From an uncultured Thermoanaerobaculia bacterium (GTDB taxonomy: Bacteria; Acidobacteriota; Thermoanaerobaculia; Thermoanaerobaculales; Sulfomarinibacteraceae), in assembly GCA_964423595.1 (NCBI GenBank), contig CAYRFI010000010.1:738-64737 (forward strand): a DNA stretch of 64,000 nt, read 5' to 3'. The translations under genes were made by a program, and so were the position numbers. The notes under the pieces are model-generated. The model saw only the letters and a list, made by a program, of their open reading frames with translations, was not told the origin of the DNA and ran no database searches. Positions within the stretch are counted from its first letter, which is position 1. Every line of letters starts with the position of its first letter. Positions 1 through 64,000 of this stretch are shown here, piece after piece.

Positions 1-1260
1 GACGGCGCCAGGTTCGGCTTGATGATGCCGGGCACCGCGAAGGTCGGAGCACGGTTCTATCAGGAGCTCGCCCCGAATGTCGCCATGGACCGTGCCGAGA
101 TCGTCGCAGTGGACTCAGAGGTCAGTGTTCCGGCCGGGACGTTCACGAACTGTGTCCAGGTCAAGGAAACGAGCCCGCTCGAGAACGGGAGCAGCCGGAA
201 GATCTACGCCCCGGGTGTCGGTCTCATCCAGGACGACGAGTTCATTCTCGCCAGGATCGAGGCCGCGCCGACGCGGGACGCTGCTCCGCAGACCGGATTC
301 GATGCCACGTCCATCGCCCTGCCGGGGGCGCCTCCGGAGGGCATCCTGCTCGACTACCTGGTGGTGGACCACGCGCGGCACCGCGTTTGGGTGCCCGCGG
401 GTGGGACCGGCAGCACGGACGTGATCGACACGCAGACCCTCGACCTGCGACGCGTCGAGAACTTCCCGACGGCGGAGGTCGAGCGCAGGGGGGCGAAGCG
501 CAGGGTCGGCCCGAGCTCCGCGACGGTCGGGGACGGGGTCGTCTACGTGGGGAATCGCGGGGATTCGAGCGTCTGCGCCGTGGACGCGGAGACACTCGTG
601 AGAGGCGCCTGCGTCACCCTACCCTCAATGCCTGATGGTGTGGCGTTCGTGGCGAGCTCGAAGGAGGTCTGGGTCACGACTCCGCGCGATCAGTCGATCG
701 TGATTCTCGATGTCTCGGACCCGACGGCGCCCAAGATCGCGGGTCGCATCGAGTTCGAAGGCGACCCCGAGGGTTATGCCGTCGACAATGCGCGCGGGTT
801 CTTTTACACCAATCTCGAGGACAAGGACCGAACGCTTCGGATCGATGTCTCGACCCGCGCAGTGACGGCGACGTGGATGCCCGAGTGCGGAGACGCCGGT
901 CCGAGGTGCCTCCTGATCGATCCCTCGGGACAGCTGCTTGTCGTTGCGTGCACTGACCACGTGGAGGTCCTCGACGCGGGCAATGACGGTGCGATCCTCT
1001 CAAAGCTCGAGACCGGCGGCGGCGTGGACAGCTTTGACTATCTCCCCGCGCGACGCTCACTCTACGTGGCCGCGGCGCACGCCGCGACGCTCACGGTCGC
1101 GCACCTCGATGAGAGCGGAGGGCTCAAGAGCACTGCGGTGATCCCGACGGCCCTCGGCGCGCGGAACGCCGTCGTCACGGCCGACGGGAACGTATTCATA
1201 GCGGTCGGACCCGAGGGGAGGATCCTTCGAATAGGTCCCTCGAGCGTGCAAAGTCCGTAG
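1..1260 (+). CDS. beta-propeller repeat protein (YVTN/lactonase-like); 5' end outside window
   Basis: Frame 1 is open from nt 1 with no upstream stop; stop TAG at 1258-1260 (track ORF 19..1260). The C-terminal two thirds consist of recurring short beta-blade units (HRVWVPAGGTGSTDVID, GVVYVGNRGDSSVCAVD, KEVWVTTPRDQSIVILD, GFFYTNLEDKDRTLRID, GQLLVVACTDHVEVLD, GNVFIAVGPEGRILRI). Confidence 0.6.
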   Translation, partial: DGARFGLMMPGTAKVGARFYQELAPNVAMDRAEIVAVDSEVSVPAGTFTNCVQVKETSPLENGSSRKIYAPGVGLIQDDEFILARIEAAPTRDAAPQTGFDATSIALPGAPPEGILLDYLVVDHARHRVWVPAGGTGSTDVIDTQTLDLRRVENFPTAEVERRGAKRRVGPSSATVGDGVVYVGNRGDSSVCAVDAETLVRGACVTLPSMPDGVAFVASSKEVWVTTPRDQSIVILDVSDPTAPKIAGRIEFEGDPEGYAVDNARGFFYTNLEDKDRTLRIDVSTRAVTATWMPECGDAGPRCLLIDPSGQLLVVACTDHVEVLDAGNDGAILSKLETGGGVDSFDYLPARRSLYVAAAHAATLTVAHLDESGGLKSTAVIPTALGARNAVVTADGNVFIAVGPEGRILRIGPSSVQSP

Positions 1261-1515
1261 CTCGAAGTTACCTGCTCCGACCTTGCCGAAAGGCGTGGGT
1301 GGAAAGGCAGCGTGGGTGCCGTGGGCACGTGGGTGCCACGTACCGCATTGTTGCATTGTGAGCCTGCGTTTTCATATGGCACCCTTGAACCTCAACGATA
1401 CAGCGACGGGGTACGTGGCACCCCTTGCGGATTACAACGCATCCATGCGAAAAGTGGCAGTCAAGAGGAATAGCGACAACCCAGACTGCATTAGAAAAGG
1501 GGGGGATGTACCCAA

Positions 1516-4206
1516 GTGACCGAAGGCAACAATAGCGGCCGGCAGCGAACCGCGGGTTCACCACCCGATGCCCCGACCGATTTGATCGGCTCCAGCTTCG
1601 GCCAATACCGAATCAAGGAGCTGCTTGGGGCCGGTGGGATGGGCGAGGTCTGGCGGGCCGAGGACACCCGCCTCGGTCGCGACGTGGCGCTCAAGATGCT
1701 GCCCGAGCAGGTCGCGGAGGACGCCGACCGGATGGCGCGCTTCAACCGTGAAGCCAAGGTTTTGGCGAGCCTTAACCATCCAAACATCGCGGTCCTGTAC
1801 GGACTCGAGCACATGCAGCGATCTGCACCGTCCGACCCGACGGACGCCGCTGCCGTCGGCGAGGGGGACGCGCGACCGGTCCACGTCCTGGTCATGGAAC
1901 TGATCGAGGGGGAGTGCCTCGACGAGCTCGTCGCGCGGGGAGCATTGCGTTTCGACGATGCGATGGCGATCGCCCTGCAGGTCGCCGAGGGGCTGCAAGC
2001 GGCCCACGAGTGCGGCATCGTCCACCGCGACCTCAAGCCCGCCAATATCAAGGTCCGCCCCGACGGCACGGTCAAGATCCTTGACTTCGGCCTCGCCACG
2101 ACCCGCACAAAGGAAAGTGCGGACGACAGCCAGTCGCAGTCCCCGACCATGACCCAGCGCCACACGGCGCTGGGGACGATCCTCGGCACCGTCGCCTACA
2201 TGAGCCCCGAGCAGGCCCGCGGCAGGCCGGTGGACCAGCGCGCCGACATCTGGGCGTTCGGCTGTCTTCTGTACGAGCTGCTCACGGCCGTCAAGGCATT
2301 CCGGGGAGAAACCTCGTCGGACATCATGGCCGCGGTACTCAAGGATGAGCCGGAGTGGGGCAAGCTGCCGGCTGACCTCGAACCGGTGGCTGTCCATGTG
2401 TTGCGCCGTTGCCTGACCAAGGACCCGGCGCGGCGTTTTCACCATGTCGCCGACGTGCGCATCGAGCTGGAGGAGGCGATGGCCGCGGCCGTACCGCGTC
2501 GCAAGGCGCGGCGCCGGAGGCCGGCGGCATCGTGGCTGTGGTTGATCGGGGCGACAGCTGCTGCGGTCACCACGATTGCCGTCGCGACGAGCATCCGGTC
2601 GCCTGAGACGTCGCTGCCAACCTTCCACGCGCTGAGCTTCCGTAGCGGCCGGATCGCGAGCGCTCGTTTCGCCCCGGACGGGACGACCGTGGTTTTCGGA
2701 GCGTCCACCCGGGATCGGCCGTTGGCACTGCTGTCGACGAGGACGGACAGTATCGAGTCGAGACCACTGGAACTCCCGCCGGCGGACATTCTCGGCATCT
2801 CCCGCAACGGTCACATGGCGGTGCTCCTCGACCGTCACAACGAGGGGTCGTGGGTCAGCGTCGGCACCCTGGCCGCCGCTGATCTCGCTGGAGGCGCTCC
2901 CCGCCCAATTATCGAGCGCGTAAACGACGGCGACATCTCCGACGACGGGAACCAGATGGCAGTTGCCCGTGAGGTCGGCCAAACACAGCGCCTGGAGTAT
3001 CCATTGGGACATGTGCTCTTCGAGACCCACGGCTGGATCAGCCACGTGCGCATCGCGCCCGACGGAGAACGGGTTGCCTTCCTGCACCACCCCGTCTACG
3101 GGGATGATCGTGGGCTCGTGGCCATGGTGGACGCCGACGGCACGCTTTCCGAGCTCACCGAGGAGCTGTCCGATAGTCTGCAGGGCCTCGCTTGGTCCCC
3201 GGACGGGGGCTCGATCTGGTTCTCGGCCTTCGTGTTCGGCGAGGGCGGGGTGCTCTGGAGCGTGCGCCCCGGTGCCAAGCGGGTGGAGCGGCTGCGCTCG
3301 CCCATCAGCATCCGCCTGCAGGACATTGCCACGGACGGCCGGGCGCTGATCGTCGCCGGTGATACACGAGCCGAGATCGCAGGGCTCCTCGCCGGCCAGA
3401 CCGAAGAGCGACGATATGAGGGCTGGAACGATGACTCCATCGGCGGCCTGGACGCCGACGGCACAATCTTCGCAGGCAACATGCAGGTGGCGACCGTCGA
3501 CGGCGAGTACGCGGCCTTCACGAGGCGCGCCGACGGATCGCCGCCTGTCAGGCTGGGGTACGGGGACGTGTTCGGCATGAGTCCGGACGGGAGGTGGGTG
3601 TTCACACGGAAGATGACCGGCGACAAGGGCAGGCTGACCCTGCTCCCCACCGGACCGGGCGAGCCGCGGGTCATCGAACTGGGAGGCGGCGTCCGCCCCG
3701 ACGATTCGGGGTCGGCCATGCTCACCTGCGCGCTGGACAGGCGGCGCGCGGCGTTCTTGGGCTTCGTTGATGGAGACGGACCACGGATCTTTGTGATTGA
3801 CCTGGACGACGGGACGTTGACGCCGGTCGGCCCCATTGGGACCAATGAGGCTGTCATCTCCCCGGACGGCTCGCGGGTGGCCGCGTTCGCGCCGGACGGG
3901 GTCGTCACCATCTATCCGGTTACGGAGGGCACACCGCTGACGGTGCCGGAAGTCGGCCCCGGCGAGCAGCCGGTCCAGTGGACCCGGGATGGACGCTCCC
4001 TCCTGGTGTGGGACCGCGCCTTTCCGGCACGTATTTACCGCGTCGGCATCGACGATGGCTCGCGTACGCTGGAACTCGAGATCATGCCGACGGACCCTGC
4101 CGGGGTTCTCTACGGCCAGCTCCTCCTGACCCCCGGCGGCGACCACTACGTGTACCGCTACCGCCGTGATTCCAGTACTCTCTTCCTGGTAGAGGGCATT
4201 CGCTGA
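1516..4206 (+). CDS. Ser/Thr protein kinase with transmembrane helix and C-terminal TolB/PD40-like beta-propeller
   Basis: GTG start follows a G-rich purine run. Hanks kinase motifs are present: GAGGMGEVW, VALK, HRDLKPANI, DFGLA, SPEQ. TM segment WLWLIGATAAAVTTIAVATSI. About 540 aa of tail carry repeated (A/S)PDG blade motifs. Confidence 0.9.
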   Translation: MTEGNNSGRQRTAGSPPDAPTDLIGSSFGQYRIKELLGAGGMGEVWRAEDTRLGRDVALKMLPEQVAEDADRMARFNREAKVLASLNHPNIAVLYGLEHMQRSAPSDPTDAAAVGEGDARPVHVLVMELIEGECLDELVARGALRFDDAMAIALQVAEGLQAAHECGIVHRDLKPANIKVRPDGTVKILDFGLATTRTKESADDSQSQSPTMTQRHTALGTILGTVAYMSPEQARGRPVDQRADIWAFGCLLYELLTAVKAFRGETSSDIMAAVLKDEPEWGKLPADLEPVAVHVLRRCLTKDPARRFHHVADVRIELEEAMAAAVPRRKARRRRPAASWLWLIGATAAAVTTIAVATSIRSPETSLPTFHALSFRSGRIASARFAPDGTTVVFGASTRDRPLALLSTRTDSIESRPLELPPADILGISRNGHMAVLLDRHNEGSWVSVGTLAAADLAGGAPRPIIERVNDGDISDDGNQMAVAREVGQTQRLEYPLGHVLFETHGWISHVRIAPDGERVAFLHHPVYGDDRGLVAMVDADGTLSELTEELSDSLQGLAWSPDGGSIWFSAFVFGEGGVLWSVRPGAKRVERLRSPISIRLQDIATDGRALIVAGDTRAEIAGLLAGQTEERRYEGWNDDSIGGLDADGTIFAGNMQVATVDGEYAAFTRRADGSPPVRLGYGDVFGMSPDGRWVFTRKMTGDKGRLTLLPTGPGEPRVIELGGGVRPDDSGSAMLTCALDRRRAAFLGFVDGDGPRIFVIDLDDGTLTPVGPIGTNEAVISPDGSRVAAFAPDGVVTIYPVTEGTPLTVPEVGPGEQPVQWTRDGRSLLVWDRAFPARIYRVGIDDGSRTLELEIMPTDPAGVLYGQLLLTPGGDHYVYRYRRDSSTLFLVEGIR

Positions 4207-4238
4207 ATCATTCGTGTCGGCGCCAGGCACCTTTACCC

Positions 4239-4420
4239 TAACCCGCATATCTCACCAACTTCCTGCTGTGGGCGCCGATGCACCGCACCCAGCGGTGTTT
4301 TCTCGCCTCGGGGTGCTCCACGTACTGTTGAGTACGAGTCCGCGCCCCTCAGGTCGCAAACCCCACTGGGCACGGCACCTCGTCGCCCTCGCGATGAAAC
4401 CCGGTGAGATATGCGGGCTA
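4239..4420 (+). repeat. foldback intergenic repeat, complete copy A (182 bp, MITE-like)
   Basis: Ends are TAACCCGCATATCTCACC ... GGTGAGATATGCGGGCTA (18-nt inverted termini, 1 mismatch). The arms stay complementary down to the tip hairpin CGTACT-GTTG-AGTACG (4321-4336). Lies between convergent genes. Confidence 0.9.
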
Positions 4421-4461
4421 ATGGCGCCGCTTCTCCTGGCGCCGCGCGCGAACGGTCTGTG

Positions 4462-5370
4462 TCAGCGGAGACTCAGGAGGTACTCGGAGATCGCCCGGAG
4501 GTCGTCCTCCGGGAGCTGGGCCAGGTTCATCTGGATCTTGGCCATGCCACCGCTCGAGAGCTTGTCGTAGCCGAGCGTCTCGCCGAATCGCAGCGCGAGC
4601 GTGAGATCCGCGACATCGGCATACCGCCCCCGGCCGACCAGGTCCCGAAGACTCGGGACGTGCCCCTCACCGCTCGGGTGCGGTCCGCCTTCCAGCGGGC
4701 GAGTGTTGTCGAGAATCATGAAGGCGTTGCGGGGGGTGTGGCACTCGCCGCAGTGACCCGGTCCCTGCACCAGGTACGCGCCGCGGTTCCATGCCGCGTC
4801 CCGGGCCGGGTCGGGCTCGAACGTCCGCGCCCGGAATGCGAAGCGTTTCCAAAGTCCCATGGCGCGCCTCGCGAGCCAGACCATGGGCACGTCGGCGTCG
4901 CGCTGCGAGGACCGCACCGGCGGGAAGCTCATGAGGTAGGCGCGAAGGTCGAGCAGATCTTCGATACGCATGTTGCGGTACGAGGTATAGGGAAATGCCG
5001 GAAAGTAGTGACGGTGACCCGGCGAGACGCCTTCGGTCATCGCGTCGACGAACTCCTCCGCCGTCCAGCGACCGAGTCCGGTGTCGGGGTCAGGGGTGAG
5101 ATCCCCCGGATAAATCGTCCCGAACGGCGTCGAAAAAGGCGCTCCGCCGGTCGGAAGTCCCGGGTTATCCGTCCCGGAAGGGGGGTTGTGACACGCCATA
5201 CACCCCCCGGCATGAAACAACACCTCGCCGTTGGCCAGGTCTGGGGTGTGCGTCGGCAGGGCCCGACCGCTCGGACGGGCCGCGGTCAGGACGAAGAAAA
5301 CCACGGCGACGAGCACCGCACAGAGCGCCGAAGCCGCCGCGATCCACCTCGCGCGAGACGGGTGCCTCAC
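4462..5370 (-). CDS. dihaem c-type cytochrome
   Basis: Two CxxCH motifs (CMACH, CGECH). N-terminal signal/TM AAASALCAVLVAVVFFVLTAA. The GTG start overlaps the upstream gene's stop (GTGA), suggesting translational coupling. Confidence 0.85.
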   Translation of the reverse strand: MRHPSRARWIAAASALCAVLVAVVFFVLTAARPSGRALPTHTPDLANGEVLFHAGGCMACHNPPSGTDNPGLPTGGAPFSTPFGTIYPGDLTPDPDTGLGRWTAEEFVDAMTEGVSPGHRHYFPAFPYTSYRNMRIEDLLDLRAYLMSFPPVRSSQRDADVPMVWLARRAMGLWKRFAFRARTFEPDPARDAAWNRGAYLVQGPGHCGECHTPRNAFMILDNTRPLEGGPHPSGEGHVPSLRDLVGRGRYADVADLTLALRFGETLGYDKLSSGGMAKIQMNLAQLPEDDLRAISEYLLSLR

Positions 5371-5828
5371 TGTTTCGGGCGGCGATAGGTGTCGTGACAG
5401 GTCTTGCAGCCGTTACCGAGCGCTCCGAGAGCAGGCCCGAAGGCGGCCTCGTCCGTGACGGACTGCATCGCGACCGCTGCTGCTGTGGCAGCTTCGAGAT
5501 CCTTTTGGAAGTTCTCATGGTCGGACCAGATCTCCGCCTTCGCCCACGTCTCGACGTCACCCGTGTCGCTGCCGTCCGGAAACAGACCAGCTGCCGTGTC
5601 CAGGCGGTTCGCGATTGTCTCCGCGCTGGCCTTGACGACGTCGGCATCGAACGGGGCCTGTTGCTTGGCGATCGCCCCGAGAGCCTTCATTGCCTTTCCG
5701 ATGTCCTCCATCGCCTGCTGTCGCTCTTTGATGGCCTTCGTTCCTGTTGCAGCCGCCAGGGTGATCGAGGCCACCGCCGCGACCACCGCGAGCGCGGTCA
5801 GCACCATCCTGATCTTCGTACCTTTCAT
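5367..5828 (-). CDS. class II cytochrome c (cytochrome c'/c556-like)
   Basis: ATG at 5828 gives the signal peptide MKGTKIRMVLTALAVVAAVASITLAAA after a purine-rich stretch. Small helical protein with a single CKTCH haem motif a few residues from the C-terminus. The track ORF extends to 5882, but that extension precedes the signal peptide. Confidence 0.8.
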   Translation of the reverse strand: MKGTKIRMVLTALAVVAAVASITLAAATGTKAIKERQQAMEDIGKAMKALGAIAKQQAPFDADVVKASAETIANRLDTAAGLFPDGSDTGDVETWAKAEIWSDHENFQKDLEAATAAAVAMQSVTDEAAFGPALGALGNGCKTCHDTYRRPKQ

Positions 5829-6084
5829 CTCCGTTCCCCTTTCCCGGGTCCTGGACCAATCGATGATTTCGAATCTCAGCAAGAACGATAACCGTTGACA
5901 CGTTGCGAATCAACGGTCACCGGTTCGAGTTCGTTCATCAGTCCCGGAGACACAATCAATCTGTACCCGGCATTCATTCCATTTCTTCGCACCCAAAGGC
6001 ACCTGGCCTGTTTCGGTATCATGGTACGTGGCCACGAGACCTTCTGGTTCTCGGTCGCCTGCTACCCGCGTGAGAGGGGAACTC

Positions 6085-6597
6085 ATGAACGAGCGCGAAC
6101 AGTACCCAGAGTCTGAAGAGGCGCCGGTTTCTGACCAGGATATCGAAAACGCGATCCAGGATGCCGCCGAGCAGGTGGAACAGGAAAAGGCAGCTCATCA
6201 GCAAGTGGTTGCCGACGGGGAGCGTCGCCCGAGGCGACCCCTCGACTCGCCGGTATTGGCGGCGATACTCCTGATCGCAGCCGGCGTGCTGACGGCGCTG
6301 AACCTGAGCGGCCGGCTTCCTTTCACCCAGCGAGCGAGCGACGTCGACGCGCAGGATTTGGGGCGGATGCTGGAGCTGCAGCTCTATCTCGTGGTCGAGG
6401 ATATCGAGGACTTCCGCGACGAGTTCGGCCGGTTTCCGGAGACCCTCGAGGAGATCGACATGTCGGTCGACGACGGCGTCGAGTACTCGGTGATGAGTGA
6501 ATCGGTGTACCGCGTTGCGGTCTTTTACGGTGACCTGCGTTTCGAACACGAATCCACCCCGACGGCCGATGGGGAGGAAGCGACGGAGGAGCCATGA
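6085..6597 (+). CDS. hypothetical membrane-anchored protein (acidic N-terminus, one TM, pilin-like C-terminal region)
   Basis: ATG at 6085 (MNEREQY...). TM segment VLAAILLIAAGVLTALNL. Its stop overlaps the start of the next gene (ATGA at 6594-6597). No recognisable catalytic motif. Confidence 0.5.
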   Translation: MNEREQYPESEEAPVSDQDIENAIQDAAEQVEQEKAAHQQVVADGERRPRRPLDSPVLAAILLIAAGVLTALNLSGRLPFTQRASDVDAQDLGRMLELQLYLVVEDIEDFRDEFGRFPETLEEIDMSVDDGVEYSVMSESVYRVAVFYGDLRFEHESTPTADGEEATEEP

Positions 6598-7085
6598 AAC
6601 GTGCGTTCGAGAGTACGCCGCGAGGTGCGGAAGGCGGCTTTACGCTGGTCGAGGTTCTTGTCGTGGTCGCGATTTTGGGGATTCTGGTCAACATCGCCGT
6701 TCCGAGGTACATGGAAGCACGTCAACGGGCTATCGCCGCCACCGTGGTCGGAGATTACCACCTGCTCCATCAGGCGGTCTACGAGTATTACGGTGACCAC
6801 GGCGAGTTCCCCCGCAACCGCGGTCGCGGGCGGGAACCTCTCGAGCTCAGACCTTACCTTGGGCAGAAGATCCGATGGCAGCAGCGCGACCTGGCGTACC
6901 AGTGGGAGAACTGGGTACGAAAAGACGGCACGCCCAAGCGCCGAAAGACAGGCGTCCTCTATGGTTTTTCCGTGTTCACCGATGACGAGTCCCTGATGTC
7001 CGCCATCGAAAAGGTCTACACGGGTCCAACGACGCGAATCGGGAAGAACCGGATTACATTTGTCATCGAGCCCATCGCGGATTAG
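6594..7085 (+). CDS. prepilin-type N-terminal cleavage/methylation domain protein (type IV pilin / T2SS pseudopilin-like)
   Basis: Classic class III signal: short basic leader, then G/FTLVEVLVVVAILGILVNIAVP. Translationally coupled to the upstream ORF. Confidence 0.8.
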   Translation: MKRAFESTPRGAEGGFTLVEVLVVVAILGILVNIAVPRYMEARQRAIAATVVGDYHLLHQAVYEYYGDHGEFPRNRGRGREPLELRPYLGQKIRWQQRDLAYQWENWVRKDGTPKRRKTGVLYGFSVFTDDESLMSAIEKVYTGPTTRIGKNRITFVIEPIAD

Positions 7086-7142
7086 GACCTCGAGTCGTGT
7101 CGGACGCCGATGCCGCGGCTCGGCTGCGTTGAGCTGACACCC

Positions 7143-8726
7143 TTAGGGCGAACGTTCGGCGACCGAACGGCGCAGGCGCAGCGCCGCCTCTTCGACGGGC
7201 AGGCCGTCGATGTCGACCGTCTTGTTGGCCGAGCGCATCATATCGTTCGTCACCATGTTGACCAGCGGCAGCAGCGTTTGAATCAACGGTTTGATGCGTG
7301 CGGCTCGTGGCGACAGAAGCAGTATGGCGTCGTAGGGAGGCAACGCCTGCTTCGGGTCGCCGAGAAGGACCAGATCGAAGGCGTCGACGCGGCCGTCGGT
7401 GGAGTAGGCGGTGATGGCGTCGACCTTGCCGTCACGCACCGCGCCGTACAGAAAGGTGGAGTCCATGCTGCGGGTTCGCATCGATTCGAGACCGTAGATC
7501 TCGCGCACCCGGGACCACTCGGGACGACCGAAGAACTCCGGGTCGCCGCCGAGAATCAGCCGATCGGCAATCGGGCGCAGGTCGTCGATGGTTTGGACCC
7601 CGAGCTCCGCCGCCCGAGTACGGCTCATGGCCAGCGCGTACGCGTTTTCGAAGCCGAGTCGGCCGAGAGTGATGATCCCGTGTTCGTCCTTGAGGTACTT
7701 CGCGACATCGATCAACATCTCGGTGCGATCGATCGGCTGCGGCCGTTTCATGATGGCCGCCCAGATCGTTCCCGAGTAATCGACGCTGACGTCGACGGTG
7801 TTGCTCCGCAGCGCATCGAAGAGGATCGTCGAGCCCATGTTGGGTCGCTGGCGCACGGCCGCACCCGCCGTTTCGAGCTCGTGAGTGAGGAATTCCGCCA
7901 GGACGTACTGCTCGGTAAATCCCTTTGAACCCACGGTCAGATTCCATCCTGCCAGCGGAAGCTGCGATCGTTCCTCGTCACCCGTCCTCCGGGCACTCGC
8001 GACTCCGGACGATGCCGGTCCAGGCGACAGAAACCCGACCGCAGGCACCAGCCCGCCGATGACGATGATGATCAGACCCAGCCCTGCAGTCCATGCCAGC
8101 CGCGAGCTGCGGAGACGGGCCGCCCGCTCCATCAGTCGGATGAGCTGGTCGAGGACGATCGCGAGCGCGGCCGCGAATACGCAGCCGAAGAGGACGGCGA
8201 CCCCGTTCCGGGTCTGCAGGCCGAGAAAGATGTAATTGCCGAGGCTCGGCGCGCCAACCGGGGTGGACAGGGTCGCCATCCCGACGACCCACACCGTCGC
8301 GGTCCGGATTCCGGCGATGATGATCGGTGCCGCCAGCGGCAGCTCGACCCACCGCAACGATTGGCGGTCGGTCATGCCGACGCCGCGCGCCGCTTCAGTC
8401 ATGGTGGGGTCGATCTCGAGGATTCCGGTCACGGTGTTACGGATCACCGGCAGCATGCTGTAGAGGGTCAGCGCGATGAATGCAGGTACGAAGCCGATCA
8501 TCCCCCCGAGCAGCGGCACCATCAGCGCCAGGAGGGCCATGCTCGGGACCGTCTGGATGAGGCCGGCCAGGGTCAAGACCGGCCCACGCAGCCGCCTGTA
8601 GCGGGTGGCGGCAATGCCCAACGGCACGCTGATAGCGATTCCTATCACCAGCGCCGATACCGAGAGCAGCAGGTGGCCGGCGAGCAACTGTGGGAGCTCG
8701 GCGAAACGGTCGGCCAGGTTACCCAT
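7143..8726 (-). CDS. osmoprotectant (glycine betaine/choline/carnitine-type) ABC transporter, permease fused to substrate-binding domain
   Basis: The N-terminal ~210 aa form a multi-TM ABC permease with an EAA-like loop (TEAARGVGMT). A linker TM follows, then a C-terminal OpuAC/OpuBC-like periplasmic binding domain (GSKGFTEQYVLAE..., YSGTIW...). Confidence 0.85.
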   Translation of the reverse strand: MGNLADRFAELPQLLAGHLLLSVSALVIGIAISVPLGIAATRYRRLRGPVLTLAGLIQTVPSMALLALMVPLLGGMIGFVPAFIALTLYSMLPVIRNTVTGILEIDPTMTEAARGVGMTDRQSLRWVELPLAAPIIIAGIRTATVWVVGMATLSTPVGAPSLGNYIFLGLQTRNGVAVLFGCVFAAALAIVLDQLIRLMERAARLRSSRLAWTAGLGLIIIVIGGLVPAVGFLSPGPASSGVASARRTGDEERSQLPLAGWNLTVGSKGFTEQYVLAEFLTHELETAGAAVRQRPNMGSTILFDALRSNTVDVSVDYSGTIWAAIMKRPQPIDRTEMLIDVAKYLKDEHGIITLGRLGFENAYALAMSRTRAAELGVQTIDDLRPIADRLILGGDPEFFGRPEWSRVREIYGLESMRTRSMDSTFLYGAVRDGKVDAITAYSTDGRVDAFDLVLLGDPKQALPPYDAILLLSPRAARIKPLIQTLLPLVNMVTNDMMRSANKTVDIDGLPVEEAALRLRRSVAERSP

Positions 8727-9508
8727 CAGGCGTGCTTCCTATCGTCACCGGCCATGGCCGCTAGCCGTCCGGCCTGACGCGTGGGTGACTCCATGAGCTG
8801 GGCCACATACGGATCTCCAGGAACGTGCAGGATTTCGGTCGGCGAGCCCAGAGCCACAATCCGTCCCTCTCGCATGACGACGATACGGTCGCCGGCCAGC
8901 AGCGCCTCGGTCATGTCGTGGGTGACGAGGACGGCGGTGAGCTGGAGCTCCTTCTGGATCCTGAGAAATTCTGTGCGCAGTCCGTCACGGGTGATGGGGT
9001 CGAGCGCGCCGAACGGCTCGTCGAGCAGCATCAGCGAAGGCCCGGCCGCCAGCGCGCGGGCGAATCCGACCCGCTGGCTTTGACCGCCGGAGAGCTCTGC
9101 AGGCATCCTCGTGGCGAATTCGAGGGGGTCGAGACCCACCAGCTCGAGAAGCTGGGAAACTCGGCTGGAAATCCGCTCCTCGTCCCATCCCAGGAGTTTC
9201 GGGATGATCCCTACGTTGCGGGCGATGGACAGGTGTGGAAAGAGGCCGATGCCCTGAAAGACGTAGCCGATCGACCGCCTGAGATCGACCGCCTCTTGCT
9301 CGGCGACGTCGGCGCCGTTGATCAGCACCTGTCCTCGCGATGGCTCGACGAGGCGGTTGATGGTCTTCAGCGTCGTCGTCTTCCCGCACCCGGACTCGCC
9401 GACCAGCACCACGAGCTCGCCAGGTGCCGCAGCGAAGCTGACGCCCTCGACGGCAAACGTCTGCCCACCGTCGTACGTCTTGCCAACGCTTCTGAGCTCG
9501 AGAAACAT
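8726..9508 (-). CDS. ABC transporter ATP-binding protein (Opu/ProV-like core, no CBS tail)
   Basis: Walker A GESGCGKTT, signature LSGGQSQRV, Walker B LMLLDEPF, H-loop VTHD. At 260 aa it is too short to carry the tandem CBS domains of OpuAA/OpuCA. Adjoins the permease (start/stop share nt 8726). Confidence 0.95.
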   Translation of the reverse strand: MFLELRSVGKTYDGGQTFAVEGVSFAAAPGELVVLVGESGCGKTTTLKTINRLVEPSRGQVLINGADVAEQEAVDLRRSIGYVFQGIGLFPHLSIARNVGIIPKLLGWDEERISSRVSQLLELVGLDPLEFATRMPAELSGGQSQRVGFARALAAGPSLMLLDEPFGALDPITRDGLRTEFLRIQKELQLTAVLVTHDMTEALLAGDRIVVMREGRIVALGSPTEILHVPGDPYVAQLMESPTRQAGRLAAMAGDDRKHA

Positions 9509-9542
9509 GACCGAAAGAGTGTAACGTTTCGCATCCTGGCTC

Positions 9543-9625
9543 TAGCCTGCATATCTCACCAACTATCTGCTGCGGCTAGAAATCTGGAGGTGCGCGTGTG
9601 CACCGGCCAGGGATGAATTTCCCAA
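9543..9625 (+). repeat. foldback repeat, left-arm fragment B (AGCCTGCATATC subfamily)
   Basis: TAGCCTGCATATCTCACCAACTATCTGCTGCGG... matches the left terminus/arm of copies A, C and G. Similarity decays after about 80 nt, and no matching right terminus was found. Confidence 0.7.
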
Positions 9626-9757
9626 ATTTCTCAAGCCAGGCACCCGGACTGTTCCAGCACATCCTTCGTTTCAGGGGCCTGCCAGACTGCAGTCATCTCA
9701 TGACCCTCGGACTGAGCGGGAGATCGGGTCTCACCGTATATACTCGCGTCAGGCACC

Positions 9758-11098
9758 ATGAAAGGCGAGATCCAGTACGCTGCCAGCCGCGACGGCCAGT
9801 CGGTGGCTTACCAGACGTGCGGTGAAGGTCCGTTGGACCTCGTCTTCGTGCCGGACTGGGTCGGCAATCTGGAAGTGATGTGGGAAGACCCGACCCTCGC
9901 GGCCTTTCTCGAGCGCATGGCCCGATTCGCGCGGGTGATCTGCTTCGACAAGCGCGGTACCGGCCTGTCGGACCCGGTCCCGCTCGGTGCGATCCCGACC
10001 TGGGAGGAGTGGATGTACGACGTCGCCACCGTGATGGACGCGGCTGACAGCCGTCAGGCGGCGATCTTCGGCCACGGCGACGGCGCGACAATGGCCCTGC
10101 TCTTTGCCGCTACCCATCCGGATCGGGCGTCAGCGTTGATCCTCGCGGACGCCTACGCGAGGCGCATGCGGTCCGAGGACTATCCGTGCGGCGTCCCCGA
10201 GGACGTGGCTCCGCAACTCATCGAGGCGATCCTGAATGCGTGGGGCACCGGCGAGGCCACGCGTGGGGGGGGAGCCCCGAGCCTGGCTGGAGACGAGTCC
10301 TTTGTCGCGTGGCGCGGACGTTTCGAGCGCCTGGCCATGAGTCCCGGGCAGTTCAACGCGGTCTACCCGCTGACCTACACGTTCGACCTCCGCTGGGTGC
10401 TGCCGACGATCCGCATGCCGACTCTGGTGCTCCACCGCACCGGCAACCGCTACGTGGTCGTCGGCAACGGACGCCACCTGGCCGAGCACATCGACGGTGC
10501 GCGATTCGTGGAGATTCCCGGTTCGGACCACTTCTTTCACGCTGGCGACCCGGAAGCGATGCTGGGACCCGTGCAGGAGTTTCTGACCGGGCGCCGTGCG
10601 CCTCCTGAACCGGAGCGTGTCTTGGCGACGGTCCTGTTCACCGATATCGTCGGCGCGACCGCTACGGCGGAGCGGCTCGGAGACGGCGCGTGGCGCGAGC
10701 TGCTCGAGCGGCACCACGCGATCGTCCGCCGCGAGCTCGCCCATTTCGGCGGCCGCGAGATCGACACCGCTGGAGATGGGTTTCTGGCGTCCTTCGAAGG
10801 CCCCGCCCGCGGCGTGCGATGCGCGATGGCGATCCGCGACGGGTTGCGGCCCGTCGGCCTCGAGATCCGTGCCGGTCTCCACACCGGCGAGTGCGAACGG
10901 TCCGGTGACAAGCTCGCTGGGATCGCCGTGCACATCGGCGCGCGGGTGGCCGGTCTGGCGGAGGGGGGCGAGGTGCTGGTGTCGAGGACGGTCAAGGACC
11001 TGGTCGCGGGGTCCGGACTCACCTTTGTCGATCGGGGCGACCACGAGCTGAAAGGTGTCAGTGATCGGTGGCAGCTTTTCCGGGCCGAGGAGGGATAG
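9758..11098 (+). CDS. alpha/beta-hydrolase fused to class III adenylate/guanylate cyclase
   Basis: N-terminal alpha/beta-fold region (FGHGDGATMALLFAA, nucleophile-elbow-like with Asp in the serine position). The C-terminal cyclase domain starts at VLATVLFTDIVGATA and contains KTAGDGFLA-like (DTAGDGFLASF) and GLHTGE motifs. Confidence 0.9.
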   Translation: MKGEIQYAASRDGQSVAYQTCGEGPLDLVFVPDWVGNLEVMWEDPTLAAFLERMARFARVICFDKRGTGLSDPVPLGAIPTWEEWMYDVATVMDAADSRQAAIFGHGDGATMALLFAATHPDRASALILADAYARRMRSEDYPCGVPEDVAPQLIEAILNAWGTGEATRGGGAPSLAGDESFVAWRGRFERLAMSPGQFNAVYPLTYTFDLRWVLPTIRMPTLVLHRTGNRYVVVGNGRHLAEHIDGARFVEIPGSDHFFHAGDPEAMLGPVQEFLTGRRAPPEPERVLATVLFTDIVGATATAERLGDGAWRELLERHHAIVRRELAHFGGREIDTAGDGFLASFEGPARGVRCAMAIRDGLRPVGLEIRAGLHTGECERSGDKLAGIAVHIGARVAGLAEGGEVLVSRTVKDLVAGSGLTFVDRGDHELKGVSDRWQLFRAEEG

Positions 11099-11161
11099 CC
11101 CACATCATGGGTGCGACGCACTCGAAAAGGTGCCCGAAACCGAACGCGGGATTCGAGGCGC

Positions 11162-11704
11162 CTATTCGCCGCGCTTGAGCACCGACCGTTTGTCCGAGTA
11201 GGCGAGGCGGGCCTGGATGAAATCTTCGTGGGCGAAGCCGAGCTCGCTGGCGATCTGGCGGATCTGCTCCTCTTCGTCCCCGGTGACCAGATCGTCGGCG
11301 GCCGACACCGCAAACAGGCAGTCCAGCAGCTCGTGCCGCTGCTCGTCGGTGGCGATCTCCCGGAACTCCCGGGTCACGAGAAAGTCTTCTGTTCCGCCGA
11401 AGAGCTTGTTCTGGTGCTTGGCGATGGCGACGACCAACACTGCCTGCTCCTCGGGGATGTGCCCCAGGCGCTGGACGATCTCGACCATCTTCTCCGTTTC
11501 GACGTCGCTGATGTGCAGGTCGGCCGCGGCCACACGGCTGAGGACATACGCGAACGCCGCAAGGAACCGCGCGTGTGAACGGTCCAGGCGATCGAGCTCA
11601 CCAACGATTCGCCGCACCGTTTCGGTTTCGCCGCGAACCGGTTCGGGCGCCGGATCCGACCGCGCGGCGGAAGGCCCAAGCCCGAGTAACTCGAGGATAC
11701 CCAT
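11162..11704 (-). CDS. TerB-family (tellurite-resistance TerB-like) protein
   Basis: ATG at 11704 (MGILELL...). The track's longer TTG start at 11743 lies inside a repeat terminus. Paired-helix TerB-like segments (AAFAYVLSRVAAAD...E..K, LLDCLFAVSAADD...EE..I). Confidence 0.7.
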   Translation of the reverse strand: MGILELLGLGPSAARSDPAPEPVRGETETVRRIVGELDRLDRSHARFLAAFAYVLSRVAAADLHISDVETEKMVEIVQRLGHIPEEQAVLVVAIAKHQNKLFGGTEDFLVTREFREIATDEQRHELLDCLFAVSAADDLVTGDEEEQIRQIASELGFAHEDFIQARLAYSDKRSVLKRGE

Positions 11705-11717
11705 CGCAAACTGGATT

Positions 11718-11856
11718 CTAACCCAGCCTGCATATCTCACCAACTATTTGCTGCGACCGGAAATCTGCAGCAATCTGCGGCGTTTGCTTCCATCGGAGTG
11801 CTCGACGTACTGCAAGTACGCGCTCCGCGCCCTGCGAGGCTTGGCCGGGGCCCCCA
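11718..11856 (+). repeat. foldback repeat, truncated long-form left arm C
   Basis: CTAACCCAGCCTGCATATCTCACCAACTATTTGCTGCG... then GTGCTCGACGTACTGCAAGTACGCGCTCCGCGCCCTGCGAGGCTTGGCCGGGGCCCCCAG, nearly identical to 30551-30611 of copy G. No right arm. Confidence 0.85.
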
Positions 11857-11889
11857 GATCAGCCCTTGGGAGCGGACGCATCACGCAGT

Positions 11890-13578
11890 TCAAGGCCGGT
11901 AGCCCTGGCCACGAAGGACTTTTCCCGGCAGCTTGCCGGTCGCCTTGCCCTCATCAATCACGGGAACTCCGTTCACCAGCACGTATTGCATCCCTTGTGA
12001 AAGCTGGTTGGGTTTTTCGAAGGTCGCAAGATCGCGCACGGTTTCCGGGTCGAAGACCACGACATCAGCCCACATCCCGCCTTTCAGGACGCCCCGGTCG
12101 TTGAAACGCATGCGTTGAGCGGCCAGCGAGGTGAATTTGCGAATGGCGTCTTCCAGGGTCAATTTCTTTTCCTCGCGAACATATTTTCGGAGAATTCGCG
12201 GGAAGGTTCCGTACGCTCGCGGATGCGGCACGTCCTGGCCCAGGATTCCCTCCGGCGCCGTGCCTTCCGAATCGTTGTTGATGGAGACCCATGGCTGGAC
12301 CAGCGCTAGCGCCACGTCATCTTCCGACATTCCAAATACGGCCACCGAGGTGTCGGCGTCGTCCTGGATCAGGAGGTCGAAGATTGTGTCGATGGGATCT
12401 GTGCCCCACATCTCGGAGATATCGGCGATGGTCTGACCCTGCAGTGACATCAGATCCGGATTGTGCACGGCGCCTACCAGAATCGCTTCCGGTCCCTCGA
12501 TCTCGTCCCACTCATTGTCCCATTCGTCGCTGGGCGTCATCATGTCCTCCCGAATTCTCTCGCGCGTGGCCGGATCTTTCAGGCGATCGAGGAGTTGATC
12601 CGTTCCTCCGTCATGAGCCCAGGGCGGTATGAATGCGGAGAGCGGGTTGAACCATGCAGTGTAGGCATAGGTGTCGGCGCTGATGTCCACTCCGGCCTGC
12701 CGCGCGCGGTTGATGTGCGCGACGATCTCCGGCATGCGGCCGAAATTCTTCGTCCCCGCCACCTTCAGGTGCCAGATTTCCACCGGGATCTTTGCCTCCC
12801 GCCCGATCCTGATGGCCTCGTCCAGTGCGGGAATGATCGCATCTCCTTCACTGCGAACGTGTGTTGCGTAAATGCCCCCGTACTGCGCAGCCACGGAGGC
12901 CAGAGCGATCAGCTCTTCCGTATGTGCATACGGCGCCGGCGGATATTCCAGCGATGTCGAAACGCCAACCGCGCCGTCCCTCATACCATCTTCGACCAGC
13001 TTCTTCATGGCGTTCAGCTGGGAATCCGTAGGCTGGATATCCGCATCTCCCAGAACCACCCGGCGCACCTGAGTCGCCCCGACATAGGTTGCCAGATTGA
13101 TTCCCATGCCCTGTTTTTCCAGTCGTGCGAAGTATTCTCGGAGGGTCTTCCAGTCGAGATCGATGCCGTAGTGCTCGTAATACGAGCGGTCGGTTTTCAG
13201 GATGGCGTCATTCTGAGGCGCCGCGGAACCGCCTTCACCCGTGACCTCCGTCGTGATTCCCTGGAAGATTTTGGAGGGCAGCTGCGGGTTCACGAGTATC
13301 GTCATCTCCGATTGACCCAGCATGTCGATGAACCCCGGAGCAACCACAAGCCCATGTGCGTCGATCACCTCGCCGGCCTCGGCATCCGACAGGTTCCCGA
13401 TCGTCGCAATCTTGCCGCCTCGGATTCCGATGTCACCTGAATACCAGGGCGAGCCGGTCCCATCGATGATGTGGCCGTTGCGGATGACAACGTCGTACTC
13501 CGCGGCGACTGCGGATGGAAGTGTCCCCACCAACAGCCAGAGGATGATGAATGACATGGAATAATACCGTCGAGCCAT
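11890..13578 (-). CDS. amidohydrolase, N-acyl-D-amino-acid deacylase (D-aminoacylase) family, secreted
   Basis: ATG at 13578 follows GGAGGA. Signal peptide MARRYYSMSFIILWLLVGTLPSAVAA. Family hallmarks: YDVVIRNGHIIDGTG, PGFID, YATHVRSEG, VEIWHLK. Confidence 0.85.
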   Translation of the reverse strand: MARRYYSMSFIILWLLVGTLPSAVAAEYDVVIRNGHIIDGTGSPWYSGDIGIRGGKIATIGNLSDAEAGEVIDAHGLVVAPGFIDMLGQSEMTILVNPQLPSKIFQGITTEVTGEGGSAAPQNDAILKTDRSYYEHYGIDLDWKTLREYFARLEKQGMGINLATYVGATQVRRVVLGDADIQPTDSQLNAMKKLVEDGMRDGAVGVSTSLEYPPAPYAHTEELIALASVAAQYGGIYATHVRSEGDAIIPALDEAIRIGREAKIPVEIWHLKVAGTKNFGRMPEIVAHINRARQAGVDISADTYAYTAWFNPLSAFIPPWAHDGGTDQLLDRLKDPATRERIREDMMTPSDEWDNEWDEIEGPEAILVGAVHNPDLMSLQGQTIADISEMWGTDPIDTIFDLLIQDDADTSVAVFGMSEDDVALALVQPWVSINNDSEGTAPEGILGQDVPHPRAYGTFPRILRKYVREEKKLTLEDAIRKFTSLAAQRMRFNDRGVLKGGMWADVVVFDPETVRDLATFEKPNQLSQGMQYVLVNGVPVIDEGKATGKLPGKVLRGQGYRP

Positions 13579-13732
13579 GAGATTTCCTCCGTCGTGCAAT
13601 CGAGCTCCCTGGGGCCAGGTCTCATCATACGCTTTGAAGGGTTTCGTTGCGCGCCTCGGTGTCGCGCTTTCGCCGGCCGGAGGGGCGCGAAGAGAAGGAG
13701 CGCTGGGTCTTTGGTGGGTTTTTTGAATTCAA

Positions 13733-15301
13733 TCAACTCACCTCGTCTCCGAACTGACGCTGCAAGGTCCTGAGCTGCTCGACGAGGGTGTGGGTGATGT
13801 CTGAGTACTGGGCGTTGCCGTAGAGATTTGTCAGCTCGTGAGGGTCCTCCTCGAGGTCATAGAGCTCCCAGACATCCAGCTCGCCGTAGAAATGGATGAG
13901 CTTGTACCGGTCGGTGCGGATTCCGAAATGTGGTCGCACACGATGCCATCCGTGGGGATACTCGTAGTAGTGGTAGTACACACCCTGACGCCAGTCATCC
14001 GGTGTCTGACCCAACGTCAACGGTCGCAACGAACGTCCCTGCATCTCAGGCGGCACCGGCACTCCTGCGTAATCGAGAATGGTAGGGGCGGTGTCGAGGT
14101 TGACCACCAGGGCATCGGCAACCTTCCCTGCCGTGATCCCGTCGGGGTAACGGATGATGAGCGGCGTGCGCATCGACTCCTCGTACATGAATCGCTTGTC
14201 GTACCAGCCGTGCTCGCCCAGGAAAAACCCCTGGTCAGAGGTGTAGATGACGATGGTGGTGTCGCTCAGTCCGAGCTCGTCGAGTCGGTCCAGCAATCGG
14301 CCCAGATTGTCGTCGATCGAGGCGACACAACGAAGGTAGTCCTCGAGGTAGCGCTGGTACTTCCACTCGGTCAGCTCGTCACCCTCGGGCGGGTTGTCGG
14401 CAAAGGCCCGGTTGATCGGTTCGTACCGCCCATCCCAGGCAGCTTTCTCCTCCGCTGACATCCGCGCATACGCCTCCCTCCACGCAGGCTCGGGATCGAA
14501 CTCCGGGTCGCCGCCGGTTCCCGTCTCTCGCTCATAGGACCCTTCGTGCAGCTTCATGTCCAACGAGAGGTACATGTCCGCGATCCGCATGTCTGCCTCG
14601 CGTGCCGCCGGGCGTCCCTTGTAGTCGTCGCGAAATGTCGGCGGCAAGGGGAACTCCTTGTCGGCGAACAGATCGAGGTGTTTTGGACTGGGCATCCAGT
14701 TGCGATGCGGCGCCGAATGCTGGTAGAGCAGGCAAAACGGCTGTTCTTTATCCCTCGTCTCCAAGAACTCGAGCGCGAAGTCGGTGATCAGGTCGGTCAC
14801 ATACCCGGAATGCTCGACCTCGACGCCGTTTTCGGAAAACACCGGGCGGTAGTAATGACCCTGACCGATCAACAACCGCCAATGGTCGAAGCCCGTCGGG
14901 TCGGTCTTGAGATGCCACTTGCCCACCACAGCGGTCTCGTACCCCGCGTGCTGGAGCAGCTTGGGAAAGGTCATCTGTGAATCGTCAAACTCATCCCGAT
15001 TGTCCCGCAATCCGTTGCGATGGCTATACATGCCGGTCAGCAGCACGGCGCGCGAAGGGGCGCAGATCGCGTTCGTGACAAAGCTCGATCGGAAGCGAAT
15101 ACCCTCGTCGGCCAGGCGATCGATGTTCGGCGTTCGAATCAGCGTGCTGCCGTACGCGCTGATCGCTCGCTCCGCATGGTCGTCAGCCATGATGACGATG
15201 ATGTTGGGTGGCGCGGGAGTCGCCGATAGCCTAGCGACCAGGAAACCGCCAACAACAAGCACGGCAAGGGCTACGAGCAACCACAACGATTTTCTTCTCA
15301 T
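13733..15301 (-). CDS. sulfatase (formylglycine-dependent, type I)
   Basis: Signal/TM MRRKSLWLLVALAVLVVGGFLV. IVIMADDH and the C-x-P-x-R signature CAPSRAVLLTG. SDQGF and GKWH motifs. Confidence 0.9.
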   Translation of the reverse strand: MRRKSLWLLVALAVLVVGGFLVARLSATPAPPNIIVIMADDHAERAISAYGSTLIRTPNIDRLADEGIRFRSSFVTNAICAPSRAVLLTGMYSHRNGLRDNRDEFDDSQMTFPKLLQHAGYETAVVGKWHLKTDPTGFDHWRLLIGQGHYYRPVFSENGVEVEHSGYVTDLITDFALEFLETRDKEQPFCLLYQHSAPHRNWMPSPKHLDLFADKEFPLPPTFRDDYKGRPAAREADMRIADMYLSLDMKLHEGSYERETGTGGDPEFDPEPAWREAYARMSAEEKAAWDGRYEPINRAFADNPPEGDELTEWKYQRYLEDYLRCVASIDDNLGRLLDRLDELGLSDTTIVIYTSDQGFFLGEHGWYDKRFMYEESMRTPLIIRYPDGITAGKVADALVVNLDTAPTILDYAGVPVPPEMQGRSLRPLTLGQTPDDWRQGVYYHYYEYPHGWHRVRPHFGIRTDRYKLIHFYGELDVWELYDLEEDPHELTNLYGNAQYSDITHTLVEQLRTLQRQFGDEVS

Positions 15302-15506
15302 ACGTTGATCTCCCGCGGCGACCATATCAGTCGCGGGAATGCAATAGATGCCGAATCATGGGTTTTGAATACGAGACGCCATGCCCAACGGATGTGCGAT
15401 ATCTTCACGTGCCGGGTTTTGACGCCCAAAACGATACGCAGAGGTTGAAAACGCAGCGGCCCACGTGGGCGAGCACCGGTGAACGAAGAAGTGGTTGTCC
15501 ACCGAC

Positions 15507-17747
15507 ATGTCCCGGCATCCGGAGGTGCTCAGATTGACCCAGGAGGCCAGATGGACAGGAATCCAACTCGTGGACCGGGCGCCTGTACACCTCTATACTG
15601 TTGCGGTTGTGGATCCAGACAACAACCCCGTGCGGAAGGACGAGTTCTATCTCGGCGACTGGTTGATCCAGCCGAGTCTCGACCGGGTGACTCGGGGTCA
15701 CCGGACCCACACCGTTCCACCTCGTTTCATGGATCTTCTGGTTTGTCTCGCCGAGCAGCGGGGAGCCGTGGTCTCCAAGAGCCAGATTGTCGACAAGGTT
15801 TGGGCCGGCGATGTTGTGACCGACGGGGCCCTCACCCATGCGGTAGCGGTTCTTCGGCAGACGCTCGATGACGATGCCCGCGAACCGCGATACATCGAGA
15901 CGATTCCGAGGAGAGGATACCGCGTGATCGCCACCGTCCGGTCAGCCGACGAACCGCCCGAAGCGGACCCGGGGGAAGTGGCCGCGACGCACGGATGGCG
16001 CGTCCGCATCGCGCTGGTAGCGATCACGGCCGCTCTCGTGACATCGGCGGTCTGGTTCGTGTCAGTGAGAGACCGAGGAACTGCGCAACCGGTCGCAGAT
16101 GCGCCGATCCCGTCAATTATCGTTCTTCCCTTCAAAAACCTCGGTCCACCGGACCAAGAGTACTTCGCCGCCGGGATCACCGAAGAGCTGACCACCCGTC
16201 TGGCAGCGGTACGAGGCCTGACCGTCGTTTCGCAGACCAGTGCGTCGCGATACGCGAATACCGATTCAACCGTGGCCGAGATCGGAGAGGAGCTCGGGGT
16301 CGATTATCTCCTCGAGGGAAGCGTGCGGTGGGCATCGGGAGAGGATGCGGGGGAGAAAGTACGGATCACTCTCCAGCTCATCCGGGTGGAAAACGATCGA
16401 CATATTTGGGCAGAGGTCTACGATCGTGTTCTCGAAGACATCTTCACGCTGCAGTCCGAAATCGCCCAGCAGGTGGTCGAACGACTCAACGTTGAGCTGG
16501 TGGAAGCGGAGCAGCTCGCCCTCCAAGTCAGGCCCACCGCCAGTATCGAGGCGTACCAGGCCTATCTGCACGGCAGAGACTACGCCACCAGAAGAGATAC
16601 CGAACAGGACACGCTGCTCGCCGTAACGATGTTTCAGCGCGCCGTTGACCTCGATCCACAATTCGCTCTCGCCTACGCCGAGCTCGCTCAGGCGCACGCC
16701 CGCATCTACCACTTCGGTTTCGATCGCTCGGACCAGCGGTTGAGGGCTGCGCGGGAAGCTCTGGAAACCGCCCTCGAGCTCGATCCGATGTCGCCGGAGG
16801 TGCGTCTCGCCGCTGGGTACTACCACTACTGGGCCGAAATGAACTTCGAGGCAGCTTTGGAGGACTTTGCGGTTGCCGAAAAGGGACGGCCTTACGACGC
16901 CGAGGTGCTCGAAGGTGTGTCGTACATTCTTCGTCGGCAGGGGAAGCTCGAGGAGGCCCTCGCGAAGATCGAGCGAGCGTATGAGATTAGCCCTCGGGAC
17001 GCACTGATCGCGCTGGAGGTCGGGAATACGCTCCGTGGCCTCCGGCGGTACGACGAGGCCAACCGGCTTTTCGATGACGCGATCATCCTGTCCCCGGACC
17101 TGATGACAGCCTATCTGTGGAAAGCTGAGAATTATTGGCTGTGGAACGGTATGGTCAGCGATGCCGCGCAGACTTTACAAAACATGCCGAGGGTGCCGGT
17201 TTCGTATATGTTCGAGGGTCTGTACCTGCAGCAGATCTACGAGGAGGACTATGCCGGCGCATTCGCTCTGCTCTCCGAAACGGCCCTCGATGCGCACGTC
17301 ACCCAGGAGCGGTACTACCCGAAAGCTCTGCTCGAAGCAGAGGTGCATGCATTCGTGGGAGAGACCGATCAAGCTCGCGAATCATACGAGAAGGCCCGGG
17401 TCGTCCTCGAGAGGCTGGTTGCGGAACAGAAGGATGATGCGCGGTTCCACAGCTCTCTCGGCCTCGCCTATGCGGGGCTCGGTTTGAAGGCGGATGCAGT
17501 CCGGGAGGGACGATTCGCGACCGAGCTCTACCCCGTTTCGATGGACAGCTGGTCGGGAACCGATTTTCGTCGCGAGCTGGCGCGGATCTATGTCATGGTT
17601 GGCGAAAATAATCTGGCTCTCGACGAAATCGAGTTTCTGCTGGCCACTCCGAACCGATGGACATCGGTCGCACTGTTCCGTCTCGATCCGAGGTGGAATG
17701 CTCTCCGAGACAACCCGCGGTTCGAACGGCTCCTGAACGAGCGATAG
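15507..17747 (+). CDS. winged-helix (OmpR/CadC-type) DNA-binding protein with TM segment and C-terminal TPR domain
   Basis: wHTH ends with the typical YIETIPRRGYR. TM segment IALVAITAALVTSAVWFV. A TolB-N-like segment (IIVLPFKNLG) is followed by many TPR-like helices. Start uncertain (ATG 15507 vs TTG 15495). Confidence 0.85.
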   Translation: MSRHPEVLRLTQEARWTGIQLVDRAPVHLYTVAVVDPDNNPVRKDEFYLGDWLIQPSLDRVTRGHRTHTVPPRFMDLLVCLAEQRGAVVSKSQIVDKVWAGDVVTDGALTHAVAVLRQTLDDDAREPRYIETIPRRGYRVIATVRSADEPPEADPGEVAATHGWRVRIALVAITAALVTSAVWFVSVRDRGTAQPVADAPIPSIIVLPFKNLGPPDQEYFAAGITEELTTRLAAVRGLTVVSQTSASRYANTDSTVAEIGEELGVDYLLEGSVRWASGEDAGEKVRITLQLIRVENDRHIWAEVYDRVLEDIFTLQSEIAQQVVERLNVELVEAEQLALQVRPTASIEAYQAYLHGRDYATRRDTEQDTLLAVTMFQRAVDLDPQFALAYAELAQAHARIYHFGFDRSDQRLRAAREALETALELDPMSPEVRLAAGYYHYWAEMNFEAALEDFAVAEKGRPYDAEVLEGVSYILRRQGKLEEALAKIERAYEISPRDALIALEVGNTLRGLRRYDEANRLFDDAIILSPDLMTAYLWKAENYWLWNGMVSDAAQTLQNMPRVPVSYMFEGLYLQQIYEEDYAGAFALLSETALDAHVTQERYYPKALLEAEVHAFVGETDQARESYEKARVVLERLVAEQKDDARFHSSLGLAYAGLGLKADAVREGRFATELYPVSMDSWSGTDFRRELARIYVMVGENNLALDEIEFLLATPNRWTSVALFRLDPRWNALRDNPRFERLLNER

Positions 17748-17784
17748 CCGCCTGCGCGACGAAACCTGGTGAGACATGCGGGTG
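17746..17784 (+). repeat. foldback repeat, right-terminus fragment D
   Basis: GCGCGACGAAACCTGGTGAGACATGCGGGTGA matches the right arm/terminus of A and G (CTCGCGA[CT]GAAACCCGGTGAGATATGCGGGCTA). It starts at the stop codon of the upstream gene. Confidence 0.75.
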
Positions 17785-17993
17785 AGCACGCGGCAACCCT
17801 CGATTTTCAGCAGCTGTTCAAATCCATACGCGGTAACCACGGGGAAAAATCACACTCGTCACGGGCATATGTCATGACAGCGGTCTCAGAACGCCCGATA
17901 TTGAGAGATCAGAGCAGCAATGTTCCAGGAAACAAGAGCCGAACGAGCCGGTCATCCGCATCCGAACAGTTTCGGGGAATAGGGAGGGAGTGT

Positions 17994-20687
17994 ATGAAGA
18001 GATCGATTCTGATTGTCTGTTTGTTGTTGTTGACGTCGACGGCCATGGCCCAGACCCAGTACGGAACGATGTCCGGCCTGGTGGTCGATAGCACCGACGC
18101 TGCGCTCCCGGGTGTCACCGTGAGACTTGAAGGCCCCGACATGCAGGGCACCCGAGGAACTGTCACCGATGCGCGGGGCTTTTTTCGTTTTGTGCCGGTC
18201 CCACCTGGCAAAAACTACAAAGCGACATTTAATTTGTCAGGATTCAAGACGCTCGAAGTGTCCGGTCTCGTCGTCGAAATCGACACCGACACGCCCGTCA
18301 ATATCACGATGGAGATGGCGGAGTTTGCCGCCGCAATCGAGGTTGTCGCTGACAGCGTCGTGGTCGATACGACCAAGACCCTGGTCGACACGAATGTGAA
18401 CTTTGACCTCTTCGACACCTTGCCGAACAATCGCACCTACAGCTCGATTATCGCGGCATCCGCGGGAACCCGGCCCGGTAACAACGTATACATCAGCGGC
18501 GGATCTGATGACTCCAATGTCTACCTCGTTGATGGGGTCGACACCACCGACCCGATCTGGTTGACCTGGGGGACCCAGCTCAACATCGACATTATCGACG
18601 AGATTGCAGTTCAGCGAGCCGGCTACTCGGCCGAGTACGGGCGGTCGAGCGGCGGCGTCATCAACATGCTGACCAAATCGGGCGGCAACGATTTCTCCGT
18701 CCTGGCTCGTGTCGTCATCGCAAACAGTAATTGGTCATCCGACTGGGGAATCGACTCCGAGACGGGTAGGGAGAAGGCCGGCGCCGCCCGCATCGATGAG
18801 ATTCGCCCGAGCGTCGCGGTCGGCGGCCCCATTCTCAAAGACCGCCTGTGGTTTTTCGCTTCGTACGAAAACCGCGATATGACCCGCGACTACAGCTACA
18901 ACGCCTCCAACGAAGATCGCATCAACGGCGTCCTCAGCACCGGAGAGTTCTATTACAAGGGGCACTTCCTCTCCGCGAAGCTGACCGGGCAGATCAACGA
19001 CAGCAACAGGCTCATCGCTTTTTACAACGAAGACCCGATAGATTTCTCGCCGCTCTATGCCGGGAGCAGAGGCGCTCCGAATTGGCACCCGGATGCCGAG
19101 CGAAAGCAGTACCAGAAGTCCGAGGCCTTCTCACTGCAGTGGCAATCGACGTTGAGCGATACCTGGTTCCTCGAAGCGAAGTACCAGGATTACAACTTTC
19201 AGATTGACTTCCTGCCCGATGGTGTGCCGTGGACTGAGGGTATCCCATATGTCTACGATCAGGGTTCCGGCTATAACTACGGTTCGCCGCCGTGGGCCTG
19301 GTACACCAACCGACCACGTCAGGGTGTGAGCGCAGCGGCGACGCACTTCATCGATACTAACAGCGGTTCCCACGAGCTGAAGTTCGGATTTGACTGGACC
19401 GATATGAAACCTGAGGCAGGTGGGTATCGGAACACCAACGGATGGTATCGGGTCAACGGAGACGTGCCGATCCGGTACGATGTCTGGTACGACCAGACTG
19501 GTCCGAGACCATTCAGGCAGGACTACCGGGCGATTTACCTCCAGGACCAATGGCGCATCGGCAATGCCACCTTGAATGTCGGCCTCCGCGCCGAGGCGAC
19601 CGAGCTCTTCAACGCTGCCGACGATTCACTGATGAGCTTCGGCTTCGGCGACCAGATCGCCCCCCGGCTCGGCTTCGCCTATGACCTCAAGGGAGACTCG
19701 ATCCACGCCTCGCTCGGCCGTTTCTATGTCCTGCCGGGGAATTACGTCGCCCAGTACTTTGATGAGATCCCCACCGTCCAGGAGCGATATGTGTGGAACG
19801 ACACCTGCGCGACCAGCGGGGGGAATGTGTGGGATTACCCGGATTCATGTTGGGACTTTGCCTGGGACTGGCAGCCGGGCGTTTCGGCCACCATGGATCC
19901 CAACCTCGACCCGATCTACATGGACGAGTTCACCGCCGGCTACTCGACGAGAATCGGCAAACAGGTGTCTGCGGACGTCACCTTCGTCTGGCGTGAGCAG
20001 CCGAACACCATCGACTTCTACGATCCGAACGGGACATATTTGTACCTCATCACCAATGTTCCCGATGCCGCCGCAGACATCCCCGACGTCGGAGCCGAGC
20101 TCGCGAGCAAGCCGTACTGGGAGTACCAGGCCCTGCAGTTCGAGTTCCAGAAACGGTTCGGGCCGGACCGATTCCAGTTCATCGCCAACTACACCTACGT
20201 CATCAAATCGAACGCTTGGGACACCGGCGATCAGCGTAACAAGTTTGCCTACGTGTTCTGGGCGCCCGAAACCGTGGACCCGCAACGCTTCGGCAGGCAG
20301 GAGGGCACTCATTACGCCAAGTTCAACGGCTCGTACGCCTTCAACTGGCGCATGATCCTCGGGCTGTCCACCTATTGGAGATCCGGAAACCGCTACACGC
20401 CGGTGTCGTGGAAGTGGCCGGACGGTTCGTGGACCTGGTACACCACCGTGTTTACGGACGACCGCGGGTCCCTTGATGTCGGCAGCAACTGGGAGGCCGA
20501 TCTGTATCTCGAGCAGCCCCTCAGAATCGGGCCCGTAGACGTTTCCGTGTACGCGAACGTGTTCAATATATTCAACAATCAGCAGCCTCTTTGGCGCGAA
20601 AACAACATCGACTACGACACCTTTGGCGAGCCGTACGCCTGGCAGGCGCCACGACAGTGGCAGCTGGGCTTCAAGCTCACGTATTAA
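17994..20687 (+). CDS. TonB-dependent receptor-like outer-membrane protein with N-terminal carboxypeptidase-regulatory-like domain
   Basis: ATG at 17994 follows AGGGAGGGAG. Signal peptide MKRSILIVCLLLLTSTAMAQ. CarboxypepD_reg-like region GLVVDSTDAALPGVTV...DARGFFRF. Plug-like region YLVDGVD...GGVINMLTKSG. C-terminal aromatic residue. Confidence 0.85.
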   Translation: MKRSILIVCLLLLTSTAMAQTQYGTMSGLVVDSTDAALPGVTVRLEGPDMQGTRGTVTDARGFFRFVPVPPGKNYKATFNLSGFKTLEVSGLVVEIDTDTPVNITMEMAEFAAAIEVVADSVVVDTTKTLVDTNVNFDLFDTLPNNRTYSSIIAASAGTRPGNNVYISGGSDDSNVYLVDGVDTTDPIWLTWGTQLNIDIIDEIAVQRAGYSAEYGRSSGGVINMLTKSGGNDFSVLARVVIANSNWSSDWGIDSETGREKAGAARIDEIRPSVAVGGPILKDRLWFFASYENRDMTRDYSYNASNEDRINGVLSTGEFYYKGHFLSAKLTGQINDSNRLIAFYNEDPIDFSPLYAGSRGAPNWHPDAERKQYQKSEAFSLQWQSTLSDTWFLEAKYQDYNFQIDFLPDGVPWTEGIPYVYDQGSGYNYGSPPWAWYTNRPRQGVSAAATHFIDTNSGSHELKFGFDWTDMKPEAGGYRNTNGWYRVNGDVPIRYDVWYDQTGPRPFRQDYRAIYLQDQWRIGNATLNVGLRAEATELFNAADDSLMSFGFGDQIAPRLGFAYDLKGDSIHASLGRFYVLPGNYVAQYFDEIPTVQERYVWNDTCATSGGNVWDYPDSCWDFAWDWQPGVSATMDPNLDPIYMDEFTAGYSTRIGKQVSADVTFVWREQPNTIDFYDPNGTYLYLITNVPDAAADIPDVGAELASKPYWEYQALQFEFQKRFGPDRFQFIANYTYVIKSNAWDTGDQRNKFAYVFWAPETVDPQRFGRQEGTHYAKFNGSYAFNWRMILGLSTYWRSGNRYTPVSWKWPDGSWTWYTTVFTDDRGSLDVGSNWEADLYLEQPLRIGPVDVSVYANVFNIFNNQQPLWRENNIDYDTFGEPYAWQAPRQWQLGFKLTY

Positions 20688-20867
20688 TCAGCCCCTCGGC
20701 TGACGAGGGGCTCATCGAGCGTATGGTTCTCCGGGCTTCGGCCCGGGGAACCGCCGAACCAGCGGCCGACAGCGGCATAAGAAACACCGAGCCCGAAACC
20801 CGCGGCGCCGACATCGCATCGCGCGACGGGAAGCGTGCGCCTGGAAAAGGAGAGGTTGATCACCGTG

Positions 20868-24170
<3,303 letters not shown>

Positions 24171-24193
24171 CCATCCTATAGAATGAGGGCGCC

Positions 24194-26662
24194 ATGACCG
24201 GATCACGCACCCGCGCACTGTATGCACTTGTCGGGTTTTTCGCGGTTGTCGTATTGGGCGGCGCTCTCAGCTTGGTGCCGCCGCAGAACGACCATGCAGT
24301 TGTCGAGGTGTCGCGCTTCGGCTCGAAGGTTCGGCTCCTCCCGGACGAGCTCGCGTTTTCGTTTTTACCGCTCGCCGAGAGGATAGAGATTCCACGACGT
24401 GATGGCCTGGTGTTTTTCGAGGCACGGTTGTCGTTCCCGCAAACGGGCGGGTCTTCAATCGACGCCGATCTTCGGTTCTCGGTCTCCGGCAACGGTGTCC
24501 TTCCGATTGATGCTTCAACCATCCGCAGCCGAGGTCTCGAGAACGCGTTCGGCGAATGGATCCTTGAATCGGTTGGTCCAACCCTCGACGCACGAAAGCT
24601 AGTCGGCACCTCCGAGCTCTGGCAGGCGATCTTCCCAAACGACGCAAAGCTATCAATTCCTGATCTCAGAACGATCGTCAACGAAAACCTGCCCGAGCTC
24701 GAGGTCCGAGATGTGGAGCTTCGACCCCCAACGAACCTCGAAGGCGTGCGAGCTTTGGCTCGCGCCGAGGTCGCCCGGCGGACGAGGGGAGGCGGACGGC
24801 TGATCGTGCTCGGTCTCGACGCCTTGGATTGGAGACTGGTCGACGAGCTGATCGCGCGAGGTCTGATGCCCACCATGGCAGATCTCGTTTCCACCGGTGC
24901 CCACGCGGTGCTCGACGTGCCGCCGCCGCTGATCTCGCCCGTGGTCTGGACTACTATCGCGACCGGAGTGACGCCGGATGTCCACGGCGTCCTCGACTTC
25001 CTCGAGCCCAATCCCGAGAACGGTCAGCCCCGGCCGGTCGGCACCGCATCGCGCAAGGCGGCCGCGGTGTGGGAAATGACCGCAGCGGCCGGGCGCACGA
25101 CCTCTGTCATCGGCTGGTGGGCGACGTTTCCGGCACAGGCCCCATTCGGTTGCACGGTTTACTCCGACCGCCTCACCGAACAACTGCTCGGCCTCGAGGC
25201 GGACGCGCCCGGTGTCGCGGCGCCACCGGAAGCCGCCATCGCGGTCAGGCCCTTTGTGCTGCGTGGCAGCGACATGACCGCAGCGATGCTGGCGCCGTTC
25301 GCCCAGGTGTCCGAGACCGAGCTCGAGGCGCAGCGGCAAGGTCGCGAGTCATTTGGCGACCTGGTGAGTGGGCTCGCCACGCTTGTGGCTGCAACGATCA
25401 CAGTCGAACGTCTCACCGAACACGAGCTGGGGCGCGGCACAGAGGTCGTCCTCTCCTACCTCGAGGGGACCGATACGGTGGGCCATCTTTTCGCTCCACA
25501 CCGGCCGCCATCGCAAGCGGATGTGCCGGCGGATGAAGCACGACGATTCGGTCGGGTCGTTGACCGCTACTACGCCCACGTCGACGGCTGGCTGGCGCGA
25601 GTCGTGGCCGAGATGAACGACGATGACACCTTGGTGATCGTCTCCGACCATGGTTTCAAATGGGGCAGGGACCGCCCGCCGGTCGCCGCCGGCGTCCACA
25701 CCCCAACTGCAGCGTGGTGGCATCGACCCGAGGGCGCGTTTCTCGTGGTCGGTCCCGGAATCCCGCACACGCCGCGCCGCCAACATCTCGGGGTCATTGA
25801 TGTCGCTCCGACCGTGCTTGCCCTCGCGGGCCTGCCGCCCGCGGTGGAAATGCCGGGTTCCGTGCCGAGCTGGCTCATGAGCCCTGACGGATCGCGCGTC
25901 ACACCCACTGAAGGAAGGGTGAATTACGCCTCTCTATTGCCGCGAAAGGCCCCACCCAAAATCGACCTGCCTCAGGAGGCGAAGGACGAGGAGTTGGCCA
26001 AACTTCGCGCTTTGGGCTATGTGGCGTCGGACGGGCCGGCACGGGTGACGGATCGGCCTTCCACGCCGGTACCGAACCGTCCGGTTGTAGATCGGGCTGA
26101 AGCGCGGAGGTTGACCAACCGCGGAACATCTCAGGTCGCCACAGGCGAACGTGCACAGGCTGAAACGACCTTTCGGCAGGCGATTGCCGCGGATCCGAAC
26201 TACGCGGCGCCCTATTACAACCTGTCCCTGATGTATCGGAAGGACGGCCGCTTGGACGCGGCGGACGAGGAATTCTGGAAGGCGATCGAGCTCGGGGTGG
26301 CCGACCGTGAAATGGCGGTGGTGCGCCTCGCCCTCGATTATCGCGAGCGAGGCGAAAGCGACCGGGCGGTGCAGGTCTTCAACGAAGGCCTGAAGCGGCT
26401 GCCGAGGAGCGCAATCATCTGGCTCAACACCGGCGTCTTCCTCGGTGAGCTCGGCAGGTTCGCCGAGTCGCGGCGCTGTCTCGAGCGGGCCGTCAAGCTG
26501 GAGCCGGACAACCCCAGGGCCTTCGCCAACCTGGCGGCCGCCTGTCTCGAGCTCGGTGATCGGGCCGGAGCTCGACGTGCGCTCGCCGAAGCGGTGCGGC
26601 TCGATCCCGACAACGAGCAGCTGCGGGCCGAGCTGAAACGGCTGGGCGGTCCGGTCGAATGA
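24194..26662 (+). CDS. alkaline-phosphatase-superfamily (type I phosphodiesterase/nucleotide pyrophosphatase-like) protein with C-terminal TPR module
   Basis: LIVLGLDALDW...TIATGVTPDVHGV, GTDTVGH and VSDHGF are metal-site motifs of the NPP/AlkP fold. The last ~185 aa are TPR repeats. Confidence 0.85.
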   Translation: MTGSRTRALYALVGFFAVVVLGGALSLVPPQNDHAVVEVSRFGSKVRLLPDELAFSFLPLAERIEIPRRDGLVFFEARLSFPQTGGSSIDADLRFSVSGNGVLPIDASTIRSRGLENAFGEWILESVGPTLDARKLVGTSELWQAIFPNDAKLSIPDLRTIVNENLPELEVRDVELRPPTNLEGVRALARAEVARRTRGGGRLIVLGLDALDWRLVDELIARGLMPTMADLVSTGAHAVLDVPPPLISPVVWTTIATGVTPDVHGVLDFLEPNPENGQPRPVGTASRKAAAVWEMTAAAGRTTSVIGWWATFPAQAPFGCTVYSDRLTEQLLGLEADAPGVAAPPEAAIAVRPFVLRGSDMTAAMLAPFAQVSETELEAQRQGRESFGDLVSGLATLVAATITVERLTEHELGRGTEVVLSYLEGTDTVGHLFAPHRPPSQADVPADEARRFGRVVDRYYAHVDGWLARVVAEMNDDDTLVIVSDHGFKWGRDRPPVAAGVHTPTAAWWHRPEGAFLVVGPGIPHTPRRQHLGVIDVAPTVLALAGLPPAVEMPGSVPSWLMSPDGSRVTPTEGRVNYASLLPRKAPPKIDLPQEAKDEELAKLRALGYVASDGPARVTDRPSTPVPNRPVVDRAEARRLTNRGTSQVATGERAQAETTFRQAIAADPNYAAPYYNLSLMYRKDGRLDAADEEFWKAIELGVADREMAVVRLALDYRERGESDRAVQVFNEGLKRLPRSAIIWLNTGVFLGELGRFAESRRCLERAVKLEPDNPRAFANLAAACLELGDRAGARRALAEAVRLDPDNEQLRAELKRLGGPVE

Positions 26663-26720
26663 TGATGACGTCACCCCTCCAGACGGCGGCCGGACTCAAC
26701 TCGACAAGGGACGCCACCAC

Positions 26721-27542
26721 ATGAGCCGTCGATTCGTCTTCTTCAGTGCCGGGGCGATCGTCGTGGCCTTGGTGGCGATCTGGTCCCTTGTGTCGCACAA
26801 CATCGAACATCTGCATGAGCCGGCGAGCGAAGAGTTGGTGCCGACGCCCACATTCGAGCTTCCTACGGGCAACGGGGACCTCGCACTGACCGAAATGCGC
26901 GATCTCGGTTACATCGTCGATGAGGCGTCGGATTTCCTCGTCGAGACGCCAACCACCGGCTCGGGCCGTGACCGCGTTGCGGCACGACGCCTTCAAAACC
27001 TCGGCGCGAGCCTCGCCGGCGCCGGTGATCTCGTGGCTGCGGAGGAGGCATTCCGGGGCGCGATCGCCGCCGATCCGACGTATAGACCACCCCATTACGC
27101 TCTTTCCAAGCTGCTTCGCCTCACCGATCGGTTCGACGAGGCTGATCGTGAGTTCTGGATATCGGTGGACATCGGTGTCGGAGAGCCTGCCTCTTCCATC
27201 GTGAAGGTGGCTACGGAGTATAGGAATCGGGGCGAGCTCGAGCGGGCCGGCAGAATCCTCGACGAGGGCCGCCGCCGGTATCCGGATAGCGGCGACATCT
27301 GGCTGCACTTCGGAGCTTTTTTCGGCGAGATCGGTGACTACGAAAAGGCTGTCCGCTGTCTTCAGCGCGCCATTTCGCTCGTTCCTGATGATCCCCTGGC
27401 ATACCGCAATCTGGCTGCCGCCCGGGTCGCGCTTGGCGACCGAGACGGGGCTCGTCGTACGCTGACCGAAGGGTTGCGACGCGACCCGAAAAACGAGGAG
27501 ATAGAACGTATGCTCGCCGAGCTTGGAGAATCTGAGCAATAG
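26721..27542 (+). CDS. membrane-anchored TPR-repeat protein (paralogue of the TPR tail of the upstream gene)
   Basis: N-terminal TM FVFFSAGAIVVALVAIWSLV. The C-terminal ~185 aa align colinearly with residues ~637-820 of the 24194..26662 product. Confidence 0.8.
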   Translation: MSRRFVFFSAGAIVVALVAIWSLVSHNIEHLHEPASEELVPTPTFELPTGNGDLALTEMRDLGYIVDEASDFLVETPTTGSGRDRVAARRLQNLGASLAGAGDLVAAEEAFRGAIAADPTYRPPHYALSKLLRLTDRFDEADREFWISVDIGVGEPASSIVKVATEYRNRGELERAGRILDEGRRRYPDSGDIWLHFGAFFGEIGDYEKAVRCLQRAISLVPDDPLAYRNLAAARVALGDRDGARRTLTEGLRRDPKNEEIERMLAELGESEQ

Positions 27543-27619
27543 GGGGCAGTGTTCGTGAAGCGCCAAGGCGGGTAAGCCGCCCGCCCGGCGACGTTGGGCT
27601 TCAAGACAGGGAGGGTGCA

Positions 27620-29209
27620 ATGGTCCAGACGCGGAGAATGGCTGCGGGTCTGATCGTCATCGTGCTGAGCTTCGCTCAGGCCGGCCTGACTCAGTCCACT
27701 CAAGGGGTGGCGAGGCGGGAGGTCAAAAAGCCGTTTGACGTGGTCGAGGCTTCGATTGCGGACATCCACGAGGCCATGCGCGAGGGAAGGCTGACGTCGC
27801 GACAGCTGGTGCAGCTCTATATCGACCGAATCGAGGCCTACGACAAGCAGGGGCCCGCCCTCAATGCCATCATCGTGGTCAACCCCAATGCCCTCAGGCG
27901 CGCGCAGGAACTCGATGAGGTCTTTGCCGAGACCGGGATGGTCGGGCCGTTGCATGGCATTCCGGTCATCGTCAAGGACAACTACGACACGGCCGATCTG
28001 CCCACAAGCGGAGGTTCCCTCTCTCTTCGGGAATCGACACCGCCGGACGACGCTTTCCAGGTACGCAAACTCCGCGAGGCAGGCGCCATCGTGCTCGCCA
28101 AGGCCAACATGGCCGAGTTTGCGTTTTCCCCGTATGAAACTGTGGGTTCTGCGCTGCCCGGACACACCCGAAACCCGTATGCCCTCAACCGGGTCCCGGC
28201 CGGCTCGAGTGGTGGAACCGCGGCTGCGGTCGCGGCGAGCTTCGGCACCGTGGGCCTCGGCACCGATACCGGCAACTCGATTCGGGGCCCCTCCTCTCAC
28301 ACCGCGCTGGTCGGGATTCGATCGACTATGGGGCTGACGAGCCGCGACGGCATCATCCCGCTTTATCTCGACCATGACATTGGAGGACCGATCGCTCGCA
28401 CGGTGGCCGATGGAGTGGCCGTTTTTGACGTCATCGTTGGTTTTGACGAAACGGATCCAGTCACCGCCGACAGCGTCGACCACCGGGCGACAAGCTACCT
28501 TGGGTATCTCGACATCAACGCGCTGCGCGGGGCGCGGCTCGGCGTGATGCGTCAGTGGTCGAACCGTGAAGGTGCTGACGCCGAGGTCCTCGAGCGATTC
28601 GACGAAGCTCTGAAAGATCTCGAACGGGCCGGAGCCGTCCTTGTCGACCCGGCGACGATTCCCGAAATGGACGCCCTTCGAGAGGACGGCCTCTGGTGCC
28701 CGCGCTTCAAATGGGATCTCAACCACTACCTGAAGAGCCTCGGCCCAAATGCGCCCTATTCGAGTCTCGAAGAGATCCTTGCCTCGGGCCAGTTCCATCC
28801 GCATATCCGCCCACGAATGGAGTACGCGCAGGCGGTCGAAGATCCTCCGGGCAGCAACCCGGCCTGCCTGCGCTCGCTTGAAAACCGTGAGCTGCTGCGC
28901 CGGGCGGTTCAACACCAGCTTGATGCGAACCGCCTCGACGCCATGATCTTCCCCACCTGGAGCAATCCGCCACGTCTCATCGGCGATCTCAATACGCCCC
29001 ACGGTGACAACAGCCAGGACCTGTCTCCCGGTACTGGGTTCCCGGCGATAACGGTTCCGATGGGCTTCGTTCGGGGGAGCCTGCCGGTCGGTCTGCAGTT
29101 CTTCGGCGACGCCTGGTCCGAGCCGCGTCTCATCGCCCTCGCTTACGCCTACGAGCAGGCCATCCATCATCGCCGGCCGCCGATGACAACGCCACCGCTC
29201 GGCCACTGA
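27620..29209 (+). CDS. amidase (amidase-signature family), secreted
   Basis: ATG follows GGGAGGG. Signal peptide. AS-family Gly/Ser-rich signature GGSSGG-like (PAGSSGGTAAAVAA) and GTDTGNSIR. Confidence 0.9.
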   Translation: MVQTRRMAAGLIVIVLSFAQAGLTQSTQGVARREVKKPFDVVEASIADIHEAMREGRLTSRQLVQLYIDRIEAYDKQGPALNAIIVVNPNALRRAQELDEVFAETGMVGPLHGIPVIVKDNYDTADLPTSGGSLSLRESTPPDDAFQVRKLREAGAIVLAKANMAEFAFSPYETVGSALPGHTRNPYALNRVPAGSSGGTAAAVAASFGTVGLGTDTGNSIRGPSSHTALVGIRSTMGLTSRDGIIPLYLDHDIGGPIARTVADGVAVFDVIVGFDETDPVTADSVDHRATSYLGYLDINALRGARLGVMRQWSNREGADAEVLERFDEALKDLERAGAVLVDPATIPEMDALREDGLWCPRFKWDLNHYLKSLGPNAPYSSLEEILASGQFHPHIRPRMEYAQAVEDPPGSNPACLRSLENRELLRRAVQHQLDANRLDAMIFPTWSNPPRLIGDLNTPHGDNSQDLSPGTGFPAITVPMGFVRGSLPVGLQFFGDAWSEPRLIALAYAYEQAIHHRRPPMTTPPLGH

Positions 29210-29374
29210 CCCGCACACCTCACCAGGTTTCGTCGCGAGGGCGGTGAGGCACCGTGCCCGGTGGGGTTCCCGACCTGAGGGGACAGTTACGTGGAGCACT
29301 CCGAGGCGAGAAGACACCGCCGGGTGCGGTGCATCGGCGCCCGCGGCAAAAAAGCTGGTGAGATCTGCGGGCTA
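29207..29374 (-). repeat. foldback intergenic repeat, complete copy E (168 bp, inverted relative to A, tip hairpin absent)
   Basis: The reverse complement aligns end to end with copy A, apart from the missing ~18-nt tip. Termini are TGACCCGCACACCTCACC ... GGTGAGATCTGCGGGCTA. It fills the whole gap between two convergent genes. Confidence 0.9.
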
Positions 29375-30367
29375 GCACCGACACCAGCGTGCGGCGCGTT
29401 GGAAGAGCTCCGTCGGCCGTCGCGAGGAGGTCCAGGTGCCGGTCAGCGGTCCGTTGCCGGGAGGGCCGGGGAAGCCTTGAACTGCGAGTCGATGGGCGTC
29501 GAGCCACAGGCGCTGCGACTCGTCGTCGGGATCGTAGGGGCGCGTGCCGCCGCCGGAAAGGGGATCGCCGAGGATCGGCAGGCCCGCGTGGGCGAGCTGG
29601 ACGCGAATCTGATGCTTGCGGCCGGTGAACGGGCGAACTCGGACGAGGACAAGACCATCTTCGACCGCCATCACCTGGACCTCACAGCGCGAGTTGGCCG
29701 GCAGCCCCGGCCGTACCTCCTGACGCCAGTACTTGTTCGGGCTGCGGGCGATGTGATGGGCGAGAGTAAAGCGCGGCGGTGGCGGATCCCGCCGCAGCTC
29801 GCAGACCGCCGTGTAATCCTTCTCGACCATCGAACACGGCTGGAAGAGGCGCGCGAAGTGCGAGCGCGTTGCCGGGTCGAGGGACAGCAGCAACACCCCC
29901 GACGTCAACCGGTCGAGGCGGTGAAGCGGCGCGATACGGTCATTGCCGGTGGCTTCGAGGAGAAGGTGAAGGAGACAGTGGCGAACCCAGCGCCCGCCGG
30001 GTGTGACCGGGAGGTTGGGTGGCTTGTCCACCACCATCAGGTGCCGATCCGACCACACCACCCGGATGTCCGTGCGCACCGGCGGCTCCCGCTCGACTTC
30101 ACGCCGGTAGTGCACCTCGAGAAGCGGTTGGTAGGGCGTCCAGGCATCGATCACCGAGTCGGTCGTCCACACCTTGCCGGCCGCGAAGCGTTCCACCCAG
30201 GTCGCGCGTGGGATCCTCGGGAAACGGCGGAGAAAGAAATCGAAGATCGTCTGCACCTCCCGCGGTGGCCGCTCGGGCAGCTTGACGGTGGAGGCGCGGG
30301 TCGCCGGCGCCTCCGGGGTTCTCCCCACAAGGGCCTCGCTCGGATGGGGATCGCCGTCATCTGCCAT
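29372..30367 (-). CDS. RluA-family pseudouridine synthase
   Basis: Catalytic motif HRLDRLTSGVLLL. Start placed at ATG 30367 (MADDGDP...); the track's 30445 start runs into a repeat terminus. The stop TAG is the terminal CTA of repeat copy E. Confidence 0.85.
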   Translation of the reverse strand: MADDGDPHPSEALVGRTPEAPATRASTVKLPERPPREVQTIFDFFLRRFPRIPRATWVERFAAGKVWTTDSVIDAWTPYQPLLEVHYRREVEREPPVRTDIRVVWSDRHLMVVDKPPNLPVTPGGRWVRHCLLHLLLEATGNDRIAPLHRLDRLTSGVLLLSLDPATRSHFARLFQPCSMVEKDYTAVCELRRDPPPPRFTLAHHIARSPNKYWRQEVRPGLPANSRCEVQVMAVEDGLVLVRVRPFTGRKHQIRVQLAHAGLPILGDPLSGGGTRPYDPDDESQRLWLDAHRLAVQGFPGPPGNGPLTGTWTSSRRPTELFQRAARWCRC

Positions 30368-30426
30368 GTCACCAACATAGCATCCGCCACCAGAGCCGCC
30401 TACGTGCTGGAGCCGCAGGTCCGCAG

Positions 30427-30453
30427 TCGACACCCGGTGAGACATGCGGGTTA
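30427..30453 (+). repeat. foldback repeat, solo right terminus F
   Basis: TCGACACCCGGTGAGACATGCGGGTTA. It lies 25 nt before the left terminus of copy G. Confidence 0.7.
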
Positions 30454-30478
30454 ATATGGCGGCGGCACGATGAAACCA

Positions 30479-31031
30479 AGCCCGCGTATCTCACCAACTT
30501 TCTGCTGCGGACGCCGATGCACCGCACCCAGCGGTGTTTTCTCGCGTCGGGGTGCTCGACGTACTTCAAGTACGCGCTCCGCGCCCTGCGAGGCTTGGCC
30601 GGGGCCCCCAGCGTCGTCCGTTGCGTGCGCCATGGTTCCGAATTCGAGGCGCCGCGACGACGGCGATGTCCTTCCATCGCCGAGGAGCGGCAACGAAGAA
30701 GACGGGCCATGCCGCCGACAACCCGGCGTTGGAAGCGAGAGGTGGCCGTTGCCGGCAATCGCCGGCGTACGGCTACTCGAGTCCGGGGTCGGGCCACAAG
30801 CCGCGGAGCGGCGCCGTAACCCTTCGGGCCGATGGGGGTCGTGGCCGATCTCTGCGTTGCTTGTCGTCGACGATGCACGGGCATCGACTTCCTCCTTGCG
30901 CCTTGATCTCGGCTCACGAGCCCCATCGGCGGACGGCACTGGGGAACCCGACCAAGCCTCTGGGTCGAAAACCTCACTGGGCACGGCACCTCGCCGCCCT
31001 CGCGACGAAACCCGGTGAGATATGCGGGCTA
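30479..31031 (+). repeat. foldback intergenic repeat, long form G (553 bp)
   Basis: Same termini (AGCCCGCGTATCTCACC ... GGTGAGATATGCGGGCTA) and the same outer arms as copy A. About 390 bp of additional internal sequence is itself an imperfect inverted repeat (for example GGCTTGGCCGGGGCCCCCAGCGTCGTCCG vs the reverse complement of CGGACGGCACTGGGGAACCCGACCAAGCC), centred near TTGCCGGCAA (~30750). Confidence 0.9.
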
Positions 31032-32128
31032 GCAGCGGCGTTGTCGGCACGATCGAGAATCTTCTCGAGAAGGCTCGAATCCCTGGATGCTCGCTCGCGG
31101 TGATCGGCCGAGACGGCCGGCTGTGGTCGCACGGCTTTGGAATCGCGGATGTCGTGAGCAAGCGTCCGACGAACGAGTCGACCGTATACCACCTGTTTTC
31201 AGGCACCAAGCTCTTTACGGCCACGGCGATCCTGCAGCTCGTCGAGGGTGGTCAGCTCGACCTCGGCACTGCGGTCACAGACTATCTGCCCCACCTGCCG
31301 CTGGCGCGCGATATCACCCTTCGCGCCCTGCTGAGCCACGCGTCGGGTCTGAGGGAAACGCTGGGAGGTTTTTTGGCCGTGTACTTCCCAGGTGAAGAAC
31401 CGCCGACCACCGAGCAGGCGCTGGCGGGCTACGATCTCCGATCGCGGGGGTCGGCGAGCGGAAAGGCCCAATACCGCAACGTCAATTACGCAATCCTCGG
31501 TGAGGTTGTCAGTCGGGTGTCCGGAATCCCGTATCGGACGTTCGTACGGCGGCGGATCCTCACGCCCTTGTCGAGCGACGCCGACTTCGACGTGTCGGAT
31601 TTCAAGCAGGATAATCTGGCAACTGGATACATGGCGCGCTGGGATCCGACGCGCGCTCTGCTTCGCTTCCTCGATCCGTTGACCTCGCGGCGCATCTACC
31701 GGGGGTGGACCAAGAACGGATTGGTGGCTCTGGAACACTACAACCTGGTGACCTCGGCGATCGGCGGTCTCGTTGGTTCCGTCTTCTCTTTTGCTCCCTT
31801 TGTCCAGTCCCAGCTGAGCGATGGGAGCCCCCTTCTCTCCCCGGAGACCATGCAGCGCATGCAGGCGTTGGTCGCCACGGGCAGGGCCGGTATCGAGTCA
31901 AGAGTCGGGGTCGGGCTCGGATGGAAGATTGGTCTGGTCGGCGATTGCCGATTCCTGAACCACGAGGGCGGTGGTGCGGGCTTCACGAGCGAGCTGCGGC
32001 TCTACCCGGACGAAGGCCTCGGAATGGTCGTGCTGATGAACAGGTCGTCGATGTCGGGCACGATGCGTGTCGCCCACAAGATTTGTGAAACGATCCGTGG
32101 AAACCGAGAGTCGTTTACTGGACGTTAG
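31022..32128 (+). CDS. serine hydrolase (beta-lactamase/PBP4*-like, class C fold)
   Basis: S-x-x-K motif FSGTKLF, Y-x-N (YRNVNY), and IPGCSLAVIGRDG near the N-terminus. The only in-frame ATG upstream of the conserved N-terminus lies inside the repeat terminus GGTGAGATATGCGGGCTA. Confidence 0.8.
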   Translation: MRASSGVVGTIENLLEKARIPGCSLAVIGRDGRLWSHGFGIADVVSKRPTNESTVYHLFSGTKLFTATAILQLVEGGQLDLGTAVTDYLPHLPLARDITLRALLSHASGLRETLGGFLAVYFPGEEPPTTEQALAGYDLRSRGSASGKAQYRNVNYAILGEVVSRVSGIPYRTFVRRRILTPLSSDADFDVSDFKQDNLATGYMARWDPTRALLRFLDPLTSRRIYRGWTKNGLVALEHYNLVTSAIGGLVGSVFSFAPFVQSQLSDGSPLLSPETMQRMQALVATGRAGIESRVGVGLGWKIGLVGDCRFLNHEGGGAGFTSELRLYPDEGLGMVVLMNRSSMSGTMRVAHKICETIRGNRESFTGR

Positions 32129-32196
32129 GAAGTCCGATCCGCCCGCTGTCGTGAGCCCGAGAACGCGGTAGGATGTCGGGCGATTGGAGGCTGTCC

Positions 32197-35100
32197 ATGA
32201 AACTCACACGTTTCGCTGTGCTCGCCCTGCTCGTGATCACCACGTCACTGGCCATCGCGGCCGACAAAGACAAAGGCAAGGATGATACCTACTGGCTGAC
32301 CGCCGAGACCCTCGAGGGGCTCGAGCTGCGCGGCATCGGGCCCGCGATTTCGTCGGGCCGGGTGTCCGATATCGCGGTCGATCCCACCGACAACTCCCGT
32401 TACTTCGTCACCGTTGCCTCGGGCGGGGTGTGGCGGACCACCAACGCGGGTACGACCTGGGAGCCGGTGTTCGATGGCGAGGGCTCCTACTCGATCGGGT
32501 GCGTCACCATCGACCCGCACAACCCCAATGTCGTCTGGATCGGCACCGGTGAAAACAACTCCCAGCGCTCGGTCTCGTTTGGCGACGGCGTCTACAAAAG
32601 CCTCGACGGCGGGTCGACCTGGAAGAATATGGGCCTCAAAGAGTCCGAGCATATCGGCAACATCGTCATCGACCCGCGCGACTCCGACGTGGTCTGGGTC
32701 GCGGCACAAGGTCCGCTGTGGCGCTCGGGCGGCGACCGCGGCCTCTATCGCACCACCGACGGCGGCAAGAGCTGGGAGCGGGTGCTCCACATCAGTGATG
32801 ACACCGGCATCGCCGAGGTCCATCTCCACCCCGACGATCCCGACACCATCCTGGCCACCGCGTACCAGCGCCGCCGCCACACCTGGACGTTGATCAACGG
32901 TGGTCCCGAGTCCGGGCTCCACATTTCCAACGACGGTGGCAAGAACTGGCGCGAGATCACCACCGGCCTGCCCAAAGTCGACAAGGGGCGAATGGGGCTG
33001 TGCATCTCACCCGCCGACACCGATGTCGTTTACGGCGTGCTCGACGCCGCCCGCGACGAGGGAGGATTCTTCCGCTCCACCAACCGCGGCGAGACCTGGG
33101 AGAAACGCTCGGATCACGCCCCCGGCGGCGACTACTACAACGAGCTGATCTGCGATCCCGAAAACGTCGATCGCGTCTACTCTATGGACACCTGGATGCA
33201 GGTCACAACCGACGGGGGAAAGACCTTTGTCAAGGTCGGCGAGAACTTCAAGCACGTGGACAACCACGCCCTTTGGATCGACCCGGCGGATCCCCGGCAC
33301 CTGATCGCCGGCTGCGATGGCGGGGTCTATGAGACCTTCGACCGTGGCGCCACCTGGGCCTTTGTGCAAAACCTCCCGATCACGCAGTTCTACCGCGTCA
33401 CCGTCGACAACTCCTCGCCCTTCTACTACATCTACGGCGGCACCCAGGACAACGCCTCCCTCGGCGGACCGACCCGATCCCGCAACCCGGGCGGCATCAC
33501 CAACGAAGATTGGTTCGTCACCGTCTTCGGCGACGGCTTCGAGACCGTGGTCGATCCAGACCAACCGAATATCGTCTACAGCCAGTGGCAGTACGGCGGT
33601 CTCGCGCGCTTCGACCGTGCCACCGGTGAGATCGTCGATATCCAACCGCAACCGGCGCCGGGCGAGGACCCCTACCGCTGGAACTGGGACGCACCCGTGA
33701 TCATCAGCCCGCACTCTCCGACGCGACTCTACTTCGCCGCCCAAAAGCTCTTTCGCTCCGACGATCGGGGGAATACCTGGCAAGCGATCTCCAACGACCT
33801 GTCGCGTGGCATCGACCGCAACACGCTGGAGGTCATGGGCAAGGTCTGGGGTCCGGACGCGGTGCACAAGAGCGGTTCGACGTCGATCTACGGCAACGCG
33901 GTGGCGCTGTCCGAGTCGCCGTTGGTGGAAGGACTGATCTATGTCGGCACCGACGACGGCCAGATCCACGTCACTGCCGACGGCGGCGCCACCTGGCACA
34001 CCGAAGGCGACTTCCCCGGTGTGCCCACGTACACCTACGTCTCCGACCTCGAGGCCTCGCAGGGGGACGCGGACACCGTATACGCCACCTTTGACAACCA
34101 CAAACAGGGCGATTTCACGCCCTACGTCCTCAAGAGCACCGATCGCGGCCGCAGCTGGAAATCCATTCGCGGCGATCTGCCCGACCGCGAGATCGCGTGG
34201 AGCCTCGCCCAGGACCGCGTCAATGAAAAGCTCCTCTTCCTCGGTACCGAGTTCGGCCTTTACGTTACGGTCGACGAGGGCGCGCACTGGGTCGCCCTCG
34301 AAGGTGGCCTGCCGACCATCGCCGTCCGCGACCTCGACATCCAGCGGCGCGAGAACGATCTCGCTCTGGCCACCTTCGGCCGAGGGTTCTATATCCTCGA
34401 CGATTACACCCCGTTGCGCGAGATGTCGGCAGAGGATCTTGCCGAGGACGCCGTGCTCTTCCCCGTCAAACAAGCCTGGCGCTACATCGAGACCAGTCGG
34501 CTCGGGCTGCCGACCCTGGACAAGGCGTTCCAGGGCGACAGCTTCTTCACCGCGCCGAATCCGCCCTTCGGGGCCGTCTTCACCTACCACCTGAGGGACG
34601 GGCTCAAGACCCGCCAGGAACGCCGTCTCGAGGCCGAGAAGAAGGCCGACGAAGACGGCACGTCGCTTCCCTATCCGAGCCAGGACGCGCTCCGCGCCGA
34701 AGACGAGGAGCATGACCCGCAGATCGTGCTGACGGTGCGAGACACCGATGGCAACGTGATCCAGAGGGTGCTGGGATGCCGGAAAAAGGGCATCCACCGG
34801 GTCGCCTGGGATCTGCGCTACCCGTCGCCACTGCCCACCGATCCCGACCCGGGACCGCAGCCGCCGTGGGCATCGCCGCGGGTGGGTCCGCTGGTGCTCC
34901 CCGGCACCTACACGGTGACCCTCGATCAGGAGGTGGACGGCGTGGTGACCCGGCTCGCCGGTCCGCAGGAGTTTCAGGTCGTCGATATGGGCGGCGGCAC
35001 GCTGCCCGTGAACGATCCCGATGCCGCTCTCGAGTTCCAGCTCCAGGCCGCCGATCTCCAACGGGCTGTGCTCGGCGCCGTCGAGGTGGCCAAAGAGATC

Positions 35101-35490
35101 GGCAACCGCGTCAAATATCTCCGGCAGGCAATCCTCGACACCCCGAACGCGAGCCCCGACCAGCTTGCCGAGCTCGCCGCCATCGAGGGTGAGCTCAACG
35201 ACCTCCTGGTCGCGCTGCGCGGCGACCGCAGCCGGGCGAAGCGCAACGAGCCCACCGACCCCTCCATCGTGGATCGCGTCGACCGGGTGGTCGAGGGCCA
35301 GCTGAGCACCACCCAGTCGCCGACCACCACCAACCGCGACGGCTATCGCTGGGCGTCGGAGGCCTTCGCCAAGCAGCTCGCGGCACTGCGCGCGCTGGCC
35401 GAAAGACTCACCGCCCTCGAGAAGGCGCTCGAATCCGAAGGCGCTCCGTGGACGCCCGGTCGCATCCCCGAATGGCCAAGGGGGGAATGA
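32197..35490 (+). CDS. BNR/Asp-box repeat protein (VPS10/sortilin-like double propeller), secreted
   Basis: ATG at 32197 gives the signal peptide MKLTRFAVLALLVITTSLAIA. Multiple S-x-D-x-G-x-T-W Asp-boxes (TNAGTTW, SLDGGSTW, TTDGGKSW, SNDGGKNW, TTDGGKTF, FDRGATW, SDDRGNTW, TADGGATW, STDRGRSW, VDEGAHW). Confidence 0.85.
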   Translation: MKLTRFAVLALLVITTSLAIAADKDKGKDDTYWLTAETLEGLELRGIGPAISSGRVSDIAVDPTDNSRYFVTVASGGVWRTTNAGTTWEPVFDGEGSYSIGCVTIDPHNPNVVWIGTGENNSQRSVSFGDGVYKSLDGGSTWKNMGLKESEHIGNIVIDPRDSDVVWVAAQGPLWRSGGDRGLYRTTDGGKSWERVLHISDDTGIAEVHLHPDDPDTILATAYQRRRHTWTLINGGPESGLHISNDGGKNWREITTGLPKVDKGRMGLCISPADTDVVYGVLDAARDEGGFFRSTNRGETWEKRSDHAPGGDYYNELICDPENVDRVYSMDTWMQVTTDGGKTFVKVGENFKHVDNHALWIDPADPRHLIAGCDGGVYETFDRGATWAFVQNLPITQFYRVTVDNSSPFYYIYGGTQDNASLGGPTRSRNPGGITNEDWFVTVFGDGFETVVDPDQPNIVYSQWQYGGLARFDRATGEIVDIQPQPAPGEDPYRWNWDAPVIISPHSPTRLYFAAQKLFRSDDRGNTWQAISNDLSRGIDRNTLEVMGKVWGPDAVHKSGSTSIYGNAVALSESPLVEGLIYVGTDDGQIHVTADGGATWHTEGDFPGVPTYTYVSDLEASQGDADTVYATFDNHKQGDFTPYVLKSTDRGRSWKSIRGDLPDREIAWSLAQDRVNEKLLFLGTEFGLYVTVDEGAHWVALEGGLPTIAVRDLDIQRRENDLALATFGRGFYILDDYTPLREMSAEDLAEDAVLFPVKQAWRYIETSRLGLPTLDKAFQGDSFFTAPNPPFGAVFTYHLRDGLKTRQERRLEAEKKADEDGTSLPYPSQDALRAEDEEHDPQIVLTVRDTDGNVIQRVLGCRKKGIHRVAWDLRYPSPLPTDPDPGPQPPWASPRVGPLVLPGTYTVTLDQEVDGVVTRLAGPQEFQVVDMGGGTLPVNDPDAALEFQLQAADLQRAVLGAVEVAKEIGNRVKYLRQAILDTPNASPDQLAELAAIEGELNDLLVALRGDRSRAKRNEPTDPSIVDRVDRVVEGQLSTTQSPTTTNRDGYRWASEAFAKQLAALRALAERLTALEKALESEGAPWTPGRIPEWPRGE

Positions 35491-35509
35491 CGTCTGAATT
35501 CGAGTTCGC

Positions 35510-35545
35510 GAGGGCGGGGTTGGTCCCCGCCCTCGTTTTCTCTCT
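35510..35545 (+). terminator. Rho-independent terminator downstream of the BNR/VPS10-like gene
   Basis: Stem GAGGGCGGGG / CCCCGCCCTC, loop TTGGT, followed by GTTTTCTCTC. Confidence 0.85.
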
Positions 35546-35676
35546 GTACCAGTCCTCAGGATCGTCGGAACTGCGCCTTGACACCGGCAAAGGAATCACT
35601 TCCCAAGCTCCTCATGCCTGACGCTCAGACTTGGATTTGCGTGGCACCCGCGATGCCATGCTTGACAACGACGCGC

Positions 35677-35707
35677 TGCGGGCCGGGTTGCCAACCCGAC
35701 CCGCAGA
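35677..35707 (-). terminator. strong hairpin downstream of the 6xBON gene (possible terminator, weak U-tract)
   Basis: The minus strand reads CTGCGGGTCGGGTT-GGC-AACCCGGCCCGCAG (14-bp stem with one G:U). It begins ~23 nt after the stop. The tail CGCGTCGTTGTC is only moderately T-rich. Confidence 0.4.
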
Positions 35708-35730
35708 GTCTCCGAGGTGAGTTGAAGAGC

Positions 35731-37254
35731 CTAGGGCAATTCGAAGGTGTCGTCGTACCTGTGTTGCGAATTGTCGCGAATGCCGCCGTCGGCGACGCTT
35801 CGCGTGTACCACTCGTCCCAGGGATAGTCGTAGCCATTGACGGTGAGCCGGTTGTCCAGTTTCCAAATACCCGGAGTCTGAATGACCACGTTTCCGGCCT
35901 CTTTGCGCTGTGACCATTTGTTCACGTCGCCGGTCAGGGTCGCAAGGCCGTCCTTGACTGTAACTCCGATGTCGTCGTGCACCCACCAGGTGGTCCAGTT
36001 CCACGTCAGCCGGCTCTTGATTTCCTTGGTCAGCTCCGCGTCACTCTTCCAGTCTGTCCGGGCGACGGCGATCTCGTTGATGACTTGTCTCACTCCCTTC
36101 ACGCCAGCTGCGAGCTCGCCGGCGTGGAATTTCTGGTACCAGGTATGGACGCGGCCGGAGAGTGTGACGATGCCGTTGATTGCCGTGGCTTGGAGATCGA
36201 ACGCCCCGACGGTGGAGTCAGTATCGAGGTCGAACTGGACGTCGACTTTGATCAGGGAGTCTTCGCGCGCGTCTACCCGTGCGAACAGGTTGTTGGTGAC
36301 CCATCCCACTCCGACGACGTCGCGCGTGTCCATTTCGGCGATTCGCTTCTCATATTGATTGGGAACCGAACCGTCCAGGACCACGTGCCCTCGAGTCACC
36401 CTCGCGGTAATGTCAGAATTGATGAGCCGCCAGTCCTGATCCAGCTCCGCCCGGACAGCATTTCGCAGGTCGGAGTCCGAGAGAGCAGGTATGGTGTCGC
36501 GCACACCTTTATTCTGGATCCAATTCACATTGAGAAGATTGTTGACCCCACGGACGTCGGAGATCCAGCGGACGGCGTCTCCCGCGTGGTCCTTTTCAAA
36601 TGCGTTGCCCACCGTGCCGGTGAGAGTAACGATTCCCTCGTTGACAGAAACCGTGATCGGCAGGCCGCTCGTGTATACGTCCCGCGCGAGGGAAGCTACC
36701 GCGTCGTTCTTGACCTCTTGATCAGTTCGTGTGACGGCCGAAAGGGTCCTCAGGTTGTTGATGACCTCGCTCACGCCACGAACGCCGCCGGCAAGCAGGC
36801 CAGCTTCTTCCCATTCGGACCACGAGTCGACCTCGCCGGAAAGCGTGACGTGTCCGCCAAGAGAGGCGACCGAGATGTTTTCCGAATTGATGACCGCACT
36901 GTTGAGGATGCGTCTGCGCACCACCGACTCGATGTCCGCGTCCGACCGCCAGCCCGACTCCACGGTGATCTGGTTGACAACGCCGAGGACGCCTGTGATC
37001 TTCTTTGCCTCTCGCTCCGCGTATTGCTTCGCAGTGAGGTTGTCCGCGTCACCAGACAGGGTGACGATTCCGTCACTGGTGGTAACCGTGATTCTGGATG
37101 CGTCGACGCGCTCGTCCTGAAGCAGAGCGGATCTGACCCAATAGCTGATGTCGGCGTCGGCGGCCTTGTCGGCGGCGAACGAGGGTACGGCCAGGACCAG
37201 CCCGAGGACGACCGTCCCGATCGCCGCGACGGCGAAACCTCGTTTCGTGTTCAT
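35731..37254 (-). CDS. secreted protein with six tandem BON domains
   Basis: ATG at 37254 follows AAGGAG. Signal peptide MNTKRGFAVAAIGTVVLGLVLAVPSFA. Six ~65-aa repeats each contain the BON core (..V.V..G.VTL.G.V......A......V.GV..V.N.L.V). Confidence 0.9.
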   Translation of the reverse strand: MNTKRGFAVAAIGTVVLGLVLAVPSFAADKAADADISYWVRSALLQDERVDASRITVTTSDGIVTLSGDADNLTAKQYAEREAKKITGVLGVVNQITVESGWRSDADIESVVRRRILNSAVINSENISVASLGGHVTLSGEVDSWSEWEEAGLLAGGVRGVSEVINNLRTLSAVTRTDQEVKNDAVASLARDVYTSGLPITVSVNEGIVTLTGTVGNAFEKDHAGDAVRWISDVRGVNNLLNVNWIQNKGVRDTIPALSDSDLRNAVRAELDQDWRLINSDITARVTRGHVVLDGSVPNQYEKRIAEMDTRDVVGVGWVTNNLFARVDAREDSLIKVDVQFDLDTDSTVGAFDLQATAINGIVTLSGRVHTWYQKFHAGELAAGVKGVRQVINEIAVARTDWKSDAELTKEIKSRLTWNWTTWWVHDDIGVTVKDGLATLTGDVNKWSQRKEAGNVVIQTPGIWKLDNRLTVNGYDYPWDEWYTRSVADGGIRDNSQHRYDDTFELP

Positions 37255-37340
37255 GATGAACTCCTTTCCGTCATCCATGACCCATGTCAGATCCCCGCGT
37301 ACCGGCCCGACGCCGGTCCATCGGGGCGCTGATGGGACTA

Positions 37341-37358
37341 GGCAAGGGCCATGCCAGG
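37341..37358 (-). promoter_or_regulatory. sigma-54 (-24/-12) promoter candidate for the 6xBON gene
   Basis: The minus strand reads CTGGCATGGCCCTTGCC, versus the consensus YTGGCACGrNNNTTGCW. GG-N10-GC spacing is exact. It ends about 87 nt upstream of ATG 37254. Confidence 0.55.
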
Positions 37359-37590
37359 TCGCAGATTCACTGGGCGCGGTGTTTTTCGCTTCCGGCCCCC
37401 CCAAGGCGGTGGCTCGAATCGACCACAATCGGCTGAAATGCTGCACCTCCCGTCGGCCGCGCATCCTATCGTACAGAGCAGGCGCCGCGAACCGGCGATC
37501 GTCGCAGAACCCGGTCGCCATGGGCTCTCCGCGTGTCGTGTCGCATCATCGGCGGAGCTTCGGTCGGCCCCGAGAGCCGGGAGTCGGAAG

Positions 37591-37607
37591 CTGGCACGGT
37601 ATTGGCA
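37591..37607 (+). promoter_or_regulatory. sigma-54 (-24/-12) promoter candidate for htrA
   Basis: CTGGCACGGTATTGGCA. The -24 element is perfect (TGGCACG), the -12 is TGGCA (GC conserved), and GG-N10-GC spacing is exact. About 52 nt upstream of ATG 37659. Confidence 0.55.
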
Positions 37608-37658
37608 AGGAGCGGGAGGTGCCGGCGGTCTTTCACCGTTCGGCACGGAGGTGACACG

Positions 37659-39158
37659 ATGAAAGAAAAGCGTCAAACGCGTGGTGTTTCAATTGCAGTG
37701 ATCGCGGTCGCCGCTGCTCTCGGCGGTATTCTTCTCGCCGGCGGACTTCATGTGACGCCGAAGGTTGCGGCCGAGCAGCCGCCTGCGGCGGCCGAAGTCA
37801 GTGGTCTGAGCCATCAGTTCGATTTCGCCTCACTCGCCGAGCGCGTCGTGCCGCCGGTGGTGTCGGTTTACTCAACCGACATTGTCCAGCCGGAAGAGTT
37901 GCGGCGTGAGATGCCGGCGAACCCGTTCGAGTTCTTTTTCGGTCCAGGCTTTGGTCAGCCCATGGGGCAGCAGCCGGATCAGCCGATGGTACGCCAGTCA
38001 GCCGGGTCCGGTTTCTTTATCACCAAGGACGGCGAGCTGTTGACCAACAACCATGTGGTCGAGGACGCCGACAAAATCGAGATCCAGCTCAACGATCGGA
38101 CAACCTACAATGTCGAGGTCGTGGGCCGAGATCCGGCGACCGACATCGCAGTCCTGCGGGTGGTCAAGCCCGATCGAGACTTTCCCATCCTTCCCCTCGG
38201 AGATTCCAAGGCTCTCAGGGTTGGCGAGTGGGTGATGGCGGTCGGCAATCCGTTGAATATGGATCACACGGTCACGGTCGGTGTGGTGTCCGCAACAGGG
38301 AGGGTCCTCGGGCTCGCTGACAACTCGTTCGAGAACTTCATCCAGACCGATGCGGCGATCAACTTCGGTAACTCCGGCGGTCCCCTCGTCAACACTCGCG
38401 GCGAGGTAATCGGGATCAACACCGCCATCAATGCCGGTGGTCAAAACCTCGGTTTCGCCGTACCGATCGACATCGCCAGGCGGATTCTTCCGCAGCTCCG
38501 CGAGAACGGAAAGGTGGTGCGCGGCTACCTCGGTGCTCAGATTCGGGACATCAGCCCAGACATCCAGAAAGCCTTCAACCTCTCGACGCGCGATGGCGCC
38601 TTTGTCGAGGAGGTGGAGGCCGGACATGCCGCCGACAAGGCAGGCCTCGAGCACGGTGATGCGATCGTCACGGTCGACGGTGAGCCTGTCATGAACCCGC
38701 GTGAGCTAATCGATACCGTATCCACCCGGCCTCCGGGGTCTACCCTCACAATGGGGGTGATTCGCGACGGCAAGAGCCGCAAGATCAAGGTCAAGCTCGA
38801 GGAGCGGCCCGGCGTCGATCAGTCGGCTGGGACCGGCGAGGAACCCTCCGGCGACAGCGCCTCGGCGCGAACCGGCATCACGGTGCGAGAACTCACGCCT
38901 CAGCTACGGCAGGCCTATGGTGTCGGAAGCGACGTCTCGGGCGTGGTCATCACGAGGATTGATCCAATGTCGGTCGCCGGCGAAGAGGGGTTGATGCCCG
39001 GTGACGTCATCACCGAGGCCAACGGAGCGTCGATTACGACCGCCGACGAGTACACCGACCAGGTCAAAGCAGTCGGCAAGGGCGGCTACCTTCGGCTCTA
39101 CGTGTATCGGCCGCGAGCCGATCAATCGTTTTTCGCCATTCTCGACCTCACGGAGTGA
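37659..39158 (+). CDS. htrA: HtrA/DegP-family periplasmic serine protease with two PDZ domains
   Basis: ATG at 37659 follows GGAGG. Signal/TM segment. Catalytic triad context TNNHVV, DIAVLRV, GNSGGPLVN. Two PDZ-like segments (GYLGAQI..., GITVRELT...). Confidence 0.95.
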   Translation: MKEKRQTRGVSIAVIAVAAALGGILLAGGLHVTPKVAAEQPPAAAEVSGLSHQFDFASLAERVVPPVVSVYSTDIVQPEELRREMPANPFEFFFGPGFGQPMGQQPDQPMVRQSAGSGFFITKDGELLTNNHVVEDADKIEIQLNDRTTYNVEVVGRDPATDIAVLRVVKPDRDFPILPLGDSKALRVGEWVMAVGNPLNMDHTVTVGVVSATGRVLGLADNSFENFIQTDAAINFGNSGGPLVNTRGEVIGINTAINAGGQNLGFAVPIDIARRILPQLRENGKVVRGYLGAQIRDISPDIQKAFNLSTRDGAFVEEVEAGHAADKAGLEHGDAIVTVDGEPVMNPRELIDTVSTRPPGSTLTMGVIRDGKSRKIKVKLEERPGVDQSAGTGEEPSGDSASARTGITVRELTPQLRQAYGVGSDVSGVVITRIDPMSVAGEEGLMPGDVITEANGASITTADEYTDQVKAVGKGGYLRLYVYRPRADQSFFAILDLTE

Positions 39159-39181
39159 GGACACGATTGTGTGTCGTTAAC

Positions 39182-39218
39182 GGGGGCGCGCCGGGCGGCG
39201 CGCCCCCTCCGTTTTGTC
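39182..39218 (+). terminator. Rho-independent terminator downstream of htrA
   Basis: Perfect 11-bp GC stem GGGGGCGCGCC / GGCGCGCCCCC with loop GGGC, followed by TCCGTTTTGTC. Confidence 0.85.
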
Positions 39219-39428
39219 GAGCCGAAGGGGGCGAATGTATCGCTTTCGATGCCGGGCTTTAAGTTGAGATGACGTTCGATAGTCATAGCGGGTGCCACTG
39301 ATCAGAACCTGACAATGTGCACGACCCTGGGAGTCCGGGTTGTGAGGTCGTGATCAGTATGACAATGCGAAACGTGACACGTTTGGCGCCGTATCGCGCA
39401 CTCGAAGCGGCGACAGCGACGCGCCGTG

Positions 39429-41720
39429 CTAGGACTCGGCCTCCTCTTGTTCGCGGGATTGCATGAGCACGCGCGCGACCGCGAGGACGAGCGGGACGAC
39501 GCCGAGCAGCAGGAACGTACCGTCAGCTGCGGCGCGAGCCCACTCGAGCTTGTGGAACGTGCCGCTCATCAGGAAGGTGAGCCGCCGGGCGTGCCAGTAG
39601 CCGTTTTGCAGAACGTCCCAAAGCTGCAGCACTCCCGCCGGAAACAAATCCAGCGCCACCATCGCCGCGAGCCCGGCGTTCAGCCCCCAGAAGCTGACCT
39701 TGATCAATCGTTCCACGCGCGCCCAGGTCTCGTCCGTTGCGAGCGAGCGCAGGCAGAAGATCACAACCGCCAGCGCCAACATCCCGAACACCCCGAACAG
39801 CGCTGCATGCCCATGGTTGCTCGTCAGGTTCGTGCCAATCTCGAAATAGGAAACGATCGGCAGGTTGATCAGAAAGCCGAAGACCCCGGCCCCGACGAAG
39901 TTCCAGAAGCCGACCGCCATCAGAAAGTAGATCGCCCAGCGGTGTTTTTCGGCAAACGTCTGCTGGCAGTCCTCGCACCGCCGGTCGCGAAGACGAATGA
40001 ACTGCCACGCGTCGAGGGTGAGGACGGTGAGCGGAACTACCTCGAGCGCCGAGAAACACGCGGCCAGGCCCATGTTGAGGGTTCCCTGGCCCGTGAAGTA
40101 CCAGTGGTGTCCGGTCCCAACGATTCCTCCGGCCAGGTAGAGGATGGCATCCAGGTAGATGACCCGCGTGGCCGTCCGGGACGTGACGAGCCCCAACACC
40201 ACGAACATCACGGCGACAAGCACAGTCGCGAACAGTTCGAAGAAGCCTTCCACCCACAGGTGAATGATCCAGAAGCGCCAGTTGTCGATGATGGCGTAGT
40301 TGGTGTGTGGACCGAAGAACAGTGCCGGGAGATAGAAGAGCGGGATCGCCGCCGCCGCGTAAAGAAAGAGGGAGGCCAGCTCCGTCCGCTGCCGGTCGCG
40401 AATGGCCGGGCGCAGCGCACGGTACATCAGGACCAGCCAACCGGCGAGCCCCGCTGCCAGAAGTAGTTGCCAGAAACGCCCGAGGTCCAGGTACTCCGAT
40501 CCCTGGTGGCCGAGCCAGAACCACAGTTCACCCAAGCGGTTGTTGATGCCCAGCCACTCGCCACCGAGGCTTCCGAAGACGACGACGGCGAGGGCGATGA
40601 GCAGCGCGAAGACACCGGTCCGCTGTCGTCGTGGTTCTGTACCCCCGACGATCGGCGCGAGGAAAAGACCGCCGGCCACCCAGGAGGTGGCAATCCAGAA
40701 GATGGCGAGCTGGAGGTGAAACGTCCGCAGCAGGTTGTAGGGAAGAAGCTGAGCGAGGTCGATGCCGTAGAAGGCGCCCGACTCGACTCGATAGTGGGCG
40801 AGGGCGCCGCCCGCCAGGGCTTGCAGCAGGAAGAGCAGCGCGACGACGCCGAAGTAGAGGCCGGTCGCCCTCTGACTCGGTGTGACCGTCCAGCCGGCGA
40901 ACGCGCTGTCGTGCTTATGTCCGGCCTTGGGTGAGCCATGCCAACCGAGGAAGTCGAAACGCCCGAACGCGAACAATACCGCACCCAGGCCGACCAGGAG
41001 GGTCACGAGGCTGAGCGCGCTCCAGAGGTAGGTGGAGGAACTCGGGCGGTTGCCGACGGCCGGCTCGTACGGCCAGTTGTTGGTATAGGAGTAATCCTTC
41101 CCCGGGCGGTTTGCGACGGTGGCCCAGGCCGCCCACGCGAAATATGAGGTGAGGTCCTCCAGCTCGCCGGAATCGCGGATGTAGTTCGCGGGCAGACCCG
41201 GCGCGCTGGATTCGCCTGCGAAATACGCGGCCCATTCGCCCTTCTGGATCTTCCAGGCGGCCATTTCACCGGCGGAAAACGCCAGTGAACCAGTGCTTGG
41301 ATCGTAGCGATTCTCTTTGAGTGATGCGCGGACGGCGGCGTCGACGGCCGTGGCCGCATCCTCATCGAGCCCCATGTACGGGCGCCCGTGGCGCTCGCGG
41401 GCCCACGTATCCCGCGCGATCTCGACCAGCCGGTGCAGGTACTCGGCGCTGAAGTCCGGGCCAAGGTACGCCCCGTGGCCCCAGAGAGTCCCATGCTCCA
41501 TCAGACCGTACTTGAAGAATATTTCCTGACCGTGCTCGATGTCCTCCTGAGTGAAGAGGGTCGCCCCCGAAGGCTCGGTCACGCGCGCAGGGATCGGCGG
41601 CGCATTTGTGTACGTCAGGACGGTGACGATCGTCAAGAGGGTGAAACCGAAGATCATTACGAGGAGGGTGGCGTGCCGCCACCACGGCGACAACCGCGCC
41701 TCTGCCAGATTGTTTGCCAT
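39429..41720 (-). CDS. norZ: quinol-dependent nitric-oxide reductase (qNOR, single-subunit NorB/NorZ type)
   Basis: 764 aa from ATG 41720. Haem-copper-oxidase-like core with HLWVEGFFE, GHHWYFTG and HGHAALFGVFG histidine motifs. The N-terminal fused domain has one TM and no CxxCH haem c motif, which is the qNOR architecture. Confidence 0.9.
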   Translation of the reverse strand: MANNLAEARLSPWWRHATLLVMIFGFTLLTIVTVLTYTNAPPIPARVTEPSGATLFTQEDIEHGQEIFFKYGLMEHGTLWGHGAYLGPDFSAEYLHRLVEIARDTWARERHGRPYMGLDEDAATAVDAAVRASLKENRYDPSTGSLAFSAGEMAAWKIQKGEWAAYFAGESSAPGLPANYIRDSGELEDLTSYFAWAAWATVANRPGKDYSYTNNWPYEPAVGNRPSSSTYLWSALSLVTLLVGLGAVLFAFGRFDFLGWHGSPKAGHKHDSAFAGWTVTPSQRATGLYFGVVALLFLLQALAGGALAHYRVESGAFYGIDLAQLLPYNLLRTFHLQLAIFWIATSWVAGGLFLAPIVGGTEPRRQRTGVFALLIALAVVVFGSLGGEWLGINNRLGELWFWLGHQGSEYLDLGRFWQLLLAAGLAGWLVLMYRALRPAIRDRQRTELASLFLYAAAAIPLFYLPALFFGPHTNYAIIDNWRFWIIHLWVEGFFELFATVLVAVMFVVLGLVTSRTATRVIYLDAILYLAGGIVGTGHHWYFTGQGTLNMGLAACFSALEVVPLTVLTLDAWQFIRLRDRRCEDCQQTFAEKHRWAIYFLMAVGFWNFVGAGVFGFLINLPIVSYFEIGTNLTSNHGHAALFGVFGMLALAVVIFCLRSLATDETWARVERLIKVSFWGLNAGLAAMVALDLFPAGVLQLWDVLQNGYWHARRLTFLMSGTFHKLEWARAAADGTFLLLGVVPLVLAVARVLMQSREQEEAES

Positions 41721-42168
41721 GCCTTTTCCCTTTCTCACCGCACGATAGGAGAAATCAGCACAGGGAATTCCCCGGCCGCCGGGCACTCGGGGTTGAAGTT
41801 TGGCGCGACCGCTGCGAAGGCAAGTGGTCTTGGCTCACCGCACGGCCTCGCTTTCATCCCCCTTTTGGGGGTGCCCGAACGAGCCGTGGAAGAAAACTGG
41901 TCGTCGCATCGAGCCCTGAACGGCGGCACCGACCGCCGCACGTCGAACGAGTGTTTCACGGCCGCTGTCCCTCTGTAAAGGTCGTTTACTACGGGTGATC
42001 TGCTCCCCGAATATTGGGAACTCTCATATCTCAAAACAGGCTGATTTTGACAAAGAACGCAAACGACTGAGGAAGGTTCGGCGGGGAGCCATGTTTCGCG
42101 TTGTTCCATGCATGCACCGTGCACGCGTGAGAGCCACGCGCCATACCGTGACGTCGTGAACGGGGGCA

Positions 42169-44265
42169 TTACTGGAAATCCCTGGGGATCGTGTCGGTCC
42201 AAGTCTTCTCCCTCACCAGCTCGCCGTTTTCTTCGAGCATGCGGGTGTAGCGGTAGTAAAAGTTTTCCAGGTCGCTGGTGAAGGAGAGGGTTGCCTCCCA
42301 CACCAGGACACGATCCGTCAGGGTGACCTCCATGCGGTGGTTACCGCGCACCTCGGTGTTCTCCGGGTGCGCGTCCGAGGTGCGGTGCTCGATGGTTTCG
42401 TGGTAGGTCTCGGTACCCCAGGGGTAGCGGGTGGCGCCGGCGTTGGTCGCGGTCACGGTGACCTCGCCGGTCTGAGGATTGCGATCCACGGAGGAGACCT
42501 CGCCATACCCCGAGCTGGTGCCCACATCCATACTCTCGAAGCCGGGCAGCTCGGGGCTTTCCGTGGGCGGCTGGAAATCCGGAGCCGTGGCCGGGCCTGG
42601 TGGCACCACCGGAAGGACTACGTGCGAGCCGTTTGCACCGCCTATGGAGAGGGATGTGGTCATGGCGTACGGCGTCGGCCAGAGCATTGGCCACTGGGCA
42701 TTGTTGACCGACAAACGGATGCGGTGTCCCTTGGGGAACACCCACGACGTGAAGTGCATTTCGATGTCCAGGGGGAAGACCTGTCCGGGTTCGATGTCCT
42801 TGGGCCGACGGGCCGAGAACCGGTGGGTACCGTTGAAGCCGGCGCCGGCGACCTGGGTGACGGTGCCGTCGGGTGCAACGTCGGAGAGGCGGGCGAACCA
42901 GTTGGCCCTGGTGGCGCTGGCGGATACCTGCAGGACGGCGCGGGGCAGCCCAAGGACCTCGGTGGCCTCGGCAAGGGGATCGCTGTCGTAGACCAGGCTG
43001 TAGGCATCGGTGCCGCGCTGGTCGTGGGCGACGTCCCCCCACCACATGACGGGACCGCCGGCCTCCACGCCGATGCTCGGCACGTAGCGCAGCTGGTGAA
43101 CGGTGTGCTCGGGCTGTGAAATGGACAGGGTGTGGTTGGGCTGCGGGTACATGACCCTTTTTTCGATGCGCTGTATGGGCCAGCCCTCCTCCCATCGCCA
43201 GGAGCCCGGCGCGGTCTCGAGATACGGGCCGGGGGGATGCCATTGGCGGACGTACACCGCAAAGCGGGGCTCATCCATGATACCGGTGTCGACGCCCTTC
43301 AGCCATTGATCGAACCAGCGCACCGCCTCGTGTCGCCACTCTATGCCCGGCTCGGGATACGGGTCGTGCGGCCAGGCGTGGGACCACGGACCGATCATGG
43401 CCTTGACCGGAGCCTGGAGGTTCTCCAGCATTCTGGGCAGGGTGTCCCGGTAGCCGTCGTACCAGCCGCCGATGAGGAAGGTGGGAATTCTGATCTCGTC
43501 GTAACGATTCCTCAACGAGGCCCGGTCCCAGAACGGGCCGTCCCGCTGCTGACGCTTGTAGGTCATCATCCAGGGCTGGGTGTCGAAACGGTCGCGGAAG
43601 TACGCCTCGTCGATGACGTAGTCCGGGGCCCCGGGCCGGGCGTTGTCGAGGTCCTGGCTCATCTCCCAGGAATCCACGTGCATGATGCCGTCCATATAAT
43701 GCACGTCGTCCTGGTACAGATCCTCGGTGGCGTCGACGGCGATGATGGCCTTCAGGGACGGGGGATTGAGGCCGGCCATCTGGATGGCGTTGAAGCCGCC
43801 CCACGAGATGCCGAACATTCCCACGTTGCCGTTGGACCACGGCTGCCTGGCCAGCCAATCGATGACCGCCATGCCGTCCTGGTGCTCCTGGTCGGAGTAC
43901 TCGTAGGGGATGAGTCGTCCCTCGCTGTTGCCGGTGCCGCGGATGTCGACCCGTGCGACGACGTAGCCGCGTTCGACGAAGTACGAGTACAGCGCGTAAT
44001 TGCGGGCCCGGGACTCGGTCTTGCGGTAGGGCAGGTACTCAAGGAGGACCGGAAACCTCCCCTCATCCCCATTTCTCGCCGGCACGTAGAGGTCAGCCGC
44101 CAGCCTCACGCCGTCCGGCATGCCGATCCACGCTTCCCTCATTTCCACTCGATTCTCGGGAGCCGAGGCCTCCTGGGCCGCACACAGGAGGTTGCTGCCT
44201 GTTGCGGCGATCAGCGAGGCTGTAAGGGCGACAGTCACAATCAGGCGGTATCGAAACAGGCCCAT
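42169..44265 (-). CDS. CocE/NonD-family hydrolase (S15 X-Pro dipeptidyl-peptidase-like), secreted
   Basis: ATG at 44265 gives the signal peptide MGLFRYRLIVTVALTASLIAATG. G-x-S-x-G-G nucleophile motif GISWGG. PVLLEYLPY and the RVDIRGTGNSEG family motif. Confidence 0.9.
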   Translation of the reverse strand: MGLFRYRLIVTVALTASLIAATGSNLLCAAQEASAPENRVEMREAWIGMPDGVRLAADLYVPARNGDEGRFPVLLEYLPYRKTESRARNYALYSYFVERGYVVARVDIRGTGNSEGRLIPYEYSDQEHQDGMAVIDWLARQPWSNGNVGMFGISWGGFNAIQMAGLNPPSLKAIIAVDATEDLYQDDVHYMDGIMHVDSWEMSQDLDNARPGAPDYVIDEAYFRDRFDTQPWMMTYKRQQRDGPFWDRASLRNRYDEIRIPTFLIGGWYDGYRDTLPRMLENLQAPVKAMIGPWSHAWPHDPYPEPGIEWRHEAVRWFDQWLKGVDTGIMDEPRFAVYVRQWHPPGPYLETAPGSWRWEEGWPIQRIEKRVMYPQPNHTLSISQPEHTVHQLRYVPSIGVEAGGPVMWWGDVAHDQRGTDAYSLVYDSDPLAEATEVLGLPRAVLQVSASATRANWFARLSDVAPDGTVTQVAGAGFNGTHRFSARRPKDIEPGQVFPLDIEMHFTSWVFPKGHRIRLSVNNAQWPMLWPTPYAMTTSLSIGGANGSHVVLPVVPPGPATAPDFQPPTESPELPGFESMDVGTSSGYGEVSSVDRNPQTGEVTVTATNAGATRYPWGTETYHETIEHRTSDAHPENTEVRGNHRMEVTLTDRVLVWEATLSFTSDLENFYYRYTRMLEENGELVREKTWTDTIPRDFQ

Positions 44266-44376
44266 GGTTCGTGTCTCCGTCGAAGGTCCCGACCTCGGTC
44301 CGAGATCAGCCGTTGTAGAAAGTCGGTGAAGTATGTGTTTGCAATACAGAGGATCCCTCCTCGAACCGTACATCAA

Positions 44377-45735
44377 TCAGCCCCGGGTGATGCGCGCCCA
44401 CACGTAGAAAACCGCACCCACCGCGGCGCCGCTCAGCAGAATGATCCACTCGTGGGGCCACACGAGTGCCGACGGGCTGCCGGGCAGGTAGAGCATGGCC
44501 ATGCCGAGGGCGAGGGCAAAGGCAGTGTATCCGATGAACGATCCATAGCGGACACGGTACGGCCTGGGCATCTCCGGTTCCCTGTGGCGCAGGACGATGA
44601 ACGACAGCGCCACCATGGCATAAGCGATCACGATCCCGAGGCCGCCCGCATCGACCAGCCAGACCAGGGTTTGGCGGCCGAAGAGCGGGGCGAACACGGC
44701 CAACACACCCACCAAAACGACGGCGTTCGCCGGCGTGTTGAATCGTGGGTGCAACCGCCCGAGAAAACGCGGCAGTGTGCCGAATTCGGCCAGGGCATAG
44801 ATCGCGCGACTGCCGCCGACCAGGAACGCGTTCCAGCTGGTAAGGATACCGGCGATCCCGGCAACCACCACGAGCTTGCCGATCAACGGACTGCCCCAGG
44901 CCGCGGTTCCGGCTTCGGCGGTCGCCAGGCTGGCGCCGCCAAGGGCGTTGCCGTCCAGTGACAGAGCCACACCCAGCACGATCAACACGTACCAGGCCAC
45001 GGCCATGATCACCGACATCACCAGCACGGCGCCGATCTCACGATACGGCAGGTCGATCTCCTCCGCGGCCTGGGGAATCACGTCGAACCCGACCAGGAGA
45101 AACGGCACCATCACGAGCACGGTCAGCATTCCCTTGATACCGCCGACCTCGAGCGGCTGCATGTTGACGACACTACCGTTGAACACGGCACCGCCGACCA
45201 CGACGACTCCGGCCAGAAGGATGACCAGGGTCACCGCCGTCTGCACCACGGCTGCCATCTTGATGCCGACCACGTTGACGGCTGTCATCACCAGGGACCC
45301 GACGACACCGACCAGCACCCAGCTGAGGTAGACGTCGTAACCGGCGACCGTCCAGAGATAGGTTTTCTTGAGACCGGGGAAGAGGTACTCCGTGACCGTC
45401 GGCAGGGCCACCACCTCAAAGGCCACGACGCTGACATAACCAAAGATGATCGCCCAGGTGCAGACGAATGAAGCTCCGGGGCCCAGGGCGCGCAGACTGT
45501 AGGCGTGCTCGCCACCCACCAGCGGCATCGCGGACGCGAGCTCCGCGTACGTCAGGCCGATGAAGGCGATCACGCCGCCGCCGATCAAGAAAGCCGAAAT
45601 GGCGCCGAGGCTGCCGGCCGATTCCAGCCAGGTACCGGCAAGCGCCACCCAGCTCCAGCCGATCATGGCGCCGAACGCCAGCGCCAGGACCTCTCGTCGC
45701 CTGAGAACGCGGATCAGGTGGCCCTGCTGCGTCAT
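44377..45735 (-). CDS. APC-superfamily amino-acid permease
   Basis: About 12 predicted TM helices and a typical APC N-terminus (LRRREVLALAFGAMIGWSW). Start uncertain (ATG 45735 vs GTG 45777). Confidence 0.9.
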   Translation of the reverse strand: MTQQGHLIRVLRRREVLALAFGAMIGWSWVALAGTWLESAGSLGAISAFLIGGGVIAFIGLTYAELASAMPLVGGEHAYSLRALGPGASFVCTWAIIFGYVSVVAFEVVALPTVTEYLFPGLKKTYLWTVAGYDVYLSWVLVGVVGSLVMTAVNVVGIKMAAVVQTAVTLVILLAGVVVVGGAVFNGSVVNMQPLEVGGIKGMLTVLVMVPFLLVGFDVIPQAAEEIDLPYREIGAVLVMSVIMAVAWYVLIVLGVALSLDGNALGGASLATAEAGTAAWGSPLIGKLVVVAGIAGILTSWNAFLVGGSRAIYALAEFGTLPRFLGRLHPRFNTPANAVVLVGVLAVFAPLFGRQTLVWLVDAGGLGIVIAYAMVALSFIVLRHREPEMPRPYRVRYGSFIGYTAFALALGMAMLYLPGSPSALVWPHEWIILLSGAAVGAVFYVWARITRG

Positions 45736-45785
45736 CGACTCAGTTCGGAGGTTGGGTTGCGGTCCCATCAACGTCACAAATCATC

Positions 45786-47060
45786 TCAGGCCTCCAGAAC
45801 CTCGGTCATCGCAGCCAGCACCGAGTCGAGCTCCTGGTCGCTGATAGTCAGTGGCGGTTGGATGCGGAGCACGTTGCCGTACACACCGCCGATACCGATC
45901 AAGACACCTCTGTCTCGCACCGCGGCCTTGATCCTCTTCGCATCCTCTACCGCCGGCGCCTTGCTCCGGGCATCCTCGACCATCTCGATGCCGATCATGA
46001 GGCCCCTGCCGCGGATCTCGCCGATGGTGACTCTTTTCGGTTTGATATCGCGGAGGGCCAGCATCAACCGTCCGCCCTTCTCGGACACCCGATCGGCCAG
46101 GTCGTTGTCCTCCATGAACCGAATGTTGGCCAGCGATGCGGCGCAGGAGACCGGATTGCCCCCGAACGTCGTCAGGTGGTCACCCGGCTGAAACGCATCT
46201 GCGATCTCTGCCCGTGCGATGAAAGCTCCAAGCGGAAAGCCGTTGGCGATGCCCTTGGCCATGGCCATGATGTCCGGCTCGACCCCATAGTGCTCGATGG
46301 CGAACATCTTTCCGGTGCGACAGAACCCGGACTGGACCTCGTCTGCAATCAACAACACGTCGTGCTCGTCGAGGACCTCTTTGGCCACCCTGAAGTAGTC
46401 GTCCGGCGGCACGATGAGGCCACCCTCGCCCAGGAGAGGCTCGGCTACGAAGAAGGCGACGTTGTCCGCGGTGTGAAATTTGATGACATCGTCGATCGCT
46501 TTGGCACAGGCCATGCCGCAGCTTTCGAGCTCGAGACAGAGCGGGCACCGATAGCAATAGGGCGCCGGCGCAAACGCGACCCCGGGCATGTACGGGCCGC
46601 CGCCCCGCTTCCTGGTCGCGTTGCCGGTCAGGCTCAGGGTCCCGTAGGTCCGTCCGTGGAACGAATGGGTGAGAGCGATGGCTTCGTTTTTCTTGCTGTA
46701 TCGCCTGGCCAACCGTGCCGAGCCCTCGATCGCCTCAGCTCCGCTGTTTGAGAAGAAGGTCTTCTGGAGATCACCAGGCGTGATCTGTGCCAGTTTCTCG
46801 GCGAGATCGGCCACCACCTCGACGTGATAGAGGTACGAGGAGCAGTGGACCAGACGCTCCATCTGCCGTCGCGCGGCCGCCAACACTTCTTCGTTGGCGT
46901 GGCCGGCGTTGACCACCGAAATGCCGGCGAAGCAATCGATGAAGCTGCTGCCGTCTTTTGCGAAGTAGGTGGCGCCCTCGGCGCGGTCGACCACCAGCGG
47001 GTCGACGGCCGACAAAAACGCGGTGTTGACGTACTTTTCGTATTTCTCCCTGGTGTCCAC
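45786..47060 (-). CDS. class III pyridoxal-phosphate aminotransferase (GABA/ornithine/omega-aminotransferase family)
   Basis: GTG start follows GAAGGAG. Motifs NSGAEAIE, LIADEVQSGFCRTGKMFA (PLP-lysine region) and TFGGNP. Confidence 0.9.
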   Translation of the reverse strand: MDTREKYEKYVNTAFLSAVDPLVVDRAEGATYFAKDGSSFIDCFAGISVVNAGHANEEVLAAARRQMERLVHCSSYLYHVEVVADLAEKLAQITPGDLQKTFFSNSGAEAIEGSARLARRYSKKNEAIALTHSFHGRTYGTLSLTGNATRKRGGGPYMPGVAFAPAPYCYRCPLCLELESCGMACAKAIDDVIKFHTADNVAFFVAEPLLGEGGLIVPPDDYFRVAKEVLDEHDVLLIADEVQSGFCRTGKMFAIEHYGVEPDIMAMAKGIANGFPLGAFIARAEIADAFQPGDHLTTFGGNPVSCAASLANIRFMEDNDLADRVSEKGGRLMLALRDIKPKRVTIGEIRGRGLMIGIEMVEDARSKAPAVEDAKRIKAAVRDRGVLIGIGGVYGNVLRIQPPLTISDQELDSVLAAMTEVLEA

Positions 47061-47220
47061 CTCGAGTTCTCCTTCGAGGCATATCTTAGCCCGCGCTTCT
47101 CACAAGGTGTCGATCGGGTACGCCGAATTGTCGCATTCCGCCGCCAGCGATGCCCGGCTATGGGAAACCAAGGATTGAGACATTCAAAACGAGTCGTACT
47201 CTGCGCTCTGGGACCGAGTG

Positions 47221-47682
47221 TCAATCCGGAGAAAACCCCCTTGCCGGCGTCAGTCGTCGGCGCAGCGCGGATCCCACCATCGCCATCGCGACCGCGAGAG
47301 CCGCATATGCGGTCACCAGTGCGCCCGCTGGAAAGGGTCGATCGACAAAGAACGCCACACCCATGATCAGGGCGGGAAGTATGGAGCCGATAGCGGTCAG
47401 CCACGCCCAGCGGCGATTGCGGCACGCGAGGCCGACGACAACACCACTGAGGGCGATGAGCGCCGGGAGGTGAAGGAGGGTCGAACGCCGGATCGAGCCG
47501 CTGAAGACGTCGATTCGCTCGTCGAGGGTCAGACCGTCCTCGGCGGCGGCGTGCGCGTCTGCACGGATCCGTATCGTTTCGGCGCCGTCGAGTTGGTTCA
47601 TCGCCACGGTCACGAGCAACGCCACGACTGCGGCGAGAAAGAGGTCGGGGACCACGGATCGGAGCCATTTCTTCATTGTCAT
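47221..47682 (-). CDS. hypothetical integral membrane protein
   Basis: 153-aa ORF with four hydrophobic helices and no recognised motif. The start is preceded by a GAGATATGCG repeat-terminus remnant. Confidence 0.5.
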   Translation of the reverse strand: MTMKKWLRSVVPDLFLAAVVALLVTVAMNQLDGAETIRIRADAHAAAEDGLTLDERIDVFSGSIRRSTLLHLPALIALSGVVVGLACRNRRWAWLTAIGSILPALIMGVAFFVDRPFPAGALVTAYAALAVAMAMVGSALRRRLTPARGFSPD

Positions 47683-47901
47683 ACCTTACGCATATCTCTA
47701 TTCGTTACTTCCAGGATTCCACACCACCGATTCGTTTCCAGTGCGGAATATCACCGTGCGCCGACCGAGCTGGCTTTTTCCGGCCTTTTTGTTATCATAA
47801 CTTCAAAGATTGAGACCTAATATCTAAAAATGAGAAAAGGCGAGCAGCGTGAAATCTGCCGACCTCCTCTCGCCGCTGCCGTTCGGAACTGGGGGGTGAA
47901 C

Positions 47902-49563
47902 ATGTGGACATCGATGCGAAGGGTTCGGAGTTCTGCGATCGCCATCGTGACCGCGAGCGTGGTTGTGCTCACCGGCTGTCAGCAAGAGGCGCCGAACAAC
48001 GGTGGCCTGATCTATGAGGGATTCGGAAACTACGAGCGATCGATTTCCTCCGGGTCCGAGAGCGCTCAACAGTGGTTCAACCAGGGCATGCAGCTGATGT
48101 ATGGGTTCAACCACGACGAGGCGATCCGGTCATTCGAGCAGGCGGCCGCGGCGGATCCGAAGAGCCCGATGCCATGGTGGGGAATCGCCTACTGCAACGG
48201 TATCAACATCAACGACCCGGAGATGACCGAAGAACGATCACGCCGCGCATGGGAGGCTTCTCAGGAGGCAATGGCGCGAATCGATGCCGCATCGCCCGTC
48301 GAGGCGGCCCTGGTCGGTGCTGTTGCACAACGGTACGCCTGGCCGGCGCCCGAGGACCGCGGAGAGCTCGACCAACGCTATGCCGACGCGATGGAGGCGG
48401 TCTACCGAGAGTTCCCGGATGATCCGGACGTCGCAGCGTTGTTCACCGAGTCGTTGATGGACCTTCAGCCGTGGGACTACTGGACCGACGCCGGCGAGCC
48501 CAAAGGCCGCACCGCGGAGTTCGTCGGCATCATCGAGCGTGCGCTCGAGACCCATCCGCTGCACCCGGGCGCAAACCACTTCTACATCCACGCCGTCGAG
48601 CCGTCGTCGAATCCCGACCGCGCGATCGAGGCCGCCGACCGCCTGAGGGTGCTCGTACCGGGCTCCGGTCATCTCGTTCATATGCCGTCGCATATCTACA
48701 TCCGGGTCGGCCGCTACGCGGATGCGGCGCAAGCCAACATCGACGCCATCAGGGTCGATCGTGCGTACCTCGCCAAGGCCCCAGCGCCCGGTCTTTACGC
48801 GATGTACTACGGGCACAACCTGCACTTTCTGTCGTTTGCGGCGATGATGTCGGGCAATTACGAGCAGGCGATCGGGGCGGCGCGCGATCTCGAGGCCGAG
48901 ATGCCGGAGTCCGCGCTGCGCGATTATGGCGGACTGATCGAGGGCATCATGCCCGCCACCTTCCACGTCCTGATCCGCTTCGGCAAATGGGAGCAGATCC
49001 TCGAGGAGCCCGACTACCCGGAGTGGCGGCTCGTGTCGCGGGCCGTCCGCCATTACGCCCGTTCGATCGCCAACTCCGCCCTCGGCCACACAGAGGAGGC
49101 GCGCGCCGAGCTGGAGGCCTTCGAAGATGCGATGGCCGAGGTGCCTCAAGAGTGGTGGATCTTCAACAACCGCGTGAGCGATGTGCTGCCGATCGCACGC
49201 GCGATGATCAACGGTGAGCTGCTCTTCCGCGAGGGCAAGCGTGAGGAGGCGTATGCAGTTCTCCGCGAGGGTGTCGCCGCCGAGGATGCTTTGGTCTACG
49301 ACGAGCCGCCCGGTTGGATGCTTCCGGTGCGCCACGCGTTGGGCGCGCTGCTGATGGCGGATGGGCGGTACGCCGAAGCAGAGTCGGTCTACCGTGAAGA
49401 CCTTCGACGCAATCGAGACAACGGCTGGTCGCTGACCGGCCTGCAGCTCGCGCTCCAGAAGCAGGAGCGCGAGTCGGAGGCGGACGAGCTGTCCATGCGC
49501 CTCGCCCGGGCGTTCAAAGACTCCGACACCCGTCCGTCTTCATCGTGTTACTGCGAGCCTTGA
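47902..49563 (+). CDS. TPR-like lipoprotein of unknown function
   Basis: ATG at 47902. Lipobox VVVLTGC. All-helical with TPR-like pairs (AQQWFNQGMQLMYGFNHDEAIRSFEQA...). Confidence 0.75.
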   Translation: MWTSMRRVRSSAIAIVTASVVVLTGCQQEAPNNGGLIYEGFGNYERSISSGSESAQQWFNQGMQLMYGFNHDEAIRSFEQAAAADPKSPMPWWGIAYCNGININDPEMTEERSRRAWEASQEAMARIDAASPVEAALVGAVAQRYAWPAPEDRGELDQRYADAMEAVYREFPDDPDVAALFTESLMDLQPWDYWTDAGEPKGRTAEFVGIIERALETHPLHPGANHFYIHAVEPSSNPDRAIEAADRLRVLVPGSGHLVHMPSHIYIRVGRYADAAQANIDAIRVDRAYLAKAPAPGLYAMYYGHNLHFLSFAAMMSGNYEQAIGAARDLEAEMPESALRDYGGLIEGIMPATFHVLIRFGKWEQILEEPDYPEWRLVSRAVRHYARSIANSALGHTEEARAELEAFEDAMAEVPQEWWIFNNRVSDVLPIARAMINGELLFREGKREEAYAVLREGVAAEDALVYDEPPGWMLPVRHALGALLMADGRYAEAESVYREDLRRNRDNGWSLTGLQLALQKQERESEADELSMRLARAFKDSDTRPSSSCYCEP

Positions 49564-49670
49564 ACTACCCGGGGTCTGTCGGTCCAACAACGGCTGGACC
49601 GCACGCTGGCTGAGCGCACGAAGATGTAGGTGTCGAGAACGCCGGCGAGGTCAGAAGGACAGTAACGATC

Positions 49671-49728
49671 AAACACCGCTGGGTGCGGCGCATCGTCGGC
49701 CGCAGTAGAGACCTGATGAATAATGCAG
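49671..49728 (-). repeat. foldback repeat, degenerate left-arm fragment I
   Basis: AAACACCGCTGGGTGCGGCGCATCG matches the reverse complement of A 4277-4301 at 24 of 25 positions. Downstream, ...CTGATGAATAATGCAG is a decayed terminus (cf. TTGGTGAGATATGCGGG). Confidence 0.6.
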
Positions 49729-49758
49729 TTTCAACGGCGACGATGTTCGGCGAGTCGA

Positions 49759-50175
49759 TCAGGCTGTGCGGGTTTGCTCGGGTGGTCCGCCCGCGACCGG
49801 CTTTCCCAGGGCTGCGGCCGCCCGCAGAACCACTTCGCGCAGGTCTTCGACGTGAAACGGTTTGGCGACGAAATCGAAGGCGCCCTTCTCCATCGCCTCA
49901 CGGGCCAGGGACATCATCGCGAATGCCGATATCACGATGACCTTGGTCCGGGGCGACCTTTTCATGGCATGCTCGAGCACCTGGACGCCGGTGGCCTCCT
50001 TCATCACGACATCGGTGATGATGACGTCGAATTCCTTCTCGTCGATACGATCGAGCGCCTGGAGAGGATCGACAAAGGTCTCCACGGTGCACCCGATTTT
50101 GGTGAGGGCCTGCTTCAGCCTCTTGCCGACGGTGGGCTCGTCGTCGAGGACCATGACCTCCAGGGTTGGTGACAT
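49759..50175 (-). CDS. stand-alone response-regulator receiver (REC-only)
   Basis: ATG at 50175 follows GGGAGGAAG. Receiver residues are present (DDEP acidic pair, phospho-acceptor D in IITDVVM, conserved Ser/Thr position, KPF). No output domain. Paralogue of 52657..53073. Confidence 0.9.
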   Translation of the reverse strand: MSPTLEVMVLDDEPTVGKRLKQALTKIGCTVETFVDPLQALDRIDEKEFDVIITDVVMKEATGVQVLEHAMKRSPRTKVIVISAFAMMSLAREAMEKGAFDFVAKPFHVEDLREVVLRAAAALGKPVAGGPPEQTRTA

Positions 50176-50240
50176 TTCTTCCTCCCGGTTAGCTTTCGAA
50201 TCGAGTGCCGTTTCGTTACCGTTCACACTCCTCGATCACG

Positions 50241-51065
50241 TCATCGCATCGAGACTGCAGCCCTGGCGAAGATGTCGTCGATCACATCGACCTCGACCTT
50301 CTCGACGTGCGGCACAGCCAGGGCCCTTTCCTTGATGACGGCGATTTTGTCGCCTTTTTTGGCGACCGCCTTGGCCTCGATGTGGATCGCGCCGTCGTCA
50401 GCGCGAACCACGACCTCCGGATCGATCTCGACGAGAACCGCTCGGACTTTGCTGGCCAGTGCGTAGTCGCGATATTGCTTGACGGAGTAGGTCATCGGTT
50501 TGAACCTGCGTTGCCGGGCCGTGTCGGCGATCAGCGCGGCGGCGTCCTCGCAGCCTGTCTCTCCCGTGTCGATCGCCAGGTCAAAGGTGGCCGTGTCGTC
50601 CTCGTTGACTTTGAAAAGAGCGGTCACCCAGCGTTGCCTTCGCTTGTCCAGGCTCAGAACCAGCTTGCGCGCTTTCGCCTCGCTGAGTTGCTGCTGTCGA
50701 GCAGCGGCCGCGGTCCTCGCCTCGAGCGGGGCACTGAGCCGGACCTTGAGGACGTGGGATATGCCGGTTACGTAGAGGTGAGCGGCCAGACCGTGGCACA
50801 CGCAGTTGCCCTCCAGCAGGAAGTCGGAAACGGCCGCCTGTATGGCGGAGAGGCGGATCCTGCGCTCTTTGACCGGCATCTGACGCCAGCCCGCCGGTTC
50901 GTCGAGGGCCTGAACCAGCTTGTCGGGCGGGATGTCATAGGTGCGCGCCGCGGCCTCAATGACCTCGTCGCGGCCGATGCTGCGGTACTGGAGGAGCGCG
51001 GCCGCCCGCACGGCTACCTCCTCGCCGCCGCTGAAGGGGGTGGCTGAAATGATGACCACTGACAT
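50241..51065 (-). CDS. cytidylate-kinase-like family protein (degenerate P-loop) with BON-like C-terminal domain
   Basis: N-terminus VVIISATPFSGGEEVAVRAAALL resembles the Cytidylate_kin2-type family, which has GSGG in place of GK[ST]. VLKVRLSAPLEARTAAAA and DxxRxxW segments. The C-terminal ~70 aa are BON-like (VVVRADDGAIHIEAKA...V..VEKVEVDV). Confidence 0.65.
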   Translation of the reverse strand: MSVVIISATPFSGGEEVAVRAAALLQYRSIGRDEVIEAAARTYDIPPDKLVQALDEPAGWRQMPVKERRIRLSAIQAAVSDFLLEGNCVCHGLAAHLYVTGISHVLKVRLSAPLEARTAAAARQQQLSEAKARKLVLSLDKRRQRWVTALFKVNEDDTATFDLAIDTGETGCEDAAALIADTARQRRFKPMTYSVKQYRDYALASKVRAVLVEIDPEVVVRADDGAIHIEAKAVAKKGDKIAVIKERALAVPHVEKVEVDVIDDIFARAAVSMR

Positions 51066-51110
51066 GTCCGTACTCCCTCCGTCGTCAGATCCGTTCGCGC
51101 TCTCGCTCCG

Positions 51111-52664
51111 TCAGAGCCGGGCGGGGATTGTTGTCACGGGCAGATGAACGATAAAGGTGCTGCCGGCTCCCACAGTGCTGGTCACGCTGATATTTCCTCC
51201 ATGACGGGCAACGATTCCCTGCGAAACCGACAGCCCGAGGCCGGTACCGCCGCGGTGACCTTCATCATGATGCTTGGTGGTGAAGAACGGGTCGAAGATC
51301 GAGGCCAGGAGGTGGGATGGGATGCCGGCGCCGGTGTCTGAGAATCGGACGGCAACGTACTTGGGATCGGCATCGGGTTCGGCGGCCAGCTCGATGCGTC
51401 CATCCCTGGGCGTGGCGTCGAGAGCGTTGAGAAGAAGGTTGAGAAAGACCTGAACGAGTTGCTTTGCGTCGCCGTGGATCCGCGGCAGGTTGGATGCGAC
51501 CTTGACCTCCAGCTTGACCGCGCTGAGATGGACCTGGTTTTGCGCCAGTTTGACGGTCTCGTTGACCAGCACCCCCAAATCAAGCGGCTCGATCCTGGCC
51601 TCGGACTCACGGGCGAAATCAAGGAGGTTGCTGATGATCCGGTCGCAGCGCTCCGCCTGGTCGACGACGTCGTCAACCATCTCTAGCTGCTCCTCTTCGG
51701 GCAGGGTGGCAAAGTCCTCCTTGAGGATCTGCGCGGTGAGGAGGATGTTGTTCACCGGGTTGTTCAGCTCATGCGCTACGCCTGCGGTCAACGTCCCCAG
51801 GGCTCGGAGCTTGTGAGTTTCGACCAGGATTGTTTGCTGCTCCTGCAGGTCCTTGGACATACGATTGAGGGCCACCGCGAGATCGGTAAACTCGTCCCGG
51901 TACCTCCGCGCGGGGACGATCGGGGTGAAGTCCGCGGCCGCGATGCGCGACGTGTAGGCCACGAAGCGGTCGAGCGGCCGGACGATGCGCCGGACCAGGA
52001 CGTGGGAGGTGATGACGATCACCAGCAGCAGGACGACCAGGAAGTAGATCGGGAAGGTCCTCGACCAGCGCAGCATGCCATGGACCGCCTGCCGTTCGCG
52101 TGCCACCAGGTCGGTGGCGAACTGTACCACCGACGCTCCTTCAGTGCGGATATCGGCCTCGTTGTCGGCTACTTCCGCCGGTGATGCGCGGCCCGCCTTT
52201 GCCGCCGCGGACAGGTCCTCCAGCAGTTCCAGATATTTTTCCGAGCGCGGGCGCATGGTTTCGAACCTCGTCTCGCCGATCACGCTGCGCAGCTGCTCGG
52301 AGTTGGCCATCAAGAGGCCGTGCGCGACCCGCATGTGTTCGAGAGCCTCGTCAAGGCCGGTTTGGTAGAGAAAGAAGTTCTTTTCATAGCGGCGAGCCTG
52401 CTGGATCTCGAACAAATAGCTATCGGCGATTTCAAGGAAATGGAGCTTTTCCTGAATCCGGAAGGCGGTGAGGATCCACAGGAAGTTGACGGCCAGGGCG
52501 AGGATGAAGCAGAGCGTAAAGCCGGTCGCGATGAGATTCCGCACGCTGAAGCGGGGACGGGAGTTCAGGGTTTCGGAATCGCCCTCCCGCTGCGGGAGCG
52601 CAGCCGCCGTCGGACCGGGTCCCGTCGCGGATTCGTCGCGATCGTGGGCGGCCGACTCAGCCAT
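51111..52664 (-). CDS. sensor histidine kinase (2 TM, periplasmic helical sensor, HAMP, HisKA, HATPase_c)
   Basis: H-box AGVAHELNNP, N-box NLLLNALDA, G1 DTGAGI, G2 GTGLGLS. Two TM segments flank a ~150-aa helical domain. A HAMP domain follows TM2. The start overlaps the upstream RR gene by 8 nt. Confidence 0.9.
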   Translation of the reverse strand: MAESAAHDRDESATGPGPTAAALPQREGDSETLNSRPRFSVRNLIATGFTLCFILALAVNFLWILTAFRIQEKLHFLEIADSYLFEIQQARRYEKNFFLYQTGLDEALEHMRVAHGLLMANSEQLRSVIGETRFETMRPRSEKYLELLEDLSAAAKAGRASPAEVADNEADIRTEGASVVQFATDLVARERQAVHGMLRWSRTFPIYFLVVLLLVIVITSHVLVRRIVRPLDRFVAYTSRIAAADFTPIVPARRYRDEFTDLAVALNRMSKDLQEQQTILVETHKLRALGTLTAGVAHELNNPVNNILLTAQILKEDFATLPEEEQLEMVDDVVDQAERCDRIISNLLDFARESEARIEPLDLGVLVNETVKLAQNQVHLSAVKLEVKVASNLPRIHGDAKQLVQVFLNLLLNALDATPRDGRIELAAEPDADPKYVAVRFSDTGAGIPSHLLASIFDPFFTTKHHDEGHRGGTGLGLSVSQGIVARHGGNISVTSTVGAGSTFIVHLPVTTIPARL

Positions 52665-53073
52665 CCGCGAGGGTCTCCTCCCCGGTCTGTGGCAGCTCCA
52701 GCTCGACGCCGAGCTCCGCGGCGGCGTTGGCGATCATTTCACGCAGCTGGCCCGGCTTGAACGGCTTGGCGAGGAAATCGAATGCCCCCTTGGCGAGAGC
52801 TTCCCGCGCCACTTCCATAGTGGCGTAGCCGGTGATCATGATCACCTTGGTATCCGGAGAGCGCCGAAGGACGTGCTCCAACACGCTGATGCCATCGATG
52901 TCATCCATGCGGATGTCCGTGACGATGATATCGAATGCGCTCTCCTCGAGGCGGGCAAGGGCGGCCTTCGGGTCGGTAAACGACTCGGTTTCGCAGCCCA
53001 TCTTGGCGATTGCCGGTCCGAGGCGCTTGCCCACGATGGGTTCGTCATCCAGTATCAGTACCCGTAAAGACAT
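52657..53073 (-). CDS. stand-alone response-regulator receiver (REC-only)
   Basis: ATG follows AGGAGG. DDEP acidic pair, D in IVTDIRM, KPF. No output domain. Confidence 0.9.
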   Translation of the reverse strand: MSLRVLILDDEPIVGKRLGPAIAKMGCETESFTDPKAALARLEESAFDIIVTDIRMDDIDGISVLEHVLRRSPDTKVIMITGYATMEVAREALAKGAFDFLAKPFKPGQLREMIANAAAELGVELELPQTGEETLADG

Positions 53074-53100
53074 TGTCGCCTCCTTTTGACTGTACGGCTA

Positions 53101-54195
53101 TCAGGACGCCGGTGACGGGATCCGGGCGACCGCGATCGTGCGCTGCAGCTTCCTTCGCTGCCGGTAGGCGCGGAAGACCTGGAGCAGGATCAAACCACAG
53201 CCGCCGATACCGCTGACGTACAGAACCACCTTACTGGCGTTATTGAAATAGACATCCCAGGCAGGGGCGAATGACAACACATCGAGCTGCCTCAGGTACA
53301 TCGGGATGGCAATGCCGCGGCTGATCACGCACAGCAGAATAATGAGCGCCGTGACCATCCGGATGTACTTCTCGCTCACCACCTTCACCCCATAGGCGCC
53401 GAGGTGAACACCGACCAGCGACCCGAGGTACATCAGCAATGTCAAACGAATGTCGACGTATCCGGCCCACGCGTAGTTCAGCGCGCCGAAGGCGCCCATG
53501 AAGATGGCGGTGTAGAGCTCGGTGCCGGTGGCCACCGCGGTCGGTATCCCGAACACATAGATCATGGCCGGCACCCCGATGAATCCACCGACCCCGATGG
53601 TCCCGGCCAGATAACCGGTGGCCAGACCCACGATGAGCACGATCCACAGCGACACGCGGACGTCGGCGACTTTGAAGTAGATCATCGGCGGCAAGTTGAA
53701 CCGCGCCAGGAAGTCGGCGATACGACGAGACGGGCCGGCCACGTCGCCACCGCCCCGCCGCAGGTCGCCCAGCATGGACAGGGCCACCACCGACAGCACA
53801 CACACGAAGACAAGGCTGATGTACAGGTTGGCGCCGGCGCCGCTGGCGGCATGTGAATCCACACCACCTTCGAACAGGAGGCTGCTGACCATCACCGCCA
53901 GCCGAATCCCGGCGAACGCGGTAAGCAGCAGGAACGCCGCCAACTTCTTGTCGACGTTGCCCATCTTGCCGTGCTGGCGTGAGCCGACCATCGCCTTACC
54001 GAACTTGTGGGTGATGTTGCTGCCGACCGCGACGACGCCCTGGACGCCGAGGTTCATCATCCCAGGCGTCATGAAGAAAGCTCCGCCGCTGCCGATGAAA
54101 CCGCTCAGGGTGCCGCCCACGAACCCGAGCCCGATCACCTGAACGGCGGTCAAGGCGTCGAGGTGGATGAAGATGCCGGCGATAGGCCAATCCAT
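53101..54195 (-). CDS. TSUP (TauE/SafE) family anion permease
   Basis: Polytopic membrane protein with two internally repeated halves, each starting with G-x-GGG-type motifs (GFIGSGGAFFMTPGM; GTIGVGGFIGVPAMIY). It is longer than I would expect for this family, because of a central insertion. Confidence 0.8.
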   Translation of the reverse strand: MDWPIAGIFIHLDALTAVQVIGLGFVGGTLSGFIGSGGAFFMTPGMMNLGVQGVVAVGSNITHKFGKAMVGSRQHGKMGNVDKKLAAFLLLTAFAGIRLAVMVSSLLFEGGVDSHAASGAGANLYISLVFVCVLSVVALSMLGDLRRGGGDVAGPSRRIADFLARFNLPPMIYFKVADVRVSLWIVLIVGLATGYLAGTIGVGGFIGVPAMIYVFGIPTAVATGTELYTAIFMGAFGALNYAWAGYVDIRLTLLMYLGSLVGVHLGAYGVKVVSEKYIRMVTALIILLCVISRGIAIPMYLRQLDVLSFAPAWDVYFNNASKVVLYVSGIGGCGLILLQVFRAYRQRRKLQRTIAVARIPSPAS

Positions 54196-54245
54196 TTCTT
54201 ACCCCCTTCTCCGCGTCGCGGCCTCTAGCCTTGCCCCGGGCCGCT

Positions 54246-55784
54246 TCACTCGAACCTCAGCCACTTCAGAATCAGCCCTGCGACACTGCCGTACAGGGCG
54301 GCGACCACCGGCACGGTTACCGCCACGGCCAGGGTCGCGGCGAACCGCCAGCTCTCCCATTCCGGGCCGCCCAGAAAGTTGAGGATGAATTGTTGATAGT
54401 TGAATACAAGCGCGTAGATCACGGCCACTGCGGCCAAAGAGATCGCGAGACTGAGGATTTGCCGCTTGTCGAAGAGAAAACTTCTGCGGAGCTCACTCGC
54501 GTTCAGGACCGAAACCCGGGTTCCCTCCCGAATCGCGCCGCACAGCTCCCTGGCGAGGCGGACTCGCGACGACTCGCCCTTCGTCAGGAAGACCTCTCCG
54601 ACAACCACCAGCGAATAGTTGGGTTGAGCGCGTAGGGTGTGGACCACCTGCTCCGCTCCCCCCATCAGCATCCGGCTGCCCCCGAAGAGACTGTCATGGA
54701 TCAGGGCCTCGGAGGTCGCGGCGATTCCGCCGTCTGGGGCGTGCGCGGTATCGGCGATGTCCTCCTCGATCCCACCGGTGGCGTCGGTCGTCTTGGGCAC
54801 GTAGCCGATTGGGCGCGGCGGCTCGGCCCCCGGCGCCTCCGCCTCCGAGCCTGCCTCGTTGTCTGGGGTTTCCGGCAGAATCAGGCGCACCAGCTCCACC
54901 GCAGCCCCCCAGCGGTGGGCGAGGTCGGTAATCTCGCTGTATGCCGGGGAGAGGGGATCGAAGGACTCTGCGACCCACATGAGGTTCGTGACCGCCATCG
55001 TGGAGACGATCTGTCGGGCTCCTTCGAGCTCGGCCAAGGATGCGGGGATCGCCTCGCCGACCTGAGCCTCGGCGGGCATGTAGGTGACGGTGACCTGCCC
55101 CTCTCGGGCAGAAACGTTCAAGTCGGCCCAGGCCGTTCGCTCGTCCCGGCCGAGCCGCTCGCGGGCGCGAGTGGCCAGGCAAAGATCGTCCATGATCCGT
55201 CTCGAGGCCGGCGTCGGCTGGAACTCCGGCAGCTGGGCCATTGCGCAGGTGGTGGCGGACGCGCTGGAGAGTCCGATCTGTTCCAGATTGAGCATCAGGT
55301 CATAGAGGTAGGGATCGTTCATGTCGACGCCGTGAGCGAAATGTACCCAGTTGGCGATGTCCTGGTCGATTTGGGTGATGTACTCGAGGGTTTTCTCGCG
55401 GCTCAGGTTGAGCCGGGTCATCGTCCTCGCCAGCCGCCGTTCCGCGTTCGGTACGACCCGCACCCGCAATACGTGGCTGATTCCCTGCAGGAGCAGATTG
55501 CCGGCCCGGCCGTGGTAGACGAGGTTCGGGCTCTTTCTGGACTGCTCGCAGATGGCGGAGGTGACGAAGGCGAGATACTGCGCCTTGTGCCGGGCGAGCC
55601 GCTCCTTGGGCAGGCCTTGCTTCAGCACAGCCATCTCCAGCCGACCGACTGGCACACCCGATTCGGTGGCTTGTTCGACGAGCTTCTCCCTGCTCAGGAC
55701 TGGGCAGTCCAACATACGGGCCAGGCTCTCGGCAAGCTCGCGCCGGAGCCCCTCGTCGACACTGGAAATGATCACAATGGCCAT
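54246..55784 (-). CDS. membrane-anchored cytidylate-kinase-like/BON-like multidomain protein
   Basis: ATG at 55784 follows GGAGAGAGG. The N-terminal ~200 aa are paralogous to 50241..51065 (HVLRVRVVPNAERRLARTM, ANWVHFAHGVD). A BON-like segment (LNVSAREGQVTVTYM...) and a Usp-like segment follow, then two C-terminal TM helices. Confidence 0.65.
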   Translation of the reverse strand: MAIVIISSVDEGLRRELAESLARMLDCPVLSREKLVEQATESGVPVGRLEMAVLKQGLPKERLARHKAQYLAFVTSAICEQSRKSPNLVYHGRAGNLLLQGISHVLRVRVVPNAERRLARTMTRLNLSREKTLEYITQIDQDIANWVHFAHGVDMNDPYLYDLMLNLEQIGLSSASATTCAMAQLPEFQPTPASRRIMDDLCLATRARERLGRDERTAWADLNVSAREGQVTVTYMPAEAQVGEAIPASLAELEGARQIVSTMAVTNLMWVAESFDPLSPAYSEITDLAHRWGAAVELVRLILPETPDNEAGSEAEAPGAEPPRPIGYVPKTTDATGGIEEDIADTAHAPDGGIAATSEALIHDSLFGGSRMLMGGAEQVVHTLRAQPNYSLVVVGEVFLTKGESSRVRLARELCGAIREGTRVSVLNASELRRSFLFDKRQILSLAISLAAVAVIYALVFNYQQFILNFLGGPEWESWRFAATLAVAVTVPVVAALYGSVAGLILKWLRFE

Positions 55785-56129
55785 GCCGTCACCTCTCTCC
55801 GTCGGATGTGGACGCCGCCTTGCGTTGGCGTCGCCATACTCGGGTAGCAGCTCGGGGCTCGATGACGTGCGCCGGTGGGAACTTCGCCTACCGGTCGCAC
55901 ACTTGGCTCCGGGCTCGGCGAGCGTAACAAGGCCGATCGCGCATATCAACATTATGAACCCGCAAGAAAACCCCTGTCGCAGAATCTGCGGAGAAGCGAG
56001 GCAGAGCGCGTGTGGTGATGGGGATGGTTACCCTGGCCGGATCGCACTCGGAAGATTTCCCCGGGATGAGAGGCGTAATGGAGGGCCTCGGCCTCCTGAA
56101 ACCGTGCCAGGTTTTGCGGAATCGATTGT

Positions 56130-57752
56130 CTATCCGATGGCACCGCCGATACCCCGGCCCGCGAGGCGGCCGGTGAGCACACAACTGCCGAGGAACGTGC
56201 CCTCGAGCGAGCCCTTGCCGTGGATGCCACCGCCGCCGAAGCCGGCGGTCTCGCCGACCGCATAGAGGCCCGGGATCGGATCCCCGGAGGAGTTGATCAC
56301 CCGGCTCTGGAGATCAGTTTGGACGCCGCCGAGGCTCTTGCGGCTGAGGATGAACTCGCGGATCGCGATCAGGGGACGCGCCTTGGAATCGTCGATCGCC
56401 TGGAAGGCGCAGGTGCGCAGGCGGTCGCCCTTGTACCGGCGGAAGTTGGCGATCCGGCGCAGCTGGTCGTCGTTGAAGTAGCGCGGGCCGCGGGCGATCT
56501 GGGCGTCGTAGGTGGCGATATCGGCCGCCATGCCTTCGCGGTCGATGGTGACGCCTTCGACGGTCAGGGCGTCCATCTTGTCCATCAGCTCGGGCATGCC
56601 TTCGGCGACGACGAAGTCCTCGGACTCTTCGATCAACCGGTCGGCCAGCTCTTTGTTGCCGAAGATGACCTGCTTGACGAGCTCGAGCTTGCGCTTGTGG
56701 CGGAAGGCGGTCATATGGTCGCAACCGGAGACAGCAAGCTCCTTGATGGCGATCTTCCAATTGAGGACCTGCCACGAGTACTGCTCGGGTGTGCGGCAGA
56801 TCTGCTCGACCAGCCAGCGCGTATCGCTGTAACCCATCAGCGGCACCGGTCCGATACGCCGGCCGCGGGCGTCGAGCCACAGCGCCGAACGCGGCGGCAC
56901 CAGGCTGATGCCGTCCCGCGGGGAGTCGGTGGTTCGCGAATGAACCCCGGCGGCATAGTGCCACTGCTTGTCGAGATGGGTGAGGGCGGCGCCGTGTTTG
57001 GCCGCCTCGTCGTGGAGCAGACCGTCGGCGAAACGGTGGGAGCCGTTGAGGAGGGTCGATGGCGGTTTGCCCCACGGCTCGTACCAGTTGGCCTTTACCT
57101 TGCTGAGGTCACCGCCACAGATGCCGCCGGAGGCGAGCACCACGTGCTCGGCTCTGGCTTCGAAATCACCGCCATCGTCCTCGAGCCTTCCGGCGCATCC
57201 GGTCACGCGACCGGCGTCGACAAGAAGCCTTTCGACCCGGTGGCCGAAAACGATCTCGAGCTTGTCGCGCTGCGGGTGGTTGTCGAGCGCGGCAACAATG
57301 GATTCGATGATGCCGAAGCCGGTGCCCCAGGCGATGTGCCAGCGAGGAACAGAGTTTCCCGGATGGAAGAGGCCGCGCTCTGCCCAGTTGACGACCGGCA
57401 GGAACTCGATTCCGTGGCCCGTGAGCCAATCGAAGATCAGCTCCGTCGAGTGCTCGACATAGGTTCGAGCCCACCGCCGGGGCCACTCGTCGTCCTCGCC
57501 GAAGTCGGCAAAGCTCTGCCAGTCCGACCAGGCGAGCTCGGGGGAGTCATCGATGCCGAGCTTTCGCTGGTGGGGGGTGTCGACGAACATCACGCCGCCG
57601 AAGGAGCGTTTGGCGAGTCCACCCAGTCGGTCCTCGGAGTCGCGATCGATGATCAGTACACGCAGACCCCGATCGAGCAGCTCGTGGGCCGTCGCCAGCC
57701 CCGCCAGACCGCCACCCGCGATAACCACGTCGGCTCGATATTGAACCGTCAT
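56130..57752 (-). CDS. FAD-binding dehydrogenase (fumarate-reductase/KstD-like flavoprotein family)
   Basis: N-terminal dinucleotide fold DVVIAGGGLAGLATAHEL. C-terminal GLYAVGETAGFGGGG typical of the FAD_binding_2 family. Confidence 0.85.
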   Translation of the reverse strand: MTVQYRADVVIAGGGLAGLATAHELLDRGLRVLIIDRDSEDRLGGLAKRSFGGVMFVDTPHQRKLGIDDSPELAWSDWQSFADFGEDDEWPRRWARTYVEHSTELIFDWLTGHGIEFLPVVNWAERGLFHPGNSVPRWHIAWGTGFGIIESIVAALDNHPQRDKLEIVFGHRVERLLVDAGRVTGCAGRLEDDGGDFEARAEHVVLASGGICGGDLSKVKANWYEPWGKPPSTLLNGSHRFADGLLHDEAAKHGAALTHLDKQWHYAAGVHSRTTDSPRDGISLVPPRSALWLDARGRRIGPVPLMGYSDTRWLVEQICRTPEQYSWQVLNWKIAIKELAVSGCDHMTAFRHKRKLELVKQVIFGNKELADRLIEESEDFVVAEGMPELMDKMDALTVEGVTIDREGMAADIATYDAQIARGPRYFNDDQLRRIANFRRYKGDRLRTCAFQAIDDSKARPLIAIREFILSRKSLGGVQTDLQSRVINSSGDPIPGLYAVGETAGFGGGGIHGKGSLEGTFLGSCVLTGRLAGRGIGGAIG

Positions 57753-57900
57753 CAGGCCTCCCGCCGAAGAAACACTGGATTATCCCTACCAACGGTCTCG
57801 GCGCGTGTCAAACGCCGATTCGGTGCCGGTCCGCATTGCCCGGTCGCGGCGGTGCCGCTATAGTCTGTCCACATCGCATCTCGCAACCGGGGGGGAATCG

Positions 57901-59220
57901 ATGAAAAATGTACTCGTGGCCACGTTCTTGTTGGTTCTGTGCGTGCCGCCGGTCCACGCCGACCAGGATCTGGCACAGGCGGTGGCCGAGGATTACGAGG
58001 GGTCGCTGGCCGAATTGTTTGTCTGGTTTCACAGCCATCCAGAGCTGTCGTTTCGTGAGTACAAGACGGCGGCCCGGCTCGCCGAAGAGCTCCGCTCTGC
58101 CGGCGTCGAAGTCACCGAGGGCGTGGGCGGCACCGGGGTTGTCGGTATGCTGCGCAACGGCGACGGCCCATTGGTGATGGTCCGAGCCGATATGGACGGT
58201 TTGCCGATTCGAGAGGACACCGGTCTCGACTATAGCTCGACCGTCACTCAGGTGGATATCACCGGCGTCGAGCGGCCGGTCATGCACGCCTGCGGACACG
58301 ATGTGCACATCACGTCAATGGTGGGAACGGCAAAACGGTTGGTCGCCATGCGCGACAGATGGTCCGGCACGGTGATGTTTGTCGGCCAGCCGGCCGAGGA
58401 ACGTGTTGGCGGCGCCAAGGCGATGATCGAAGACGGGCTCTACGATCGATTTGGCGTCCCGGACTGCGCGCTCGCGTTCCATATTGCTGCCGGCGAACCG
58501 GTGGGCAAGGTGATGATCTCGAGCGGTCTCATTGCGTCGTCGGCGGACAGCGTCGATATTACGGTCTACGGGATCGGCGCCCATGGCGCCTCCCCGCACA
58601 GAGGCAAGGACCCGGTCTACATCGCGGCCCAGATCGTGGTCGCCCTGCAGAGCCTGGTCAGCCGGGAGCTGGCGCCGCTCGAGCCCGGCGTCGTAACGGT
58701 TGGATCCATCCACGGTGGTTCCAAGCACAACATCATTCCCGACGAAGTGAAGTTGCAGCTCACGGTCCGTGCCGACAGCCAGGAGACCCGCGAAAAGCTG
58801 CTGAGCGGCATCGAACGCATCGCCCTGGGCGTCGCACGCACTGCCGGCATGCCCGAGGACCGGCTGCCGAAGGTGGAGGTGACCGAAGGCACCCCGCCGA
58901 CGGTGAATGACGACGAGCTCGTGGCCCGCATCCGCAAAGCGTTTGTCAGGGAGTTTGGTGAGGATGCTGTCTCCGAGAAGAAGCGCGAGGGTATGGGCGC
59001 CGAAGACTTCGCCTTTTTCGTGATGACCGACGACGACGTTCCCGGGGCCTACTTCTCGGTCGGCGGGACATCGCAGGCCGATTTGGACGCCGAGGAAGCG
59101 GGTGGCTCACCCGTTCCGTCCCATCACTCTCCGCTCTTCAAAATCGAGCCAGAGCCCTCGGTGACGATGGGAGTCGAGGCGATGACGGTTGCCGTCCTCG
59201 AGCTGTTGGGGAACACGTAA
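57901..59220 (+). CDS. M20D-family amidohydrolase (hippurate hydrolase / N-acyl-L-amino-acid amidohydrolase-like), secreted
   Basis: ATG at 57901 gives the signal peptide MKNVLVATFLLVLCVPPVHA. Metal-site motif MHACGHDVH. GQPAEE and GAEDF motifs. Confidence 0.9.
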   Translation: MKNVLVATFLLVLCVPPVHADQDLAQAVAEDYEGSLAELFVWFHSHPELSFREYKTAARLAEELRSAGVEVTEGVGGTGVVGMLRNGDGPLVMVRADMDGLPIREDTGLDYSSTVTQVDITGVERPVMHACGHDVHITSMVGTAKRLVAMRDRWSGTVMFVGQPAEERVGGAKAMIEDGLYDRFGVPDCALAFHIAAGEPVGKVMISSGLIASSADSVDITVYGIGAHGASPHRGKDPVYIAAQIVVALQSLVSRELAPLEPGVVTVGSIHGGSKHNIIPDEVKLQLTVRADSQETREKLLSGIERIALGVARTAGMPEDRLPKVEVTEGTPPTVNDDELVARIRKAFVREFGEDAVSEKKREGMGAEDFAFFVMTDDDVPGAYFSVGGTSQADLDAEEAGGSPVPSHHSPLFKIEPEPSVTMGVEAMTVAVLELLGNT

Positions 59221-59249
59221 TCGATTGACCGCAATCTACACTTGATCTC

Positions 59250-60617
59250 ATGAATGAGATGAACGAAGTTCGCCCGCCGCGCGGTATGTGGCGACGCGCT
59301 CTGTGGTACGCCGATCGCACCCTCGAGGCGCGGAACCGTTACGTTGATTTTCTGAGAGCGTTGTCGATCCTGGCCGTGGTGCTGGGACACTGGCTGATCT
59401 CGGCGCCGTACTTCGACAACGGCGCGCCCGCATACAGCCACCTGCTCGATCTCGCTCCCTGGTCGCGCTGGTTGACCTGGCTTTTCCAGGTGATGCCAGT
59501 CTTCTTTTTCGTCGGCGGATTTTCCAATGGCGTCTCGTGGGAGTCCGCGCTACGCAAGCAGCTTTCCTACCGGCAGTGGTTCGACGCCCGGACACGGCGC
59601 CTCATCGGTCCGGTGCTGCCGCTGCTCGTCGCCTGGGGTTTGATGGTCGCGGTGGCCCACTCCAACGGGGTCGGCGCTGGGATGATCCATATCGGTTCCA
59701 AGGTCGCGTTGGTGCCTGTGTGGTTCCTCGCCGTCTACATCATGGTGGTGGCGTTGGTGCCTGTGAGCCACGCGGCGTGGAAGCGGTGGAGCTTCGCTTC
59801 CGTCCTCGTCCCGGTCGGTGCCGTGGCGCTGGTCGATGTGGCCTTCTTCGTCGGTGATCTGCGGGCACTGGGCTGGTTCAACTATCCCTTCGTCTGGCTG
59901 GCCGTGCATCAGCTCGGCTACGCATGGCACGACCGCAGGCTCGCCGGCCCGCGGGTTGGCTTGGCGATGTTCGTTGTCGGGATCATGGCTCTCGTCGCTT
60001 TCACCCACATCGGGCCCTATCCACTCAGTCTGGTGGGTGTCCCGGGTGACGAGGTCAGCAACACCCTGCCGCCCAAGCTACCGCTGCTGGCGTTGGCGGC
60101 GGCGCAGATCGGCCTGGTGCTGATGCTCGAGGACCCTGCCAGGCGTTGGTTGGAACACCGCGTGCCGTGGGCCGCAACGATCCTGATCAACGGCATGATC
60201 ATGACGATCTTTCTATGGCACTCGACCGTGATGATGCTGCTGGTCGGGCTCGCCTTCTGGCAGATGCCAGGGGCCCTCGCGCAGCAACCCGATACCGCCG
60301 GGTGGTGGTGGACGCGCCCATTGTGGCTCTCCGTCTACGCGCTGGCGACGCTGCCCTTCCTGCTCGTCTTCGGCCGTTTCGAGCGGCCAGCTGCAGGCGG
60401 TCCCGCGAGGCCGGCCGCGGTCTGGCTGCAGCTGCTCGGCTGCACCGTCGCCTGTGCGGGTCTGGCCATGCTGGCGTTTGACGGCGTCGGCGGTGGCGGC
60501 TGGTTCGGGCTGCGCTGGATACCGCTCGTGACGCCATTGATCGGCGCCGGCCTGGCCGGCTTCGGCCCGCTCGGGCCGATGGGTCGAGTCCTCAGCGGCG
60601 TTCCAGCAAAGAACTGA
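59250..60617 (+). CDS. acyltransferase-3 family integral membrane protein
   Basis: N-terminus RNRYVDFLRALSILAVVLGHW (family R/H motif), followed by ~10 TM helices. Confidence 0.8.
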   Translation: MNEMNEVRPPRGMWRRALWYADRTLEARNRYVDFLRALSILAVVLGHWLISAPYFDNGAPAYSHLLDLAPWSRWLTWLFQVMPVFFFVGGFSNGVSWESALRKQLSYRQWFDARTRRLIGPVLPLLVAWGLMVAVAHSNGVGAGMIHIGSKVALVPVWFLAVYIMVVALVPVSHAAWKRWSFASVLVPVGAVALVDVAFFVGDLRALGWFNYPFVWLAVHQLGYAWHDRRLAGPRVGLAMFVVGIMALVAFTHIGPYPLSLVGVPGDEVSNTLPPKLPLLALAAAQIGLVLMLEDPARRWLEHRVPWAATILINGMIMTIFLWHSTVMMLLVGLAFWQMPGALAQQPDTAGWWWTRPLWLSVYALATLPFLLVFGRFERPAAGGPARPAAVWLQLLGCTVACAGLAMLAFDGVGGGGWFGLRWIPLVTPLIGAGLAGFGPLGPMGRVLSGVPAKN

Positions 60618-60802
60618 GAGCTTTCGGGGACCACAGACGTATCCGACACCACCGTCCTTTCTCTGTTTATTGAAACCCGCGCCCGGCTTTTGCGAATAAC
60701 CAAATGTGCGTTCAACAATCCCCGGTTCCTGTGAGTTGCCCGAAGGCGATGGCGGGTGCTGAGGGGCCTTTTTGAATCATGAGGGAGAGAAGGAGAACCG
60801 AA

Positions 60803-62824
60803 ATGAAGAGAGTTCTGACCGTAGTCCTGTTTCTGCTCGTCGCCACCTCGTGCGGACAACAGGCACCACCCCTGACGAGCGGTATCGAGCTGGCCAACAT
60901 GGATACATCCGTTCGGCCGCAGGATGATTTCTTCAGATATGTCAACGGGACGTGGCTCGACACCACCGAGATCCCGGCCGACCGCACGAATACCGGGGTT
61001 TTCATGGATCTTCGCGACAAGGCGCGCGAGGACGTCAAGGCGATTATCGAAGATGTCGCTTCGAAGACCGATCTCGAGCCGGGCTCGGACGAGCAGAAGG
61101 TCGCCGACCTCTACAACTCCTTCATGGACACCGAGACACTGAATCAGCTCGGCATGTCATCGCTCGATGGGGAACTGGCGCGGATCGACGCGATCGCCGA
61201 CAAGGATGAGCTCTCCGCGTATTTCGCTCGCAGCGGTATCATCGGCGCGGGCGGGCCGTTCAACATCTACATCTGGGTCGATGCCAAGGACTCCACCCGT
61301 TATGTGACCTACATGTGGCAGTCCGGTCTGGGCCTGCCCGATCGCGACTACTACTTCAAGGACGATGAGCGTTCGGTCGAGCTGCGCGAGGCCTACGTTG
61401 ATCACATCGAAAAGATGTTCGGGCTCGCCGGGTTCGACGATCCGGCCGGGTCGGCTGCGCGAATGATGGCGCTCGAAACCGCGCTCGCGGAATTTCACTG
61501 GACCAAGGTCGAAAACCGGGACAGTGAGGCGAGATACAACAAATTTGCCACAGATGCGCTTGGCACGTTGGGCGAGGGGGTCAACTGGCCGCTTTTCCTG
61601 GAAGAGGCCGGGATCGATTCTGAAAAAGACATCATCATCAACCAGCCGAGCTTTATCGAGGGATTCAACCGGATCTTCGCCGCCACCTCGCTGGACGACT
61701 GGAAGACGTTCATGCGATGGAACCTGTTGAACAGATATGCCAGCTATCTGAATGCCGCCTTGGACGATCAGAACTTCGATTTCTACGGCCGGACGCTCGA
61801 GGGGCAGAAGGAACAGCGGCCGCGCTGGAAGCGGGCGGTCGACGTCGTCAACAACAGCCTCGGCGAGGTCATCGGCAAAGTGTATGTGAGCCGGTACTTC
61901 CCGCCCGAAGCAAAAACGAGGATGGTCGAGCTTGTCTCGAATCTCGGCGCGGCTTACGGCGAGGCGATCAACGAGCTCGATTGGATGAGCCCGGAAACAA
62001 AGGCGGCCGCTCGGGTGAAGCTCGAGAAGTTCACGCCCAAGATCGGCTATCCGGACCGGTGGGAGGACTACTCCGGGCTGGAGATCGTGAAAGGCGATCT
62101 GGTCGGCAACGTGAAGCGCGCCAACCGCTTCGGCTTCGAGCTCTTCCGCGGCAGGTTGGGCGGGCCGATCCAGAAATGGATTTGGGTGATGACCCCGCAG
62201 ACCGTGAACGCGGGTTATATTCCGACTCAGAACGAGGTCGTCTTCCCCGCTGCGATTCTGCAGCCGCCCTTCTTCAACATGGCCGCGGATGACGCGGTCA
62301 ACTACGGTGCCATCGGCGCGGTGATCGGCCACGAAATGGGCCACGGGTTCGATGATCAGGGCAGCAAGTATGACGGCGAGGGCAATCTCCATAACTGGTG
62401 GACCGACGAGGACCGCGAGAAATTCAAGGAGAGGACCCAGAAATTGGTCGACCAGTTCGCCAGGTTCGAGGTCTTCGACGACCTCAACGTCAACGGCGAG
62501 CTGACTCTGGGCGAGAACATCGGTGACCTTTCAGGTGTGACGATCGCCTACCGTGCGTACACAATGTCGCTCAACGGACGTGAGGCGCCGGTCCTTGACG
62601 GCATGACCGGCGACCAGCGCTTCTTCATGGGCTTCGGCCAGGTGTGGAAGTACAAGGCGACCGACGAGGCGATGCGGAACCGGGTGCTGACCGACCCCCA
62701 CTCGCCGCCGGAGTTCCGGGTCTGCGGAACCCTCGCCAACGTGCCCGAGTTCTATGCGGCGTTCGACGTGCGGGAAGGGGATGATATGTACGTCCCGCCC
62801 GAAGACCGCGTGAAGATCTGGTAG
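60803..62824 (+). CDS. pepO: M13-family zinc metallopeptidase (PepO/endothelin-converting-enzyme-like) lipoprotein
   Basis: ATG at 60803. Lipobox LLVATSCG. HEMGHGFD zinc motif, ENIGDLSG (ENxADxGG-type), and C-terminal ...VKIW. Confidence 0.95.
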   Translation: MKRVLTVVLFLLVATSCGQQAPPLTSGIELANMDTSVRPQDDFFRYVNGTWLDTTEIPADRTNTGVFMDLRDKAREDVKAIIEDVASKTDLEPGSDEQKVADLYNSFMDTETLNQLGMSSLDGELARIDAIADKDELSAYFARSGIIGAGGPFNIYIWVDAKDSTRYVTYMWQSGLGLPDRDYYFKDDERSVELREAYVDHIEKMFGLAGFDDPAGSAARMMALETALAEFHWTKVENRDSEARYNKFATDALGTLGEGVNWPLFLEEAGIDSEKDIIINQPSFIEGFNRIFAATSLDDWKTFMRWNLLNRYASYLNAALDDQNFDFYGRTLEGQKEQRPRWKRAVDVVNNSLGEVIGKVYVSRYFPPEAKTRMVELVSNLGAAYGEAINELDWMSPETKAAARVKLEKFTPKIGYPDRWEDYSGLEIVKGDLVGNVKRANRFGFELFRGRLGGPIQKWIWVMTPQTVNAGYIPTQNEVVFPAAILQPPFFNMAADDAVNYGAIGAVIGHEMGHGFDDQGSKYDGEGNLHNWWTDEDREKFKERTQKLVDQFARFEVFDDLNVNGELTLGENIGDLSGVTIAYRAYTMSLNGREAPVLDGMTGDQRFFMGFGQVWKYKATDEAMRNRVLTDPHSPPEFRVCGTLANVPEFYAAFDVREGDDMYVPPEDRVKIW

Positions 62825-62846
62825 AAACTCAAGCCCACGTTCACAC

Positions 62847-62880
62847 GGGCCTCCACTGGATCGGTGGAGGCCCTTTCTTT
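62847..62880 (+). terminator. Rho-independent terminator downstream of the M13 peptidase gene
   Basis: Stem GGGCCTCCAC / GTGGAGGCCC, 7-nt loop (TGGATCG), followed by TTTCTTT. Confidence 0.8.
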
Positions 62881-62883
62881 GTC

Positions 62884-62903
62884 TGAGATATGCGGGTTAG
62901 GGA
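62884..62903 (+). repeat. foldback repeat, solo right terminus H
   Basis: TGAGATATGCGGGTTAGGG is identical to the reverse complement of the copy A left end plus its flank (CCCTAACCCGCATATCTCA). It sits 45 nt upstream of the glycosyltransferase ATG. Confidence 0.7.
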
Positions 62904-62944
62904 GAGTGCTACGCTCAGTTGGCAAAAAAAGGGAGACCGAAATC

Positions 62945-64000
62945 ATGAGTGCCGTTCCGTCGTCAGACGAGATCCATGTCCAGCCGATTGCATGGAGGAT
63001 CCTGCTGAGCGTTGCGGCAATTCAATTCCTGCTGCACGTGCTCACCAATGGTAACTACGGGATGTTCCGGGATGAGTACTACTACCTGGCCTGCGCAAAC
63101 CGATTGGCGTGGGGTTACGTCGACCAACCGCCGTTTTCGATCTGGGTGCTAGCGACCTGGAAGGCGATGTTTGGGCAATCGGTTGATGCAATCCGGATAT
63201 TGCCGGCTTTGTGCGGCTCGGCACTCGTCGTCCTCACTGGAGCCGTCGCGGCCCAGCTCGGCGGCGGCCGCTGGGCGCAGCTCTTTGCAGGCGTGGCCTC
63301 TGCCATAGGCGCCGCGGGCCTCGTAATCTGCGGCTTCTATTCAATGAACTGCTTCGACTTTCTGGCGTGGATCGGGGCGTATTTTTTGGTGATTCGCATC
63401 GCCGGCACAAACCAGGGGGGGGGGTGGGTCTGGTTGGGGCTGGTTCTTGGTCTTGGGCTCTTCAACAAAATCGGAATCCTGGTCTACGGGATCGCGTTGG
63501 TCGTCGGTCTCCTGTTGACGAGACTACGGCGTCACTTCCTGGACAGGCGTCTCTACGTCGGCGGTGCGATCGCGTTGATGTTTCTGTTGCCGTATGTGTT
63601 GTGGAATGTGGCCAACGAATGGCCGACATGGCAATTCATCGAGAACGCCAAACAGCTCAAGATCGCCGCCATCTCGCCCCTCGGTTTCCTTGCCGAAAAT
63701 GTCCTCGAAGCCAACCCGGCGACGATACCTCTTTGGGTGGGAGGCCTGCTCTGGCTCCTGATCGCCAGACCCGCGCGACCGTACAGGATCGTCGGTCTAA
63801 TGTTGATTGGGACGTGGGTCTTCCTGGTGTTCCAGAAGAGCAAGCCTTACTACTTTGCTGCATCCTTCCCGGTCATGATGGCGGCAGGCGGCGTTGCTTG
63901 GGAATGGTGGACAATTTCAAAACCTTGGAGGTGGGTGCGCTGGGTTATCGCCGCCAATCTGGCGGTCGGTCTGATGGTGTTTTTGCCGCTCGCGCTTCCG
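62945..64000 (+). CDS. ArnT/PMT-like (GT39/GT83-type) membrane glycosyltransferase; 3' end outside window
   Basis: Absent from the ORF track because no stop is reached. My own translation from ATG 62945 is open to nt 64000: MSAVPSSDEIHVQPIAWRILLSVAAIQFLLHVLTNGNYGMFRDEYYYLACANRLAWGYVDQPPF... (DE-x-Y-Y loop motif, then many TM helices). Confidence 0.8.
   Translation, partial: MSAVPSSDEIHVQPIAWRILLSVAAIQFLLHVLTNGNYGMFRDEYYYLACANRLAWGYVDQPPFSIWVLATWKAMFGQSVDAIRILPALCGSALVVLTGAVAAQLGGGRWAQLFAGVASAIGAAGLVICGFYSMNCFDFLAWIGAYFLVIRIAGTNQGGGWVWLGLVLGLGLFNKIGILVYGIALVVGLLLTRLRRHFLDRRLYVGGAIALMFLLPYVLWNVANEWPTWQFIENAKQLKIAAISPLGFLAENVLEANPATIPLWVGGLLWLLIARPARPYRIVGLMLIGTWVFLVFQKSKPYYFAASFPVMMAAGGVAWEWWTISKPWRWVRWVIAANLAVGLMVFLPLALP

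Follow-up and report, generated by a model that had tools for sequence, protein, structure and literature searches.

Evidence for a conserved module linking an anion permease to a two-component system across bacterial phyla

Six adjacent genes in the window, by which we mean the whole 64-kb stretch of DNA that was analysed, very probably form a real and conserved module that links an anion permease to a two-component system. A full-text literature search found no description of this module, which has apparently never been studied before. The results support the interpretation offered by the sequence-only reading, which had proposed an uncharacterised signalling/transport module and knew of no described system of this composition: the neighbourhood is conserved, the core domains pass HMM searches, and no published function was found. 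According to the best explanation as a whole, to which we assign a probability of about 0.4, a sensor kinase would signal through two stand-alone receivers to cytidylate-kinase-like (CK-like) adaptors and from these to the permease, with a sulfur oxyanion as the likeliest substrate. The module may govern uptake of sulfate-like anions.

All six ORFs lie on the minus strand (Table 1), with spacings in transcription order of 50, 27, -8 (an overlap at 52657-52664), 45 and 65 nt; the coordinates, the short gaps and the 8-nt overlap between regulator and kinase genes are as first read. The Pfam matches of all six products exceed the gathering scores, which bears out the initial assignment of a TauE permease, a HAMP-HisKA-HATPase_c kinase, two REC-only regulators and two cytidylate-kinase-like proteins. 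The first gene is nested in a longer ORF (54246-55952); MAIVIISS forms the N-terminus of all thirty g1 homologues and corresponds to the start at 55784, with GGAGAGAGG located just upstream. The cluster is flanked by genes for peptidases, an amino-acid permease, an aminotransferase, a TPR protein and an FAD oxidoreductase. Because these flanking genes are unrelated to it, the cluster can be regarded as a discrete unit.

Table 1. Features of the six-gene cluster in the window, in transcription order, with the upstream region last.
Feature	Position	Strand	Description
CKmem (g1)	54246..55784	-	membrane-anchored pseudo-kinase; Pfam PF13189 6.9e-22
TSUP/TauE-family permease (g2)	53101..54195	-	364 aa; Pfam PF01925 1.9e-36
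RECa (g3)	52657..53073	-	stand-alone receiver, 138 aa; Pfam PF00072 1.8e-29
Sensor histidine kinase (g4)	51111..52664	-	Pfam HAMP 1.2e-11, HisKA 2.1e-16, HATPase_c 1.3e-27
CKsol (g5)	50241..51065	-	soluble pseudo-kinase; Pfam PF13189 3.1e-26
RECb (g6)	49759..50175	-	stand-alone receiver, 138 aa; Pfam PF00072 2.2e-26
Upstream intergenic region	55785..56129	-	presumed promoter region of the six-gene unit; read directly

The neighbourhood survey covered 80 loci from GTDB species representatives. The soluble CK-like (CKsol-type) gene has a receiver gene immediately after it in 67 of 69 loci; the orthologous HAMP kinase is encoded within 7 kb in 56 of 64, and all 41 of 41 have an anion permease within 9 kb. 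The module was found in Acidobacteriota, Desulfobacterota, Abyssubacteria, Hydrogenedentota and Acidithiobacillales, and the six-gene set as in the window also occurs in Holophagae, Abyssubacteria, Hydrogenedentota and Acidithiobacillales. The proposal had been tied from the start to conservation of the neighbourhood, and the set recurs well outside this genome: at least five phyla of bacteria have it, with 44-84% identity between components and local order preserved. Chance juxtaposition of unrelated genes is refuted by this recurrence.

Two separable units emerged from the survey, namely CKmem-TauE-REC and CKsol-REC-HAMP kinase, the latter representing the sensory core. TauE and then REC come after the CKmem gene in every locus with sequence available, and the window permease shares 63-84% identity with the CKmem-adjacent TauE of other phyla. 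In most Desulfobacterota, the sensory core is found with a DASS permease instead, or in some cases with SulP, and is usually accompanied by a sigma-54 regulator and promoter. DASS-CKa-CKb is the arrangement in most loci, while SulP-CKb with a 15-nt gap (L020, L021) and SulP-CK-REC (L030, L059) were also observed. Since CK-like genes abut three anion-permease families (DASS, SulP and TauE), the permease is exchangeable, whereas an orthologous kinase is retained throughout, periplasmic domain included (48% identity across phyla). The paralogy noticed by the sequence-only reading is real, with RECa and RECb sharing 55% identity over 121 aa (E 3e-50) and CKmem and CKsol sharing 29% over 214 aa (E 5e-16). 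However, its picture of a duplicated pair of modules does not hold: rather than a simple local duplication, the cluster combines two old units that are also found apart and with other permeases.

The Walker A motif, with its glycine-rich loop and Walker lysine after strand 1, is absent from both CK-like families, as seen in alignments A1 (CKsol, 26 homologues) and A2 (CKmem, 31 homologues). Owing to this absence, both proteins are better described as pseudo-kinases than as P-loop enzymes, and their earlier designation as "P-loop-like" must be dropped. They are probably non-catalytic adaptors or ligand sensors. In both, an NMP-kinase-like domain (residues 1-185, Cytidylate_kin2 in CKmem) precedes a BON-like domain (about 192-263 in CKmem, 192-262 in CKsol). 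CKmem continues with a Usp-like alpha/beta domain (266-302 plus 354-435), interrupted by a disordered loop with a conserved GGIEDD motif, and its C-terminus carries two hydrophobic TM helices (at about 443-461 and 487-505) that confirm the membrane anchor noted previously. CKsol has a conserved disordered C-terminal tail ending ..SMR.

Structural models (AlphaFold, pLDDT 82.7, for CKmem; pLDDT 88.3 for CKsol) predict an NMP-kinase-like fold with confidence for both proteins. Foldseek placed 3hdt/3fdi first for CKsol, followed by CMP kinases, and returned 3hdt/3fdi, DolP (E 6e-3) and UspA 3s3t (E 7e-3, TM 0.64) for CKmem. Evidence for the BON-like and Usp-like domains is indirect only. Pfam matched neither PF04972 (BON) nor Usp in the window proteins at E<=0.01, but homologues (PF04972 is present in distant g5 homologues), sub-threshold scores (the g5-family profile against the BON protein OsmY, E 0.022; g1 residues 256-440 against a Usp family by hhalign, E 0.028) and fold similarity of the predicted models speak for them. 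Because the N-terminal half of CKmem is nearer to the DASS-adjacent paralogue CKa (E 2e-35) than to CKsol (6e-17), and because the DASS-type unit (Unit A) contains a separate Usp gene, CKmem looks like a fusion of CKa and Usp with an added membrane anchor.

Both receivers retain the DD / D / T(S) / K residues. RECa represents a permease-adjacent class, and its acidic pocket (DD), acceptor Asp in TDIRM, Thr and Lys are all kept in 13 TauE-adjacent orthologues; RECb belongs to the class directly following the soluble CK-like gene, and its phospho-acceptor residues are likewise kept. Pfam detected no domain besides Response_reg in either protein, in line with the original statement that the regulators lack a DNA-binding or enzymatic output domain. 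Among NCBIfam models, the receivers resemble NtrC/AtoC-type receiver domains, and CpdR is also among the similar receivers, with every equivalog score far below its cut-off. The kinase comprises TM1 (49-67), a helical periplasmic domain of ~135 aa, TM2 (206-224), HAMP, HisKA and HATPase_c, and its H-box (AHELNNP) and N, G1 and G2 boxes are all present. Its 48% identity to the Desulfobacterota orthologue extends over the full length and includes a common periplasmic motif, FLEI..EIQQARR[YF]EKNFFLY; a Pfam search of the sensor region gave no match.

Hydropathy indicates several TM segments and a C-terminal extension in the permease. TSUP/TauE-SafE members carry sulfur oxyanions, sulfite and sulfoacetate exporters among them (PMC5840216), and one TauE-family protein restores sulfate uptake to an E. 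coli cysA mutant (PMC11535334). Four families of candidate sulfate carriers are described for sulfate reducers, three of which are SulP, DASS and TSUP (PMC5840216). Because the permeases of the module belong to precisely these three, sulfate or a related sulfur oxyanion is our tentative favourite as the transported and sensed anion. Sulfate-reducing Desulfobacterota make up the majority of hosts; in Abyssubacteria and Hydrogenedentota the gene set adjoins SulP-STAS, and in Acidithiobacillales it has ATP sulfurylase nearby. Counting against such a substrate, the window contains no sulfur-metabolism genes, and JGI annotates the DASS homologues as di/tricarboxylate transporters. Furthermore, no Desulfobacterota locus has sat, apr or dsr beside it, and bicarbonate or dicarboxylates are also among the substrates of SulP members (PMC5840216).

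Taken together, the cluster may represent a compact, horizontally mobile signalling-plus-transport module built from two old units, one joining the TSUP permease, CKmem as its membrane-anchored partner and RECa, the other joining the HAMP histidine kinase, CKsol and RECb. The kinase would sense an external anion via its conserved periplasmic helical domain and phosphorylate RECa and RECb, as suggested by their intact acceptor residues and overlapping or adjacent genes. Because the receivers lack a DNA-binding domain, and given the strict gene pairing, the phosphorylated receivers may bind the CK-like adaptors. These, located at the membrane via the BON-like domain or TM helices, would then turn the permease on or off post-translationally. 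This direction of gating, from receiver through adaptor to permease, is itself somewhat doubtful.

The signal could flow in reverse, with the permease as co-sensor and the adaptors informing the HAMP kinase of the permease's transport state or of an intracellular ligand, while the receivers pass the signal elsewhere or buffer phosphate. CKsol-type genes indeed show their closest association with the kinase and its receiver (56/64 and 67/69), whichever permease is present; the predicted BON-like domain and TM anchor would bring both adaptors to the membrane, next to the kinase; and the polar residues conserved in the former substrate cleft of the CKsol family (C90, H96, S103, H104, R143, R145 and W146) are compatible with ligand sensing. 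PhoU links PstSCAB to PhoR, and DctA/DcuB modulate DcuS, so that an accessory protein or transporter couples transport status to a kinase much as reverse flow would have it; the cluster, however, has no PhoU domain and other permease families, and the analogy is functional only. Reverse flow nevertheless seems rather unlikely, as the kinase's own well-conserved periplasmic domain favours direct external sensing and a receiver for each permease is left unexplained. Quite improbable is the proposal that the CK-like proteins are true enzymes (e.g., CMP, APS or other phospho-acceptor kinases) coupling anion import to a metabolic step. The Cytidylate_kin2 scores of both clear the Pfam gathering threshold, their NMP-kinase fold is predicted with confidence, and CKa, which the window lacks, retains GSYSKGKE, a sequence near to Walker A. 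Against this stand the loss of the glycine-rich loop and Walker lysine throughout both families, a (d)CMP kinase NCBIfam score for CKsol of only 28.9 bits, where the cut-off is 102, with no match for CKmem, and the lack of known activity for 3hdt and 3fdi.

An ordinary transcriptional two-component system, with its DNA-binding regulator elsewhere in the genome, is an unlikely explanation of the window cluster, although the wider family clearly has transcriptional output too. On this account, the stand-alone receivers might be mere phosphate sinks or modulators and the CK-like proteins co-expressed stress or membrane proteins with no signalling role. A sigma-54 response regulator lies upstream of the operon in most relatives, including the closest (L016), and a GG-N10-GC sigma-54-type element precedes the first operon gene in 33 of the 37 loci that have such a regulator immediately before the operon (in 30 of those 33, the distance to the start codon is 40-56 nt); the NtrC/AtoC-type likeness of the receivers points the same way. 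However, no sigma-54 regulator was detected throughout the window or near the Abyssubacteria and Hydrogenedentota sets. Upstream of g1, a TGGCAC hexamer occurs near 56105 with no -12 TTGC element, and hence no sigma-54 promoter like those of the Desulfobacterota relatives. The upstream region (55785..56129) holds a single weak sigma-70-like match (55980-55951), no better than chance, and its Rfam scan matched no family. Co-expression alone hardly explains the strict pairing of CK-like, receiver and permease genes in five phyla. The protein-protein output suggested by the sequence-only reading is plausible for the window but is not the sole output in the wider family.

Among known systems, KdpD begins with a cytoplasmic domain that is P-loop-like, after which come a Usp domain and TM helices. 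KdpD/KdpE-KdpFABC is likewise a two-component system dedicated to a transporter, and the NMP-kinase-like, Usp-like, TM order of CKmem resembles KdpD. In the cluster, however, these domains lie on a protein separate from the kinase with a BON-like domain inserted, Pfam finds no PF02702 KdpD domain in the six products, the receivers lack a DNA-binding domain, and the transporter is a secondary anion permease rather than a P-type ATPase. Single-domain response regulators can act via protein partners, as in CheY-FliM, DivK-DivL and CpdR-ClpXP. RECa and RECb similarly consist of a receiver alone, lack an output domain and keep their phospho-acceptor sites intact, whereas their presumed partner is an NMP-kinase-fold pseudo-enzyme adjoining a permease. 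The window permease belongs to PF01925, yet no characterised TSUP/TauE-SafE member is reported to have a kinase, receiver and pseudo-kinase set of its own, and the window permease is longer than Pfam TauE, whose 237 model positions align to residues 21-291 of its 364. The CKmem and CKsol models superpose best on the uncharacterised Cytidylate_kin2 (PF13189) structures 3hdt and 3fdi (TM 0.74-0.85 on target). These structural-genomics proteins from Firmicutes, single-domain and of no known function, carry a GSGG loop, whereas the window proteins have lost even this loop and gained additional parts (BON-like, Usp-like and TM). The system occurs most commonly as the Desulfobacterota operon sigma-54-RR/Usp/DASS/CKa/CKb/REC/HAMP-HK (for example in NaphS2 and Desulfosudis oleivorans Hxd3), itself uncharacterised. 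It differs in having a DASS permease that bears a TrkA_C domain, another soluble CK-like protein whose loop comes close to Walker A, a separate Usp, and a sigma-54 regulator and promoter, whereas its kinase (48%), receiver (about 64%) and soluble CK-like protein (38% identity) align with their window orthologues.

The six minus-strand open reading frames that a sequence-only reading had delimited and proposed as an uncharacterised signalling and transport module are all present in the ORF list. They are spaced by intergenic gaps of 50, 27, 45 and 65 nt, with an 8-nt overlap between the first receiver gene (RECa) and the kinase gene. Gene 1 lies within a longer ORF reaching 55952; its start at 55784 (MAIVIISS) is common to 30/30 aligned homologues, and GGAGAGAGG stands immediately upstream. 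Of the domains expected, PF01925, PF13189, PF00072, PF00512/PF02518 and HAMP scored above gathering thresholds, but the BON family PF04972 had no match at E<=0.01 in any window protein. None of the six products matched an NCBIfam equivalog. The supposed paralogy was borne out, with 55% identity between the receivers and 29% between the two Cytidylate_kin2-type (CK-like) proteins. The cluster belongs to the two-component, TSUP and Cytidylate_kin2 families by the features that define each.

Coordinates and composition of the features discussed (window positions unless an L number, denoting a homologous locus in another genome, is given)
Feature	Location	Content
Gene 1, CKmem, membrane-anchored CK-like protein	54246-55784 (-)	Cytidylate_kin2
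Gene 2, TSUP permease	53101-54195 (-)	TauE
Gene 3, receiver RECa	52657-53073 (-)	Response_reg alone
Gene 4, histidine kinase	51111-52664 (-)	HAMP+HisKA+HATPase_c
Gene 5, CKsol, soluble CK-like protein	50241-51065 (-)	Cytidylate_kin2
Gene 6, receiver RECb	49759-50175 (-)	Response_reg alone
CKmem GGIE-D motif	54750-54800	loop of pLDDT <50
CKsol tail	50241-50262	disordered, ending ..SMR
Lone hexamer	56095-56110 (-)	TGGCAC
Antisense ORFs	54639-55847 (+); 43132-44961 (+); 48238-49335 (-)	365-609 aa
Peptide/amino-acid catabolism genes	42169-47060; 57805-62824
CKa, CK-like paralogue of DASS-type operons (example)	L001:4924-5736	GSYSKGKE after strand 1
SulP-STAS beside CK-like gene	L020:825-3794; L021:919-3852	~710-735 aa, 15-nt gap
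SulP-STAS (~710-735 aa) convergent with six-gene set	L098:14333-16540; L099:14350-16509	Abyssubacteria and Hydrogenedentota
Genes preceding CKmem-TauE-REC-HK	L097:1-7937	Acidithiobacillales MAG
Sigma-54-type element	L018-L094; L036:6336, L080:6668	YGGCAN-N6-TTGCW
Unit A (recurrent)		[sigma-54 RR]-Usp-DASS(+TrkA_C)-CKa-CKb-REC-HK
Unit B (recurrent)		CKmem-TauE-REC
Unit C (recurrent)	L001:9671-16417; L054:13-5297; L051:13144-17841; L066:13286-18019; L096:15081-17956	TauE-Alph_Pro_TM-PPDK-like-REC-Usp
Split DASS; reverse transcriptase and recombinase	L012:1939-3749; L012:10419-14336	DASS as two ORFs

The neighbourhood is conserved well beyond this genome. Scanning GTDB species representatives turned up 80 loci, nearly all from Desulfobacterota (the cultured strain NaphS2 among them), with Acidobacteriota also represented; the best, in a Holophagae MAG, has the identical six genes in the same order at 63-84% identity and suggests a host close to Holophagae (Acidobacteriota). 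When genes were mapped across loci by tblastn and counted, with denominators that vary per feature, a receiver directly followed the CKsol-type gene in 67/69 loci, an orthologous HAMP kinase lay within 7 kb in 56/64, and an anion permease was found within 9 kb in all 41 of 41. Unit B and the sensory core of unit A occur together in the window. Unit B occurs again in Abyssubacteria, Hydrogenedentota (complete genome CP070779.1) and Acidithiobacillales, in sets that add a soluble-type CK-like gene, a second receiver and a HAMP kinase; in the first two lineages, the added genes follow in a single same-strand run. Across these phyla, identities are 65-71% for TauE, ~70% for the receivers and ~50% for the kinase. 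CKsol homologues, close and distant, share the context of the cluster. The association does not extend to all Cytidylate_kin2+BON proteins: more distant homologues (33-38% identity) adjoin unrelated genes, ETF or DegP/Lgt, which limits the association to this subfamily. These data show a strict, ancient pairing of the genes with interchangeable anion permeases. The module is real and widespread, and full-text literature searches agreed with the earlier impression that no system of this composition has been described.

Both CK-like proteins belong to their family with ease, scoring 78.9 bits (CKmem) and 93.0 bits (CKsol) against a PF13189 cut-off of 28, and both AlphaFold models are confident (pLDDT 82.7 and 88.3, respectively). 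The closest Foldseek matches of both are 3hdt and 3fdi, Cytidylate_kin2 structural-genomics proteins that have no assigned function. The CKsol model comprises an NMP-kinase fold (1-185) and a small alpha/beta domain (192-262). The CKmem model repeats these two domains and continues with a Rossmann-like domain, split by a disordered loop (306-347) that holds a conserved GGIEDD, and two transmembrane helices. The label 'P-loop-like' did not survive closer inspection, as the Walker A motif GxxxxGK[ST] is absent after strand 1 from both CKsol (ISATPFSGGEEVA) and CKmem (ISSVDEGLRRELA). Across 26 aligned CKsol and 31 aligned CKmem homologues, neither a glycine-rich loop nor a Walker lysine occurs at this position; the stretch retains one invariant residue, a Ser, in the CKsol family and only the near-invariant I6 and S7 in CKmem. 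Judged by these motifs, CKsol and CKmem are pseudo-kinases. Assignment as bona fide (d)CMP kinases was likewise rejected, with CKsol reaching 28.9 bits against a TIGR02173 cut-off of 102.1 and CKmem giving no match.

The remainder of the earlier domain sketch (Cytidylate_kin2, BON-like, Usp-like, membrane anchor) is probably right, with sequence support for BON and Usp that is weak but consistent. For BON, PF04972 appears in 2/6 CKmem homologues at E ~1e-3 to 2e-3, below the cut-off, and in precomputed annotation of distant CKsol homologues; a profile match to OsmY (E 0.022) and a Foldseek match of the CKmem model to the dual-BON protein DolP (E 6e-3) point the same way. For Usp, the best Pfam E-value for PF00582 was 0.12, in 1/6 homologues and below threshold, and hhalign against a Usp family gave E 0.028, in register across the whole domain; the CKmem model matches UspA 3s3t (TM 0.64) and 1jmv. 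The UspFG-type ATP motif G-2x-G-9x-G(S/T) is not visible in VVVGEVFLTKGESSRVRLAREL. In its N-terminal half, CKmem resembles the DASS-adjacent CKa more than it does CKsol, which suggests two CK-like classes, one permease-proximal and one sensor-proximal. A profile search for CKmem (E<=1e-30) among 1.84 billion representatives returned only 418 relatives, which marks the family as narrow. The stretch that CKa keeps after strand 1 is near-Walker-A, with Glu replacing Ser/Thr. The last residues of the CKsol tail are nearly invariant across phyla; these and the invariant CKmem GGIE-D motif look like short docking motifs.

The kinase (PF00512, 2.1e-16; PF02518, 1.3e-27) is of the two-component HisKA type and displays its conserved His (AHELNNP) and the N, G1 and G2 boxes (LLNALDA, DTGAGI, GTGLGL). 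It is orthologous over its full length, including the periplasmic domain (FLEI..EIQQARR[YF]EKNFFLY), regardless of the permease; this domain matched no credible Pfam family even at E<=10. Both receivers have the acidic pocket, acceptor Asp, Thr/Ser and Lys of PF00072, and LDDE, TD(I/V), T/S and AKPF are kept in 13 TauE-adjacent and 75 CK-adjacent receiver orthologues. Kinase and receivers are intact. The permease scores 126.4 bits for PF01925 against a cut-off of 32.6 and has multiple hydrophobic segments.

A sulfur oxyanion is a plausible substrate, favoured by the SulP, DASS and TSUP partners, the TauE precedent and an ATP sulfurylase near the Acidithiobacillales set. SulP (Sulfate_transp+STAS) was found in seven loci by de novo ORF clustering; in L020, L021, L030 and L059 it stands in operon order with CK-like genes, and in L025 and L056 it comes straight after the kinase. 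Sulfate reducers have four families of proposed sulfate carriers, three of them being SulP, DASS and TSUP/CysZ, and the SulP proteins of these loci (~710 aa) have the length of the putative sulfate-transporter group Ci (PMC5840216). In E. coli cysA, sulfate uptake is regained with a protein of the TauE family (PMC11535334). Against this substrate, the DASS homologues carry generic dicarboxylate annotations, and the Desulfobacterota loci have no dsr, apr or sat neighbours. No tie was established to the sulfate-responsive DASS/SulP of Desulfobacterium autotrophicum (HRM2_40290/40360, HRM2_38230-38300): this strain is not among the 120 best DASS homologues, and we found no paper listing the genes between these HRM2 transporter genes. 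The module DASS of Desulfosudis oleivorans Hxd3 lies at 2.89 Mb, a position that does not fit Dole_1359, a group Cii member (PMC5840216). In the Acidithiobacillales MAG, the genes preceding the module encode ATP sulfurylase, two Rrf2 regulators, a Fer4/CCG (HdrD-like)-receiver fusion, a PAS kinase and two further stand-alone receivers.

How the components work together is a matter of plausible reconstruction. The kinase would sense an external anion and phosphorylate the receivers, which, having no output domain, would act on the CK-like adaptors; these dead-kinase proteins, probably placed at the membrane, would in turn control the permease. In its proposed working, the cluster most resembles KdpD, PhoR-PhoU and DcuS-DctA, transporter-dedicated two-component systems using accessory proteins, and single-domain receivers that act on protein partners. 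The KdpD N-terminal module fuses PF02702 to Usp and a kinase core, whereas the cluster lacks PF02702 and CKmem lacks a kinase core; CKmem resembles KdpD in architecture only. The cluster is neither a CMP kinase, nor a KdpD module, nor a sigma-54 output system. By analogy with the PhoU or DctA precedents, the flow could also be reversed, with the permease and adaptors reporting to the kinase.

The system might instead be mainly transcriptional, with its regulator elsewhere in the genome. Most Desulfobacterota relatives share a sigma-54 regulator and promoter: among the 37 loci in which such a regulator directly precedes the operon, 33 have a sigma-54-type element upstream of the first operon gene (mostly Usp), 40-56 nt from the start codon in 30 of those 33. 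The element lies between the regulator gene and the Usp-DASS-CK-CK-REC-HK operon. For the window, an NtrC-type sigma-54 output was rejected: both receivers lack AAA+ Sigma54_activat and HTH domains, no sigma-54 regulator matched anywhere within the window, and gene 1 has no -24/-12 (GG-N10-GC) promoter upstream. The promoter is also absent from the Holophagae locus. The lone hexamer ~310 nt upstream of gene 1 has no properly spaced -12 TTGC. No excess of sigma-70 promoters or intrinsic terminators over shuffles was seen around the cluster, and an Rfam scan of 49000-56600 returned nothing near significance. The full post-translational reading, in which receivers and CK-like+BON pseudo-enzymes would be unrecognised phosphorylation-driven regulators of TSUP, DASS and SulP permeases and also the switch of dissimilatory sulfate uptake, is in our estimate unlikely, with a probability of about 0.2.

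To our knowledge, no function has been assigned to Cytidylate_kin2 proteins despite solved structures, nor a substrate or regulator to most TSUP permeases. Both families now gain a conserved, testable context, in which stand-alone receivers and a dedicated kinase accompany an exchangeable anion permease. If true, the post-translational reading would provide a long-sought control of dissimilatory sulfate uptake in sulfate-reducing and sulfur-cycling bacteria and add a new output type for single-domain response regulators. A sulfur-oxyanion substrate would bear on a long-standing question, the identity of the sulfate importers of sulfate reducers and the switching between high- and low-affinity uptake. 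Desulfosudis oleivorans Hxd3, in which it lies at 2.88-2.90 Mb of CP000859.1, and strain NaphS2 are cultured hosts of the DASS form; Desulfocicer vacuolatum is a further cultured host.

The cluster is flanked by peptidases, an amino-acid permease, an aminotransferase, a TPR protein and an FAD oxidoreductase, and this unlike content sets it apart as a discrete island. The surroundings encode an S15 X-Pro dipeptidyl peptidase, an APC amino-acid permease, a class-III aminotransferase, M20 and M13 peptidases and an Acyl_transf_3 membrane protein, with no sulfur-metabolism genes among them. The long antisense ORFs overlap real genes and were dismissed as typical of ~64% G+C DNA. An anti-phage defence role was rejected because PADLOC models gave generic receiver-domain matches only.

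In unit C, which accompanies the module, the PPDK-like protein (~820-866 aa) combines PPDK_N (ATP-grasp) with a PEP-utilizers phosphohistidine domain. In D. oleivorans Hxd3, the CK-like genes are separated from the kinase by the PPDK-like gene and a receiver, all in one same-strand run. A phosphohistidine enzyme beside a receiver could point to a second source of phosphoryl groups. In L012, the division of DASS reflects a frameshift or assembly error, and the module is followed, a few kb downstream, by genes for a group II intron reverse transcriptase and a serine recombinase.
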